Assembly: GCA_950097015.1 (NCBI GenBank)
Contig: CATNEN010000002.1
Coordinates: forward strand, 1,674,001 to 1,738,000
Direction of reading: 5' to 3'
Length of the DNA stretch: 64,000 nt
Source of the DNA: Macrostomum hystrix
Lineage: Eukaryota > Animalia > Platyhelminthes
Shown: positions 1-64,000 of the stretch, one piece after another
Layout of the letters: every line of letters starts with the position of its first letter
How positions within the stretch are numbered: the first letter of the stretch is position 1
Made by a program: the position numbers and the translations under genes
The notes under the pieces: model-generated
What the model was told of the DNA's origin: nothing
What the model saw: only the letters and a program-made list of their open reading frames with translations
The model's database searches: none

Positions 1-850
1 GGCCCTCCAGACTTGCGGTCCGCTAAATGAGCTGCAATTCGTTTTACTATTGGACAGCTCTGTGAGACCCAAGGATAAGCAAAATTATCGGCGAATGATT
101 GTGACCAACGGAGGCATTGTGTCATGCATCATTACTAGGAAGGTTAGTGAGAAAATTGCACAGATTTTTATGCTTGCTACTCTAAGCACCTTGGTCACCT
201 TATATCTTACTAATGGGTTGAGAATTAAAGTTAGGTGCACGTTTTTTATTGGCTGAGTTCCGATTGGGCTACGGGGTTAGAAAGTTTTTAAGCAATTAGT
301 CTTATCTGAATAGCTAGAGGGATAGGCAAACTAATAGAGTCCAGGGTAGAAAAGTATGACTCAGAGCCGCGTCTGATTGGCTGAAAGGTCAGGAAAATAC
401 ATTTTAACGAATTTTTAAGGTTGTTAAGCTACCATTCACAATGATAAAAACAGATTAACTACCTGATAGTCTCTGACGGCATTGAGTTGGATAATTCAAA
501 AATTCGTCACGCCCTGAGTCTTGGCAAGCCGGTTGTTCGTCTCGGCTTTCTTGACGCCTGCCTAGCCGCCGGTCGACTAGTAGAAACTGATGAGTTCATT
601 GCGGCCGGCAAATCTGCTAGCAAACTCTTTCAACAAGGAGCCATTCGGAGTGAGTTATCTTGTGCTCATTGTAGTGACTCCATGTATTAATGCGTGTTAA
701 AAAGCAAATACTAATTTGAATTTATCAGTGCCCGAGAAGCCTGATGTACCAATATTTCGGCTGCAGAGTGTTACAAGTTTTCCGGAATCGCCTAAAATCG
801 TTACGCCCAGCGATCGCTTTGAACTGCTCCGGCACGCCATATTTGTTAAG
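1..850 (+). CDS. PARP4: PARP4 exons 1-3: N-terminal BRCT domain and linker
   Basis: [42 protein letters not shown]|[48 protein letters not shown] is a BRCT pattern. Donors at 143, 650 and 851; acceptors before 454 and 729. The first base may be the G of the ATG (inference). Confidence 0.85.
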
Positions 851-3800
851 GTTTGTTTTAACAATTGGAGCAATCGTCTTTAGCTGAATTCTTTGTTAGA
901 TGGGACATGTTAGTCACCTGATTCTTTCAATTAAAGCCACACTTATCTATTTCTATTGCCTGTGAACACTGATGTGTCTTTTTGGCGACAGAAAAGCGAC
1001 TCAAACGCTTCTCAAACGTCCCAAACGCTTCTAAAAAAACTGAAACGCTTCTCTAAAGTCTCAAATTCCACTTTAATGACTTATAGCTTCTCAAACAACT
1101 CAAATGCTTCTTAAACGTCTCAAATTCTCCTCATCTTCTATATAACTAAAGATGAAAACTATCTATATATATGTATGCGCGATCGATTTTCTCAAAAACG
1201 GCTTAACTGATTTTCACTATTTCTTCACCAAAAGATGCCAAATATGGGGACAATTATACACGTATTTTTATTAAGCTTAAATTTATTGCTAAAGGGATTA
1301 AATATTAGAAAAACTGTTTTAGATAGGATTTTTAATGCATTCAACCAGAGCCAGTTTTGTCAACGTGCACACCACTGCCAATTTTAATGATTGCATCAGG
1401 GCCAGTTTTGTTAAAAGTGAGTACACTGATAAGAATTTCACTGTGTCAACCCCACTGGCGAGACAGTCAGTGCGAATTTATTTATAAATAGACTAGCTTT
1501 TTTTGCCCGTTGTTTTTGGGGCAGAAATTTAAAGCAAAGCAGTAAGCAATTCACGTCTCTGTATTAACTTTATAGTGAAGGTCACCATTTATTTATTTAC
1601 TGCATTAATGAAAAGTGAAGAGTTTGTTTAAGGGCGTTCGCGTTTTAAGTAAAAAATAAGTGAAAAGTTTGTCCAAACAGCCCCCTCTTGATTACTTCTT
1701 TAGAAACATGTCTCTTAGCCACTCCTCTATACAGTCAGTGGCAGATCCAGGAATTTTGTTTTGGGGCGGTCTGTCAGGGGAGCGCCATGAGAATCACAGA
1801 GGGGGTGCCAGCGGCCGAAAAAGGGCGCCAGGAGCCAAGAAAGGGCGCCAGCGGCTGAAAAACGGGAGCCAGCGGCTGAAAAAGGGGCGCCAGCGGCCGA
1901 AAAGGGGCGCCAGTGCTGCGACTGGCGCCCCTGGTTGGGGCATCTTATTCCCATGATTAAAATTTAAGGGGGCGACTGCCCCCCCGCCCCCCCCCCTATA
2001 TCTGCCTCTGTATACAGTATGCATGTACACGCGTATACATAAGGAAAATAGCCATGGCACAACAATAACAATGTCAAAGAAACAAAATTAAACTGTTTCA
2101 GAGTTCAGAGTTAGACAGGTCAAGGTCAATTGGTGACTACTTTTCTATTAATTGCTTGCGAGTCACCTCAAGGCCTGGGGATACACCACATTCTTCGTTC
2201 TTCCCCTTGGTGCGAAAATGAATAGGCCAGCTGGAGTTCCAACACGGGAGCAGGCGACATAAAGCTGCCCATGCGAGAAGCAAGGAGTCTCCAGGTTGAT
2301 GCCAGCCACCTTCAGCGACTGTCCCTGAGCCTTGTTAATAGTCATCGCAAAGCACACTCTCACAGGGAACTGCAGTCGCTTGAACTGAAATGGCAGGTCC
2401 GTGGGGATAATTGGAATCCGGGGAACGAACACAGACTCTCCTCTGCCAGATCCAGTCATTATCGTGGCCTCAATCACGTGTGGGAAGAGCCGCCTGACTA
2501 TCAGTCTGGTGCCGTTACACAGCCTTGGCGCATTCAGGTTGCGGAGGAGCATAATTGGTGCCCCAACTTTCAGCTGCAAGTTGTGCGATGGAGTTCCAGG
2601 AGGATCTAGAGAGTTCAGAAACTCAACAGGATACTCCACAGCGGTGTCATCAGTCAACGTTGTATCAATTGACTTGTAGGTGAAAACTGCACCTGGCAAC
2701 TCCTGAAGCAGTTGGTAGTTAATTTCGTTGGCGGCATCATTTCTAGGACACAGAATTGCCCTCTCTGACAGCCAGTCAACGTCAGCATATCGAACCATCA
2801 GGTTCGGGTAAACTTTTGCCTTGAGCTTTTTGACGATTTTTGAGCAGTTTTTTGCACTTTTGAGCAGGAAGGAAATTATTTTTCGGGAATTTGAGTAGCC
2901 TATTGCACTCAGCGTAGGTGGTTTTAGGTATGTGCAAAGTTTGGTGCGATTTGGTTGAGCGGTTTCGGCGTCTATAAAGACAAAAGACAGACACTGGGAC
3001 GCCACCGCACTCACCGCACTCAGTCTCAGTGCTGCTTGGGGGCCAGTAGACAATCTAGGGGTTTGGGCTGTGTACATTCACGGCTTGAAATACAATGTAC
3101 AGTCTGGGGCTTCGGCGCCCGGGGAAGGGAGGGGGGTGGCTGTAATAAAATTTGGCCCGCAGAGTGGCGGAGGGGAGTTGGGGTGGCTGTCCTCGGAAAA
3201 CAAAAAGTGACTCACTTTGAGATGATGCAGCTTTGCTCTGGATTGAGTAGAGATGTTCAAAATTGACAGCATTGTTGGAAAACATGTAAAGTGTAAGTGG
3301 ATCAAATTTGGAGAAAATCTGACAAATTGGGGCGACGATATGTCGAATTGAGTGATTTTTTTACGATTTTTGAGCAGTTTTTTGCACTTTTGAGCAGGAA
3401 GGAAATGATTTTTTCGGGAATTTGAGTAGCCTATTGCACTCAGCGTAGGTGGTTTTAGGTATGTGCAAAGTTTGGTGCGATTTGGTTGAGCGGTTTCGGC
3501 GTCTATAAAGACAAAAGGTTGCACACACACACACACACACACAGACAGACAGAGTTTTCACTTTTATATATATAGATTGCATCACATCTTTTCACACCCA
3601 TGTCAGAATTTCACTGACTGCCGCTAAATTGGAATTGCATCGTCAACTTGCGCAACACTCCCTAGCTGACTGAGTTAGAAGCCTGCACGATCTGGACAGA
3701 ACCTATATTAAGTGTACTCTATTTGTACAAAGCCAGAACTTTGAGAATTCATTTTATAAGGCTAATTTTTGCCTCCACAATCCAACAGTCGGAGTAGCCG

Positions 3801-6800
3801 ATGTGTAGGCACTAGGAATAGGTTAGGCTAGGCAAGGCGAAGTGTCCTTGGTTCGACTCTGCACTGCGTCAAATATTTGAAATAATTTTCAGTCAGTAGT
3901 GATGGATGCAAAGCAAATTTTTTAATTTTAATTTTGGAAATAAGTGGGAAATTTTTAATTCCCTTATGCCAACCCAGAGTTTGAATCATGGCTAAACCCG
4001 AGTTTGAATCAAGGCTAACCCAGAGTTTTAATCATGACTAAACCAGATTTTGAATCATGGTTAAACCAGGGTTTGAATTATGGCTAAACCAGAGTTTAAA
4101 TCATGGCTAAACCAGAGTTTAAATCATGGCTAAACCAGAGTTTAAATCATGGCTAAACCAGAGTTTGAATCATGGCTTACCCAGAGTTTGAATCCTGGCA
4201 AAATCAGAGTTTGAATCATGGCTAAACCAGAGTCTGAATCATGGCTAAACCAGAGTTTCAATCATGGCTAAACCAGAGTCTGAATCATGGCCAAACCAGA
4301 GTTTGAATCATTGCAAAAACAGAGTTTGAATCATGGCTAAACCAGAGTTTGAATCATAGCCCACCAGGGTTTAAAACATGGCGAAACCTGGGTTTGAATC
4401 TTGGCTAACCCAGCGTTTGAAAAATCAACGTCAACTGGGGAGTCATCATCAAAATGGGGATCATGGTGAACTGGGGGATAATCGTCAATCGGAGGATCTT
4501 GGTAAACTGGGGGATAATTGTCAACTGGGGGATCATTGTCAACTGGGGGATCATTGTCAACTGGGGGGTAATGGTCAACTGGGGGATAATCGTCAACTGG
4601 GGGATCATGGTAAACTGGGGGATAATTGTCAACTGGGGGATCATTGTCAACTGGGGGATCATCATCAACTGGGGGATCATTGTGAACTGGGGGATCATTG
4701 TCAACTGGGGGATCATTGTCAACTGTGGGATCATTGTCAACTGGGGGATCATTGTCAACTGGGGGATCATCATCAACTGGGGGATCATTGTGAACTGGGG
4801 GATCTTTGTCAACTGGGGGATAATTGTCAACTAGGGGATCATTGTTGCTATAAAAGTCTGTAAATTCAGCTGCTAAAAAGTATATACTAGACTAATTAAA
4901 AGTATTTCTGCTCCCCGAAGGGGGGCCAAAACTTGCTAGTCCACTATACTAAAAATGAAATGGTTGCTTGGTTGCTTGCTTGCTTGGTTGCTTGCTTGCT
5001 TGTAATTGATTTTCTCCCGAACGGCTCAACCGATTTTCACCATTTCTTCACTAAAATATGCCAAATATGGGCAGAATTTTACACGTATTTTTATTAAGCT
5101 GAACTTTATTGCTAAGGGGATTAAATATTCGAAAAACATTATTTTGTCAAAGGTCAAACCATCTTGGCCTATTGAGAATTTCACTGACAGCCACTGAATT
5201 AGAATTGCATCGTCAAATTGCGCAACAACCCCTAGCTGATTGAATTTGAAGCCTGCACTCTGGAGACAAATTTGAAATAAATGTACACAACCAACTGCGA
5301 GACTGAGTGTACTCTATTTTCTTACTTCATTGTACAAAGCCAGAACTTTGAGAATTCATTTTATAAGGCTGATTTTTGCACCCACTAACCAACAGTCGGA
5401 ATAGCCGATGTGTAGGCACTAGGAATAGGTTAGGCTAGGCTAGGGTTCGATTCTGCACTGGGTCAAATCATTTAGACTAATTTTCAGCCAGTAGTGATTG
5501 AAGATTATTTTATATTATTTTTTATATTTCGTAAATAAAATATCATAAATCATAGCAAATCTGAGTTTGAATCATGGCTAAACCAGAGTTTGAATCATGG
5601 CTAAACCAGCGTCTGAATCATGGCTAAACCAGAGTTTGAATCATGGCTAAACCAGAGTCTGAATCATGGCTAAACCAGAGTTTAAATCATGGCTAAACCA
5701 GAGTCTGAATCATGGCTAAACCAGAGTTTAAATCATGGCTAAACCAGAGTTTGAATCATAGCCAACCAGAGTCTGAATCATGGCAAAACGAGAGTTTGAA
5801 TCATAGCCCACCAGGGTTTAAAACATGGCTAAACCAGGGTTTGAATCATAGCCAACCAGAGTCTGAATCATGGCAAAACGAGAGTTTGAATCATAGCCCA
5901 CCAGGGTTTAAAACATGGCGAAACCAGAGTCTGAATCATGGCTTAACCAGAGTTTGAATCATGGCTAAACCAGAGTCTGAATCATGGCTAAACCAGCGTC
6001 TGAATCATGGCTAAACCAGAGTTTGAACCATGGCTAAACCAGAGTCTGAATCATGGCTAAACCAGAGTTTCAATCATGGCTAAACCAGAGTCTGAATCAT
6101 GGCTAAACCAGAGTTTCAATCATGGCTAAACCAGCGTCTGAATCATGGCTAAACCAGCGTCTGAATCATGGCTAAACCAGAGTTTGAATCATGGCTAAAC
6201 CAGAGTCTGAATCATGGCTAAACCAGCGTCTGAATCATGGCTAAACCAGAGTCTGAATCATGGCTAAACCAGAGTCTGAATCATGGCTAAACCAGAGTTT
6301 GAATCATGGCTAAACCAGAGTTTGAAACATGGCTAAACCAGAGCTTGAATCATGGCAAAACCAGAGTCTGAATCATGGCTAAACCAGAGTCTGAATCATG
6401 GCAAAACGAGAGTTTGAATCATAGCCCACCAGGGTTTAAAACATGGCTAAACCAGAGTTTGAATCTTGGCTAAACCAGAGTTTGAATCATAGCCAACCAG
6501 AGTCTGAATCATGGCAAAACGAGAGTTTGAATCATAGCCCACCAGGGTTTAAAACATGGCGAAACCTGAGTCTGAATCATGGCTAAACCAGAGTTTAAAT
6601 CATGGCTAAACCAGAGTCTGAATCATGGCTTAACCAGAGTTTAAATCATGGCTAAACCAGAGTTTGAAACATGGCTAAACCAGAGCTTGAATCATGGCAA
6701 AACCAGAGTCTGAATCATGGCTAAACCAGAGTTTAAATCATGGCTAAACCAGAGTTTGAATCATAGCCAACCAGAGTCTGAATCATGGCAAAACGAGAGT

Positions 6801-9800
6801 TTGAATCATAGCCCACCAGGGTTTAAAACATGGCTAAACCAGAGTTTGAATCTTGGCTAAACCAGAGTTTGAATCATAGCCAACCAGAGTCTGAATCATG
6901 GCAAAACGAGAGTTTGAATCATAGCCCACCAGGGTTTAAAACATGGCGAAACCAGAGTCTGAATCATGGCTTAACCAGAGTTTGAATCATGGCTAAACCA
7001 GAGTCTGAATCATGGCTAAACCAGCGTCTGAATCATGGCTAAACCAGAGTTTGAACCATGGCTAAACCAGAGTCTGAATCATGGCTAAACCAGAGTTTAA
7101 ATCATGGCTAAACCAGAGTCTGAATCATGGCTAAACCAGAGTTTCAATCATGGCTAAACCAGCGTCTGAATCATGGCTAAACCAGCGTCTGAATCATGGC
7201 TAAACCAGAGTTTGAATCATGGCTAAACCAGAGTCTGAATCATGGCTAAACCAGCGTCTGAATCATGGCTAAACCAGAGTCTGAATCATGGCTAAACCAG
7301 AGTCTGAATCATGGCTAAACCAGAGTCTGAATCATGGCAAAACGAGAGTTTGAATCATAGCCCACCAGGGTTTAAAACATGGCTAAACCAGAGTTTGAAT
7401 CTTGGCTAAACCAGAGTTTGAATCATAGCCAACCAGAGTCTGAATCATGGCAAAACGAGAGTTTGAATCATAGCCCACCAGGGTTTAAAACATGGCGAAA
7501 CCTGAGTTTGAATCTTGGCTAACCCAGTGTTTGAAAAATCAACGTCAACTGGGGAGTCATCATCAAAATGGGGATCATGGTGAACTGGGGGATAATCGTC
7601 AACTGGGGGATCATGGTAAACTGGGGGATAATTGTCAACTGGGGGATCATTGTCAACTGGGGGATCATTGTCAACTGGGGGATCATTGTCAACTGGGGGA
7701 TCATTGTCAACTGGGGGATCATCGTCAACTGGGGGATCATTGTCAACTGGGGTATCATTTTCAACTGGGGGATCATTGTCAACTAGGGGATCATTGTCCA
7801 CTGGGGAATGATTGTCAACTGGGTAATCATGTCAACTGGGGGATCATTGTCAACTGGGGGATCATTGTCAACTGTAGGATCATTGTCAACTAGGGGATCA
7901 TGGCCAACTGGGGATCATTGTGAACTGGGTGATCATTGTCAACTGGGGGATCATCTTCAACTGGGGGATCATTGTCAACTGGGAGATCATTGTAAACTGG
8001 GGGATCATCATCAACTGGGGGATCATTGTCAACTGGGGGATCATTGTCAACTGTAGGATCATTGTCAACTAGGGGATCATGGCCAACTGGGGATCATTGT
8101 GAACTGGGTGATCATTGTCAACTGGGGGATCATCTTCAACTGGGGGATCATTGTCAACTGGGAGATCATTGTAAACTGGGGGATCATCATCAACTGGGGG
8201 ATCATTGTCAACTGTGGGATCATTGTCAACTAGGGGATCATGGCCAACTGGGGATCATTGTGAACTGGGTGATCATTGTCAAATGGGGGATCATCTTCAA
8301 CTGGGTGATCATTGTCAACTGGGGTATCATTGTAAACTGGGGGATCATTGTCCACTGGGGAATGATTGTCAACTGGGTAATCATTGTCAACTGGGTAATC
8401 ATTGTCAACTGGGGGATCATTGTCAACTGGGGGATCATTGTCAACTGGGGGATCATTGTCAACTGGGGGATCATTGTCAACTGGGAGATCATTGTAAACT
8501 GGGGAATCATCATCAACTGGGGGATCATTGTAAACTGGGGGATCATTGTCAACTGTGGGATCATTGTCAACTAGGGGATCATGGCCAACTGGGGATCATT
8601 GTGAACTGGGGGATCATTGTCAACTGGTGGATCATTGTCAACTGGGAGATCATTGTCAACTGGGGGATCATTGTCAACTGGGGGATCATTGTCAACTGGA
8701 GGATCATTGTCAACTGGGTGATCATTATCAACTGGGGGATCATTGTCAACTGGGGGATCATTGTCAACTGTGGGATCATTGTCAACTGGGGGATCATTGT
8801 CAACTGGTGGATCATTGTCAACTGGGAGATCATTGTCAACTGGGGGATCATTGTCAACTGGGGGATCTTTGTCAACTGGGGGATCATTGTCAACTGGGTG
8901 ATCATTATCAACTGGGGGATCATTGTCAACTGGGGGATCATTGTCAACTGGGGGATCATTGTCAACTGGGGGATCATTATCAACTGGGGGATCATTGTCA
9001 ACTGGGGGATCATTATCAACTGGGGGATCATTGTCAACTGTGGGATCATTGTCAACTAGGGGATCATGGCCAACTGGGGATCATTGTGAACTGGGTGATC
9101 ATTGTCAACTGGGGGATCATCTTCAACTGGGTGATCATTGTCAACTGGGGTATCATTGTAAACTGGGGGATCATTGTCCACTGGGGAATGATTGTCAACT
9201 GGGTAATCATTGTCAACTGGGTAATCATTGTCAACTGGGGGATCATTGTCAACTGGGGGATCATTGTCAACTGGGGGATCATTGTCAACTGGGGGATCAT
9301 TGTAAACTGGGGGATCATTTTCAACAGGGAGATCATTGTAAACTGGGGAATCATCATCAACTGGGGGATCATTGTAAACTGGGGGATCATTGTCAACTGT
9401 GGGATCATTGTCAACTAGGGGATCATGGCCAACTGGGGATCATTGTGAACTGGGGGATCATTGTCAACTGGGGGAACATTGTCAACTGGGGGATCATTGT
9501 CAACTGGGAGATCATTGTAAACTGGGGAATCATCATCAACTGGGGGATCATTGTAAACTGGGGGATCATTGTCAACTGTGGGATCATTGTCAACTAGGGG
9601 ATCATGGCCAACTGGGGATCATTGTGAACTGGGGGATCATTGTCAACTGGTGGATCATTGTCAACTGGGAGATCATTGTCAACTGGGGGATCATTGTCAA
9701 CTGGGGGATCATTGTCAACTGGAGGATCATTGTCAACTGGGTGATCATTATCAACTGGGGGATCATTGTCAACTGGGGGATCATTGTCAACTGTGGGATC

Positions 9801-12800
9801 ATTGTCAACTGGGGGATCATTGTCAACTGGTGGATCATTGTCAACTGGGAGATCATTGTCAACTGGGGGATCATTGTCAACTGGGGGATCTTTGTCAACT
9901 GGGGGATCATTGTCAACTGGGTGATCATTATCAACTGGGGGATCATTGTCAACTGGGGGATCATTGTCAACTGGGGGATCATTGTCAACTGGGGGATCAT
10001 TATCAACTGGGGGATCATTGTCAACTGGGGGATCATTATCAACTGGGGGATCATTGTCAACTGATCATTGTAGCGCAAAAAAGGCTGACAATACAGCTGC
10101 TAAAAAGTATATACTGGACGAGTTAAAAATATTTCTGCTCCCCGAAGGGGGGCAAAACTTGCTAGTCTACTATACTAAAAATGAAATGCTTGCTTGGTTG
10201 GTTGTAATTGATTTTCTTCCAAACGGCTCAACCGATTTTCACCATTTCTTCACCAAAAGATGCCAAATATGGGGAGAATTATACACGTATTTTTATTAAG
10301 CTTAACTTTATTGCTAAAGGGATTAAATATTCGAAAAACATGATTTTTCAAAGGTCAAACCATCTTGGCCTATTGAGAATTTTACTCACTGCCACTGAAT
10401 TAGAATTGCATCGTCAAATTGCGCAACAACCCCTAGCTGATTGAATTTGAAGCCTGCACTCTGGAGACAAATTGGAAATAAATGTACACAACCAACCGCA
10501 AGACTGAGTGTACTCTATTTTCTTACTTCATTGTACAAAGCCAGAACTTTGAGAATTCATTTTATAAGGCTGATTTTTGCACCCACTAACCAACAGTCGG
10601 AATAGCCGATGTGTAGGCACTAGGAATAGGTTAGGCTAGGCTAGGGTTCGATTCTGCACTGCATCAAATCATTTAGACTAATTTTCAGCCAGTAGTGATT
10701 GAAGACTATTTTATATTATTTTTTTCATTTCGTAAATAAAATATCATAAATCATAGCAAACCTGAATTTGAATCATGGCAAAAATAGAGCTTGAATCATG
10801 GCTAAACCAGCGTCTGAATCATGGCTAAACCAGAGCTTGAATCATGGCTAAACTGGAGTCTGAATCATGGCTAAACCAGAGTCTGAATCATGGCTAAACC
10901 AGCGTCTGAATCATGGCTAAACCAGAGTCTGAATCATGGCTAAACCAGAGTCTGAATCATGGCTAAACCAGAGTCTGAATCATGGCTTAACCAGAGTTTG
11001 AATCATGGCTAAACTGGAGTCTGAATCATGGCTAAACCAGAGTCTGAATCATGGCTAAACCAGAGTCTGAATCATGGCTTAACCAGAGTTTGAATCATGG
11101 CTAAACCAGAGTCTGAATCATGGCTAAACCAGAGTCTGAATCATGGATAAACCAGAGTCTGAATCATGGCTAAACCAGCGTCTGAATCATGGCTAAACCA
11201 GAGTTTGAATCATGGCTAAACCAGAGTTTGAATCATGGCTTAACCAGAGTTTGAATCATGGCTAAACCAGAGTCTGAATCATGGCTTAACCAGAATTTAA
11301 ATCATGGCTAAACCAGAGTCTGAATCATGGCTTAACCAGAGTCTGAATCATGGCTAAACCAGAGTTTGAATCATGGCTTAACCAGAGTTTGAATCATGGC
11401 TAAACCAGAGTCTGAATCATGGCTAAAATAGAGTCTGAATCATGGCTAAACCAGAGTCTGAATCATGGCTAAACCAGAGTCTGAATCATGGCTAAACTAG
11501 AGTCTGAATCATGGCTAAACCAGAGTCTGAATCATGGCTAAACCAGAGTTTGAATCATGGCTAAACCAGAGTTTGAATCATGGCTTAACCAGAGTTTGAA
11601 TCATGGCTAAACCAGAGTCTGAATCATGGCTTAACCAGAATTTAAATCATGGCTAAACCAGAGTCTGAATCATGGCTTAAACAGAGTCTGAATCATGGCT
11701 AAACCAGAGTCTGAATCATGGCTAAACTGGAGTCTGAATCATGGCTAAACCATAGTCTGAATCATGGCTAAAATAGAGTCTGAATCATGGCTAAACCAGA
11801 GTCTGAATCATGGCTAAACCAGAGTCTGAATCATGGCTAAACTAGAGTCTGAATCATGGCTAAACCAGCGTCTGAATCATGGCTAAACCAGAGTTTGAAT
11901 CATGGCTAAACCAGAGTTTCAATCATGGCTAAACCAGCGTCTGAATCATGGCTAAACCAGCGTCTGAATCATGGCTAAACCAGCGTCTGAATCATGGCTA
12001 AACCATAGTCTGAATCATGGCTAAAATAGAGTCTGAATCATGGCTAAACCAGAGTCTGAATCATGGCTAAACTAGAGTCTGAATCATGGCTAAACCAGAG
12101 TTTGAATCATGGCTAAACTAGAGTCTGAATCATGGCTAAACCAGAGTCTGAATCATGGCTAAACTAGAGTCTGAATCATGGCTAAACCAGCGTCTGAATC
12201 ATGGCTAAACCAGAGTTTGAATCATGGCTAAACCAGAGTTTCAATCATGGCTAAACCAGCGTCTGAATCATGGCTAAACCAGCGTCTGAATCATGGCTAA
12301 ACCAGAGTTTGAATCATAGCCAACCAGAGTCTGAATCATGGCAAAACGAGAGTTTGAATCATGGCTAAACCAGAGTCTGAATCATGGCTAAACCAGAGTC
12401 TCAATCATGGCAAAACCAGAGTCTGAATCATGGCTAAAATAGAGTCTGAATCATGGCTAAACCAGAGTCTGAATCATGGCTAAACCAGAGTCTGAATCAT
12501 GGCTAAACTAGAGTCTGAATCATGGCTAAACCAGAGTCTGAATCATGGCTAAACCAGAGTTTGAATCATGGCTAAACCAGAGTTTGAATCATGGCTTAAC
12601 CAGAGTTTGAATCATGGCTAAACCAGAGTCTGAATCATGGCTTAACCAGAATTTAAATCATGGCTAAACCAGAGTCTGAATCATGGCTGAAACAGAGTCT
12701 GAATCATGGCTAAACCAGAGTCTGAATCATGGCTAAACTGGAGTCTGAATCATGGCTAAACCATAGTCTGAATCATGGCTAAAATAGAGTCTGAATCATG

Positions 12801-15800
12801 GCTAAACCAGAGTCTGAATCATGGCTAAACCAGAGTCTGAATCATGGCTAAACTAGAGTCTGAATCATGGCTAAACCAGCGTCTGAATCATGGCTAAACC
12901 AGAGTTTGAATCATGGCTAAACCAGAGTTTCAATCATGGCTAAACCAGCGTCTGAATCATGGCTAAACCAGCGTCTGAATCATGGCTAAACCAGCGTCTG
13001 AATCATGGCTAAACCATAGTCTGAATCATGGCTAAAATAGAGTCTGAATCATGGCTAAACCAGAGTCTGAATCATGGCTAAACTAGAGTCTGAATCATGG
13101 CTAAACCAGAGTTTGAATCATGGCTAAACTAGAGTCTGAATCATGGCTAAACCAGAGTCTGAATCATGGCTAAACTAGAGTCTGAATCATGGCTAAACCA
13201 GCGTCTGAATCATGGCTAAACCAGAGTTTGAATCATGGCTAAACCAGAGTTTCAATCATGGCTAAACCAGCGTCTGAATCATGGCTAAACCAGCGTCTGA
13301 ATCATGGCTAAACCAGAGTTTGAATCATAGCCAACCAGAGTCTGAATCATGGCAAAACGAGAGTTTGAATCATGGCTAAACCAGAGTCTGAATCATGGCT
13401 AAACCAGAGTCTGAATCATGGCAAAACTGGAGTCTGAATCATGGCTAAACCATAGTCTGAATCATGGCTAAAATAGAGTCTGAATCATGGCTAAACCAGC
13501 GTCTGAATCATGGCTAAACCAGAGTTTGAATCATGGCTAAACCAGAGTTTCAATCATGGCTAAACCAGCGTCTGAATCATGGCTAAACCAGCGTCTGAAT
13601 CATGGCTAAACCAGAGTTTGAATCATAGCCAACCAGAGTCTGAATCATGGCAAAACGAGAGTTTGAATCATAGCCCACCAGGGTTTAAAACATGGCGAAA
13701 CCTGAGTTTGAATCTTGGCTAACCTGTTTGAAAAATCAACGTCAACTGGGGAGTCATCATCAAAATGGGGATCATGGTGAACTGGGGGATCATGGTAAAC
13801 TGGGGGATAATTGTCGACTGGGGGATCAATGTCAACCGGGGGATCATTGTCAACTGGGGGATCATTGTCAACTGGGGGATCATTGTCAAATGGGGGATCA
13901 TTGTCAACTGGGGGATCTTTGTCAACTGGGGGTTCATTGTCAACTGGGGGTTCATTGTCAACTGGGGGATCATTGTCAACTGGGGGATCATTGTGAACTG
14001 AGAGATCATTGTCAAGTGGGGGGTAATGGTCAACTGGGGGATAATTGTCAACTGGGGAATCATCATCAACTGGGGATCATCATCAACTGGGGGATCATTG
14101 AGAACTGTTGGATCTTTGTCAACTGGGGGATCATTGTATACTGTGGGATCATTGTCAACTGGGGGATCATTGTCAACTGGGGGATCATTGTCAACTGGGG
14201 GATCGTTGTCAACTGGGGGTTCATTGTCAACTGGGGGATCATTGTCAACTGGGGGATCATTGTCAACTGGGGGATCATCATTAACTGGGGGATCATTGTC
14301 AACTGGGGGATCATTGTCAACTGGGTGATCATCATCAACTGGGGGATCATTGTTAACTAGGGGATCATTGTCAACTGGGGGATCATCATCAACTGGGGGA
14401 TCATTGTCAACTGGGGGAACATTGTCAACTGGAGGAACATTGTTAACTAGGGATCATCATCAATGGGGAGACTTCATCAACTGGGGGATCATTGTGAACT
14501 GGGGGATCTTTGTTAACTGGGGGATCATTGTCAACTGGGGGATCATTCTCAACTGGGGGATCATTGTCAACTGGGGGATCAACTGGGGGATCATCATTAA
14601 CTGGGGGATCATTGTCAACTGGGGGATCATTGTCAACTGGGTGATCATCATCAACTGGGGGATCATTGTTAACTGGGGGAACATTGTCAAATGGAGGAAC
14701 ATTGTTAACTGGGGATCATCATCAATGGGGAGACTTCATCAACTGGGGGATCATTGTGAACTGGGGGATCTTTGTTAACTGGGGGATCATTGTCAACTGG
14801 GGGATCATTGTCAAATGGGGGATCATTGTCAACTGGGGGATCATTTTCAACTGGGGGATCATTGTCAACTGGGTGATCATCATCAACTGGGGGATCATTG
14901 TCAACTGGGGGAACATTGTCAAATGGAGGAACATTGTTAACTGGGGATCATCATCAATGGGGAGACTTCATCAACTGGGGGATCATTGTCAACTGGGGGA
15001 TCATTGTCAACTGGGTGATCATCATCAACTGGGGGATCATTGTTAACTGGGGGAACATTGTCAAATGGAGGAACATTGTTAACTGGGGATCATCATCAAT
15101 GGGGAGACTTCATCAACTGGGGGATCATTGTGAACTGGGGGATCTTTGTTAACTGGGGGATCATTGTCAACTGGGGGATCATTGTCAAATGGGGGATCAT
15201 TGTCAACTGGGGGATCATTTTCAACTGGGGGATCATTGTCAACTGGGTGATCATCATCAACTGGGGGATCATTGTCAACTGGGGGAACATTGTCAAATGG
15301 AGGAACATTGTTAACTGGGGATCATCATCAATGGGGAGACTTCATCAACTGGGGGATCATTGTGAACTGGGGGATCTTTGTTAACTGGGGGATCATTGTC
15401 AACTGGGGGATCATTGTCAACTGGGGGATCATTGTCAACTGGGGGATCATTTTCAACTGGGGGATCATCATCAACTGGGGGATCATCATCAACTGGGTGA
15501 TCATTGTGAACTGGGGGATCTTTGTCAACTGGGGGATCATTGTCAACTGTGGGATCATTGTCAACTGGGGGATCATTGTCAAATGGGGGATCATTGTCAA
15601 CTGTGGGATCGTTGTCAACTGGGGGTTCATTGTCAACTGGGGGTTCATTGTCAACTGGGGGATCATCATCAACTGGGGGATCATCATCAACTGGGTGATC
15701 ATTGTGAACTGGGGGATCTTTGTCAACTGGGGGATCATTGTTAACTGTGGGATCATTGTCAACTGGGGGATCATTGTCAAATGGGGGATCATTGTCAACT

Positions 15801-18800
15801 GTGGGATCATTGTCAACTGGGGGTTCATTGTAGCTTTAAAAAGCTGTAAATTCAGCTGCTAAAAAGTATATACTAGACGAATTAAAAGTATTTCTGCTCC
15901 CCGAAGGGGGGCAAAACTTGCTAGTAATAACTAAAAACTAAAGTGTACATTCCTGCCCTTCCGAACATTTCTAAGCCTTTCGAAGCACAGGCTCTGCTAT
16001 GCAGTCATTTTTACAATAGTTATTGAATTATGTTTTAGAATGACACCTACAGTCTGCTGGAGCTGTATACTGGTGAAATCGATGGTCAAAATCAATACAT
16101 TATCTATGTCAGCAAGGGTAGCCAGGTGAGTAATATTTAAAAATAATTCTTGAAATTACTGTAAGTAGTACGCGAGCTCATTTTGTTTCATTTCTGAAGG
16201 CCTTCACACCGGTATCAATGCGAGTGATTCCGGACGCTCCGAATGCGCTGAATGTTCTGGAGCACCTGTGCGATGGCTACGGCGCCGCTTCTGCTGCTCC
16301 TGCGAGTGCTGCTTCCAGGTGGCTGCGATTGGAGCGTGTTAGAGATCTGCCAATCGAACTGTTTCGATCTAGCTCCAGACAGCTCAGAGAGGTTAGATCC
16401 TCAAGCATTTTAAAGAGTTTAATTTTGGGAAATTTTCGAGTTTTAGTGGACTAGAATTTGGGAGATTAGAATGAGGGGTAATTTTTGAGATAATACAATT
16501 GTGGTATCTGTTAGGATATTAGAATTATAGTATCTTTTAGGATTTTAGAATGACTGTATCTTTTGGGATTTTAGAATGACGGTATCTTTTGGGATTTTAG
16601 AATGACGGTATCTTTTGGGATTTTAGAATGATGGTATCTTTTGGGATTTTAGAATGACGGTATCTTTTGGGATTTTAGAATGACGGTATCTTTTGGGATT
16701 TTTGAATGATGGTATCTTTTGGGATTTTAGAATGATGGTATCTTTTGGGATATTAGAATTATAGTATCTTTTAGGATTTTAGAATGACTGTATCTTTTGG
16801 GATTTTAGAATGACTGTATCTTTTGGGATTTTAGAATGACGGTATCTTTTGGGATTTTAGAATGATGGTATCTTTTGGGATTTTAGAATGACGGTATCTT
16901 TTGGGATTTTAGAATGACGGTATCTTTTGGGATTTTAGAATGACGGTATCTTTTGGGATTTTAGAATGACGGTATCTTTTGGGATTTTAGAATGACGGTA
17001 TGTTTTGGGATTTTAGAATGACGGTATCTTTTGGGATTTTAGAATGACGGTATCTTTTGGGATTTTAGAATGACGGTATCTTTTGGGATTTTAGAATGAC
17101 GGTATCTTTTGGGATTTTAGAATGACGGTATCTTTTGGGATTTTAGAATGACGGTATCTTTTGTGGGATATTTGAATGAGGCAGATCTTTAGAGGATATA
17201 TTTTGGGGGAGGCGGTCGGTGGCAGAGCGGTTATCGCGTTTGCCTGTCGCACCAAGGTCCCTAAGTTCGATTCCACGGCGAGGCCACATTCATTTGGGGC
17301 GCAGCCGCGGAGAGAAGGCTTGGGGGCTTGTCGTGCAATTTGAGGGCCAACCTCCAAGGCACAGTGAAAGTGTACACTGCCTGACGATGAGAAAGTCAGG
17401 GCAGTTGTACACACCTTTGTGAGCGTGTGCCTGCGTACAGTATCTGTGTGCGTGTGTGCTCAGTAGTCAGCGAAATGAGCAGAATTGCCTCCTCGCTGGC
17501 TGCGGGTCTAGTGTCACCAAAATGACGTGCCATTGCCCGCAACCCTCCTGCAATTATTATTATTATTATTATTATCTTTTGGGGATATTTGAATGAGGGA
17601 AAATCTGTAGAGATTTTTGGCTTTCTGTGAGATCAACTCATCCTTATTTTTGCCCAGGTGCTCAGCCAAATCGTGCCCAGTTTTCTCAACTCCGGCGAGG
17701 ACGAGTTTGTCTCCGCCTGCTGGCAAGAAGCACAGTCGTTTCTAGTCGACGCATTCAGCGGCATGAATTCCGGCGCCAGTTTTCAAAAAATGCTGCAGAG
17801 CCGCAGATGGTCTCTGGACGATGTGAGTTTCATTGTTGGTGCATTCGAGTTTTTGTTAGTTTACTGTCTCATGATATTTTTATCATAGCATCCTTTTATT
17901 TAAAAAACTACACCAGACTAGTTTGTACATCATCTTGTCTCATATATCAACAAAACGAAATTCTCATACCTCACATTAAATATCAACGAAATTCTCATAC
18001 CGCACATCAAATACCAACGAAATTCTCATACCGCACATCAAATACCAACGAAATTCTCATTCCTCACATCAAATATCAACGAAAGTGTCATGTCTCGCAT
18101 CAAATATCAACGAAATTCTCATACCTCACATAAAATATCAACGAAATTCTCATACCGCACATCAAATATCAACGAAATTCTCATACCTCACATCAAATAT
18201 CAACGAAATTCTCATACCTCACATAAAATATCAACGAAATTCTCATACCTCACATCAAATACCAACGAAATTCTCATACCTCACATCAAATATCAACGAA
18301 ATTCTCAAAGCTCACATCAATTATCAACGAAAGTGTCATGCCTCGCATCAATTATCAACGAAATTCTCATACCGCACATCAAATACCAACGAAATTCTCA
18401 TACCGCACATCAAATACCAACGAAATTCTCATTCCTCACATCAAATATCAACGAAAGTGTCATGTCTCGCATCAAATATCAACGAAATTCTCATACCTCA
18501 CATAAAATATCAACGAAATTCTCATACCGCACATCAAATATCAACGAAATTCTCATACCTCACATCAAATATCAACGAAATTCTCATACCGCACATCAAA
18601 TATCAACGAAATTCTCATACCTCACATCAAATACCAACGAAATTCTCATACCTCACATCAAATACCAACGAAATTCTCATACCTCACATCAAATATCAAC
18701 GAAATTCTCAAAGCTCACATCAATTATCAACGAAAGTGTCATGCCTCGCATCAATTATCAACGAAAGTGTCATGCCTCGCATCAATTATCAACGAAAGTG

Positions 18801-21800
18801 TCATGCCTCGCATCAATTATCAACGAAAGTGTCATGCCTCGCATCAATTATCAACGAAAGTGTCATGCCTCGCATCAATTATCAACGAAAGTGTCATGCC
18901 TCGCATCAATTATCAACGAAAGTGTCATGCCTCGCATCAATTATCAACGAAAGTGTCATGCCTCGCATCAATTATCAACGAAAGTTTCATGCCTCGCATC
19001 AATTATCAACGAAAGTTTCATGCCTCGCATCAATTATCAACGAAATTCTCATACGCCACATCCAATATCACTAAATTCTTATTGCTCTCACTTTTTTTGA
19101 TGCTCACCAGGTGGACCTGATAGAAGGTGTGCTGATGCAGTACCAAAGCCAGAGTGCCGGTCAGTCAAACTATCATGCGCATTCGTTGTGTGACCAGTTT
19201 TTTTCGGCTATAAAATGCGACAGTAGATCTTCAGCTGGTTGCATTGATTCCACCTATAAATTTGCTATGGCGGTGGACTTTTGCTCGGTAAGAAACAAAA
19301 CCGATTGTGTAATATTTGTAGTTTGTATTGACATAGTAAAAATGTTTCGGTACATACGTTTGTACTGAGGCGGAAGCCTCACGTATTAAAAATAATCGAT
19401 AAAAACACATTAGTACTTTAATAGTACACACGTACTTTAAGAGCTTGCGGGTACTTTAGGGGTGTGCGGGTACTTTAAGAGCTTGCGGGTACTTTAGGGG
19501 TGTGCGGGTACTTTAAGAGCTTGCGGGTACTTTAGGGGTGTGCGGGTACTTTAAGAGTTTGCGGGTACTTAAAAGATAATCACTACTTTGAGATGCATTT
19601 TTCTGTACTACAGAAGCAAAACGTTTAATAGTTACTAATGCACTTTAAAAGTACAAGCCTATACTTGAAGCATTATTGTAATATTCGCTACGATACGCTG
19701 ATTGCGCTTCACTGCAGCTTCTGCGCGACCTCCTGTCAGTATCGGAGGCCGCCAACTGGCAGCTGTGGCCATCGGCCTTCGTCAAGCGTCGGGCATTAAA
19801 AGCTTTCATCCAGCGCGCCGATCCGATTGAAGAAGCTGACGTTAAGCGCCTCATTGCCGAATCGTCGCCGTCGGCTCAGAGTCTGACGGTGCACAGAATC
19901 TTCGCGGTCGGGCGTAGAGAAGAGGCAGCCGCCTTTCGCGAAGATCTCGGCAATGTTCGACTGCTGTTCCACGCCTCGTCAGCTAGGAATCTGGTCGGCA
20001 TTCTGTCCAGGTATTTCCCCTGGGGAAAGATTTCAAATACCCACTGCCTACTTCACGATATCTTCCAAACCGGATGACCGATTTTCGTGAAATTCCACCA
20101 TATGGTTCATAATTTTCTGCTCCTAGTACGATGAACTAGCTTTCAAAACCGTCCGAGTTATTTGAAGAACCCGTTGACAAGAAAAACTAACATTTCTCTT
20201 TATAAACTTCTATAGCGAATCCGAATTAGTTAAAAAAAACAAACAAATAAATCAAGAAAAATAGTTAAAAATGACAGTCCACATGGTTATATGATGAAAT
20301 TTTGTGAGCAAAAAATAGTCTTTCTACTCTTTATAAAAAGTAGACTTTATAGCTTAGCGTACATCTAGTGTACTTTATTTATTCTGTGCGCTAGGCTTGC
20401 AAGTGAGTTCTTTAAATAGATAAGAAATCAAGTCAAATCAAATCAAATTGATTTCCGTCAGCACTCATCGGTCACGTGAGTTCTAAAAATAGAAACTGAC
20501 TCATCTACACATGATTCATATAACTATAGGCTTGTCCCATCGGGTGTACATTCGAAGAGCTAAAAATAGTAACAGCGTCATCCAATTAGCTGTAAATCTT
20601 AATTGTAAAAACCAATTGATTTGTAGAGGCCTGCTGCCACCTCGTCTGGCATCGGGCCAACAGCTGCTTCATCGTCGTGATGCTGGCAAGCTTGGCCGGG
20701 GCATCTACTTTGCCGACAGCCTCGCCGTCGCTGCGAAATATTCTCTGCCTTCAAATTCTGGCTGTCGTGTCGCCCTGGTGTGCTCTGTGGCACTGGGCCG
20801 CGTTCAGCAGGTGACGCATCCGCTTCCGCCGGACACGTCAGCTCCGACATCTCCGGATTGTCACAGCGTCGCGTCGATTCCATCTTCAACGACAGACGGT
20901 CGCCAGGTTGATGAAGACGAATTTGTTGATCGCGAATTCGCTGTGTTTAACGCCGCACAGCAGAAGCTGCAATTCATTGTGGAATTCTCGGCGCCTGGTG
21001 ATCGCGTTGATACGGAGAACTTCAACACTGTGGAGGGGCGTGAGCTTGAGATCGATGAGGATCAGCTGCAGGATGACGACAGTGAACAATCGCCGCTTGA
21101 TCTAGAGTTAAATGTGCGCCTAGCTGATCAACAGTTTGGGTTGCTAAGCAACGGAGATAAACCACTGCCTCTGCGTTCGGTTCACGTGCGAGCCAGTCTT
21201 ATCGATCTGGTTGCTGAGGTGAGTGCGGTCTCTAAGTTTGCTCTGAGGATCTGAACCCTGCTCAATATGTCCTTCAGGCAATCTCTACCTCTGCTCAGTG
21301 TGTCCTTCAGTGTCCTTCAAGTGCTCTGTAGCCCTGCTCAGGGTGTCCTTCGGGTGCTCTCTACCCCTGCTCAGTGTGTCCTTCAGGTGCTCTCTACCCC
21401 TGCTCAGTGTGTCCTTCAGGTGCTCTCTACCCCTGCTCAGTGTGTCCTTCGGGTGCTCTCTACCCCTGTTCAGTGTGTCCTTCAGGTGCTCTCTACCCCT
21501 GCTCATTGTGCCCTTCAGGCAATCTCTAACCCTGCTTAACTCTCCACTGTCCGCACTCCCCCCTACTCCAGGTTGTGCTGCTGCAGGAGTTCTTCAACAC
21601 TGGGGACACTCCGGTTGAGGCTCGCTACGTGTTCCCATTGAGCGAAGGCTCGGCTGTTTGCGGGTTCGAAGCCTACATTGGCGCCAAGCGAGTGGTTGGC
21701 GTTGTCAAGGAGAAGGAGAAGGCCAGACGAGAGTACAGAGAGGCGGTGGCTGCAGGCAAAGGCGCTTACCTGATGGAACAGTCAGCCGAGAGTCCCGAAG

Positions 21801-24800
21801 TCTTCACCGTATCTGTCGGCAATCTGCCGCCCAGGTGCGCCGCTGTCATTAAAATTCGCTACGTCTGCGAGTTGAAGCCGTGCGGCGAGGCGGTGATCTT
21901 CTCGCTGCCCGGCAGCGCCGCGCCTTGGCAGACGGCAGCCGCAGCCGGAGACAAACTGCAGGCCGTCACGGACACAGCCGCCGTCCGGCGCCCCATTGGC
22001 TCATTTAGCCTTGAAGCCGGACTCCGAATGCCCTACCCAATCAGGGCGCTGGCTTCAGCCACGCATCAAATACAGGTGCGGAGACAGTAAGGGCTGGAGG
22101 TGGAGGTCGAGTGTCAGAGTTGGAGGTAGAGTGTCAGAGGTGGAGGCAGAGTGTCAGAGGTGGAGGCAGAGTGTCAGAGGTGGAGGTAGAGTGTCAGAGG
22201 TGGAGGTAGAGTGTCAGAGGTGGAGGTAGAGTGTCAGAGGTGGAGCTAGAGTGTCAGAGGTGGAGGTAGAGTGTCAGAGGTGGAGGTAGAGTGTCAGAGG
22301 TGGAGGTAGAGTGTCAGAGGTGGAGGTAGAGTGTCAGAGGTGGAGGCAGAGTGTCAGAGGTGGAGGTAGAGTGTCAGAGGTGGAGGCAGAGTGTCAGAGG
22401 TGGAGGTAGAGTGTCAGAGGTGGAGGTAGAGTGTCAGAGGTGGAGGTAGAGTGTCAGAGGTGGAGGCAGAGTGTCAGAGGTGGAGGTAGAGTGTCAGAGG
22501 TGGAGCTAGAGTGTCAGAGGTGAAGGTAGAGTGTCAGAGGTGGAGGTAGAGTGTCAGAGGTGAAGGTAGAGTGTCAGAGGTGGAGGTAGAGTGTCAGAGG
22601 TGGAGGTAGAGTGTCAGAGGTGGAGGTAGAGTGTCAGAGGTGGAGGTAGAGTGTCAGAGGTGGAGGTAGAGTGTCAGAGGTGGAGGCAGAGTGTCAGAGG
22701 TGGAGGTAGAGTGTCAGAGGTGGAGGTAGAGTGTCAGAGGTGGAGGTAGAGTGTCAGAGGTGGAGGTAGAGTGTCAGAGGTGGAGGTAGAGTGTCAGAGG
22801 TGGAGGTAGAGTGTCAGAGGTGGAGGTAGAGTGTCAGAGGTGGAGGCAGAGTGTCAGAGGTGGAGGTAGAGTGTCAGAGGTGGAGTCAGAGTGTCAGAGG
22901 TGGAGGTAGAGTGTCAGAGGTGGAGGTAGAGTGTCAGAGGTGGAGGTAGAGTGTCAGAGGTGGAGGTAGAGTGTCAGAGGTGGAGGTAGAGTGTCAGAGG
23001 TGGAGGCAGAGTATCAGAGGTGGAGGTAGAGTGTCAGTGGTGGAGGTAGAGTGTCAGAGGTGGAGTTAAAGTGTCAGAGGTGGAGTTAAAGTGTCAGAGG
23101 TGGAGGTAGAGTGTCAGAGGTGGAGTTAAAGTGTCAGAGGTGGGGTCGAGTGTCAGCTGGGACAGTAACTAAGGCACAATGCTCTCCAACAACTGAGCTC
23201 GCTGACGCCCGCAGGTGAAGCGCTCGGAGACCTGTGCAGTGGTCCGCCTGGCCCGCACACTTGAGCAACAGACTCTGGGCGAGCTCGGTTTCCGTCTCGA
23301 GGTGTCCCTGGCCGAGATCAACGCTCCCCGACTGTGGGTTGAGCGGCCTGACGAGTCGTTGAATTCCTCCGGACCCGACGCTCTGATGGTCTGCTTCTAT
23401 CCCGAGTTCGAATCGCAGCCGTCTGGATTGTCTACCGCCGAGTGCACAAGCGTGGTCACTCTACTGCTGGACTGCAGCAGGTCGATGGCCGGCGAGCCGA
23501 GTGTTGACGCCAGGAGGCTGGCTGCTCTGCTGCTGCGACGCCTGCCACCGAAAGTGCGCATCAATGTGGCCAGATTCGGCTCGCAGTTCCAGGACTGCTT
23601 TGCCCTGCCGCAGCCGTTGGCGAGGCGAGTGGCTGACTTCTGGTTTCTATTTTTTTCTAGGAAAACGTTTGATGCTTAGGCCTAATGAAAAATGAAAATG
23701 ATAATTGCTGCAGGCAATGGCACATCATTTGGTGACACTAGACCCGCAGTCAGCGAGGAGGCAATTCTGCCCATCTCGCTGACACCTGAGCACACAGTGA
23801 CACGCCCACACAGGTGTGTACATCTACCCGGGCCTTCTCATCGTCTGTCCTTTGTAGCAGTGTACACTCTCACTGTGCCTTGGAGGTTGGCCCTTAAGGG
23901 CGTAAATTGCACGACAAGCCCCCAAGCCTTCTCTCCGCGGCTGCACCCCAAATAATTGTAATCTTGAGCTCAAGGACCTCGAGCTCTCTGGTGCGAGAAG
24001 CAAACGCGTACCTCTCTGACACTAACCTCAACGCGTTATGGATGGCCATAGAATAGATTCTAGAAATTTAACTAGCAAATTCTAGGAAAACCGCTTTAAT
24101 AGTGCCGAGGGAAAATTATTATCGCTATAGTAGAAATAAACTATTTATGGATTTCTAATGGACAGTAAAAACTCATTTTTTTGTATGATTTTTATGTTTT
24201 CTAGGAATTGAACTTTTTTCCCCGAAAAACGGTTCGATGCTTTTCTAGGAAAGAATCTATTTGCATTCCAGTGAACCATTTATAATTTTCTTGGAAAGTT
24301 TCCGGCTTTTTTTCCGAAAAACGGTTCGATGCTTTTCTAGGAAAGAATCTATTTGCATTTCAGTGAACCATTTATAATTTTTTTAGAAAGTTTCCGGCTT
24401 TTTTTCCGAAAAACGGTTCGATGCTTTTCTAGGAAAGAATCTATTTGCATTCCAGTGAACGCTTTATAATTTTCTTGGAAGGTTTCCGGCTTTTTTCAGA
24501 AAATCATTCGACTGATTGTGATTTAGAAAACGGTTGAATTGTTTTACAGCAAATATCTGTTTGTATTCTTGGAAAGTATTTGGTGGTTTCTAGGAAAATT
24601 GACAGTTTTATTCCCGGGAAAAGTTGATGCTTTCCAGGAATTAGTCTGATTGTACTATTTGAAGCCGTGAGAGAATTTTCTAGGAAAGCTTCTGTTTGTT
24701 TTCCAGGTTTCTGGCTTTTTTAGAATATATAATAAAGTGTCTTGTTGAGTTGCGGGAAACAATTTAATACTTTTCTAGAAAATTCTTTTTTTTCTAAGAC

Positions 24801-27800
24801 CAAAGAAGTTTTACCAAACTCCGTATTTTTTTGGAATAAATGGGGTGCTGTACTGTTTTTAACGCGCTGTTTTGCTTGCCCAAATTGCTCACCTTCAGAA
24901 AAGCTGTCCAATCGCGCTGCTTAGAATTCATTCGCGCCTCCAGTCCAATAATGGGCGGCACCAATTTATCGGCCTACCTGTCCTACCTGGCCAGACTGCG
25001 CGAGTTCGGACCGCACGCCTTGCTAATCATCTCAGATGGTCACTACGAGGCTAAGGAGGCCGCTCTGGCTCTGGCTTCGACCGGCGCCAATAAACAGCTT
25101 CGCCTCCTGGCCTGCTCGGTGGGACCTTCGCCCGATCGGCACCGGCTTCGAGCCCTGGCCTCAGCGGCCGGCGCAGGAGGCTCCGTTGAATTCTTTGACC
25201 CAGCCCGACAATCTAGATGGCCTAGTCTAGCCGACGATCTAGTAGCCAGGCTGAACTCTCCGGCCCTGACTGACCTCAGCGTTGAATGGCATCTGGACGA
25301 GGACGATCGAAGCGAAGACGGTGGCAACGATTCGGCTGTTCGCCAAGCTCCGGCTTGCCCGTCGGCGCTTTTCAACGGCCAGCGGCTGATTGTGTACGGC
25401 CTGATGCCGCGCGAAGGTCGCGGCTGCCAGCGGGCGACGCTGCACGCCAAGGCTGGCGACTGCAGGATCAGCTGCACCGTCTTCACCAGCGAGCTGTGCT
25501 TCACCACCGGCTCACTGGTGCACGCCCTGGCTGCCAGGAGCCTCATTGCTGACTGGGAGGCCGGCAGTCTGGATACTGACCCAGCACTGCATCAGGTTTG
25601 GCGCAGCTTTTTGTGTCTTTTTTTCGTTTTTATGGTCTCTTTGTTTGATTGGTTGATGGCGTCTTTGATAGATTTTTATAGTCTTTGTTTGATTTACTTT
25701 GTTTGTTTGATTTGATTTAGTATCTTTGTTTCTATGATAGTGTCTATTTTTCGATTGTTTTACATTGTCTTTGTTTGATTGCTTGTTAGTGTCTTTGTTT
25801 GATTGCTTGATGGCGTCTTTGTTTGATTGTGTAATAGTGTCTTAGATTGATTGCTTGATACTGTCTTTGTTTCTATTTTTGGAAATAGCTTAGTTTTTTA
25901 TGAATGTCCTAAGTACATTTTTTCAAATTGTCTTTGGTAGTGTCTTTGTTTGTTTCTCTGATAGAGTCTTTGTTCGATTGCTTGATGTGTCTTTGTTTGT
26001 TTCTCTGATAGAGTCTTTGTTCGATTGTTTGATAGTGTCTTTGTTTGTTTCTCTGATAGAGTCTTTGTTCGATTGTTTGATGTGTCTTTGTTTGTTTCTC
26101 TGATAGAGTCTTTGTTCGATTGTTTGATGTGTCTTTGTTTGTTTCTCTGATAGAGTCTTTGTTCGATTGTTTGATAGTGTCTTTGTTTGTTTCTCTGATA
26201 GAGTCTTTGTTCGATTGTTTGATGTGTCTTTGTTTGTTTCTCTGATAGAGTCTTTGTTCGATTGTTTAATGTGTCTTTGTTTGTTTCTCTGATAGTGTCT
26301 TTCTTCGATTGTTTGATAGTGTCTTTGTTCTTCTATGTTTTTAACATTTCAAGAATCTGCTGAAATTTCAGATGAAGCGGTTGGAGCAGAAGGCGGATCT
26401 GGTTCAGCTGTCAATCCGCTATTCTGTGGCCTGCCAGTTCACCAGCTTTGTGGCCATAGAAGATCGGGAAAAGGACGAGAAGTTCGAGTCAGATCTGACA
26501 GCCAGACTGCGGAGTCTACTAGAGGAGGCGTCTGTTGACATCCTAACTAGCCAGGGCTGGGAGCCAGTCACTGGGGCCGAAGACGGTTTGGTGAGTTTGG
26601 TGACACCCCGACAAGAATCGTTGAATGTCTTGACGACGCCGATGTTTTGTGATCCTGGACGGTGTTTTTTTCGAATAGAGCGGAAAATTTTAGCCCATGT
26701 TCTGGATTTCTGGATTTCTTAGAAAGGCTCGAATCTGATCCTGTAGGCCAGCATTCGTGAGAAAATCGCGGACTCCATCATCGAAGGTCAGCGACTGTCC
26801 AACGCTGGCCGCGGCGAGGAGGCTCTTCGACTTTTCGACGACCTGAAGGCCTCACTATTGCTAGCTGGCATGCATGAGATGCACCCGGTGGCCCTGTCTG
26901 TTTCAGCCAATCAGAAGGCGGCTAAGATGCGATTTTCGGCCGCTAAGGGTAAGCTGAGCTTGTGTCTTCGTTTTTTTGCTTTAGCTCGTGTCTTTGTTCT
27001 ATGCTGCTTTGCACTGTGTCTTTGTTCTTTATTCAGTTTTAACTTGTGTCCTCGTGCTGTCTTATAGGTTTTTTGGTGTCTTTGTTCTGTTCTGCTTTTC
27101 CTTGTGACCTTGTTCTGTTCTGCTTTTCGTTGTGTCTTTGTTCTGTTCAGCTTTTCCTTGGGTCTTTGTTCTTTCTTTTTTATCTCGTTTCTTTGTTTTG
27201 TTTTTGCTTTTCAACCGTCTTTGTTCTATTACGCTTTAGCTTGTCTTTGTTCTGTAATGCTTTGGATTGTGTCTTTGTTCTGTTATGCTTTAGATTGTGT
27301 CTTTGTTCTGTTATGCTTTGGATTGTGTCTTTGTTCTTTCTTTTTTATCTCGTGTCTTTGTTTTGTTTTTGCTTTTTCAACCGTCTTTGTGTTATTACGC
27401 TTTAGCTTGTCTTTGTTCTGTTCTGCTTTGTATTGTGTCTTTGTTCTTTTATGCTTTGGCTTGTGTCTTTGTTGTGTTGTACACCAATATCCCACTATTA
27501 ACTGTCATCCTATCACAGCTCTTCCTGCGACATTCAGCGTCCAAGTGAAGACTCTGACAGGCAAGCGGTTTTCCGTTGACTTGAAGCCGGACTTAACAAT
27601 TGAGCACATGAAGCAGGCCATCATGATGAAAGAGGGCATTCCAATTGAGCAAATTAGGCTAGTAGCCAACGGTCAGCAGCTTGAGAACGATTGGACAGTG
27701 GCTGGCGCTGGACTCAGTCCCGGCTGCTCTGTAAGCATTGTGCTGCGCCTTCGAGGTGGCGAGCTGGAGCCGATGGCTGAGGAGAAACCACCTGCTGAGC

Positions 27801-30800
27801 CTCGCAAACAAACCAGCTCTCGAAAATTTGGGTCCAAAAAAAGTAAGTGATTCCAATCTGCAGTTGGTCTCATTTGGCATATGGCACTCTTTAGAATCTC
27901 TAATGACACTCTTTAGAATCTCTAATGACACTCTTTAGAATCTCTGATGACACTCTTTAGAATCTCTAATGACACTCTTTAGAATCTCTAATGACACTCT
28001 TTAGAATCTCTAATGACACTCTTTAGAATCTCTAATGACACTCTTTAGAATCTCTAATGACACTCTTTAGAATCTCTAATGACACTCTTTAGAATCTCTA
28101 ATGACACTCTTTAGAATCTCTAATGACACTCTTTAGAATCTCTAATGACACTCTTTAGAATCTCTAATGACACTCTTTAGAATCTCTAATGACACTCTTT
28201 AGAATCTCTAATGACACTCTTTAGAATCTCTAATGACACTCTTTAGAATCTCTAATGACACTCTTTAGAATCTCTAATGACACTCTTTAGAATCTCTAAT
28301 GACACTCTTTAGAATCTCTAATGGCACTCTTTAGAATCTCTGATGACACTCTTTAGAATCTCTGATGACACTCTTTAGAATATCTGATGGCACTCTTTAG
28401 AATATCTGATGGCACTCTTTAGAATATCTGATGGCACTCTTTAGAATCTCTGATGGCACTCTTTAGAATCTCTAATGGCACTCTTTAGAATCTCTAATGA
28501 CACTCTTTAGAATCTCTGATGACACTCTTTAGAATATCTGATGGCACTCTTTAGAATATCTGATGGCACTCTTTAGAATCTCTGATGGCACTCTTAAGAC
28601 TATCTGATGACACTCTAAAGACTATCTGATGGCACTCTTTAGAATATCTGATGACACTCTTAAGACTATCTGATGACACTCTTTAGAATCTCTGATGACA
28701 CTCTTAAGACTATCTGATGACACTCTTTAGAATATCTGATGATACTCTTTAGAATCTCTGATGACACTCTAAAGACTATCTGATGACACTCTTTAGAATC
28801 TCTGATGACACTCTTAAGACTATCTGATGACACTCTTAAGACTATCTGATGACACTCTTTAGAATCTCTGATGACACTCTTAAGACTATCTGATGACACT
28901 CTTTAGAATCTCTGATGACACTCTTAAGACTATCTGATGACACTCTTTAGAATCTCTGATGACACTCTTAAGACTATCTGATGACACTCTTTAGAATATC
29001 TGATGACACTCTTAAGACTATCTGATGACACTCTTTAGAATCTCTAATGGCACTCTTTAGAATCTCTAATGACACTCTTTAGAATCTCTAATGGCACTCT
29101 TTAGAATCTCTGATGACACTCTTAAGACTATCTGATGACACTCTTTAGAATCTCTGATGACACTCTTAAGACTATCTGATGACACTCTTTAGAATCTCTG
29201 ATGACACTCTTAAGACTATCTGATGACACTCTTTAGAATCTCTGATGACACTCTTAAGACTATCTGATGACACTCTTTAGAATATCTGATGACACTCTTA
29301 AGACTATCTGATGACACTCTTTAGAATATCTGATGACACTCTTAAGACTATCTGATGACACTCTTTAGAATCTCTAATGGCACTCTTTAGAATCTCTAAT
29401 GACACTCTTTAGAATCTCTAATGACACACTTTAAAAGATCTAATGGCACTGTTTAGAATCTCTTGTAGTACTTTTTAGACATTATAATGGTACTTTTCTA
29501 GTCTCTATTTGGACTCTTGAGTATCTGTTTTGAAGTTTTGATACCTTTATTGCCATCAATGTTAATTTTGAATCTGCAATTCCCAGGCTCAAAGCCGCGC
29601 TGGGATCCACCGAAGCCAGAATCGATGGCCTCCTCAGCCTTCGAAAGCGAGTCAATGGAATCCGCACTAATTGTGGACTCAGGCTCGCTTCTGACTAAAG
29701 CCGCTGTGATTTCTAACCAGTCAAATGCGGCTGTCACCCTGCCCTCTGTTGTGGGCCGGCCCAGGCATCAAGGCGTTATGGTCGGCATGGGACAGAAGGA
29801 TGCCTACGTTGGACATGAAGCTGCCGGAGTTACACTTGGCTGTTAGTCTTGTCACTTTCTTTTCACTTTGTAGCTTCTGTCTTGTCACTCATATCTTCCT
29901 GTACTGTCACTCATTAGTTCCTATCTTGTCACTCATTAGTTCCTATCTTGTCACTCATTAGTTCCTATCTTGTCACTCATTAGTTCCTATCTTGTCACTC
30001 ATTAGTTCCTATCTTGTCACTCATTAGTTCCTGTCTAGTCACTCATTAGTTCCCGTCTTGTCACTCATTAGTTCCTGTCTAGTCACTCATTAGTTCCCGT
30101 CTTGTCACTCATTAGCTCCCGTCTTGTCACTCATTAGTTCCTATCTTGTCACTCATTAGTTCCCGTCTTGTCACTCATTAGTTCCTATCTTGTCACTCAT
30201 TAGTTCCCGTCTTGTCACTCATTAGTTCCTATCTTGTCACTCATTAGTTCCTATCTTGTCACTCATTAGTTCCTATCTTGTCACTCATTAGTTCCTATCT
30301 TGTCACTCATTAGTTCCTATCTTGTCACTCATTAGTTCCTATCTTGTCAATCATTAGTTCCTATCTTGTCACTCATTAGTTCCTATCTTGTCACTCATTA
30401 GTTCCTATCTTGTCACTCATTAGTTCCTATCTTGTCACTCATTAGTTCCCGTCTTGTCACTCATTAGCTCCCGTCTTGTCACTCATTAGTTCCTATCTTG
30501 TCACTCATTAGTTCCTATCTTGTCAATCATTAGTTCCTATCTTGTCACTCATTAGTTCCTATCTTGTCACTCATTTGTTCCTGTCTAGTGACTCATTAGC
30601 TGCCGTCTTGTCACTCATTAGTTCCTATCTTGTCACTCATTAGTTCCTCTCTAGTCACTCATTAGTTCCTATCTTGTCACTCATTAGTTCCTATCTTGTC
30701 ACTCATTAGTTCCTATCTTGTCACTCATTAGTTCCTGTCTAGTCACTCATTAGCTCCCGTCTTGTCACTCATTAGTTCCTGTCTTGTCACTCATTAGTTC

Positions 30801-33800
30801 CTCTCTAGTCACTCATTAGCTCCCGTCTTGTCACTCATTAGTTCCTATCTTGTCACTCATTAGTTCCTATCTTGTCACTCATTAGTTCCTATCTTGTCAC
30901 TCATTAGTTCCTATCTTGTCACTCATTAGTTCCTATCTTGTCACTCATTAGTTCCTATCTTGTCAATCATTAGTTCCTATCTTGTCACTCATTAGTTCCT
31001 ATCTTGTCACTCATTAGTTCCTATCTTGTCACTCATTAGTTCCCGGATATGACTGAAACAGTATCCTATCGTTTCTACTAATAGTAGCACATGGCGAATT
31101 AATCTTCCTCCAAATATTTTCGCATACGAAAAAAAAGTTGGAAAATTTAGTAGAAAATTTCGAAAATGATGCAAACAATATTTCCAAATTTAAGAGCAAC
31201 TAGACATGTTAAAAGTGAAATAATATTTTTCTGCAACCATAAGTCACGTGTACTACACGAAAAGAAAAAAAACCGCGTAAAAAGTGATGTTTACAAAACC
31301 GTGCGCCCAGGCGGCGGGAGGCGTATAGCAAGGGCGTATAGGAAAATTACTATGCGCCCAGGCGGCGGGAGGCGTATAGCAAGGGCGTATAGGAAAATCA
31401 CTATGCGCCCCGGCGCCGGCTGGGCGTATAGCGGGGCGCACGGCGCCCCACTCTGCGCCCCAAAAAGCTGTCCCACCGGGTATCTTGTCACTCATTAGTT
31501 CCTATCTTGTCACTCATTAGTTCCTATCTTGTCACTCATTAGTTCCTATCTTGTCACTCATTAGTTCCTATCTTGTCACTCATTAGTTCCTATCTTGTCA
31601 CTCATTAGTTCCTGTCTTGTCAGTCATCTTGTCACTCCTTACTTCCTGTCTTGTCACTCCTTAATTCCTGTCTTGTCACTCATTGCTTCTCGTCTTGGCA
31701 CCATTCACTATCTACTACTTTGTTATCGCTCTAAGCCTTGTCGTTTATTTTTTTCATGCACATTTATTAATTATATATCTCTTTCAAATTTCAGCCGTTC
31801 GACTTGAGCCGCAAGATCCAATGGTGATGGCAACTCGCCTCGATAAAACTGAAGCCAAAAGCCAGGCCCAAGAAACAGAAAACGAAGAGGAAGATGAAGA
31901 AGAATGTTTCTTAGACGGTAAATCTTACGGCTTTTTTTAATTGAACTTGGCTTTAACTACTCTGTCACCCCACCAACTGCTGTCACTCCACTACCTGCTG
32001 TGTCACTCCACTACCTGCTGTGTCACTCCACTACCTGCTGTGTCACTCCACAACCTCCTCTGTCACCCCACCAACTGCTGTCACTCCACTACCTCTTCTG
32101 TCACTCCATTACCTGCTGTCACTCCATTACCTGCTGTGTCACCCCACTTCCTGCTGTGTCACTCCACTACCTGCTGTGTCACTCCACAACCTCCTCTGTC
32201 ACCCCACCAACTGCTGTCACTCCACTACCTCTTCTGTCACTCCATTACCTGCTGTCACTCCATTACCTGCTGTGTCACCCCACTTCCTGCTGTGTCACTC
32301 CACTACCTGCTGTGTCACTCCACAACCTCCTCTGTCACCCCACCAACTGCTGTCACTCCACTACCTCTTCTGTCACTCCATTACCTGCTGTCACTCCATT
32401 ACCTGCTGTGTCACCCCACTTCCTGCTGTGTCACTCCACTACCTGCTGTGTCACTCCACAACCTCCTCTGTCACCCCACCAACTGCTGTCACTCCACTAC
32501 CTCTTCTGTCACTCCATTACCTGCTGTCACTCCACTACCTGCTGTCACTCCATTACCTGCTGTGTCACTCCATTACCTGCTGTGTCACCCCACTTCCTGC
32601 TGTGTCACTCCACTACCTGCTGTGTCACTCCACTACCTGCTGTGTCACTCCACTACCTGCTGTGTCACTCCACTACCTGCTGTGTCACTCCACTTCCTGC
32701 TGTGTCACTCCACTACCTGCTGTGTCACTCCACTACCTGCTGTGTCACTCCACTTCCTGCTGTGTCACTCCACTACCTGCTGTGTCACTCCACTACCTGC
32801 TGTGTCACTCCACTTCCTGCTGTGTCACTCCACTACCTGCTGTGTCACTCCACTTCCTGCTGTGTCACTCCACTACCTGCTGTGTCACTCCACTTCCTGC
32901 TGTGTCACTCCACTTCCTGCTGTGTCACTCCACTTCCTGCTGTGTCACTCCACTACCTGCTGTGTCACTCCACTACCTGCAGACAGACTTATTAAACAGA
33001 ATGATACTCTGGAATATGCCATCTGTAATTTATAAAATTTATAAATAAATATATTTATAGATTTATTCTCAGCATCACCTGAAGAGTGCTCGATGCAAAT
33101 CGGTGCTTCATTTCGCAATGCGCAAAAAGCATGTAAGTTCCGAGCAAAAAAACATGAATGTAAATATAATTGAACTGAAGTATGCCATATTTGCGCTGTG
33201 CGTGATTAGCAACAGCTAGATATTATATTAGTACATTTTACAAGCTTGCACTCTTCACACTCACCTATTATTAGCGCCTGATCGGGGCTGGACTGCGGAT
33301 TCGCTGGTCTTTCAGCAGTGCGAAAGCGATGGTGAGAATCATTTTAGCCACGCTCTTCTTATCTTTAGTATTCCACTCCGCTACCACCTGTCCCTATCAC
33401 ACCTGTCCATTTCACACCTGTCCATTTCACACCTGTCCATTTCACACCTGTCCATTTCACACCTGTCCATTTCACACCTGTCCCTCTCACACCAGTCCCT
33501 CTCACACCAGTCCCTCTCACACCAGTCCCTCTCACACCTGTCCATTGCACACCAGCCCAGCTCTCACACCTGTCAATTTCACGCCTGTCAATTTCACACC
33601 TGTCAATTTCACACCTGTCCCTCTCAAACTAGTCCCTCTCACACCAGTACCTCTCACACCAGTCCCTCTCACACCTGTCCCTCTCACACCAGTCCCTCTC
33701 ACACCTGTACCTCTAACAACAGTCCCTCTCACACCAGTCCCTCTCACACCTGTCCATTTCACGCCTGTCCCTCTCACACCTGTCCATTTCACGCCTGTCA

Positions 33801-36800
33801 CCATCACACCTGTCCATTTCACGCCTGTCACCATCACACCTGTCCATTTCACGCCCGTCACCGTCACACCTGTCCATTTCACGCCTGTCACCATCACACC
33901 TGTCCATTTCACGCCCGTCACTATCACACCTGTCCATTTCACGCCTGTCACCGTCACACCTGTCCATTTCACGCCCGTCACCATTACACCTGTCCATTTC
34001 ACGCCTGTCACCATCACACCTGTCCATTTCACGCCCGTCACCATCACACCTGTCCATTTCACGCCCGTCACCATCACACCTGTCCATTTCACGCCCGTCA
34101 CCATCACACCTGTCCATTTCACGCCCGTCACCATCACACCTGTCCATTGCACACCAGTCTCTTTCACACCTGTCACTCTCACACCTGTCACTCTCACACC
34201 TGTCCCTCTCACACCTGTCCCTTTCACACCTGTCACCATCACACCTGTCCATTTCACGCCTGTCACCATCACACCTGTCCATTTCACGCCCGTCACCATC
34301 ACACCTGTCCATTTCACGCCCGTCACCATCACACCTGTCCATTTCACGCCCGTCACCATCACACCTGTCCATTGCACACCAGTCCCTGTCATACCTATCC
34401 CTCTCACACCTGTCCATTCCACGCCTGTCACAATCACACCTGTCCCTCTAACACCAGTCCCTCTCACACCAGTCTCTTTCACACCTGCCACTCTCACACC
34501 TGTCACTCTCACACCTGTCCCTCTCACACCTGTCCCTCTCAAACCAGTCCCTCTCACACCTGTCCCTCTCAAACCAGTCCCTCTCACACCTGTCCCTCTC
34601 ACACCTGTCCCTCTCACACCTGTCCCTCTCACACCTGTCCCTCTCACACCTGTCACTCTCACACCTGTACTGTCCACACCTGTCACTCTCACACCTGTCC
34701 CTCTCACACCTGTCCCTCTCACACCTGTCCCTCTCACACCTGTCCCTCTCACACCTGTCCCTCTCAAACCAGTCCCTCTCACACCTGTCCCTCTCACACC
34801 TGTCCCTCTCACACCTGTCCCTCTCACACCTGTCCCTCTCACACCTGTCCCTCTCACACCTGTCCCTCTCACACCTGTCCCTCTCACACCTGTCCCTCTC
34901 ACACCTGTCCCTCTCACACCTGTCACTCTCACACCTGTACTGTCCACACCATTCCAGACATAGCCTACTCTGCCTTGGATAAAGGACTAGAGGAGGACGG
35001 GTTTTTATACTCACTTGGACCCACCGATTGTGCTCAGGACTCAGAAGGCGAATGTGAGCTAAAATGATTTACTTGTTCGAGTTTCATCTTTAGTTTCTTC
35101 CTCACATTTTATTAGCAACCGATAAAAGTACATTGCACATTGCTTCAGATGATGCCGAAAGGAATGTTGAATCTGAAATATCACTCTCTGCGGGTGTCAA
35201 TCAAATGCAGTGTAAGCGTCAAGAATTGAATTCTTATTTTGTAGCTCAAATTATTTATATTTTTTTTCTATGCATTTCATATGCTTAGCAGTACTCCGAC
35301 TGACGTCGCCTAGGGCAGATTATGCACAACAAATGACTTGTTAGTTCGTGTTTAAACATTTTATTAACTACACACCGTTGTTTTCAGACTTTTAACGTAC
35401 CAGTAAGTATGTAGCCCATTGACAGAAAAGGTAGTGGAGTGACACAGCAGGTAGTGGAGTGACACAGCAGGTAGTGGAGTGACACAGCAGGTAGTGGAGT
35501 GACACAGCAGGTAGTGGACTGACGCAGTAATTAGTGGAGTGACAGAGTAGATAAAATGTAATATACTTGCTTTTTCAATGCTGCTGATTTATTATGCAAT
35601 CAAATGTGAACCACGCAAACTTCCAGTCCTGGATCAACCGAAGGGATCAATTTCCGTGGCCGCTGACGAACTTCAAAGCCAACCACGGGGTAATTTCGAA
35701 AACTTTTTTTTGAATTTTATTTTTTATTATCCTCACCTTTCTTTGAAATTCACTACCTGCTGTGTTACTCCACACCCTCTCTGTCACTCCACCACGTCCT
35801 CTGTCACTCCACTTCCTGCTGTGTCACTCCACTACCTGCTGTGTCACTCCACTAACTACTGCATCACTCCACTACCTGCTGTGTCACTCCACTAACTACT
35901 GCATCACTCCACTACCTGCTGTGTCACTCCACTAACTACTGCATCACTCCACTACCTGCTGTGTCACTCCACTAACTATTGCATCACTCCACTACCTGCT
36001 GTGTCACTCCACTAACTACTGCATCACTCCACTACCTGCTGTGTCACTCCACTACCTGCTGTGTCACTCCACTACCTGCTGTGTCACTCCACTACCTGCT
36101 GTGTCACTCCACTACCTGCTGTGTCACTCCACTACCTGCTGTGTCACTCCACTACCTGCTGTGTCACTCCACTACCTGCTGTGTCACTCCACTACCTGCT
36201 GTGTCACTCCACTACCTGCTGTGTCACTCCACTACCTGCTGTGTCACTCCACTACCTGCTGTGTCACTCCACTAACTACTGCGTCACTCCACTACCTGCT
36301 GTGTCACTCCACTAACTACTGCATCACTCCACTACCTGCTGTGTCACTCCACTAACTACTGCATCACTCCACTACCTGCTGTGTCACTCCACTACCTGCT
36401 GTGTCACTCCACTACCTGCTGTGTCACTCCACTACCTGCTGTGTCACTCCACTACCTGCTGTGTCACTCCACTACCTGCTGTGTCACTCCACTACCTGCT
36501 GTGTCACTCCACTACCTGCTGTGTCACTCCACTACCTGCTGCATCACTCCACTAACTACTGCATCACTCCACAACCTCCTCTGTCACTCCACAACCTCCT
36601 CTGTCACTCCACAACCTGCTCTGACACTCCACAACCTGCTCTGTCACTCCACGCACCCCTCCTTTCTTGGTGACAGGATTATTCGAGTCTAAAATGAAAA
36701 GCAAAAAGAAGGAAAGCAACTTGCTTGAGGCAGACAGCAGCTCTGGAGATTTCGAAGACTCAGAAGACTCAGACGACTCAGAAGACTCAGAAGACTCAGA

Positions 36801-39800
36801 CGATGTTTCTATCGAGATGCAGTCGAAAGTGTCAACTACGGCCTCACTTCCCGCTGCAGCTACACCTGCTCAGAGTTACAAAGCTAGATTATCTAGCGCT
36901 TGTGCAACAGATGTGGACACATCGCCCGTTTCATGGGGGTCAGCAGGTAAGGCAAAATCTTACTATTAAGTAGCTTCACTGCCTTCTCTATTTTTATGTG
37001 GGATTTCGTATAAGGAACCGTAAGGAATTTTTCACTACCGTATAATAAAGTACCTTAATCCATCAACTTTCTCCTCTAAAGAAATTATAATACCTGTGCG
37101 TCACGCGATTCTAACCGATTCATTTTAGCCCGAGATCGTGGAGACGATCGCAATGAAGACTTGAGAAAAATGATTGCGTCACGAGACAGGGACCGCGATC
37201 AGACCCGGAGTGAGTTCGCCTATCACCTGCCTTATCTCCACCCTCTACCACCTGCCTGCCTTATCTCCACCCTCTACCACCTGCCTGCCTTATCTCCACC
37301 CTCTACCACCTGCCTGCCTTATCTCCACCCTCTACCACCTGCCTGCCTTATCTCCACCCTCTACCACCTACCTGCCTTATCTCCACCCTCTACCACCTAC
37401 CTGCCTTATCTCCACCCTCTACCACCTACCTGCCTTATCTCCACCCTCTACCACCTGCCTGCCTTATCTCCACCCTCTACCACCTACCTGCCTTATCTCC
37501 ACCCTCTACCACCTACCTGCCTTATCTCCACCCTCTACCACCTTCCCCATCTCCACCCTCTACCACCTGCCTTATCTCCACCCTCTACCACCTGCCTTAT
37601 GTTCACCCTCTACTACCTTCCTCATCTCCACCCTCTACCACCTGCCTTATCTCCACCCTCTACCACCTGCCTTATCTCCACCCTCTACCACCCTCCACCC
37701 TCTACCACCTGCCTTATCTCCACCCTCTACTACCTTCCCCATCTCCACCCTCTACCACCTGCCTTATCTCCACCCTCTACTACCTTCCCCATCTCCACCC
37801 TCTACCACCTGCCTTATCTCCACCCTCTACCACCTGCCTTATCTCCACCCTCTACTACCTTCCTCATCTCCACCCTCTACCACCTGCCTCATCTCCACCC
37901 TTAAACGAACTGCTTAACCGTTTTTTACAATGCTTTCCTTTCAGATCGTCATCGATTTGCTAATTTATCTTCTTTCTCTGCTGCTGCTGCTTCGGCCTAT
38001 GCGGCTTCTGCTGATGCTGACGATTTTACTGAACCGCAAGCAAAGACTGTTAGTGCTGTCGGTTTGCTAATGAGGCGCAATATTGCACCGTCTATGTTAT
38101 CAGAGTGCTTCATCGCTACAGCGCCGCCGCCGCCGCCGCCGCCGCTGCTGCCGCCGGCGCCGACGCCGCTGCCGCCGCCGCAGCCGCAGCCGCAGCCGCA
38201 GCCGCAGCCGCAGACGCAGCCGCAGATGCAGATGTCAGCACCGCGGCTTGTACATCAATCAATGCCAAAAGCTACTGGCTTGTCGCTGCAGGAGGAGATG
38301 AGATTGAGAGCTCATTTTGGCGGCGCTCTCCCCAGACCTCCCCCGCCCGGGCTGGTCATATCAGCTCCTTCGAAAGCTCAACTTCTTCAGCAAACCATGT
38401 TGATGGGGCCTTCTTTTGAAGCTTTTAAAGGATCGGTAAAGTTTTCTGGACGAATTTCTAAGAATTCGTCCGTCTTTGGCAGCGCCGGCGGTGGCGGCGG
38501 CGGCGGCAGCGGCGGCGGTGGCGGCTTTGCAGTTGACAGCTTCGAACGGCGTGAAGAATCTTCGCTAGGCGATCTACTACTGCTGGACGTCCTGCCATTG
38601 AGCATCGGCGTCCAAACAGCCGGCGGTTTATTCCTGCCCATTGCGGACCGCAACAGCACAATACCCCTGCGTCGCCGCGTAGCCTTGTCGCCCTACTGGC
38701 CGGGTCAGGCCAGTCTGACGGCCGTCTTCAGCGAAGGCGAGAGTGTTCTGGCCTGCAACAACAGACCGCTGGCTAGACTGACTCTTCCCATCACTGCCGG
38801 CTGCGTTGCCCAAGTCTATGCGGGCGTGGAAATCGACTGTAACGGCCGCCTGGAGGTCGAACTGTCCCTAGACAGCGAATGGGATGTCGGTGACATTGTC
38901 AATGACTACGTGGGATCGTCCTCTAGCGGGCGATTTCGGCGACAGCGAATCGAAAATTCCGAACGACTATCCGCTGAATGCGTTGACCAAGCTGTAAGGC
39001 GAGGCGAGCGCGACAGACGCACATTCTACGCCTTCTGGCGCGATGTTCTCAACCGGCTGGCTGGAAGGCAGAACCTGGTGGCTGCCTGCTCTGAGGTACC
39101 TGACGGTGCCGAGCTCGACCAGCTGCTGTTCGGCTCCGAGCTGATTCGTGAGTCTCAGCACTAGCCAAATCAAATGTCTCTTTTTATCCTATCTGCACCG
39201 AGATACCATCACAATACTCCCAAATCTCATCCCTGATCCCATTTTAGTTATTCCCAATGAGAATGATTAACCCCTTATTCTCCCTTATCCATAAAAAAAT
39301 ACCAAATCTCATCCTTGATCCCATTTCATAAATCCCAAATCTCATTCCTGATCCCATTTCATAAATCCCAAATCTCATTCCTGATCCCATTTCATAAATC
39401 CCAAATCTCATCCCTGATCCCATTTCATAAATCCCAAATCTCATTCCTGATCCCATTTCATAAATCCCAAATCTCATTCCTGATCCCATTTCATAAATCC
39501 CAAATCTCATCCCTGATCCCATTTCGTAAATCCCAAATCTCATTCCTGATCCCATTTTAAATATCCCAAATCTCATTCCTGATCCCATTTTAAATATCCC
39601 AAATCTCATTTCCTGATCCCATTTCATAAATCCCAAATCTCATTCCTGAATCCATTTCATAAATCCCAAATCTCATCCCTGATCCCATTTCATAAATCCC
39701 AAATCTCATTCCTGATCCCATTTTACTGGTCCTAAATCTCATCCCTGATCCCATTTTAAATATCCCAAATCTCATCCTTCATCCCATTTCATTAATCTTA

Positions 39801-40412
39801 AATCTCATTCCTGATCCCATTTCATAAATCCCAAATCTCATTCCTGATCCCATTTTACTGGTCCTAAATCTCATCCCTGATCCCATTCAATCTAGATACC
39901 ATATTTGAGAATCTTAATTTAATAGTTGGTATTTGAGTTTCGCGATATAGAAATAGATAAATTATGTGACAATTTTTATCCTCCTTGCAGCTTTGCGTTT
40001 GAGTGTTTCGTCGGCCGTTTCGCCAGAACTTCAAAGCCTGTTTGACAGTCTCCGATCAGCCAATCGTATCGCTTGGACCACAGGCAATCTGTCAACTATT
40101 GGCATCCCGAATTTCATCTTCAACTGCTGGGAACGGCACCTGCTCACCAATGGGCTGGCCTCGCTAGGCCAGACGGTTGCTAGGGATGTGCTGGACATGC
40201 TGAGCACATGCCTGGCCTTGATGAGATTCTTCAACGAGCCAGCTAGCATTGTGCTTAACAAGTCCAACTCAGAAGCTGAGCAGGCTGGAGTAGCTGCTGC
40301 TCTAGTGTTTGTGCATGAAATTGTCAGCCAGCACTGCCACCTGTGCCGCTCTCTGGAACTCGGCAATCACTGGCCGGATTGGATTGACCAAATTGTCCAG
40401 TTGGTTCTGTAG
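1..40412 (+). CDS. PARP4: PARP4/vault-PARP-like gene, 28 predicted exons, about 2380 aa: join(<1..142,454..649,729..850,16039..16125,16200..16391,17658..17822,19111..19287,19718..20010,20627..21218,21572..22075,23215..23624,24899..25595,26372..26590,26747..26948,27519..27842,29587..29841,31795..31917,32983..33024,33073..33132,33275..33331,34958..35053,35116..35211,35289..35339,35627..35689,36677..36946,37129..37209,37945..39147,39991..40412)
   Basis: Every junction has AG/GT (one GC donor) with matching phases and no internal stop. Domain order and motifs match human PARP4 from BRCT to the terminal [10 protein letters not shown] (human CPRLELGNDW). The smallest exons (18-24) are less certain than the core. 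Confidence 0.9.
1736..2010. mobile_element. hAT-type MITE, 275 bp
   Basis: TIRs cagtggcagatccagg / cctatatctgcctctg (13 of 16 match) and a perfect 8-bp TSD tatacagt at 1728-1735 and 2011-2018. Confidence 0.9.
2163..2830 (-). pseudogene. C-terminal fragment of a Helitron PIF1-like helicase
   Basis: [63 protein letters not shown]; no N-terminal part. Confidence 0.93.
5550..7510. repeat. 23-bp satellite (aatcatggctaaaccagagtttg) in Helitron B; also about 3980-4400 and 10750-13710
   Basis: Directly visible tandem array with higher-order variants. Confidence 0.95.
7540..10065. repeat. 18-bp satellite (tcaactgggggatcattg) in Helitron B; also about 4420-4845 and 13735-15830
   Basis: Directly visible; it is the source of the LGDHCQ/NWGIIV ORFs. 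Confidence 0.95.
10166..15924 (+). mobile_element. Non-autonomous Helitron, copy C
   Basis: Starts TCTACTATACTAAAAATG after copy B's CTAG; ends with hairpin plus CTAG followed by T at 15925. Confidence 0.85.
16039..19287 (+). CDS. PARP4: PARP4 exons 4-7: WGR-like linker and helical regulatory domain
   Basis: [18 protein letters not shown]|[23 protein letters not shown] aligns with human VEMIWAEALGHL..ISLNDVSKAEGIL..MMTEFYRLI..KADLCQ. All junctions are phase 0. Confidence 0.85.
16500..17160. repeat. 26-bp minisatellite (atcttttgggattttagaatgacggt)
   Basis: Tandem array in PARP4 intron 5. Confidence 0.95.
17210..17575 (+). mobile_element. tRNA-derived SINE, full-length copy
   Basis: A-box gtggcagagcgg, B-box gttcgattcc and an (att)n tail; homologous copies elsewhere in the window. 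Confidence 0.85.
17950..19070. repeat. 31-bp minisatellite (caacgaaattctcatacctcacatcaaatat and variant)
   Basis: Tandem array in intron 6. Confidence 0.95.
19432..19572. repeat. Alternating 19+19-bp repeat (tactttaagagcttgcggg / tactttaggggtgtgcggg)
   Basis: Directly visible. Confidence 0.9.
19718..21218 (+). CDS. PARP4: PARP4 exons 8-9: ADP-ribosyltransferase catalytic domain and start of VIT
   Basis: [22 protein letters not shown]|[39 protein letters not shown] matches the PARP4 catalytic core, with the H-Y-E triad present. Confidence 0.95.
21255..21535. repeat. 33-bp minisatellite
   Basis: ctctacccctgctcagtgtgtccttcaggtgct repeats fill intron 9. Confidence 0.9.
21572..22075 (+). CDS. 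PARP4: PARP4 exon 10: VIT domain
   Basis: [51 protein letters not shown] matches the PARP4 VIT domain. Confidence 0.95.
22090..23155. repeat. 20-bp minisatellite (gtgtcagaggtggaggtaga)
   Basis: Tandem array in intron 10. Confidence 0.95.
23215..25595 (+). CDS. PARP4: PARP4 exons 11-12: vWA domain and following region
   Basis: MIDAS elements LDCSRSM, GGTN and ISDG are present, followed by [19 protein letters not shown] and [16 protein letters not shown] as in PARP4. The joining intron uses a GC donor at 23625. Confidence 0.93.
23697..24027 (-). mobile_element. Same SINE family, diverged copy
   Basis: Reverse complement shares gagagaaggcttgggggcttgtcgtg and ccaacctccaaggcacagtga with the 17210 copy. 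Confidence 0.85.
24220..24500. repeat. Tandem repeat of about 91 bp, 3 copies
   Basis: ccgaaaaacggttcgatgcttttctaggaaagaatc recurs three times. Confidence 0.85.
25610..26335. repeat. T/G-rich degenerate repeat (about 47-bp units)
   Basis: tgatagagtctttgttcgattgtttgatgtgtctttgtttgtttctc recurs; similar low-complexity sequence at 26970-27480. Confidence 0.85.
26372..26590 (+). CDS. PARP4: PARP4 exon 13: end of the conserved ITIH/MVP-interaction core
   Basis: [37 protein letters not shown] corresponds to human IIKLSKENSLITQFTSFVAVEKRD..KEDVDFLPYMSW. Confidence 0.92.
26747..26948 (+). CDS. PARP4 exon 14: helical TPR-like insert (phase 0-1)
   Basis: Open frame [60 protein letters not shown] between ctgtag and g|gtaagc. 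It resembles a kinesin-light-chain-type TPR. Confidence 0.7.
27519..27842 (+). CDS. PARP4 exon 15: ubiquitin-like domain (27533-27760) ending LRLRGG
   Basis: 33 of 76 residues identical to ubiquitin, colinear with no gaps (manual count). Acceptor tatcacag, donor a|gtaagt, phase 1-1. Confidence 0.92.
27880..29460. repeat. 22-bp minisatellite (gacactctttagaatctctaat)
   Basis: Fills the intron between the Ub and actin exons. Confidence 0.95.
29587..29841 (+). CDS. PARP4 exon 16: actin N-terminal fragment (about residues 1-58)
   Basis: [41 protein letters not shown] versus actin [41 protein letters not shown]. Acceptor ttcccag, donor t|gttagt, phase 1-1. Confidence 0.88.
29860..31690. repeat. 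22-bp minisatellite (ttgtcactcattagttcctatc), interrupted at 31042-31480
   Basis: Directly visible. Confidence 0.95.
31042..31480. mobile_element. Unclassified 439-bp insertion with CCCGG...CCGGG ends
   Basis: Unique sequence splitting the satellite, with internal GC-rich direct repeats of about 53 bp; no clear TSD. Confidence 0.5.
31795..37209 (+). CDS. PARP4 exons 17-26: ten small (42-270 nt) phase 1-1 exons encoding acidic, low-complexity sequence
   Basis: Each exon is stop-free in the continuing frame, has a length divisible by 3 and is flanked by AG/GT. No recognisable domain. Exon 18 (32983-33024) is the weakest. Confidence 0.7.
31960..32980. repeat. 20-bp minisatellite (tgtgtcactccactacctgc); also 35750-36655, and inverted at 35430-35547
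   Basis: Directly visible on both strands. Confidence 0.95.
33390..34945. repeat. 15-bp minisatellite (acacctgtccctctc and variants)
   Basis: Source of the 544-aa TPVPL ORF. Confidence 0.95.
37220..37900. repeat. 25/29-bp minisatellite (ccttatctccaccctctaccacctg)
   Basis: Tandem array in intron 26. Confidence 0.93.
37945..39147 (+). CDS. PARP4 exon 27: Pro/Gln- and Gly-rich tracts followed by an HSP70 linker and substrate-binding domain (about 38571-39090)
   Basis: [59 protein letters not shown] versus HSC70 [59 protein letters not shown]. Acceptor ctttcag, donor c|gtgagt. Confidence 0.9.
39220..39890. repeat. 33-bp minisatellite (ccaaatctcattcctgatcccatttcataaatc)
   Basis: Tandem array in the last PARP4 intron. 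Confidence 0.93.
39991..40412 (+). CDS. PARP4: PARP4 terminal exon: conserved C-terminal domain
   Basis: [47 protein letters not shown] versus human FLKQKGIQSLGVKGRECLLDLIATMLVL..ICPRLELGNDWDSATKQLL. Phase-1 acceptor ccttgcag. Confidence 0.88.
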
Positions 40413-40564
40413 ATTCAACTGACCCATTATTTGACACTATTTTTTTATTCAGTAACTTTTTATAGCAAATAGACAGTTTGTAATAGCAAGCAAAACATCG
40501 ACTCTAACTTTCGTTGAAAAATGTCTGGACAAAATATGTCTGGGAAGTGCGGAGAGATAAATAT

Positions 40565-41730
40565 ACTGTTAGACATCCAACTATAAACTGTAAGACATCT
40601 AGATATAAACTGTTAGACATCTAGATATAAACTGTTAGACATCTAGATATAAACTGTTAGACATCTAGATATAAACTGTTAGACATCTAGATATAAACTG
40701 TTAGATATCTAGGTAACAACTGTTAGACATATAGATATAAACTGTAAGACATCTAGATATAGTCTGTTAGATATCTAGGTAACAACTGTTAGACATCTAG
40801 ATATAAACTGTTAGACATCTAGATATAAACTGTTAGACATCCAACTATAAACTGTAAGACATCTAGATATAAACTGTTAGACATCTAGATATAAACTGTT
40901 AGACATCTAGATATAAACTGTTAGACATCTAGATATAAACTGTTAGACATCTAGATATAAACTGTTAGACATCTAGATATAAACTGTTAGACATCTAGAT
41001 ATAAACTGTTAGATATCTAGGTAACAACTGTTAGACATATAGATATAAACTGTAAGACATCTAGATATAGTCTGTTAGATATCTAGATATAAACTGTAAG
41101 ACATCTAGATATAGTCTGTTAGATATCTAGGTAACAACTGTTAGACATCTAGATATAAACTGTTAGACATCTAGATATAAACTGTTAGATGTCTAGATAT
41201 AAACTGTTAGACATCTAGATATAAACTGTTAGACATCTAGATATAGTCTGTTAGATATCTAGGTAACAACTGTTAGACATCTAGATATAAACTGTTAGAC
41301 ATCTAGATATAAACTGTTAGATGTCTAGATATAAACTGTTAGACATCTAGATATAAACTGTTAGACATCTAGATACCAACTGTTAGACATCTAGATATAA
41401 ACTGTTAGACATCTAGATATAAACTGTTAAACATCTAGATATAAACTGTTAGACATCTAGATATAAACTGTTAGATGTCTAAATATAAACTGTTAGACAT
41501 CTAGATACAAACTGTTAGACATCTAGATATAAACTGTTAGACATCTAGATATAAACTGTTAAACATCTAGATATAAACTGTTAGACATCTAGATATAAAC
41601 TGTTAGACATCTAGATATAAACTGTTAGACATCTAGATACAAACTGTTAGACATCTAGATATAATCTGTTAGACATCTAGATACAAACTGTTAGACATCT
41701 AGATACAAACTGTTAGACATCTAGCTATGA
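40565..41730. repeat. 22-bp minisatellite (agacatctagatataaactgtt)
   Basis: Tandem array; each unit contains the palindrome atctagat. Confidence 0.95.
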
Positions 41731-42214
41731 ATTGTTAGAAAATTTTGTCCAAGACATTGTCAATCAAGGCGTTTTGTATTTTAAGTATTGACAAAAAAAT
41801 CTTAATTTTTTACTACTTACTAACCATCCATATTTATCCGAGGTATTTTATTGACTTTCAATCAACCCAAATGAAAATAGCGAACGTTTTCTATTCTCTC
41901 GTTTTTATTGATTGATTATCCAACAGCAAATAGCTAGTGTTTGCCGAGTGTTCAGCTCCTCTGTTTGACTAACATTTATTTACTCTGACTGACTGCATAT
42001 TTTATAGACATGCAGAAACGTTTTTATTCAGTTTATGAAGCACAAAAAAATTAATAAATTATATCTATTTACTATTCAGAAAAAAATTATCACAATCCAC
42101 AGATTTCATACTTGAGTTTTTTGAGTCTCAGTTAACTCATGTCATATAGCCTTGCTTAACTTTTTAGCTTGCTTGAATTAGGAACTAGCCTGCTTCGATT
42201 CTAATTCTGAAATC

Positions 42215-44200
42215 CAGATCCCAATCTGCAATCCCAGTTCCAGATCCCACTATCCAATCCCAGTTCCAGATCCCACTCTCCAATCCCAGTTCCAGATCCC
42301 ACTCTACAATCCCAGTTCCAGATCCCACTCTCTAATCCCAGTTCCAGATCCCATTCTCCAATCCCAGTTCCAGATCCCACTCTCTAATCCCAGTTCCAGA
42401 TCCCACTCTCTAATCCCAGTTCCAGATCCCATTCTCCAATCCCAGTTCCAGATCCCACTCTCTAATCCCAGTTCCAGATCCCACTCTCTAATCCCAGTTC
42501 CAGATCCCATTCTCCAATCCCAGTTCCAGATCCCACTCTCCAATCCTAGTTCCAGATCCCACTCTCCAATCCCAGTTCCGGATCCCACTCTCCAATCCTA
42601 GTTCCAGATCCCACTCTCCAATCCTAGTTCCAGATCCCACTCTCCAATCCCAGTTCCAGATCCCATTCTCCAATCCCAGTTCCAGATCCCACTCTCTAAT
42701 CCCAGTTCCAGATCCCACTCTCTAATCCCAGTTCCAGATCCCATTCTCCAATCCCAGTTCCAGATCCCACTCTCCAATCCTAGTTCCAGATCCCACTCTC
42801 CAATCCCAGTTCCGGATCCCACTCTCCAATCCTAGTTCCAGATCCCACTCTCCAATCCCAGTTCCGGATCCCACTATCCAATCCTAGTTCCAGATCCCAC
42901 TCTCCAATCCCAGTTCCAGATCCCACTATCCAATCCTAGTTCCAGATCCCATTCTCCAATCCCAGTTCCAGATCCCACTCTCTAATCCCATTTCCAGATC
43001 CCACTCTCTAATCCCAGTTCCAGATCCCACTCTCCAATCCTAGTTCCAGATCCCACTCTCCAATCCCAGTTCCGGATCCCACTCTCCAATCCCAGTTCCA
43101 GATCCCACTCTCTAATCCCAGTTCCAGATCCCACTCTCTAATCCCAGTTCCAGATCCCACTCTCTAATCCCAGTTCCAGATCCCACTCTCTAATCCCAGT
43201 TCCAGATCCCACTCTCTAATCCCAGTTCCAGATCCCACTCTCTAATCCCAGTTCCACATCCCATTCTCCAACCCCAGTTCCAGATCCCACTCTCTAATCC
43301 CAGTTCCAGATCCCATTCTCCAATCCCAGTTCCAGATCCCACTCTCTAATCCCATTTCCAGATCCCACTCTCTAATCCCAGTTCCAGATCCCACTCTCCA
43401 ATCCTAGTTCCAGATCCCATTCTCCAATCCCAGTTCCAGATCCCATTCTCCAATCCCAGTTCCAGATCCCATTCTCCAATCCCAGTTCCAGATCCCACTA
43501 TCCAATCCTAGTTCCAGATCCCATTCTCCAATCCCAGTTCCAGATCCCATTCTCCAATCCCAGTTCCAGATCCCACTCTCTAATCCCATTTCCAGATCCC
43601 ACTCTCTAATCCCAGTTCCAGATCCCACTCTCCAATCCTAGTTCCAGATCCCACTCTCCAATCCCAGTTCCGGATCCCACTCTCCAATCCCAGTTCCAGA
43701 TCCCACTCTCTAATCCCAGTTCCAGATCCCACTCTCTAATCCCAGTTCCAGATCCCACTCTCCAATCCCAGTTCCAGATCCCACTCTCTAATCCCAGTTC
43801 CAGATCCCACTCTCCAATCCCAGTTCCGGATCCCACTCTCCAATCCCAGTTCCAGATCCCACTCTCTAATCCCAGTTCCAGATCCCACTCTCTAATCCCA
43901 GTTCCAGATCCCACTCTCTAATCCCAGTTCCAGATCCCACTCTCTAATCCCAGTTCCAGATCCCACTCTCTAATCCCAGTTCCAGATCCCATTCTCCAAC
44001 CCCAGTTCCAGATCCCACTCTCTAATCCCAGTTCCAGATCCCACTCTCCAATCCTAGTTCCAGATCCCACTCTCCAATCCCAGTTCCGGATCCCACTCTC
44101 CAATCCTAGTTCCAGATCCCACTCTCCAATCCTAGTTCCAGATCCCACTCTCTAATCCCAGTTCCAGATCCCACTCTCCAATTCCAGTTCCAGATCCCAA
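42215..44200. repeat. 26-bp minisatellite (ccagatcccactctccaatcccagtt)
   Basis: Directly visible. Confidence 0.95.
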
Positions 44201-44289
44201 TCTCTCTAAGCTTTTTGCTAACCCGCTCTAAACCCCGTTTCAGCAATCCACATTGCAGTCCCATTACATCCCAATATCTGAAGAACAGA

Positions 44290-44296
44290 TATAAAA
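44290..44296 (+). promoter_or_regulatory. Possible TATA box of the lectin gene
   Basis: tataaaa about 270 bp upstream of the ATG; a splice acceptor (actttcgagtag) lies 5 nt before the ATG. Confidence 0.3.
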
Positions 44297-44562
44297 GCAG
44301 TTAGCCATTCAGGCAAAATCATTCAAAATTTTTCAACCAATAAAATTGCTGCTTTTTTTAAAGCACTTATAATGGGCTTTTAACTTTTGCAATTGACGAA
44401 TTCTTTCGTGGAAAATTTCTCTATCCTGATCTGTTGGTGTTGAGTTGAGAATATTATAAAGAATTAGCCAAATTCAGCAAAATTATCAAATTGTATAGAG
44501 TGCTTGGCTAGCTTGTCTGTCCACTTAACACTTCTTGTGTCCCTTACTTTCGAGTAGGCCAA

Positions 44563-47500
44563 ATGTTCGAAATCGATCTCAGGTGAGCTGACAGAAATTG
44601 TACTTGAAATATAATTCCTTCATACCTGTATCCTGAGTCTCACCTGTTCAATCCTACAATATTGATATGAGTCTCACCTGTTCATCCTACAATATTGATA
44701 TGAGTCACACCTGTTCAATCCTACAATATTGATATGAGTCTCACCTGTTCATCCTACAATATTGATATGAGTCACACCTGTTCAATCCTACAATATTGAT
44801 ATGAGTCTCACCTGTTCAATCCTACAATATTGATGTGAGTCTCACCTGTTCAATCCTACAATATTAATATGAGTCTCACCTGTTCAATCCTACAATATTG
44901 ATATGAGTCTCACCTGTTCAATCCTACAATATTGATATGAGTCTCACCTGTTCAATCCTACAATATTGATGTGAGTCTCACCTGTTCAATCCTACAATAT
45001 TGATGTGAGTCTCACCTGTTCAATCCTACAATATTGATATGAGTCTCACCTGTTCATCCTACAATATTGATATGAGTCTCACCTGTTCAATCCTACAATA
45101 TTGATATGAGTCTCACCTGTTCAATCCTACAATATTGATATGAGTCTCACCTGTTCAATCCTACAATATTGATATGAGTCCCACCTGTTCAATCCTACAA
45201 TATTGATGAGTCTCACCTGTTCAATCCTACAATATTGATATGAGTCTCACCTGTTCATCCTACAATATTGATATGAGTCTCACCTGTTCAATCCTACAAT
45301 ATTGATATGAGTCTCACCTGCTCAATCCTACAATATTGATATGAGTCTCACCTGCTCAATCCTACAATATTGATATGAGTCTCACCTGTTCAATCCTACA
45401 ATATTAATATGAGTCTCACCTGTTCAATCCTACAATATTGATATGAGTCCCACCTGTTCAATCCTACAATATTGATATGAGTCTCACCTGTTCAATCCTA
45501 CAATATTGATATGAGTCTCACTTGTTCAATCCTACAATATTGATATGAGTCTCACCTGTTCATCCTACAATATTGATATGAGTCTCACCTGTTCAATCCT
45601 ACAATATTGATATGAGTCTCACCTGTTCAATCCTACAATATTGATATGAGTCTCACCTGCTCAATCCTACAATATTGATATGAGTCTCACCTGTTCATCC
45701 TACAATATTGATATGAGTCACACCTCTTCAATCCTACAATATTGATATGAGTCTCACCTGTTCATCCTACAATATTGATATGAGTCTCACCTGTTCAATC
45801 CTACAATATTGATATGCGTCTCACCTGTTCATCCTACAATATTGATATGAGTCTCACCTGTTCAATCCTACAATATTGATATGAGTCTCACCTGTTCAAT
45901 CCTACAATATTGATATGAGTCTCACCTGTTCAATCCTACAATATTGATGTGAGTCTCACCTGCTCAATCCTACAATATTGATATGAGTCTCACCTGTTCA
46001 ATCCTACAATATTGATATGAGTCTCACCAGTTCATCCTACAATATTGATATGAGTCTCACCTGTTCATCCTACAATATTGATGTGAGTCTCACCTTTTCA
46101 ATCCTACAATATTGATATGAGTCTCACCTGTTCAATCCTACAATATTGATATGAGTCTCACCTGTTCATCCTACAATATTGATGTGAGTCTCACCTTTTC
46201 AATCCTACAATATTGATATGAGTCTCACCTGTTCAATCCTACAATATTGATATGAGTCTCACCTGTTCAATCCTACAATATTGATATGAGTCTCACCAGT
46301 TCATCCTACAATATTGATATGAGTCTCACCTGTTCAATCCTACAATATTGATATGAGTCTCACCTGTTCAATCCTACAATATTGATATGAGTCTCACTTG
46401 TTCAATCCTACAATATTGATATGAGTCTCACCTGTTCAATCCTACAATATTGATATGAGTCTCACCTCTTCATCCTACAATATTGATATGAGTCTCACCT
46501 GTTCAATCCTACAATATTGATATGAGTCCCACCTGTTCAATCCTACAATATTGATATGAGTCTCACCTGTTCAATCCTACAATATTGATATGAGTCTCAC
46601 CTGTTCAATCCTACAATATTGATATGAGTCTCACCTGTTCAATCCTACAATATTGATATGAGTCTCACCTGTTCAATCCTACAATATTGATATGAGTCTC
46701 ACCTGTTCAATCCTACAATATTGATATGAGTCTCACCAGTTCATCCTACAATATTGATATGAGTCTCACCTGTTCAATCCTACAATATTGATATGAGTCT
46801 CACCTGTTCAATCCTACAATATTGATATGAGTCTCACTTGTTCAATCCTACAATATTGATATGAGTCTCACCTGTTCAATCCTACAATATTGATATGAGT
46901 CTCACCTCTTCATCCTACAATATTGATATGAGTCTCACCTGTTCAATCCTACAATATTGATATGAGTCCCACCTGTTCAATCCTACAATATTGATATGAG
47001 TCTCACCTGTTCAATCCTACAATATTGATATGAGTCTCACCTGTTCAATCCTACAATATTGATATGAGTCTCACCTGTTCAATCCTACAATATTGATATG
47101 AGTCTCACCTGTTCAATCCTACAATATTGATATGAGTCTCACCTGTTCAATCCTACAATATTGATATGAGTCTCACCTGTTCAATCCTAAAATATTGATA
47201 TGAGTCTCACTTGTTCAATCCTACAATATTGATATGAGTCTCACCTGTTCATCCTACAATATTGATATGAGTCTCACCTGTTCAATCCTACAATATTGAT
47301 ATGAGTCTCACCTGTTCATCCTACAATATTGATATGAGTCTCACCTGTTCAATCCTACAATATTGATATGCGTCTCACCTGTTCATCCTACAATATTGAT
47401 ATGAGTCTCACCTGTTCAATCCTACAATATTGATATGAGTCTCACCTGTTCAATCCTACAATATTGATATGAGTCTCACCTGTTCAATCCTACAATATTG

Positions 47501-48222
47501 ATATGAGTCTCACCTGTTCAATCCAACTATACGAGCGTGTTCTACAATACTATAATAGCTAAGATATATTTGAGATTAACCTGTGTATTATTAATTGTAA
47601 CGAATTCAGCATTAGACTGCTGCTGGTGCTGGTGCTGCTGCTGACAGCACCTGTCCTTTATTCGTCCTCCGTTGCGAATTCGTCAATGCATCAGCTGACT
47701 CCAGCGTTGTGCCAGCAGAGCAGCGACTATTTCGTCACCAACGGCTGCGACAAAGCCATAGACAGCAATACTCAGCAGGACTGGTCTGGCGGAAGCTGCA
47801 CAGCCACCAGCTCGAGTGACCCGGCAGGCTGGTGGTTGGCTCGGTTTACTAGGACAGTTCGAGTTGAGTTCGTGACCTTGTGGAATCGCATCGACTGTTG
47901 TCCTGATAGGTTGGCCAATTTTCAGTTGCTGATGGACAATGCTCAGTGCGCCAGTTACAGCACAGCAACGCCCGAGTCAATCTTCAATGTTTTTTGCGGC
48001 ATGGATGGCAGCGAATTGAAAGTCCAGACGAGGACTGGGACAGTTTTAACTATCTGCGAGATTAAATTCTTTGGTCAGGTGTTGGGTAAGCATTCGGATT
48101 GGCGCTGATTTAGTTGAATTCATAATGGAAATCGAATTAAGCAGCAAACAGGTAAAGTAAAAACTGGTGAGATTCTGTTCTCTTTTATTCAGTCACGAAC
48201 AATCCATTCGTTATGACTTAAT
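44563..48222 (+). CDS. Secreted single-domain F-type lectin (fucolectin/FTP domain): join(44563..44582,47610..48085,48193..48222); last exon tentative
   Basis: The phase-2 join gives the signal peptide MFEIDLSIRLLLVLVLLLTAP. Domain motifs QQSS, KAIDSN, SCTAT, WW, NRIDCCPDRL and LTICEIKF are present. An unspliced alternative would stop at 48108. Confidence 0.85.
44630..47522. repeat. 34-bp minisatellite (gagtctcacctgttcaatcctacaatattgatat) filling lectin intron 1
   Basis: Highly homogeneous array of about 2.9 kb. Confidence 0.97.
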
Positions 48223-48374
48223 TAGAAATTTTAACAGTAAAATTGAAGGATTTTTTAATTTGATTTCTTGCTTGCACGTTATACAAATACCAGTGACATA
48301 CCTTGAGTAACATGCTCTGATGGCTGTAATGTAGTGGGTAATGCTCTAATTTAACACAATTCAATTACAGACAC

Positions 48375-49252
48375 TTCAGTGACAGAACACTTCAGTGACA
48401 ACCACTTCAGTGACAGACACTCCAGTGACAGACACTTCAGTGACAGAATACTTCAGTGACAGAATACTTCAGTGACAGAATACTTCAGTGACAGAATACT
48501 TCAGTGACAGAACACTTCAGTGACAGAACACTTCAGTGACAGAATACTTCAGTGTCAGAATACTTCAGTAACAGAATACTTCAGTAACAGACATTTCAGT
48601 AAGAGAATACTTCAGTGACAGAACACTTCAGTGACAGAATACTTCAGTAACAGAATACTTCAGTAACAGACATTTCAGTAAGAGAATACTTCAGTGACAG
48701 AATACTTCAGTGACAGAATACTTCAGTGACAGAACACTTCAGTGACAGAACACTTCAGTGACAGAATACTTCAGTGTCAGAATACTTCAGTAACAGAATA
48801 CTTCAGTAACAGACATTTCAGTAAGAGAATACTTCAGTGACAGAACACTTCAGTGACAGAATACTTCAGTAACAGAATACTTCAGTAACAGACATTTCAG
48901 TAAGAGAATACTTCAGTGACAGAATACTTCAGTGACAGAATACTTCAGTGACAGAACACTTCAGTGACAGAACACTTCAGTGACAGAATACTTCAGTGTC
49001 AGAATACTTCAGTAACAGAATACTTCAGTAACAGACATTTCAGTAAGAGAATACTTCAGTGACAGAACACTTCAGTGACAGAATACTTCAGTAACAGAAT
49101 ACTTCAGTAACAGACATTTCAGTAAGAGAATACTTCAGTGACAGAATACTTCAGTGACAGAATACTTCAGTGACAGAACACTTCAGTGACAGAACACTTC
49201 AGTGACAGAACACTTCAGTGACAGAATACTTCAGTGTCAGAATACTTCAGTA
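48375..49252. repeat. 16-bp minisatellite (cttcagtgacagaata) with higher-order blocks
   Basis: Directly visible. Confidence 0.95.
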
Positions 49253-49654
49253 AATTTGTAAATAAGGCCACTAAAAAATAAAGTTGTTGTTGTTACTCTT
49301 GCTAGCTGTTGAAAAGAGTTATGTGAAAAAGTCCAAAGACTTTTTGGACATCCCTCGTATGTACGGTTGTACGAGTACATAAACAGTCGTTTTTTTCTAA
49401 CGAAAAAAGCATTGCAGCCAACATATGGACATAGTTTTCATTGAGTGGAGCAGCTCCAGGACTGTTTTATTTCTTCATTCAAGCAAAATAGGCTATGAAT
49501 TTTTAAACAGTTGTTTCTACAACTGCCGTTGCCTGGTGCATCCGCAGTGGGTTGTGGCATATTTTTAGCAATTAAAGCTACTCATTCTCACCCTCTCAAA
49601 CTGCCATCCTATGAGTGGCTATTGGTGCACGTTTATCTCATGCTCACATACGAG

Positions 49655-51232
49655 TATCAGACAATCCTGACCAACTCATTCAGACAATCCTGACCCAACT
49701 CAATCAGACAATCCTGACCAACTCAATCAGACAATCCTGACCCAACTCAATCAGACAATCCTGACCCAACTCAATCAGACAATCCTGACCAACTCAATCA
49801 GACAATCCTGACCCAACTCAATCAGACAATCCTGACCAACTCATTCAGATAATCCTGACCCAACTCAATCAGACAATCCTGACCAACTCATTCAGACAAT
49901 CCTGACCCAACTCAATCAGACAATCCTGACCCAACTCAATCAGACAATCCTGACCAATTCAATCAGACAATCCTGACCCAACTCAATCAGACAATCCTGA
50001 CCCAACTCAATCAGACAATCCTGACCAACTCATTCAGACAATCCTGACCCAACTCAATCAGACAATCCTGACCCAACTCAATCAGACAATCCTGACCAAT
50101 TCAATCAGACAATCCTGACCCAACTCAATCAGACAATCCTGACCCAACTCAATCAGACAATCCTGACCAACTCATTCAGACAATCCTGACCCAACTCAAT
50201 CAGACAATCCTGACCCAACTCAATCAGACAATCCTGACCCAACTCAATCAGACAATCCTGACCAACTCATTCAGACAATCCTGACCCAACTCAATCAGAC
50301 AATCCTGACCCAACTCAATCAGACAATCCTGACCAATTCAATCAGACAATCCTGACCCAACTCAATCAGACAATCCTGACCAACTCAATCAGACAATCCT
50401 GACCCAACTCAATCAGACAATCCTGACCAACTCAATCAGACAATCCTGACCAACTCAATCAGACAATCCTGACCCAACTCAATCAGACAATCAATACTGA
50501 CCCAAATCAATACTGACCCAAATCAATACTGACCCAAATCAATACTGACCCAAATCAATACTGACCCAAATCAATACTGACCCAAATCAATACTGACCCA
50601 AATCAATACTGACCCAAATCAATACTGACCCAAATCAATACTGACCCAAATCAACACTGACCCAAATCAACACTGACCCAAATCAACACTGACCCAAATA
50701 AATACTGACCCAAATCAATACTAATCCAAATCAATACTGACCCAAATCAATACTGACCCAAATCAATACTGACCCAAATCAACACTGACCCAAATCAACA
50801 CTGACCCAAATAAATACTGACCCAAATCAATACTAATCCAAATCAATACCGACCCAAATCAATACTAATCCAAATCAATACTGACCCAAATCAATACTGA
50901 CCCAAATCAATACTAATCCAAATCAATACTGACCCAAATCAATACTGACCCAAATCAACACTGACCCAAATCAATACTGACCCAAATCAACACTGACCCA
51001 AATCAATCCTAATCCAAATGAATCCTAATCCCAAATCAATCCTAATCCCAAATCAATCCTAATCCCAAATCAATACTGACCCAAATCAACACTGACCCAA
51101 ATCAACACTGACCCAAATCAATCCTAATCCAAATGAATCCTAATCCCAAATGAATCCTAATCCCAAATGAATCCTAATCCCAAATCAATCCTAATCCCAA
51201 ATCAATCCTAATCCCAAATGAATCCTAATCCC
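49655..51232. repeat. Compound satellite: 23/24-bp, then 16-bp, then 17-bp related units
   Basis: tgacccaactcaatcagacaatcc, then actgacccaaatcaat, then cctaatcccaaatcaat. Confidence 0.93.
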
Positions 51233-53768
51233 TAATCTATCGTGGCCCTTAATTAATCCTGACCTAAGCAGCAGAAACGAAAGAAATACTTTGCTTTGTC
51301 GCCAACCAATGTATGATTTGTTCTTCCTTTTGCCACTCAAAGGAAGTTTATTGTCTGAAGTACTTGTAAGAACTTGTAATATTCTCCTGGGACAAGATGG
51401 AAAATTTCTATGCAAATATAACAATAGGCAGTTTCAGGTGATAGAATTGCATAATTAAATTTTCCGTACTTTATGCTCTTGTAGAGAGACTTCAAGTGCT
51501 TATTTTAACGATGAGTTATGAAGTTCAAGACAGTCAAGAATTGTCAAGACTTCTTGTTGTTTCTGTACCATGAAACCTGTTGCTTCTAGTTTATTTTCTA
51601 GTAAATCTCTATAAAAAATTGTAATGAAAATGAACTAGGTTTTGTATTAATTAGTCAAACACTGCAGTATCCGCATTATCCCAGCCTTCGGGGGGGGAAT
51701 AGCGCTGCTTTTCAACTGTTAGATGTTGTTAAACTTGTTGCTGTTACACTTCATGAGACAGGACAGATCATGGCTTTCAATCAAGACAAAAGATGAGTTT
51801 GTCCTTAAACTTATCAAACAGCCATTGTACGAGTAGCATAGCAAAGCAATTTGTTTGCCATTATTTGACTGAAAGAATTTGAATAGATGCAAACCTACGA
51901 GTACGAGCTATTTCATGGCTCTTGATTTACCACTGCTCGTGTGAAAATAAAAAGAACAAGACAAAGCAATAAAGGTAAAAGACGACGATTAGAACCTTCT
52001 TTTTTATTTTCAAATATAAAATTCTTAAAGGGAACGATGGGAATGGTTGCTGCATACCTGTTGAATTAGTTGAGCACAAATGAGATGTGGCCAATGACAG
52101 TGAAGGCCAATGACAGTGAAGTGACAATGACAATGACAATGACATTGAAATGTGTCAGCAACAATGGCTGAATTACAGTGGGCCAAACAGTGCGCGAAAT
52201 CAACTAGCAATTCTATCAAGAATGCAAATGGAGTACGATAAATTGTACGTAAGTCGATACAAAATTGGTGTGTTTGTCTGAGTTTTACTACTTTCGAGCT
52301 ATTCTACTTTTAGTAGGCTGTAATGCTTGTAATAATTTCCAGTCTGGCATCTGCTTTGGCCAGGCAAGAACCGTCACCGCGACCTACAGTGACCTGACTG
52401 AATTCCTAAATAAAAGTACTTACCCAACCAACTCACCGTCGAAGCCTAGTCAAAGCGATCCTCCTCTGCGCAACTCCTTGTCTGGTTGTTCTTGAATGAA
52501 TTCAACGATGCAACAGACTGGCTTCGAACTGGACACTTCGCATCCGGCTCCTCATTTTACATTCGATGACGTGACGAAGACGTCTTCAATTCAGGCTCTG
52601 CGTTAGTCGCCAGCTCGTCGTCATCCTGCCCAACTATTGTGCCGTTGTTAGCCTCTTCGCTCTTCGTGATCTTCTGGCACATTGTGCTGATTATTGAAGC
52701 CTGGCAGTCGACTGGTTTACTTGCTCGTTGGTGATACGGTTCGCACACACATCACACAAAGTTCCGATTTCTTCTAGGAAACCACAAACGGGCCTGTGAG
52801 ACATTGCGCACTGTAAGACCGAAAATCACTTATCAAAACAGAACATGTCCAAAATGTAGAGTCGACGTAGAGAGCGAAATTCATTTTCTCTTTAGAAGAA
52901 TAGAAACTGTTCAGGCACTGTTCGAAATTTCGAAAGCCTAACAGCTGAATGACAAAATAGTGTATTTAATGACACGGGAAAGCACAGAAGGTTTTGTGGA
53001 CTTCATAGAAAGCATACTTAAAGCTAGATAAAAAAGCCACTGCCCATAGACATTCACAATGATATAAAAGCACACAAATTTCTTGACTCCAGGAGCAGTT
53101 GATCAAACAGACCGATTTGCTACAATTTTCGACTTCCGCCCACACTCCCCGCACAATTGCACTGGACTGGGTTTGAAGAAGACTGTACAATAAGTCCACT
53201 AGACATAATTGGTCTTTCCCAATCCAACCAATTATCGATCTGCAAAGTGGAGCATTCCAAAAACGGGAAAATATATCCTCACATTGAAAATGTACTTCGG
53301 TGATCATTGACAAATGGTTAGATCGATACTTTTTCGATAGTCATTATACTATAATGATTCCACAGGATTGTATGTGACAATATGCTCACAGAGTTTACTC
53401 GACAGTGTACATAATTTTCCAGGAATTGAGAGCGGAGGAGGGAAGACACAAAACATTGACACAATTGCACACAAACAGAGAGACGACTCGGCGTATATAG
53501 TTATTGTAGCCTCTCTACTATACTCAGCCAGCTCAAACTAGCGGTGCGCATTATTCAACTGAAAAATTTGCTGCTCTGTAAAAGAAAAGAGAGCTAGAAC
53601 GACAGAGGCAGAGAAGCGCGAAGAAGAGTGGCTCATTGGGGGGTGGAGTGAATATAAAGCGAATTCCGCTCGACTCGCTCAAGGCTACACACAGAGTAGA
53701 ATATGGTTACAGTCACAGCAGCCAGAGTCACATGCTGGTTATTGTAAACACTCTAACAGTCAGCTTCA

Positions 53769-55804
53769 ATGTCGTCGACAATGGACAAACAAAATCAACA
53801 GCAGCAGCAACAGCAGCAGGAAGATGTTCAACAACCCGAGATGGAGCTGGAATCCAAGTTAGACCCGAAGGATAAAGTCCAGGCTAGCCAGTGCACTGCT
53901 TGGAATGCACTGGTCTGCGCCGCCACCGCTCTGCTTATCCTGGTGGAAGCTTCAGTGCCGCACAGTTTCGGAACCTACTTGGTGGCCATCCGAGAGGAGA
54001 CCAACTCGAGCATGCTGCTACTCAACTGGGTCACCGTGGCGACATCTTCGATGCCCTACATCATGCTGCCCTGCGCCACTGCGCTGCTGTCGCACTGCGT
54101 CAGTTGGTGGAGGCTGGTGGCAGCGCTGTCCTGCCTAGGCATGGGCGCCTCATTGCTGATCACGGCTGCCCAGAGCCTGGTGCCTCTGTTCTTTCTCACC
54201 TACTCGCTAATCTATGGCGTTTGCTCTTGTGCTCTTCACGGCGTGGTTCTGAGCTCACTAGCCGTATACTTCCCTGTAGGACATCCGTGGCACGTGTTGG
54301 CCACGTCGATATTCCAGGTATGGAAAGTTGTCATATAGGAGCTAGAAAATTATTCTTCTTAATTTGAGCTCAGTATTTGAATCTGAGCTCGTGTATTTCA
54401 GCTTAATAATCATAGTTGCAGGAGGGCTTCGAGCAAAGGTAAGTCATTTGGTGCAATTCTGCCCAATTCGCTGACTCCTGAGCACACACGCACACAGATA
54501 CTGTACGCAGGCATACGCTCACACAGGTGTGTACATCTGCCCTGACTTTCTCATCGTCAGGCAGTGTACATTTTACTATGCCTTGGAGGTTGGCCTCAAG
54601 GGCGTAAATTACACGACAAGCCCCCAAGCCTTCTCTCCGCGACTGCGCCCCAAATGAATGCGGCCTCGCTGCGGAATCGAGCTCAGGGACCTTGGTGCGA
54701 AAGGCAAATGCGTTAACCGCTCTGCCACTCACCCCTTCTTACAGCTTACCAAGCTATAAAATTGTTATCACACAATTACATGGGATATTTGCTGCGGCCT
54801 CCCACTCCCACTCCACTGCGAAGCCGCAGTCGTTGTCGAGCTATCAATACAATTGCTACTGTAATCCCGGTTCATGAAAATCCCATCAAGATCCCATTCA
54901 AAATCTAATGAAATCGCAACAATCTGCATCTGCCCCCCCATCAACCCAGATTGGCTACCCCTGCGCTGCCGTGATCTTCAATCCGACAGCCGCGGCGCTG
55001 ATTCATCGTTTCGGTTGGCGCGGCTCGATGCGTATCATGGCCGCCATCGTTGGCATCGTCGGCGCCTTCCTCGCCTGCCTGTTGAAGCCGCAGTCTGCGG
55101 CTGGCCTTCTGGACTTCTCAGGATGTCGACAATCGTCAGCGGCGGTGTCGGACCCGGCGCCAGTGACAGCGTTGTCGTTTTGGCGCTGCTGCACACTGGG
55201 TCAGCTGATGCGTCGGCCCCAGATTAGCATCTGGTTCGTTGGCAAGCTGCTGAACTATGCCTGCTGGTTCGCATTGCGCACCAACCTTGTGCTCTACATG
55301 CGCCTTGCCGGCTACTCCCTGGCCGACTCGGCGGGACTCATGATCGCCTACGGCCTTGGCGAGATTGTCGTCTGCCTGGTGGCGTGCTTGCTGGGAGACC
55401 GACTGTCCGGTAGGCTGCTCCACATTCACCTGCTGGCTGCCGGCGGAATGTCCTTGCTGACTGGCGTCTGGTGGTTCGCCGCCAGCGCCTCCTACGCCTC
55501 GGCGCTGACTGTCGGCTGCTTTATTGGAGTCTTCGTGCAGCTCAGCCTGACATTCACCTACCCGGCTGCGGCTGAGGTCACGCAGCTCGATCTCGTCACC
55601 GCCGGCTCCGTGACGCTGGCAGCCGGAGGTTTTGGCATCCTGGTGTCACCTCTGATTGGCGGCCTGCTGTTTGACCTAGTGCACACCTACTGGCCTCTGT
55701 TTCTAGCCGAGAGCCTCCTGTGGCTGCTGCAGACACTTCTGTACTTGGCCATCCTGCTACTCACTCTGTGCTGCTTTTCGAAGGCCTACGAAGAGCTGGA
55801 CTGA
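53769..55804 (+). CDS. MFS transporter, SLC16/monocarboxylate-transporter-like, about 467 aa: join(53769..54317,54950..55804)
   Basis: Multiple hydrophobic helices; [30 protein letters not shown] and [10 protein letters not shown] resemble SLC16 motifs. Phase-0 intron (cag|gtatgg ... acccag|att). N-terminal polyQ. Confidence 0.85.
54405..54735 (-). mobile_element. Same SINE family, in the MFS gene intron
   Basis: Reverse complement of the 17210 copy, including the A-box (ccgctctgccac) and the tail. Confidence 0.88.
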
Positions 55805-55834
55805 GCGGCTTCTGGGGCAATGAGCCACAATCCC

Positions 55835-56755
55835 TTCCCAGACAATGAGTCCTTTGATCCCATCCAATGAATCCTTTGATCCCATCCAATGAATCCTTTG
55901 ATCCCATGCCAATGAATCCTTTGATCCCAAACCAATGAATCCTTTGATCCCAAACCAATGAATCCTTTGATCCCAAACTAATTAGTTCCTTGATCCCATG
56001 CCAATGAGTCCTTTGATCCCATCCAATGAATCCTTTGATCCCATGCCAATGAATCCTTTGATCCCAAACCAATGAATCCTTTGATCCCAAACCAATGAAT
56101 CATTTGATCCCAACTAATTAGTTCCTTGATCCCATGCCAATGAATCCTTTGATCCCATGCCAATGAATCCTTTGATCCCAACCTAATGAGTCCCTTGATC
56201 CCATGCCAATGAGTCCTTTGATCCCATCCAATGAATCCTTTGATCCCATGCCAATGAATCCTTTGATCCCAAACCAATGAATCATTTGATCCCAACTAAT
56301 TAGTTCCTTGATCCCATGCCAATGAGTCCTTTGATCCCAAACCAATGAATCCTTTGATCCCATGCCAATGAGTCCCTTGATCCCATGCCAATGAGTCCCT
56401 TGATCCCATGCCAATGAGTCCCTTGATCCCATGCCAATGAGTCCCTTGATCCCATGCCAATGAGTCCCTTGATCCCAAACCAATGAATCCTTTGATCCCA
56501 TGCCAATGAATCCTTTGATCCCATGCCAATGAATCCTTTGATCCCAACCTAATGAGTCCCTTGATCCCATGCCAATGAATCCCTTGATCCCAACTAATTA
56601 GTCCCTTGATCCCATGCCAATGAGTCCCTTGATCCCAACTAATTAGTCCCTTGATCCCATGCCAATAATTCCTTTGATCCCATGCCAATGAGTCCTTTGA
56701 TCCCAAACCAATGAATCCTTTGATCCCATGCAAATGAATCCCTTGATCCCACGCC
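55835..56755. repeat. 22/23-bp minisatellite (cctttgatcccatgccaatgaat)
   Basis: Begins about 30 bp after the MFS stop codon. Confidence 0.95.
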
Positions 56756-57594
56756 ACATGGAATAAGTACATTCGCTTTGTTTCTAATCCTTAAATTAGT
56801 TTATCCCAGTGTAATATGTGATCCTCTGATAACAGTATATATTATGGCAATCTATTTATAATGCCTCATTTTTCAGTTAGTATTCCTCCAAGTATAGATA
56901 CTATTAGACTACTCATTTTATTGGATTGATAAGGTAACTTACATACATGCAATCAGTCTAGTCTATCTTGTCGCCCTGTACACAATACTTAACTGTTCAT
57001 GTACATGTGCACGCTACATAATACTAGCTGAAAAGTCATTAATTATTTTAGTCGGTAACTTAAATTACTTAATTCAGTCCTGTTAACACAATCCTTCCTG
57101 CAGGACAAAAACTGATACATTTTCAGTTGCTTTTGGTCTACAAGAAATGCGTTCAAAATTCTTTACTTTTTCTAATACTCATATATTTCCAAAATACAGC
57201 AGTACGCAAGCTTATAAATATTTAAATGTTCGCAAGCTGAAATTTCATTTTAACCGGAAATATATTCTCATAAATTTTTGCACATTAAAAGTGATTTGAA
57301 AAAAAACTGTTTTAATTCGTTACAAAAGATTATTTCATGTCGTCCCAAATTTTTGCTACATCATCATAAACAGGCCGCCTCTTTTGTTACTAGTTCGAAA
57401 ATTTACTAAGAAATATGAGCTATGGAAAATTCAGCGTTTACGACGTTACCGTTACGATAAAAAAATCGCATTATTGTATATTTACACTATTTACAATAGT
57501 TATGACACTTCATTAGCAAAGAATTGATAAAGCTATGATACATTTTAAGATTTAAGAAATGGAGATTTTAGGGATTCATTGTAGGTGGCTAAAA

Positions 57595-58035
57595 AGCATG
57601 ATCTTCAAGGCTGCCCCACCACCCCATGATCTGCGAGGCTGCCCCACCACCCCATGATCTGCGAGGCTGCCCCACCACCCCATGATCTGCGAGGCTGCCA
57701 CACCACCCCATGATCTGCGAGGCTGCCCCACCACCCCATGATCTGCGAGGCTGCCCCACCACCCCATGATCTGCGAGGCTGCCCCACCACCCCATGATCT
57801 GCGAGGCTGCCCCACCACCCCATGATCTTCAAGGCTGCCCCAACACCCCATGATCTGCGAGGCTGCCCCACCACCCCATGATCTTCAAGACTGCCCCACC
57901 ACCCCATGATCTGCGAGGCTGCCCCACCACCCCATGATCTTCAAAGCTGCCCCACCACCCCATGATCTGCGAGGCTGCCCCACCACCCCATGATCTGCGA
58001 GGCTGCCCCACCACCCCATGCGAGGCTGCCCCATC
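57595..58035. repeat. 28-bp G/C-skewed minisatellite (gaggctgccccaccaccccatgatctgc)
   Basis: Directly visible. Confidence 0.95.
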
Positions 58036-58112
58036 ACATCTGCTAGGCTGAAGTCAAGATGATATTGAGAGTTAAGATAAGAGTTCGTCTCCTTCAGAAA
58101 GCTCAGTTTGGG

Positions 58113-59900
58113 TCACATTGTTCTGCTTCGCAGCTTCAACAGATGCTTGGCGAGAAATTCGATTGGATCAACCGGACGAGCGTCTGCAACTGCGGCCATC
58201 GCTTCGCTAAGGACTCGACCTAGAATAAGCATTTTCGCTACTGTTTCAAGTTTTTAACTAGTTCTTTTCATTGTCCACAATAGTTTAAGCGTGTACTTAC
58301 GAACGGCATGCAGATAGTCAGTCTCCAGGTAGGAAATCACATCCGAGTTTTTCGATTCCCGCCCATTCGCAGGTGTGATTTGCTCGGTTTCTTGAGTATC
58401 TGACAAGATTTCAAACAGTTTGACGGGATGGTTTGCCAGCAGGAGGACTAGGCGCTCGCTCGATGGCAGCAGAAGGTGAAACGGTTCTTCCTCCAACATG
58501 TAGTTGAACACCAGCTGCCCGTCACTGATGCGGTAGGCCTGGTGGTGAGAGTGTTAATTATTAAAACCTCAGCGGAATTATCTGGAATCCGCAGCGAGGC
58601 TACATTCATTTGGGGTCCAGCTGCGAGAGAAGTTCGAGACCAACATGTACAATCCTAGATGAGCTGTCAAAAGAATCCCCGTCATTTGGACTATCAGCGT
58701 TCATCAGTATCACACGCTGAGACGACTGGCATAGTTTTCCGATAACCAACCGACCGTCGGGCGTTATCATGTGGTCTTTCAACACAACTTTGTTGGTCGG
58801 GTCTAAATTTCGAACGATTTCGCCTGTCTCAATATTGACAATCTTTAGTCGGTAGGTGACACACTGCAAGCCATCAGGCAGTATACACAGAACGCCTGCG
58901 TCGAAAGTTTCACTCACTCACAAAACTCGGCCTTTGCTAGCGCCGATGTCGCAGACAACAAGCCGACCTGGCCACGACATGGTCTCACGGTCGAGCGCCT
59001 CCGCATAGGTGCTGACATCGTCGCAAAGATACTGGACGATCACGTGATTTGAGCCGACCATGTCGGCTAAACAGCATCACAGGCTGACATTCGCTCTCTG
59101 CGGTCACATTCGGCTTGTAGCGCAGAGACATATTGTTCTTAGCGATGCAGTTAATGATCGAGAAGTTCTCACTATCTCCAGTTTCTGGAAAGACTTCTCG
59201 AACTGCTCCAATGATGTGCTGAAAGTATTCCCCGTGGAGAGCATCCTTCTTGGCATAGTAGACGTCAAGGGTGCTGATATCAATACAAAGTTTGCTCTCG
59301 ATGAACTCCATGGCGTGTTGAAGAACTAGATGGTCCAGCATATCACTAGCACTAGAAGTCTTGTCTGCAGATTCTCTCTGACGCCTCTGAAGAAACGCGC
59401 AGTCACCGCGGCCGCAGTCTGCAGCGTCTCCAACGCGATTTCACGTGCAGCATGCTTAGCGAACTTGGAGACAACAGTCAATGCGGGCAGAGGATTGTCA
59501 CTAGATACATGGCGATCTGACAGTCCAATGCAGTTCAATACTGACTGATCTCTGAGTTGTACGGCAATGTCAGCCAAGAGTATTTTGCGAAGTGAACTCG
59601 CGGACTGAAGGACGTGCAGCTGGCCAGTTTCCATTGACAGAACGCATAGCAGGGTGTCTGCCTCCTTTACTATTTTTCTTTGCTCAGAAGTTATGGCGTA
59701 GCTAATTGGCATTGTTTTAGCGTAACTGTGATTCGATATGAAAAGTTTCGTCTCGGAATCGTTCAGCCCAACTCTGATGATCTGTGTCACATCTTTGCCA
59801 TCGACTAAACAGTTATCGCCAAATCGAAAGCTTGTTGTTAACCTGGGCACATCAAATTTCAGCTTTCCGGGTAACTCGTCCGGAAATTCGGTTAGACTTT
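58113..59900 (-). pseudogene. 5'-truncated, disrupted gene: beta-strand-rich (possibly WD40-like) region plus C-terminal Dpy-30 motif; exons about 59900-58651, 58538-58301, 58219-58113
   Basis: The spliced end reads ETDYLHAVR|RVLSEAMAAVADARPVDPIEFLAKHLLK (Dpy-30 pattern RPxDPIEFLAxxLL). The large exon needs two frame changes and contains an in-frame TGA near 58918. Confidence 0.7.
58584..58632 (+). mobile_element. Short fragment of the same SINE inside a small intron
   Basis: gaatccgcagcgaggctacattcatttggggtccagctgcgagagaag versus gattccacggcgaggccacattcatttggggcgcagccgcggagagaag. Confidence 0.65.
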
Positions 59901-61029
59901 TAGCGAGGAGGCGGCTGGCTTTGATCCGGGACACGGCAGGAGAATGTGGCCTGGAGCTGGATGTGTCGCTGGTGCCTTCCTCGATAAACAAGGCAGACGC
60001 GCTGACGCGAGTACCACAGCAGTGGCTGCGCCAGCGGCCTTTGTGTGCAGTAGCGCTACACCCTATCGACTCGGATCTCCGTGCGTGCCACGAGAAGCAT
60101 CACTTCGGCGTGGACAGGACGCTCTACCTGGCCAAACTGTGCCTCCCCGGGCGTGAGGTACTACGCGAAGAGGTCGAGCGCGTCGTGGCGAACTGCATCC
60201 GTTGCAAATCCGTGGACCCTGCGCCGGTAAATTGGGACCATGGAAGTCTCGAGGTGGACGCAAACTGGTGGCGTTTGGCCTGCGACGTGACCCACTTCAA
60301 GGACGACCGCTATCTGTCGATTGTTGACTGCAGGCCGAGTAGATTTGCACTGTGGCGAAAACCCCCAGACGAGCGGACAGCTTTGATCATAGGGACACTC
60401 GTGCAAGTCTTCCGAGAGCGGGGCCCTCCCTGGCAGCTGCTTCTGGACAACTCGGTGACCTTCCGCTCTGCCGAGGTGCGTGCATTCTGCGAAGCATGGG
60501 AAGTGCAGTTCCTCTTCCGCTGCGCTCACCGGCCGTCGGGCAACGGGATAGTCGAGCGAAATCATCGGACGATCAAGCGGATAGCATCCAAAACCGGCAA
60601 AGACGTGCTGGACATGGTATTCTGGTACAACATGGCTCCGAAGGATGGTACTCGGGAGTGCAGCGTGCCCAGCAGAATGCTCAGCACTTATGACTGGAAA
60701 CCGCCCATGTTGTCTCTCCCCGAGGCCACTGAGACACCGGAGTCAAACCCTGCCCTGCCGGTCGGAACGGAAGTGTTCGTCAAGCCGCCGGCCGTCAGGT
60801 GTACCGACGAGTTGCCAAGGGGGCGCGTGACAGGCCAGAGACAAGGGGCTACCGTGGAGGTCGATGGACTTCCCCGTCACATTGCTGACGTCCGGCCGGC
60901 CCCAGGCTCGCAACCACAGCCGCCTGGAGTAGAGCGAGCCGTTGAGCGGAACGGCGAACCCCGGCGGTCAAGTCGCGAACCAGTCCGCTACGAAGCTTAA
61001 TCTCTTTTGATCTTGAGATCAGGGAGAAA
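59900..61029 (+). mobile_element. Ty3/Gypsy LTR retrotransposon 3' part: RNase H end, integrase and PPT
   Basis: RRRLALI..VPSSINKADALTR; HHCC (CHEKHH..CIRC); D-D-E (CDVTHF, LLDNS, VERNHRT); LPVGTEVFVK; PPT agggagaaa at 61021-61029. Confidence 0.92.
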
Positions 61030-61694
61030 TGTTGTACTCGTACTTTAACTATCTTTGTTGTTAGTTGACCGATGCCGCTGCTTAAGCAGCCATAGACTGT
61101 TCTGACCGATGCCGCTGCTTAAGCAGCCATAGACTGTTCTGACCGATGCCGCTGCTTAAGCAGCCATAGACTGTTCTGACCGATGCCGCTGCTTAAGCAG
61201 CCATAGACTGTTCTGACCGATGCCGCTGCTTAAGCAGCCATAGTCTGTTCTGACCAATGCCGCTGCTTAAGCAGTCATAGACTGTTCTGACCGATGCCGC
61301 TGCTTAAGCAGCCATAGTCTGTTCTGACCGATGCCGCTGCTTAAGCAGCCATAGACTGTTCTGACCGATGCCGCTGCTTAAGCAGCCATAGACTGTTCTG
61401 ACCGATGCCGCTGCTTAAGCAGCCATAGACTGTTCTGTACCCCACTTAACAAGTGCGCGAGGCCCAGCCCCTCGCAAATATATGCACCTTCTTGCGTTCC
61501 CTTCTGCATCTCGCTTTAACGACTTAGTTGCAGTCTGATCAACGGTGGCTCCGTCCTGGATGCCCCAGCGCATGTCCACTATAGTTTTTTGCTTTGTTTA
61601 ATTTCGTGGTAAACAATATTAGCTCGTACTCGAAAGGCGAGTCCGTGTTGCTCGCGGCAGTACCGTCTGAGGCTAGGATACGCTTGGCTCATCA
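61030..61694 (+). mobile_element. Putative 3' LTR containing 10 x 37-bp tandem repeat (61067-61436); right end uncertain
   Basis: Starts TGTTG immediately after the PPT. No second LTR in the window, so the boundary cannot be confirmed. Confidence 0.65.
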
Positions 61695-63788
61695 TTATGT
61701 TCCTTTCTGCGTGCATGTCTGAAGTGTTAAAATGATAATTTTAAAGTAGAATAAACGAAATTATTTATGTATTGGTTATTAAGGTTATCTTATTCTGCGC
61801 ATTCTTGCCTGAGAATGTTGAACTGATGAAAACTCTGATGAAAACTATTTTTGCGTTCAATGGTGGAATCGAATGGGCCTGAAAATTAATCTGCGAGTGC
61901 TTTCCTTTTCGACGCTTAGTTTTTCTTCTAGAATTTTTATTACATTGTTCTGGTCTGTTGCACCATCAACGCCAGCCACTGCCGATTTCATTTTTACGTC
62001 ACAGATTTGCAAATCACTTTTTTCTGTGAAATATAATCAGCACGAATTCGAGTTTGAAAGAAGTGCTAAAGTACATCTTAAATTATTTCTACAAAAGTGT
62101 GCAATATTTTCGAGACACCTTTCTTCTTTTCTACACTGCGTAATTAGAATCAGAAAGCAGATAGAATGTAAGTTTATAGTTCTACTTGATTTCTGGGGAC
62201 AATACGTAGCTACGAATGAAATCGAACGGAACATAGATTTTATTATAAAGAATTTAGATAAAAATAAAATTTTAGAGAACGCACTTGTAACACACATGTT
62301 TCATTCTTGCCTTTTAAGGATATTTACTTTTATTAATTACATTTTTTACATATTACATATTATATAACAAGTTATCAATACAAGCTGGAGAGTTTATCAT
62401 TTTCTATCCGATCTGTAGGAAGCTTGTATATTTGTGGTTTTATGGTGAAAAAGCTATAAATAACATATAAATTAACCAATATGTATACACAGAAAAAGAT
62501 GACCCAATAAGTCAACACCACCTCCCAGTCCTGCCGAAACCTGTGACGCAGCATATACAAAAGACGACTAGATCTTCTAGCGGTCCGATCTAGCGGGCCT
62601 TGGCTTATTCATGTACCACGTAAATTACAAATAATATTTAGGCGCAGTTAAAAAGGTTGATTGTACTCGCGACAGAATAAAAGCCACTGACACGGTGTAT
62701 TGACAAAGTATTATATTTTTTGTATTTTTTATCGTCTAGGTAGATATTTTGCAACTGATAGATGTATCCGCAAGGTTTAACGAAGCAACGCTTGTTATAA
62801 TTTATGCTTGTTTTTTAATTTTCGTGAAACAAATCTTAGTGACATTATTTTTTTTCATTCGTAGCATTTTTTGTACTACAGTTAGGAATGTTCTTCTTTC
62901 TTAGGAATGTTAGGAATGAAAAATATTATTTCTGCGTTTATTTTTGTTTTATTGAGTTTAAGGTTGCTGTTTCCAAGAGTAACTTTTGAACTCCCGACCA
63001 CACGTTGTAAAAACGCGATCAATGTTTTCTTTACATCTACGTCCAATTGTGCTATTTACATATAGCACAGCGTATTAAATGTTTTTCTAACAGATATGTG
63101 CTCATCTTGAACATTTTTCCTACTATCTACAATGAGTTATATTTATATGGCTTTAAGGTTATTTTTTATAGAAGAAGGCGAGTAGATTTACTGTATTTTA
63201 TGTATGAGTATGCATGGCTAGATAAATGGCGTTTATATAGCAAGCTTTTTCTTACTAATTATCCATTTCGCTGCTATGTTAGTGTTAAGGAGTCACCCAA
63301 ATATGCCTGCAACATCTCCGACTTCATTGGTCACCGACCTATTTAGCTATTATATATATTATTTGGATTTAGATTTTTGAATATAGTGTCCTTTAATCAT
63401 CAGTTGCATCTTTCAAACTCCTTTAGGCCTACTTTTTATGAATTTTGAAAAAATCTACAGTTCTCAAGATTAGAAATTTTACATATAACTTTCAACAAGT
63501 AACACCAATATATATTGCTATAAAGCCAGATTAACTTTTTGATTGAAATAAAAGATTGGCTTATTGACTCAAATGCGCGTGCCTTCAACTGTCTCAAAAT
63601 AACCAGATATTTGGTAACTCCTATTATCGCATGTTTCTCAAAGCATCATGTATGCATATAATCATGCGTTTAGGCACTTTCTGTTTTTAAAGCTACTTTC
63701 GACTGCTGGGCTGTCCGACTGAAGCTGTACATCTAAGCTTGGCTAAGTGTAGTTACAATATTTTAATTTAAAGCAATGACAATTCCAG

Positions 63789-63946
63789 GACCAGGACATA
63801 AAGAAGGTCACAGCTGACGGAAGGGAGTCTTCCGGCGCTTCCATGGGTCGGCGGCCGTCGCTTTTGAAGCGCCTCAGTTTGCGAGTGGCGCCTGCGTCGA
63901 AAGCAACCAAAGTCAAAAGTACAAACTGGACGAAATTGATGGCAAG
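63789..63946 (+). CDS. Possible isolated exon of an unidentified gene continuing beyond the window
   Basis: GC-rich open frame (DQDIKKVT..MGRRPSLLKRLSLRVAP..) between aattccag and ag|gtgaaa; no family recognised. Confidence 0.35.
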
Positions 63947-64000
63947 GTGAAAATAGCTTGACGAATTTTTACTGTTCGGATGAAAACTTATTTTTACTTT

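Follow-up and report, generated by a model that had tools for sequence, protein, structure and literature searches.

The window described here, a stretch of 64,000 nucleotides from Macrostomum hystrix, carries on its forward strand what is probably the one gene for PARP4, the vault PARP, in this macrostomid worm. All features below lie on that strand and are numbered from the first letter of the window. In the N-terminal part of the gene, an open segment (448-687) may encode half of a BRCT domain; its similarity to a BRCT of TopBP1 is weak (E 0.5), and Pfam returned no match within it. The PARP catalytic domain occupies two open segments between 19682 and 21251 (19682-20074 and 20493-21251), which are recognised by PF00644 with E values of 7.6e-08 and 1.2e-12, and the PARP exon matches residues 448-641 of human PARP4 among solved structures (E 5.6e-24). 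Where the human protein reads GIYFSDS and DDEFVVY, the aligned flatworm exon reads GIYFADS and DREFAVF. A preliminary description of the locus had claimed an intact H-Y-E triad, and this is borne out, with the histidine read from the frame in LLFHASS and the tyrosine and glutamate aligned to human PARP4. A VIT domain segment follows at 21530-22087 (PF08487, E 2.5e-32), and after it a vWA domain in two open segments between 23206 and 25595 (23206-23676 and 24840-25595), identified by its match to human PARP4. The last vWA exon ends at 25595 with GT next, and residues 921-1155 of human PARP4 are its sole match in the solved-structure library (E 8.6e-31). For the succession of VIT and vWA the best match is human PARP4 rather than ITIH or VWA5A. 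The last exon of the conserved core, at 26372-26590, is present in RNA contigs and corresponds to human residues 1150-1212 (E 0.0012), an alignment that includes the motif QFTSFVA. The search for paralogs proposed in the preliminary description found no further copies of PARP4 or of the downstream cassette in the worm's own genome, so both are single. Genes for the major vault protein are present at two loci of the genome, a context in which the flatworm PARP4 may reside in vault particles.

Downstream of the core, pieces resembling ubiquitin, actin and HSP70 are found where the preliminary description placed them, each in an open frame on the forward strand and bounded by canonical GT-AG splice sites that preserve the frame. 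Pfam recognises the PARP, VIT, ubiquitin and HSP70 portions, while the actin piece falls below its cut-off. The first exon after the core (26747-26948, phase 0 to 1) encodes a helical linker and is joined by splicing to both of its neighbours in four RNA runs; it had been labelled TPR-like, a label that finds no backing in Pfam, where no family was found for this exon. The ubiquitin-like domain is encoded by an exon at 27519-27842 (phase 1-1), likewise spliced in four runs. It matches PF00240 over profile positions 1-72 of 72 (E 5.4e-16; score 58.6 bits, cut-off 25.4). Its ubiquitin fold runs from 27539 to 27760 and ends there in LRLRGG, which is followed by glutamate and is therefore internal in the predicted protein. 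The domain is single-copy in the genome and about 43% identical to the worm's own ubiquitins. A search for a flatworm ortholog of this exon returned none, a result made uninformative by a length filter, and no ortholog of either the ubiquitin-like or the actin module was retrieved from another species. The surrounding region is rich in minisatellites, for example at 27881-28323.

Transcription of the locus was examined in four public RNA runs from a single study, in the form of assembled contigs, which hide minor isoforms. In each run a single spliced contig, about 6 kb long, passes from the vWA exon through the exon at 26372-26590, the helical exon and the ubiquitin-like exon into the beginning of the actin exon. 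The joints 26590 to 26747 and 26948 to 27519 are both of the GT..AG type. Contig letters 5' of 26368 match the window uniquely at 25562-25591, the end of the vWA exon, and those 3' of the ubiquitin-like exon match it uniquely at 29588, in the first bases of the actin exon. These contigs include 4051 bases upstream and have tails of 1195-1276 bases past the ubiquitin-like exon. Across the exons the four contigs show zero differences from the window and use the predicted splice sites. Because the spliced contigs join them, the PARP4 core, the helical exon, the ubiquitin-like domain and the actin fragment are carried in one mRNA. The same contigs bear on whether the arrangement is an artefact, either a chimeric assembly or a set of unexpressed chance open frames. 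A region packed with minisatellites can mislead assemblers, but independent RNA contigs from four samples are identical to the window across the exons, and synteny on the 3' side is retained in Macrostomum lignano, so that an artefact is very improbable. The preliminary description had named evidence of a chimera and skipping of the module exons as grounds for rejecting its view. For 25562-29617 a chimeric assembly is refuted by the contigs, and the sole contig seen in each of the four runs retains both the ubiquitin-like exon and the actin exon.

The actin fragment is encoded by the exon at 29587-29841 (phase 1-1, donor GTTAGT), which the RNA contigs enter at 29588. Sequence resembling actin begins at 29664 and includes a conserved D-loop segment at 29742-29822. 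The module covers actin residues ~5-68, a fragment of 65 residues; with a query of 78 amino acids from the exon, the solved-structure library yields actins, aligned over residues ~5-60 (E 5e-15). The Pfam Actin score of 15.4 bits lies under the cut-off of 27 because the module is a fragment. The complete four-subdomain ATPase fold of actin is absent, and the region of the first phosphate-binding loop has diverged. In all eight host actin genes found (8/8), a GT-AG intron follows codon 41 (codon 41/42), and this intron is missing from the module, which suggests that the piece probably derives from a spliced mRNA copy, that is, from cDNA. Its two halves have evolved differently. Compared with host actins, the D-loop segment retains 24 of 27 amino acids while only 10-15 of the 27 third positions match, giving a dN of 0.07-0.09 with dS saturated, whereas the N-terminal segment is identical at 9-10 of 24 residues with a dN of about 0.7 (Fisher p 0.0008 for the contrast). 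These values indicate strong purifying selection on the D-loop segment and decay of the N-terminal half. Gene conversion, with an actin gene as recent donor, was considered as the source of so well preserved a D-loop and rejected, because its third positions match less often than those of the actin paralogs do mutually (16-23 of 27).

Turning to the 3' part of the gene, two acidic linker exons are predicted purely from splice sites and open frame, one at 31795-31917 and one, rich in serine, at 36677-36946 (both phase 1-1). Further candidates for small exons lie at 31197-31283, 33073-33132, 33275-33331, 34958-35053, 35116-35211, 35289-35339, 35627-35689 and 37129-37209. All of these precede the largest exon, at 37945-39147 (phase 1-1), which is open throughout its 401 codons, has a polypyrimidine AG acceptor and shows no start codon near its 5' end. 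Its product would begin with a low-complexity half rich in proline and glycine, continue with the interdomain linker DLLLLD and a beta-sandwich, and end in a diverged lid, the HSP70 part starting at 38571. PF00012 matches this part at E 3e-10, over profile positions 380-483 of 599 only, and substrate-binding domains of HSP70 match it in the solved-structure library at E 2e-15; the coupled nucleotide-binding domain is absent. The module is single-copy in the worm's own genome. Over its first 80 residues it is 72% identical (58/80) to the M. lignano model P0001, against 41% for the whole alignment, and the sequence flanking the sandwich is unalignable between the two species. Strand and pocket residues shared by both flatworms differ from canonical HSP70. 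The comparison of the two species thus points to a beta-sandwich kept by selection.

The terminal exon (39991-40412) encodes a helical domain of 140 amino acids and a stop. Its phase-1 acceptor fits the donor at 39147, and splicing there completes a proline codon with base 39147. Two M. lignano models, P0023 and P0024, contain the same pair of exons joined at the same proline codon. Within their HSP70 domain the two models also have a gap of seven residues and a place where the frame is locally disrupted, which is not taken as decay because errors of assembly or model are equally likely. Synteny of this 3' part with a neighbouring MFS gene is kept in M. lignano, where the identity is 41-44% in this part of the gene versus 78-79% in the MFS gene. 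The labels "DUF4524 domain-containing" and "RING-type domain-containing" that UniProt gives to M. lignano fragments were not reproduced with Pfam. The preliminary description had treated the terminal exon, with its motif LELGNHW, as a recognisably conserved PARP4 domain. By sequence this does not hold, as neither sequence nor profile searches of the solved-structure library returned anything for it, human PARP4 included, and a phmmer search of 1.84 billion representative proteins found a single match, a M. lignano model. An AF2 model of the exon is all-helical, with about eight helices and a low-confidence pLDDT of 48.8. With this model, Foldseek ranks the MINT domain of human PARP4 first (9bw6_B), at a non-significant E of 1.5, a TM of 0.40 and 25% identity over 91 columns; VIA-align against human MINT gives a Z of 4.0, within the background for helical bundles, and an Atlas look-alike search returned generic helical-repeat leads only, all under 0.9. 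The Foldseek ranking is its sole link to PARP4, and the terminal domain is a likely candidate for a diverged counterpart of the vault-binding MINT domain.

Whether the HSP70 and terminal exons belong to the PARP4 mRNA is a separate question. The argument first offered for one gene was weak, since it relied on a return to PARP4 sequence at LELGNHW. RNA upholds the claim for the exons of the helical linker, the ubiquitin-like domain and the actin fragment, and for the HSP70 exon it is probable only. No read or contig was seen to enter the HSP70 exon or to cross from 39147 to 39991, where intron minisatellites block the placement of reads. Beyond the actin exon the PARP4 contigs extend 941-1022 bases. 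Where this places their ends depends on which of the small exons are genuine, the range being from about 43 bases short of the HSP70 exon to about 530 bases within it. Among runs the ends vary by 81 bases, a spread that resembles assembly breaks in low-complexity sequence and not a poly(A) site. In runs X5-X8, 0.60-0.72 of the sampled words of 38300-40412 are present, and the exonic share there is 0.60. Given in-frame splice sites, word shares close to the exonic share and the same junction in the M. lignano models, the two exons very likely belong to the PARP4 mRNA by way of the small acidic exons. Alternatively, there could be two transcription units, one with PARP4, the ubiquitin-like domain and actin that ends in the region of small exons, and another with HSP70 and the terminal domain that is separate and possibly trans-spliced. 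This would fit a junction into 37945 that is not seen in RNA contigs, a terminal exon lacking detectable PARP4 likeness by sequence, and M. lignano models in which the HSP70 and terminal exons form separate fragments of 314-802 amino acids free of PARP domains. Those fragments, however, also lack a Met and begin inside upstream exons. The open, start-less, phase 1-1 HSP70 exon and contigs that run on past the actin exon to ends unlike a poly(A) site also argue for a single unit. In addition, a PARP4 without a vault-binding end would be unusual, and Foldseek puts human MINT first for the terminal exon. Two units are considered unlikely.

A further alternative is that the three pieces are neutral, exonised debris, namely functionless fragments of retrocopies that came to rest in the long introns of a tolerant disordered linker. 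Decay is indeed seen in the N-terminal half of the actin piece, no piece is a complete working protein, and the insertion of symmetric phase-1 exons need do no harm. Set against this are the low dN of the D-loop at saturated synonymous sites and the 72% conservation of an HSP70 sandwich whose flanks are unalignable. Frames of 85, 108 and 401 codons, moreover, have remained open although identities to the donor families are down to about 43% and 34%, and the one contig observed in each of the four runs contains the exons. Neutral evolution had also been put forward as a ground for rejecting a function; it may suit the decayed N-terminal half of the actin piece, and it is at odds with the D-loop and the sandwich. 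Debris is already disfavoured and has a low probability, below that of two transcription units.

The explanation favoured here, with a probability of roughly 0.55 for the whole including its docking role, is that the variable linker is the counterpart of the fast-evolving disordered exon-30 region of vertebrate PARP4. It would have grown through exon shuffling of symmetric phase-1 exons, with at least the actin piece captured from a spliced mRNA copy, an origin that would favour abundant transcripts as donors. The pieces would no longer work as ubiquitin, actin or chaperone. Instead, single surfaces would have been kept: the actin D-loop, the ubiquitin fold together with the LRLRGG tail, and the peptide-binding sandwich of HSP70, whose pocket residues have changed. 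These surfaces most likely act as mimic docking sites, which may bring host or pathogen recognisers to the ADP-ribosyltransferase and the vault. Ubiquitin, actin and HSP70 are among the most abundant mRNAs. Together with the cDNA-like nature of the actin piece, this means that capture may merely track transcript abundance, and their status as effector targets is not the sole possible reason for the recurrence of these three donors. Judged from sequence, conservation of the D-loop and of the HSP70 sandwich suits baits and any partner-binding role equally.

A more specific proposal would see the three pieces as integrated decoys or tripwires, baits copied from proteins that effectors attack. The ubiquitin-like LRLRGG would respond to microbial proteases of the deubiquitinase type, the copied D-loop to toxins or effectors able to seize or alter such a loop, and the orphan HSP70 domain to factors by which HSP70 is hijacked. 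If LRLRGG were cleaved, or the D-loop or HSP70 piece modified or bound, the vault's ADP-ribosyltransferase would be switched or set free; any such event would cut or re-position the enzyme and ADP-ribosylation would begin. In support of this proposal, the modules clearly derive from host proteins, it is the D-loop and the LRLRGG tail that are preserved and not entire folds, and this part of the gene evolves fast relative to the neighbouring MFS gene. The disordered region of vertebrate PARP4 encoded by exon 30 is under recurrent positive selection, as the preliminary description had said for primates, a pattern interpreted as a sign that it touches pathogen factors directly (PMC4038475), and animal precedents exist in NLRP1 (PMC7857732, PMC13037943). 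The choice of donors, however, is explained as well by mRNA abundance and cDNA capture, and the non-canonical pocket residues of HSP70 suit a new specificity better than faithful mimicry. Furthermore, PARP4 is single-copy and the cassette undiversified in the genome, unlike many families of receptors in arms races. A decoy function of the PARP4 modules would be speculation, and an array of baits on the vault, taken as a whole, is unlikely.

To our knowledge, neither PARP4 nor the vault has an established function as yet, and the best existing clue is that the vertebrate disordered linker evolves as if it touched pathogen proteins. In the flatworm, a member of a genus that is tractable in the laboratory, three binding surfaces that are well understood would be present in the linker as recognisable copies under selection. 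A vague "rapidly evolving region" thereby becomes testable through the partners of the D-loop copy, of the orphan HSP70 pocket and of the internal ubiquitin tail, and the question that follows is whether those partners are ADP-ribosylated or loaded into vaults. The locus would also offer a clean case of accretion of intracellular domains, in which a cDNA-derived fragment smaller than a domain became a phase-1 exon with selection on one loop. If the array of baits were true, it would represent integrated-decoy immunity in an animal, coupled to an enzyme and not to an NLR, and would give the vault a concrete function. Among the literature matches listed, there was no paper on PARP4 in Macrostomum, on flatworm PARP4 or on PARP4 as an integrated decoy.

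Several known systems resemble parts of this arrangement. Human PARP4 (PDB 9bw6, 9bw7, 11jf) has the same order of PARP catalytic domain with H-Y-E, VIT, vWA and post-vWA segment, followed by a long variable region and a small helical C-terminal domain. In the human protein the variable region is a disordered stretch rich in proline and serine from one exon (PMC4038475), whereas the flatworm has many phase-1 exons with modules, and its terminal domain lacks a significant sequence match to MINT. Plant NLR-IDs and mammalian NLRP1/NLRP1B (PMC7857732, PMC13037943) likewise hold host-mimicking pieces within a larger effector protein and a fast-evolving linker. The likeness is architectural only, as the flatworm PARP4 has neither an NLR nor a death-fold output, and its own output would be ADP-ribosylation or association with the vault. 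The ubiquitin-actin fusions of chlorarachniophyte algae (PMC6332867) and the ribosomal fusions UBA52 and RPS27A also place a ubiquitin fold ending in LRLRGG upstream of another polypeptide, and in the algal fusions, as in the flatworm PARP4, actin is the next recognisable sequence after the ubiquitin fold. Natural fusions of this kind, however, have a near-identical N-terminal ubiquitin that is cleaved to release a complete partner, while the flatworm domain is internal, about 43% identical to ubiquitin and separated by about 50 residues from an actin fragment of 65 residues. With HSP70 and DnaK, the module shares the DLLLLD linker and a beta-sandwich substrate-binding domain that aligns along its length (E 2e-15). 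It differs in lacking a nucleotide-binding domain, in its diverged lid and in its non-canonical strand residues, and such a predicted module cannot by itself drive an ATP-dependent chaperone cycle. Finally, the verified module exons are all phase 1-1 and the actin module is missing the intron of the host genes, as would be seen with symmetric 1-1 exon shuffling and the exonisation of retrocopies. Classical 1-1 exon shuffling concerns extracellular domains; in the flatworm, the donors are intracellular housekeeping proteins, and sub-domain fragments alone were kept from them.

The inserted modules described here belong to a PARP4 gene, as judged from profile and homology matches to its core. 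Read from stop-free segments of the + strand, the core contains a VIT domain (Pfam E 2.5e-32) and a PARP catalytic domain (E 7.6e-08 and 1.2e-12), and its vWA profile matches are weak and under the Pfam cut-off (E 2.8e-4 and 2.4e-3). Human PARP4 residues 448-641 match the PARP exon at E 5.6e-24, the alignment pairing the catalytic Tyr and Glu, residues 921-1155 are the sole match of the vWA exon (E 8.6e-31), and residues 1150-1212 are matched by exon 26372-26590, which holds the PARP4-core motif quoted in the preliminary description. For segment 448-687, tested for a BRCT domain, Pfam returned no hit and a weak similarity to the TopBP1 BRCT was seen (E 0.5). The nearest database proteins are Macrostomum lignano models with 41-44% identity, which places the host among the macrostomids but apparently outside M. 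lignano. In the 220-Mb host assembly (42 contigs), PARP4 is present once and major vault protein genes lie at two loci. The long 5' introns of the gene share an open frame of about 48 codons with a common motif (6440-7519 and 13576-13719; at least four copies), which is a dispersed or tandem repeat.

PARP4 with ubiquitin, actin and HSP70 modules is a real architecture and, as far as paper searches reach, an undescribed one. All three modules, first noticed in the sequence alone, were recovered by matches to profile or structure libraries, each on the + strand. Exon 27519-27842 encodes a full ubiquitin fold with an LRLRGG end followed by Glu (PF00240, E 5.4e-16), and exon 29587-29841 encodes actin residues ~5-68 (E 5e-15 to many actins). 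Exon 37945-39147 begins with ~200 Pro/Gly-rich residues, followed by the linker DLLLLD, the beta-sandwich and a diverged lid of HSP70; the ATPase domain is absent, PF00012 being matched at positions 380-483 only and solved HSP70 domains at E 2e-15. Each module has one copy in the host genome. Since the ubiquitin and HSP70 modules are only ~43% and ~34% identical to the host's ordinary genes, the modules are old captures rather than recent copies. Splice sites and phases were read directly from the sequence: exon 26747-26948 begins in phase 0 and ends in phase 1, each of the three module exons begins and ends in phase 1 (1-1), and at terminal exon 39991-40412 a phase-1 acceptor completes a Pro codon together with base 39147. 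How many small exons separate the actin exon from the HSP70 exon is uncertain: five come from a strict scan and five more from a lenient one.

Transcript contigs were available from four samples of one study (runs X5-X8; ~45-48 Mb of contigs each, a size that fits transcriptomes) and were compared over the repeat-free part 26330-27880. Each run contains one contig of 5996-6077 bases that covers 26368-26589, 26746-26947 and 27518-27843 with zero differences from the window, both introns being spliced out at GT..AG. Upstream the contig extends for 4051 bases and downstream for 1195-1276, and its loose ends have single matches in the window: the 30 letters before 26368 match the vWA exon end at 25562, and the 30 letters after 27843 match the actin exon start at 29588. 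Given this splicing and these unique matches, the PARP4 core, helical exon, ubiquitin-like domain and actin fragment form one mRNA in all four samples, as the proposal of a single gene had anticipated for the ubiquitin and actin modules. A chimeric assembly between the core and the actin exon is rejected by the same contigs. At 26614-26709, within an intron, stretches of 31-40 bases are matched with 1-2 mismatches by short contigs of the RNA runs (42-682 bases, depths 3-54), which continue on either side into dissimilar sequence; an expressed repeat from another part of the genome is their probable source.

The HSP70 exon probably belongs to the same single PARP4 transcript (roughly four chances in five), as suggested by reading frame, sampled words and comparison with M. 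lignano. Its frame is open over all 401 codons, no start codon was found near its 5' end, and the splice sites of the 3' half are canonical and in frame. Sampled words of 38300-40412 are present in X5-X8 at 0.60-0.72 per run, the exonic share being 0.60. Contig tails go 941-1022 bases beyond the actin exon and stop, depending on which small exons are real, between ~43 bases before and ~530 bases inside the HSP70 exon. Among runs their ends differ by 81 bases, the pattern that assembly breaks in GC-rich low-complexity sequence would give and a poly(A) site would not. In three M. lignano models (P0001, P0023 and P0024), the HSP70 domain is joined to the terminal domain at an identical Pro junction. 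P0023, compared with 39991-40412 and 53841-55120, continues into an MFS transporter, which also lies downstream in the window. Since it runs into the same downstream gene, the locus is syntenic, with gene order conserved. The fusion in P0023 itself is most probably an annotation error caused by read-through. Four runs labelled with two other organisms (X1-X4, study P1) contain ~9% of sampled 31-letter words of 38300-40412; these organisms may be closely related species with a conserved piece in common.

Minisatellites fill nearly every intron in the 3' half of PARP4, each such intron having its own array of 15-33-base units in up to ~100 copies (25735-26329, 27881-29463, 29880-31043, 31963-32980, 33385-34938, 35751-36652, 37220-37901, 39297-39887 and 40561-41739); the core TGTCACTC is common to several of the units. 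An open segment at 47563-48105, between PARP4 and the MFS gene, carries a lectin domain of galactose-binding or F5/8 type C-like kind (PF22633, E 1.1e-06). A 422-codon open frame at 59732-60997 contains the integrase core of a retroelement (PF00665, E 3e-08).

The terminal domain had been described as a visible resumption of PARP4 sequence, which the searches did not bear out: a phmmer search of 1.84 billion representative proteins returned the M. lignano model only, and neither the sequence nor a two-sequence profile found human PARP4. Its AF2 model is all-helical with ~8 helices (pLDDT 48.8), and the human vault-binding MINT domain (residues 1562-1724) likewise bundles eight or more helices (PMC12280208). 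Foldseek ranked human PARP4 MINT (9bw6_B) first of 350,542 chains (E 1.5, TM 0.40) in a colinear alignment of model residues 1-126 to human 1578-1693; the VIA-align Z of 4.0 is within the helical background. A diverged MINT domain is the likely, though unproven, identity of this exon.

Directly after codon Q41, inside the D-loop, each of the eight host actin genes found is interrupted by a single GT-AG intron (91-420 bases). The PARP4 exon is uninterrupted there, which is most simply read as capture from a spliced mRNA copy; its end (~residue 68) coincides with no actin exon boundary. The N-terminal protein sequences of the eight genes are nearly invariant, and two of them (L020 and L021, contigs C10 and C41) gave identical results over the compared segment. 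The mRNAs of ubiquitin, actin and HSP70 rank with the most abundant ones, so donor choice may reflect transcript abundance as much as selective logic.

Codon comparisons indicate that one loop of the actin fragment is under strong constraint and that the remainder has drifted. In the D-loop segment (29742-29822), 24 of 27 amino acids equal actin with an NG86 dN of 0.07-0.09, whereas the 24 preceding codons match at 9-10 amino acids with a dN of ~0.7 (Fisher p 0.0008). Recent gene conversion from actin is rejected for the loop, as dS is saturated and only 10-15 of 27 third positions match any host actin, against 16-23 among the actin paralogs. For the HSP70 module, 58 of the first 80 residues are identical to M. 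lignano (41% over the whole alignment); the upstream linkers are unalignable, and the neighbouring MFS gene is 78-79% identical. Several residues common to both flatworms differ from canonical HSP70, which points to a pocket that is retained but altered.

The modules cannot act as ubiquitin, actin or chaperone; what is preserved is surfaces recognised by other proteins. The most economical mechanism would be docking by mimicry, in which readers of these surfaces are brought to PARP4 and the vault. Such readers could be host proteins or, as in the decoy model of the preliminary description, they may be pathogen effectors. The decoy model is a hypothesis made more plausible by the positive selection reported for the mammalian PARP4 region homologous to the module-bearing linker (PMC4038475) and by precedents in animals (PMC7857732, PMC13037943).

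Follow-up and report, generated by a model that had tools for sequence, protein, structure and literature searches.

An in-line ubiquitin module with an intact LRLRGG tail in a PARP4-like protein of the flatworm Macrostomum hystrix

PARP4 is the least understood PARP, and what vaults do is a long-standing question. Among the systems in which ubiquitin is joined to another polypeptide, the fusion precursors (polyubiquitin, Ub-eL40 and Ub-eS31) carry it in frame, with its diglycine beside the partner; in these classical precursors the ubiquitin is near-identical to the free form, lies at the N-terminus and is cleaved free. Integral ubiquitin-like domains, such as those of Rad23, parkin and the USP-type UBLs, are embedded beta-grasp folds that serve binding and generally lack LRLRGG, and the classical integral domains do not keep the diglycine. 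The same tail is known from ISG15 and from the viral proteases directed at LRLRGG, and ubiquitin itself is ADP-ribosylated by SdeA (at R42) and by DTX3L-PARP9 (at G76). UFD reporters carry an N-terminal ubiquitin, on which the chains that lead to their degradation are assembled. Linear Ub-Pro fusions retain their ubiquitin, and a proline directly after ubiquitin impairs its removal by deubiquitinases (PMC8605321). In algae, ubiquitin may be fused N-terminally, C-terminally or internally, according to Sibbald et al. 2019 (PMC6332867), who warn that small ubiquitin exons are overlooked by gene predictors.

Here we describe a ubiquitin domain encoded within a PARP4-like gene of Macrostomum hystrix. 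The window, which is the whole stretch of DNA that was analysed, spans 64,000 nucleotides (contig CATNEN010000002.1, positions 1,674,001 to 1,738,000 of the forward strand). In coordinates of the window, the features of the gene are as follows.

41-666, + strand: 5' exons of the gene that probably encode BRCT, from weak tblastn matches of the BRCT regions of P0041, P0092 and P0003.
19718-22084, + strand: exons of the PARP catalytic and VIT domains (Pfam PARP, E 1e-12; VIT, E 4.5e-31; colinear tblastn matches).
24897-25595, + strand: exon of the C-terminal part of the vWA domain (weak Pfam VWA_3 match; RNA contigs).
26372-26590, + strand: post-vWA exon with a conserved FTSFVAIE segment (RNA joints; tblastn matches with mollusc and other PARP4-like proteins).
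26747-26948, + strand: exon immediately 5' of the ubiquitin exon, a post-vWA helical segment (RNA joints 26590>26747 and 26948>27519).
27519-27842, + strand: ubiquitin exon of 324 nt, phase 1-1, with AG at 27517-8 and GT at 27843-4.
27743-27760, + strand: LRLRGG tail, ubiquitin residues 71-76 (translation and ubiquitin alignment).
27761-27842, + strand: Glu after the diglycine (27761-27763) and a charged linker, 27 residues in translation.
29587-29841, + strand: putative next exon, phase 1-1, with an N-terminal piece of actin (about actin residues 5-60; weak Pfam Actin match).
37945-39147, + strand: putative large exon with a piece of the HSP70 substrate-binding domain (Pfam HSP70, E 2.9e-10).

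The order of domains is probably BRCT, then PARP, VIT, vWA, ubiquitin, actin piece, further exons and HSP70 piece, and the start of the gene may precede the window. Pfam PARP, VIT and VWA_3 fall on consecutive exons that are colinear with PARP4-like proteins, and the PARP domain looks catalytically intact, as judged from the H-Y-E positions in the ORF translations and the Pfam match. The vWA exon at 24897-25595, which was the query of our exhaustive search for relatives, is 84% identical to a Macrostomum lignano PARP, and the actin-piece exon is 75% identical to an M. lignano model. Further downstream, the HSP70-piece exon is colinear with Dreissena polymorpha LOC127851394 (P0174), a protein that shares the order of ubiquitin, actin piece and HSP70 piece, and the lengths of the RNA contigs agree with the chain of exons. 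Human and other vertebrate PARP4, the vault PARP, has the N-terminal order BRCT-PARP-VIT-vWA, of which the flatworm gene shows PARP, VIT and vWA together with weak BRCT-like matches, and was recovered as a homolog. No Pfam match to the C-terminal vault-binding domain was obtained on the downstream ORF at 39966-40412 or on the C-terminal parts of the relatives. In full-length relatives G76 lies at residues 1386-1475, so the earlier figure of about 1410 aa up to RGG is plausible.

The domain in the window is a genuine ubiquitin module built into this macrostomid PARP4-like protein. A sequence-only reading of this DNA had proposed a colinear ubiquitin fold of 76 residues that is 43% identical to ubiquitin, and both statements hold. 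Positions 27533-27760 (+ strand) translate into 76 residues equivalent, without gaps, to ubiquitin residues 1-76, 33 of which are identical (33/76, 43%) in our own count, and the translation of 27533-27790 passes through SIVLRLRGG into ten further residues. The domain matches Pfam PF00240 with an E-value of 4e-16 and 59 bits, for which the curated cut-off is 25.4 bits, with residues 3-74 on profile positions 1-72 of 72, and phmmer against the PDB aligns it without gaps to ubiquitin residues 3-76. An AF2 model, computed from a 31-sequence alignment, has a mean pLDDT of 87 (94-97 in the core, 66-73 past the diglycine), and Foldseek against the PDB superposes it on ubiquitin at a target-normalised TM of 0.93-0.96 and an rmsd of 0.8-1.5 Å. 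The domain thus combines a profile score above the cut-off, a predicted beta-grasp fold and a C-terminal LRLRGG, the features by which we judged membership of PF00240. The alignment to ubiquitin also confirms the residues that had been singled out earlier: L8, R42, V70 and the L71-G76 tail are retained and followed by Glu, and K48Q, K63P, K29A and H68S are all present. Further substitutions in the same alignment are I44V, F45A, Y59A and F4Q. The linker past the diglycine is predicted to be flexible, with a pLDDT of 66-73 and no secondary structure in the model.

The domain had also been read as internal to the protein, and RNA contigs bear this out by placing the ubiquitin exon within one PARP4-like mRNA. 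In X4 and X5, the contigs splice position 26948 to 27519 and exit at 27842/3, and single contigs of 2222 and 2591 nt in these two sets carry the ubiquitin exon in frame with the upstream vWA exons. The X2 contig, from a second study, has the identical upstream junction (26948>27519), and across the three runs and two studies all joints are GT..AG. The contigs were placed on 24800-27880, beside a tandem repeat that lies downstream of the ubiquitin exon at 27881-28323, and they extend 1251 and 1261 nt (about 1.25 kb) beyond the ubiquitin exon. This overrun, together with a chain of phase 1-1 exons of matching length, points to a junction between the ubiquitin exon and the actin exon. Since the ubiquitin exon is itself symmetric (phase 1-1), its skipping would preserve the reading frame.

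The M. lignano gene models, which skip the ubiquitin exon, would fit a different view, in which the ubiquitin ORF is an annotation artefact and belongs to a small gene in its own right, a pseudogene or a retrocopy within a PARP4 intron. The probability of this is close to nil, as the RNA contigs splice the exon in frame to PARP4 exons at GT..AG sites, the ubiquitin has neither a start nor a stop codon within the exon, and its position is the same in many annotated and transcript-derived orthologs. We therefore rejected a separate gene or retrocopy on the RNA splicing and the colinearity with relatives. The absence of the exon from the three M. lignano models (P0001, P0151 and P0261) may mean that the module is optional or dispensable, or may reflect the tendency of predictors to miss small ubiquitin exons (PMC6332867). 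When the part of the M. lignano protein that flanks the insertion point was used for word searches, these returned M. lignano models only and no other Macrostomum orthologs.

Comparison with other PARP4-like proteins indicates that the domain in the window is probably a local copy of an old, cassette-like element that directly follows the vWA region in relatives of PARP4. With our own HMM, a ubiquitin domain was found at the same colinear place in 49 of the 265 retrieved PARP4-like proteins, and PF00240 is present in 33 of the 120 listed. The carriers comprise gastropods, bivalves, a sponge, Euglena, Diplonema and other protists, with the BRCT-PARP-VIT-vWA-ubiquitin architecture in molluscs, Euglena and Diplonema, and the flatworm ubiquitin is colinear with the PARP4-like proteins of Biomphalaria, Sinanodonta, Euglena, Dreissena and Dysidea. 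Biomphalaria glabrata PARP4-like (P0155) and Euglena gracilis EG_transcript_154 (P0092), for example, both have a post-vWA ubiquitin with an LRLRGG-type tail. These ubiquitin-bearing relatives are database predictions on which our literature searches found no paper, and searches on PARP4 with a ubiquitin-like domain, decoy, tripwire or bait returned no description of the architecture. PF00240 occurs in none of the vertebrate PARP4 proteins listed, and vertebrates are among the lineages without ubiquitin on a PARP-VIT-vWA tree. On the same tree, the euglenozoan outgroup and several animal lineages have ubiquitin; the tree requires at least eight gains or losses, between which it does not distinguish. 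Outside vertebrates, PARP4 thus recurrently carries an in-line ubiquitin whose conserved LRLRGG tail is mostly succeeded by Pro, and this part of the protein is probably ancient.

The copy in the window stands somewhat apart from this family in its sequence. The motif TVxxLK, found in the family at ubiquitin positions 22-27, is absent from it and reads TIEHMK, and with at most 37/76 identities to the PARP4 ubiquitins the copy is no closer to them than to ubiquitin itself (33/76). Sequence alone therefore cannot prove a common origin, and the case for one is built on position and neighbouring modules. Recent capture from polyubiquitin was considered and rejected, given the 43% identity and the orthologous position.

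Within the family, the tail is the best-kept part. Across 40 relatives, its six positions are 88% identical to ubiquitin, compared with 52% for positions 1-70, and the diglycine is kept in 34 of 41 distinct domains, so the module passes the test of diglycine conservation in orthologs that had been proposed for it. In many relatives surface as well as core residues are near ubiquitin. Pro stands directly after the diglycine in 22 of the 34 relatives that bear it. The Pro-bearing domains are nearer ubiquitin (median 48/76 versus 33.5/76; Mann-Whitney p 8e-5, in a test that ignores phylogeny and whose non-Pro cases amount to only about four to five independent lineages). The mollusc, sponge and euglenozoan relatives mostly have Pro (or Gly) at this position and a body nearer ubiquitin, whereas the flatworm copy has Glu and its more diverged body.

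These features set the flatworm domain apart from each of the described systems. Like the fusion precursors, it is an in-frame ubiquitin with a diglycine beside its partner, and the residue after the diglycine is not Pro; unlike them, it is neither near-identical to ubiquitin nor N-terminal or repeated, and it lies some 1300-1400 residues into the polypeptide. The Ub-GG-Pro junction that defines Ub-Pro-X/UFD substrates is common to the 22 relatives above, but the flatworm copy has a GG-Glu junction together with K29A and K48Q. With Glu after the diglycine and without K29 and K48, it does not count as a Ub-Pro fusion and is no obvious acceptor of chains. It shares with the domains of Rad23, parkin and the USP-type UBLs (type-2 ubiquitin-like domains) an embedded fold within a larger polypeptide, and differs from them in that a conjugation-type LRLRGG is present and is the best conserved part. 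The tail motif, R42 and G76 are those acted on in the ISG15, SdeA and DTX3L-PARP9 systems, although no such enzyme has been linked to the flatworm protein and G76 is held in a peptide bond unless the chain is cleaved.

As the best explanation of these observations, we consider it somewhat probable that the module is a built-in ubiquitin that is normally left attached and acts as a handle or a mimic. Its surface and tail (L8, R42, V70 and L71-G76) would be read by ubiquitin-binding or ubiquitin-directed proteins. On such a reading, LRLRGG would be the most conserved part because partners read the tail, and Pro would follow the diglycine in most relatives because it shields the bond from host deubiquitinases. 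With GG-Pro in the majority of relatives, the family default looks like a retained, uncleaved ubiquitin, and the tail seems to persist family-wide without routine cleavage at that site. The flatworm copy, with its Glu, its diverged body and its loss of the K29, K48 and K63 chain acceptors, may have escaped deubiquitinase recognition, or may be cut. What is shown here is the fold, the tail, the exon, the upstream mRNA continuity and the family conservation, Pro included; that the module stays uncleaved, which partners it has and how it may relate to PARP activity or to vaults is inference. Because classical integral domains lack the diglycine, a binding handle alone does not predict that it should be conserved. 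The Glu followed by a flexible linker is, against a handle, a context that deubiquitinases normally cut.

The sequence-only reading had gone further, to a possible protease switch or conjugatable PARP. The conserved diglycine and the Glu after it agree with the first of these, and the Pro after the diglycine in 22 of 34 relatives does not. Since Glu follows the diglycine in the flatworm copy, cleavage there is chemically possible. Endogenous deubiquitinases might then cut the protein behind LRLRGG, either constitutively or in response to a signal, into a BRCT-PARP-VIT-vWA-ubiquitin product and a C-terminal fragment with the actin and HSP70 pieces that starts with Glu. An internal ubiquitin insert in pestivirus polyproteins is cut by host hydrolases, and the native LRLRGG, the retained R72, R74, L8, R42 and V70, the Glu in place of Pro, the predicted flexible linker and the conservation of the diglycine among relatives would all suit such processing. 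We nevertheless regard it as doubtful. The prevalence of GG-Pro argues that the family has been selected against cleavage (PMC8605321), and with a body only 43% identical to ubiquitin that carries H68S, F45A, Y59A and F4Q, recognition by deubiquitinases is uncertain. A conjugatable PARP would demand still more, namely that the free diglycine on a fragment of about 1400 residues be activated by an E1 and conjugated to targets. All that speaks for this is R72 and the intact RLRGG tail. It requires prior cleavage, which most relatives block via Pro; the neighbours of the I44 patch are changed (I44V, F45A, H68S); and we are aware of no case in which an E1 loads a ubiquitin extended so far at its N-terminus. 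A conjugatable PARP is thus unlikely, to the point of being scarcely credible, and that an E1 would charge a PARP-ubiquitin product of about 1400 residues is pure conjecture. Overall, the family comparison lowers the odds of either proposal. GG-Pro in most species and GG-Glu in the flatworm provide a natural experiment on cleavage.

The C-terminal halves of animal PARP4-like proteins carry varying pieces of host proteins, comprising ubiquitin, actin, HSP70, 14-3-3 and EF-hand proteins as well as ribosomal P protein, synaptobrevin, Snf7 and clathrin. Their order is conserved, with ubiquitin always before actin, and their presence or absence varies. A recurrent in-line ubiquitin in an array with actin, HSP70 and other hub pieces offers a handle on the C-terminal half of PARP4, for which partner recruitment, a degradation signal and bait are candidate roles. 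As bait, or an integrated decoy, the ubiquitin, actin, HSP70 and other host pieces would mimic hubs attacked by pathogen enzymes, and their modification or cleavage would alter the behaviour of PARP4. Host-derived domains with turnover of presence and absence between lineages are what an integrated decoy displays, and the conserved order of the pieces, a ubiquitin surface (not the core alone) near that of ubiquitin in many relatives, and a Pro that would shield the bond from host deubiquitinases are in keeping with it. We consider bait improbable, however, as no pathogen, effector or immune read-out has been linked to PARP4-like proteins, the Pro would also hinder most pathogen deubiquitinases, and the modules could just as well serve as adaptors for partner recruitment; our literature searches returned no description of such a role for PARP4-like proteins. 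A broader version, to which we give similarly little credence, would make non-vertebrate PARP4 proteins sensors that display ordered pieces of hub proteins, in which the ubiquitin tail baits pathogen enzymes, Pro shields it from host deubiquitinases, and the flatworm Glu, in place of that shield, could let cleavage at the diglycine act as a switch parting the PARP half from the array. The pieces named for this sensor array are ubiquitin, actin, HSP70, 14-3-3, EF-hand proteins, the ribosomal P-stalk tail, synaptobrevin and Snf7.

Pfam matches to the PARP catalytic, VIT and vWA domains lie in + strand exons upstream of the ubiquitin domain in the window, which is eukaryotic DNA, with weak BRCT-like matches at its extreme start and pieces of the actin N-terminus and the HSP70 substrate-binding domain downstream. 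The PARP H, Y and E positions are present, as read in ORF translations (...LLFHASS..., ...GIYFADS... and ...DREFAVF...). Four exons (...-25595, 26372-26590, 26747-26948 and 27519-27843) are linked across GT..AG introns within single spliced RNA contigs, 2222 and 2591 nt long, from runs X4 and X5 of one study, and these contigs extend 1251 and 1261 nt past the ubiquitin exon. A contig from run X2, of a second study, fuses the final 16 nt of exon 26747-26948 to the ubiquitin exon. The reading frame is unbroken across the joined exons, and the ubiquitin domain is therefore internal to a PARP4-like mRNA and not a separate gene. This in-frame splicing also refutes the reading of the ubiquitin ORF as an artefact. 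The exons further downstream were predicted by enumerating those that keep phase 1-1, not from an observed junction out of the ubiquitin exon.

Ubiquitin exon and predicted downstream exons
27519-27842, + strand, ubiquitin exon, 324 nt, phase 1-1, AG at 27517-8 and GT at 27843-4
29587-29841, + strand, predicted exon, actin piece
31795-31917, + strand, predicted exon
33073-33132, + strand, predicted exon
34958-35053, + strand, predicted exon
35116-35211, + strand, predicted exon
35289-35339, + strand, predicted exon
36677-36946, + strand, predicted exon
37129-37209, + strand, predicted exon
37945-39147, + strand, predicted exon, HSP70 piece

With the predicted exons before the last summing to 1032 nt, the X4 and X5 contigs would end in a poly-Pro/Pro-Gln run near 38124-38230, likely a place where assembly tends to break. 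Between exons 26372-26590 and 26747-26948, intron positions 26600-26710 attract many unrelated RNA contigs (summed depth 46-101) that match for ~50-100 nt at 90-95% identity and then diverge into other sequence, which points to a short dispersed repeat transcribed elsewhere. Introns at 17627-19100, 27881-28323 and 31941-37900 are filled by long tandem repeats, which produce lengthy spurious ORFs and a strongly negative GC skew.

Translation of 27533-27790 gives a 76-residue domain followed by 10 further residues. The Pfam ubiquitin family model is matched over its full length (E 4e-16, 59 bits; cut-off 25.4 bits), and in a phmmer search of all PDB chains the domain aligns ungapped to ubiquitin residues 3-76. 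Our recount of 33/76 identical residues reproduces the 43% of the sequence-only reading, and its residue calls are likewise borne out: L8, R42, V70 and L71-G76 are kept, K29A, K48Q, K63P and H68S are changed, and Glu follows G76. The same alignment adds the substitutions F4Q, I44V, F45A and Y59A. Since K29, K48 and K63 are absent, the module should be a poor chain acceptor. An AlphaFold2 model, for which 31 PARP4-family ubiquitin domains were aligned, reaches a pLDDT of 94-97 in its core and is unstructured and of low confidence past GG; in Foldseek it superposes on ubiquitin and NEDD8 structures (target-normalised TM to ubiquitin, 0.93-0.96). Together, these agreeing lines of evidence establish that the ubiquitin domain is real, well past chance. 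A folded module with a native tail is thus expressed as part of a PARP4-like mRNA.

The position of this module is ancient and conserved among PARP4-like proteins, and its tail is conserved too. When the window ubiquitin was scanned against 150 PARP4-like representatives, more than 12 carried ubiquitin domains ~90-135 residues past the conserved post-vWA segment, including Biomphalaria, Sinanodonta, Plakobranchus, and the transcript-derived proteins of Euglena gracilis and Diplonema. By Pfam these proteins have the domain order BRCT-PARP-VIT-vWA-ubiquitin, and the window is colinear with them by tblastn, ubiquitin included. PF00240 occurs in 33 of the 120 PARP4-like proteins that a word search starting from the Biomphalaria protein listed together with their precomputed Pfam content. 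The carriers are most gastropods, heterodont bivalves, a second bivalve paralog and the sponge Dysidea avara; the domain is missing from every vertebrate, echinoderm, hemichordate, amphioxus and cnidarian protein in that list. With our own HMM the domain was found in 49 of 265 PARP4-like proteins. In a phylogeny built on the PARP-VIT-vWA region, the euglenozoan outgroup, protist sequences and several animal clades all have ubiquitin, and the state of the domain changes at least eight times, a count that does not separate gain from loss, in which some absences may be model omissions, and which comes from a tree with a long Macrostomum branch. This distribution and the conserved position favour an old ubiquitin that would then have been lost repeatedly.

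In an exhaustive protein search, the top match of the vWA exon (24897-25595) was a Macrostomum lignano 'Poly [ADP-ribose] polymerase' at 84% identity. All three M. lignano models (P0001, P0151 and P0261) lack ubiquitin, and their equivalent of exon 26747-26948 directly joins the actin exon. The ubiquitin exon is symmetric, such that skipping it preserves the frame, and the models could reflect exon loss, an alternative exon-skipping isoform or gene-model omission. Automated gene prediction easily overlooks small ubiquitin coding regions (Sibbald et al., PMC6332867).

Across 41 distinct PARP4-family ubiquitin domains, identity to ubiquitin is 88% at positions 71-76 versus 52% at positions 1-70; L73 is invariant, and R74, G75 and G76 are retained in 95%, 93% and 85%. 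The GG pair, whose absence from orthologs had been set beforehand as grounds for refuting the sequence-only reading, is retained by 34 of the 41 domains, and that refutation therefore fails. It is followed by Pro in 22 of these, by Gly in 7 (heterobranch gastropods), by Leu in 3, by His in 1 and by Glu in the window copy. A Pro straight after ubiquitin hampers removal by deubiquitinases, and such fusions retain ubiquitin (PMC8605321). It is difficult to account for a 65% share of Pro at a single position except by selection for an intact bond together with a native tail. The Pro-followed domains resemble ubiquitin more than the others do (median 48 versus 33.5 identities of 76; Mann-Whitney p 8e-5), in a test that ignores phylogeny and may represent four or five independent lineages. 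One reading, suggestive only, is that a ubiquitin-like body visible to host deubiquitinases would need the Pro, and that a drifted body would relax the constraint. The window copy (33/76, Glu) belongs to the drifted group.

As the family default, ubiquitin would remain attached and be read by ubiquitin-binding or ubiquitin-directed proteins, with the tail forming part of the recognised surface and guarded by the Pro; the flatworm copy has Glu in place of this putative guard. The interpretation drawn in the sequence-only reading is borne out in part. The proposal that the LRLRGG tail serves as a protease switch or makes a conjugatable PARP is weakened by the family-wide Pro after GG, although the Glu of the window copy leaves room for both. 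Cutting of the window copy by endogenous deubiquitinases is possible but doubtful, and a conjugatable PARP is very improbable. For the window copy we lean slightly towards a retained handle or mimic. A role as bait, which overlaps with a handle or mimic and would be consistent with the host-protein pieces found more widely among PARP4 relatives, seems quite unlikely.

The window element is a ubiquitin-family domain in a PARP4-like carrier, and lacks defining features of several known arrangements. Vertebrate PARP4 has the same N-terminal architecture but lacks ubiquitin. Classical processed precursors differ in position and identity; Ub-Pro/UFD fusions have Pro where the window copy has Glu, and this copy also lacks K29 and K48. 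Integral ubiquitin-like domains are common and generally do not keep LRLRGG, whereas the window element retains GG. Non-removable Ub-Pro fusions are known (PMC8605321), as are algal ubiquitin fusions with internal ubiquitin (PMC6332867). A 2010 survey of PARP evolution gives the vPARP clade as BRCT-PARP-VIT-vWA, and lists UBCc, UIM and U-box as other connections of PARPs to the ubiquitin system, with no vPARP ubiquitin domain (PMC2964712). Database annotations of mollusc proteins already show the Pfam ubiquitin match; our literature search for PARP4 with a ubiquitin-like domain or a decoy or bait role found no description of the architecture. The arrangement is an in-line ubiquitin fusion inside PARP4, with a conserved and usually Pro-blocked tail. 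While the single domain is modest by itself, neither the conserved LRLRGG-Pro module nor the PARP4 cassette array seems to have been described, and both can be tested directly.

In the Dreissena polymorpha protein P0174, ubiquitin (1321-1392), an actin piece (1417-1469) and an HSP70 piece (2177-2323) follow the window order, and the protein aligns to all three window exons. In the sponge protein the order is ubiquitin, actin piece, synaptobrevin. Wherever the two co-occur (6 proteins and the window), ubiquitin precedes the actin piece by 9-107 residues. The window actin piece (29587-29841) has a nearly unchanged 21-residue stretch after a drifted nucleotide-binding loop, and equivalent pieces lie directly past vWA or ubiquitin in PARP4-like proteins of sponges, cnidarians, bivalves and hemichordates. 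More broadly, non-vertebrate PARP4-like proteins (e.g. P0174, P0187, P0192, P0193, P0214, P0229 and P0233) hold variable Pfam pieces of conserved host proteins in their C-terminal halves, namely actin (PF00022), HSP70 (PF00012), 14-3-3 (PF00244), EF-hand/calmodulin-like domains, ribosomal acidic P protein (PF00428), synaptobrevin (PF00957), Snf7 (PF03357) and clathrin repeat (PF01394). We found no paper on host-protein pieces in these C-terminal halves. Acidic motifs resembling the ribosomal P-stalk tail (DDFDEYGRSLFEE, EDDEDFGTSLFDE and EEEDDEEGFGL) occur past the ubiquitin/actin modules at P0001:1010-1196 (M. lignano) and P0214:1430-1450 (Dysidea), and the Euglena protein P0092 has a Pfam Ribosomal_60s match at 1611-1650.
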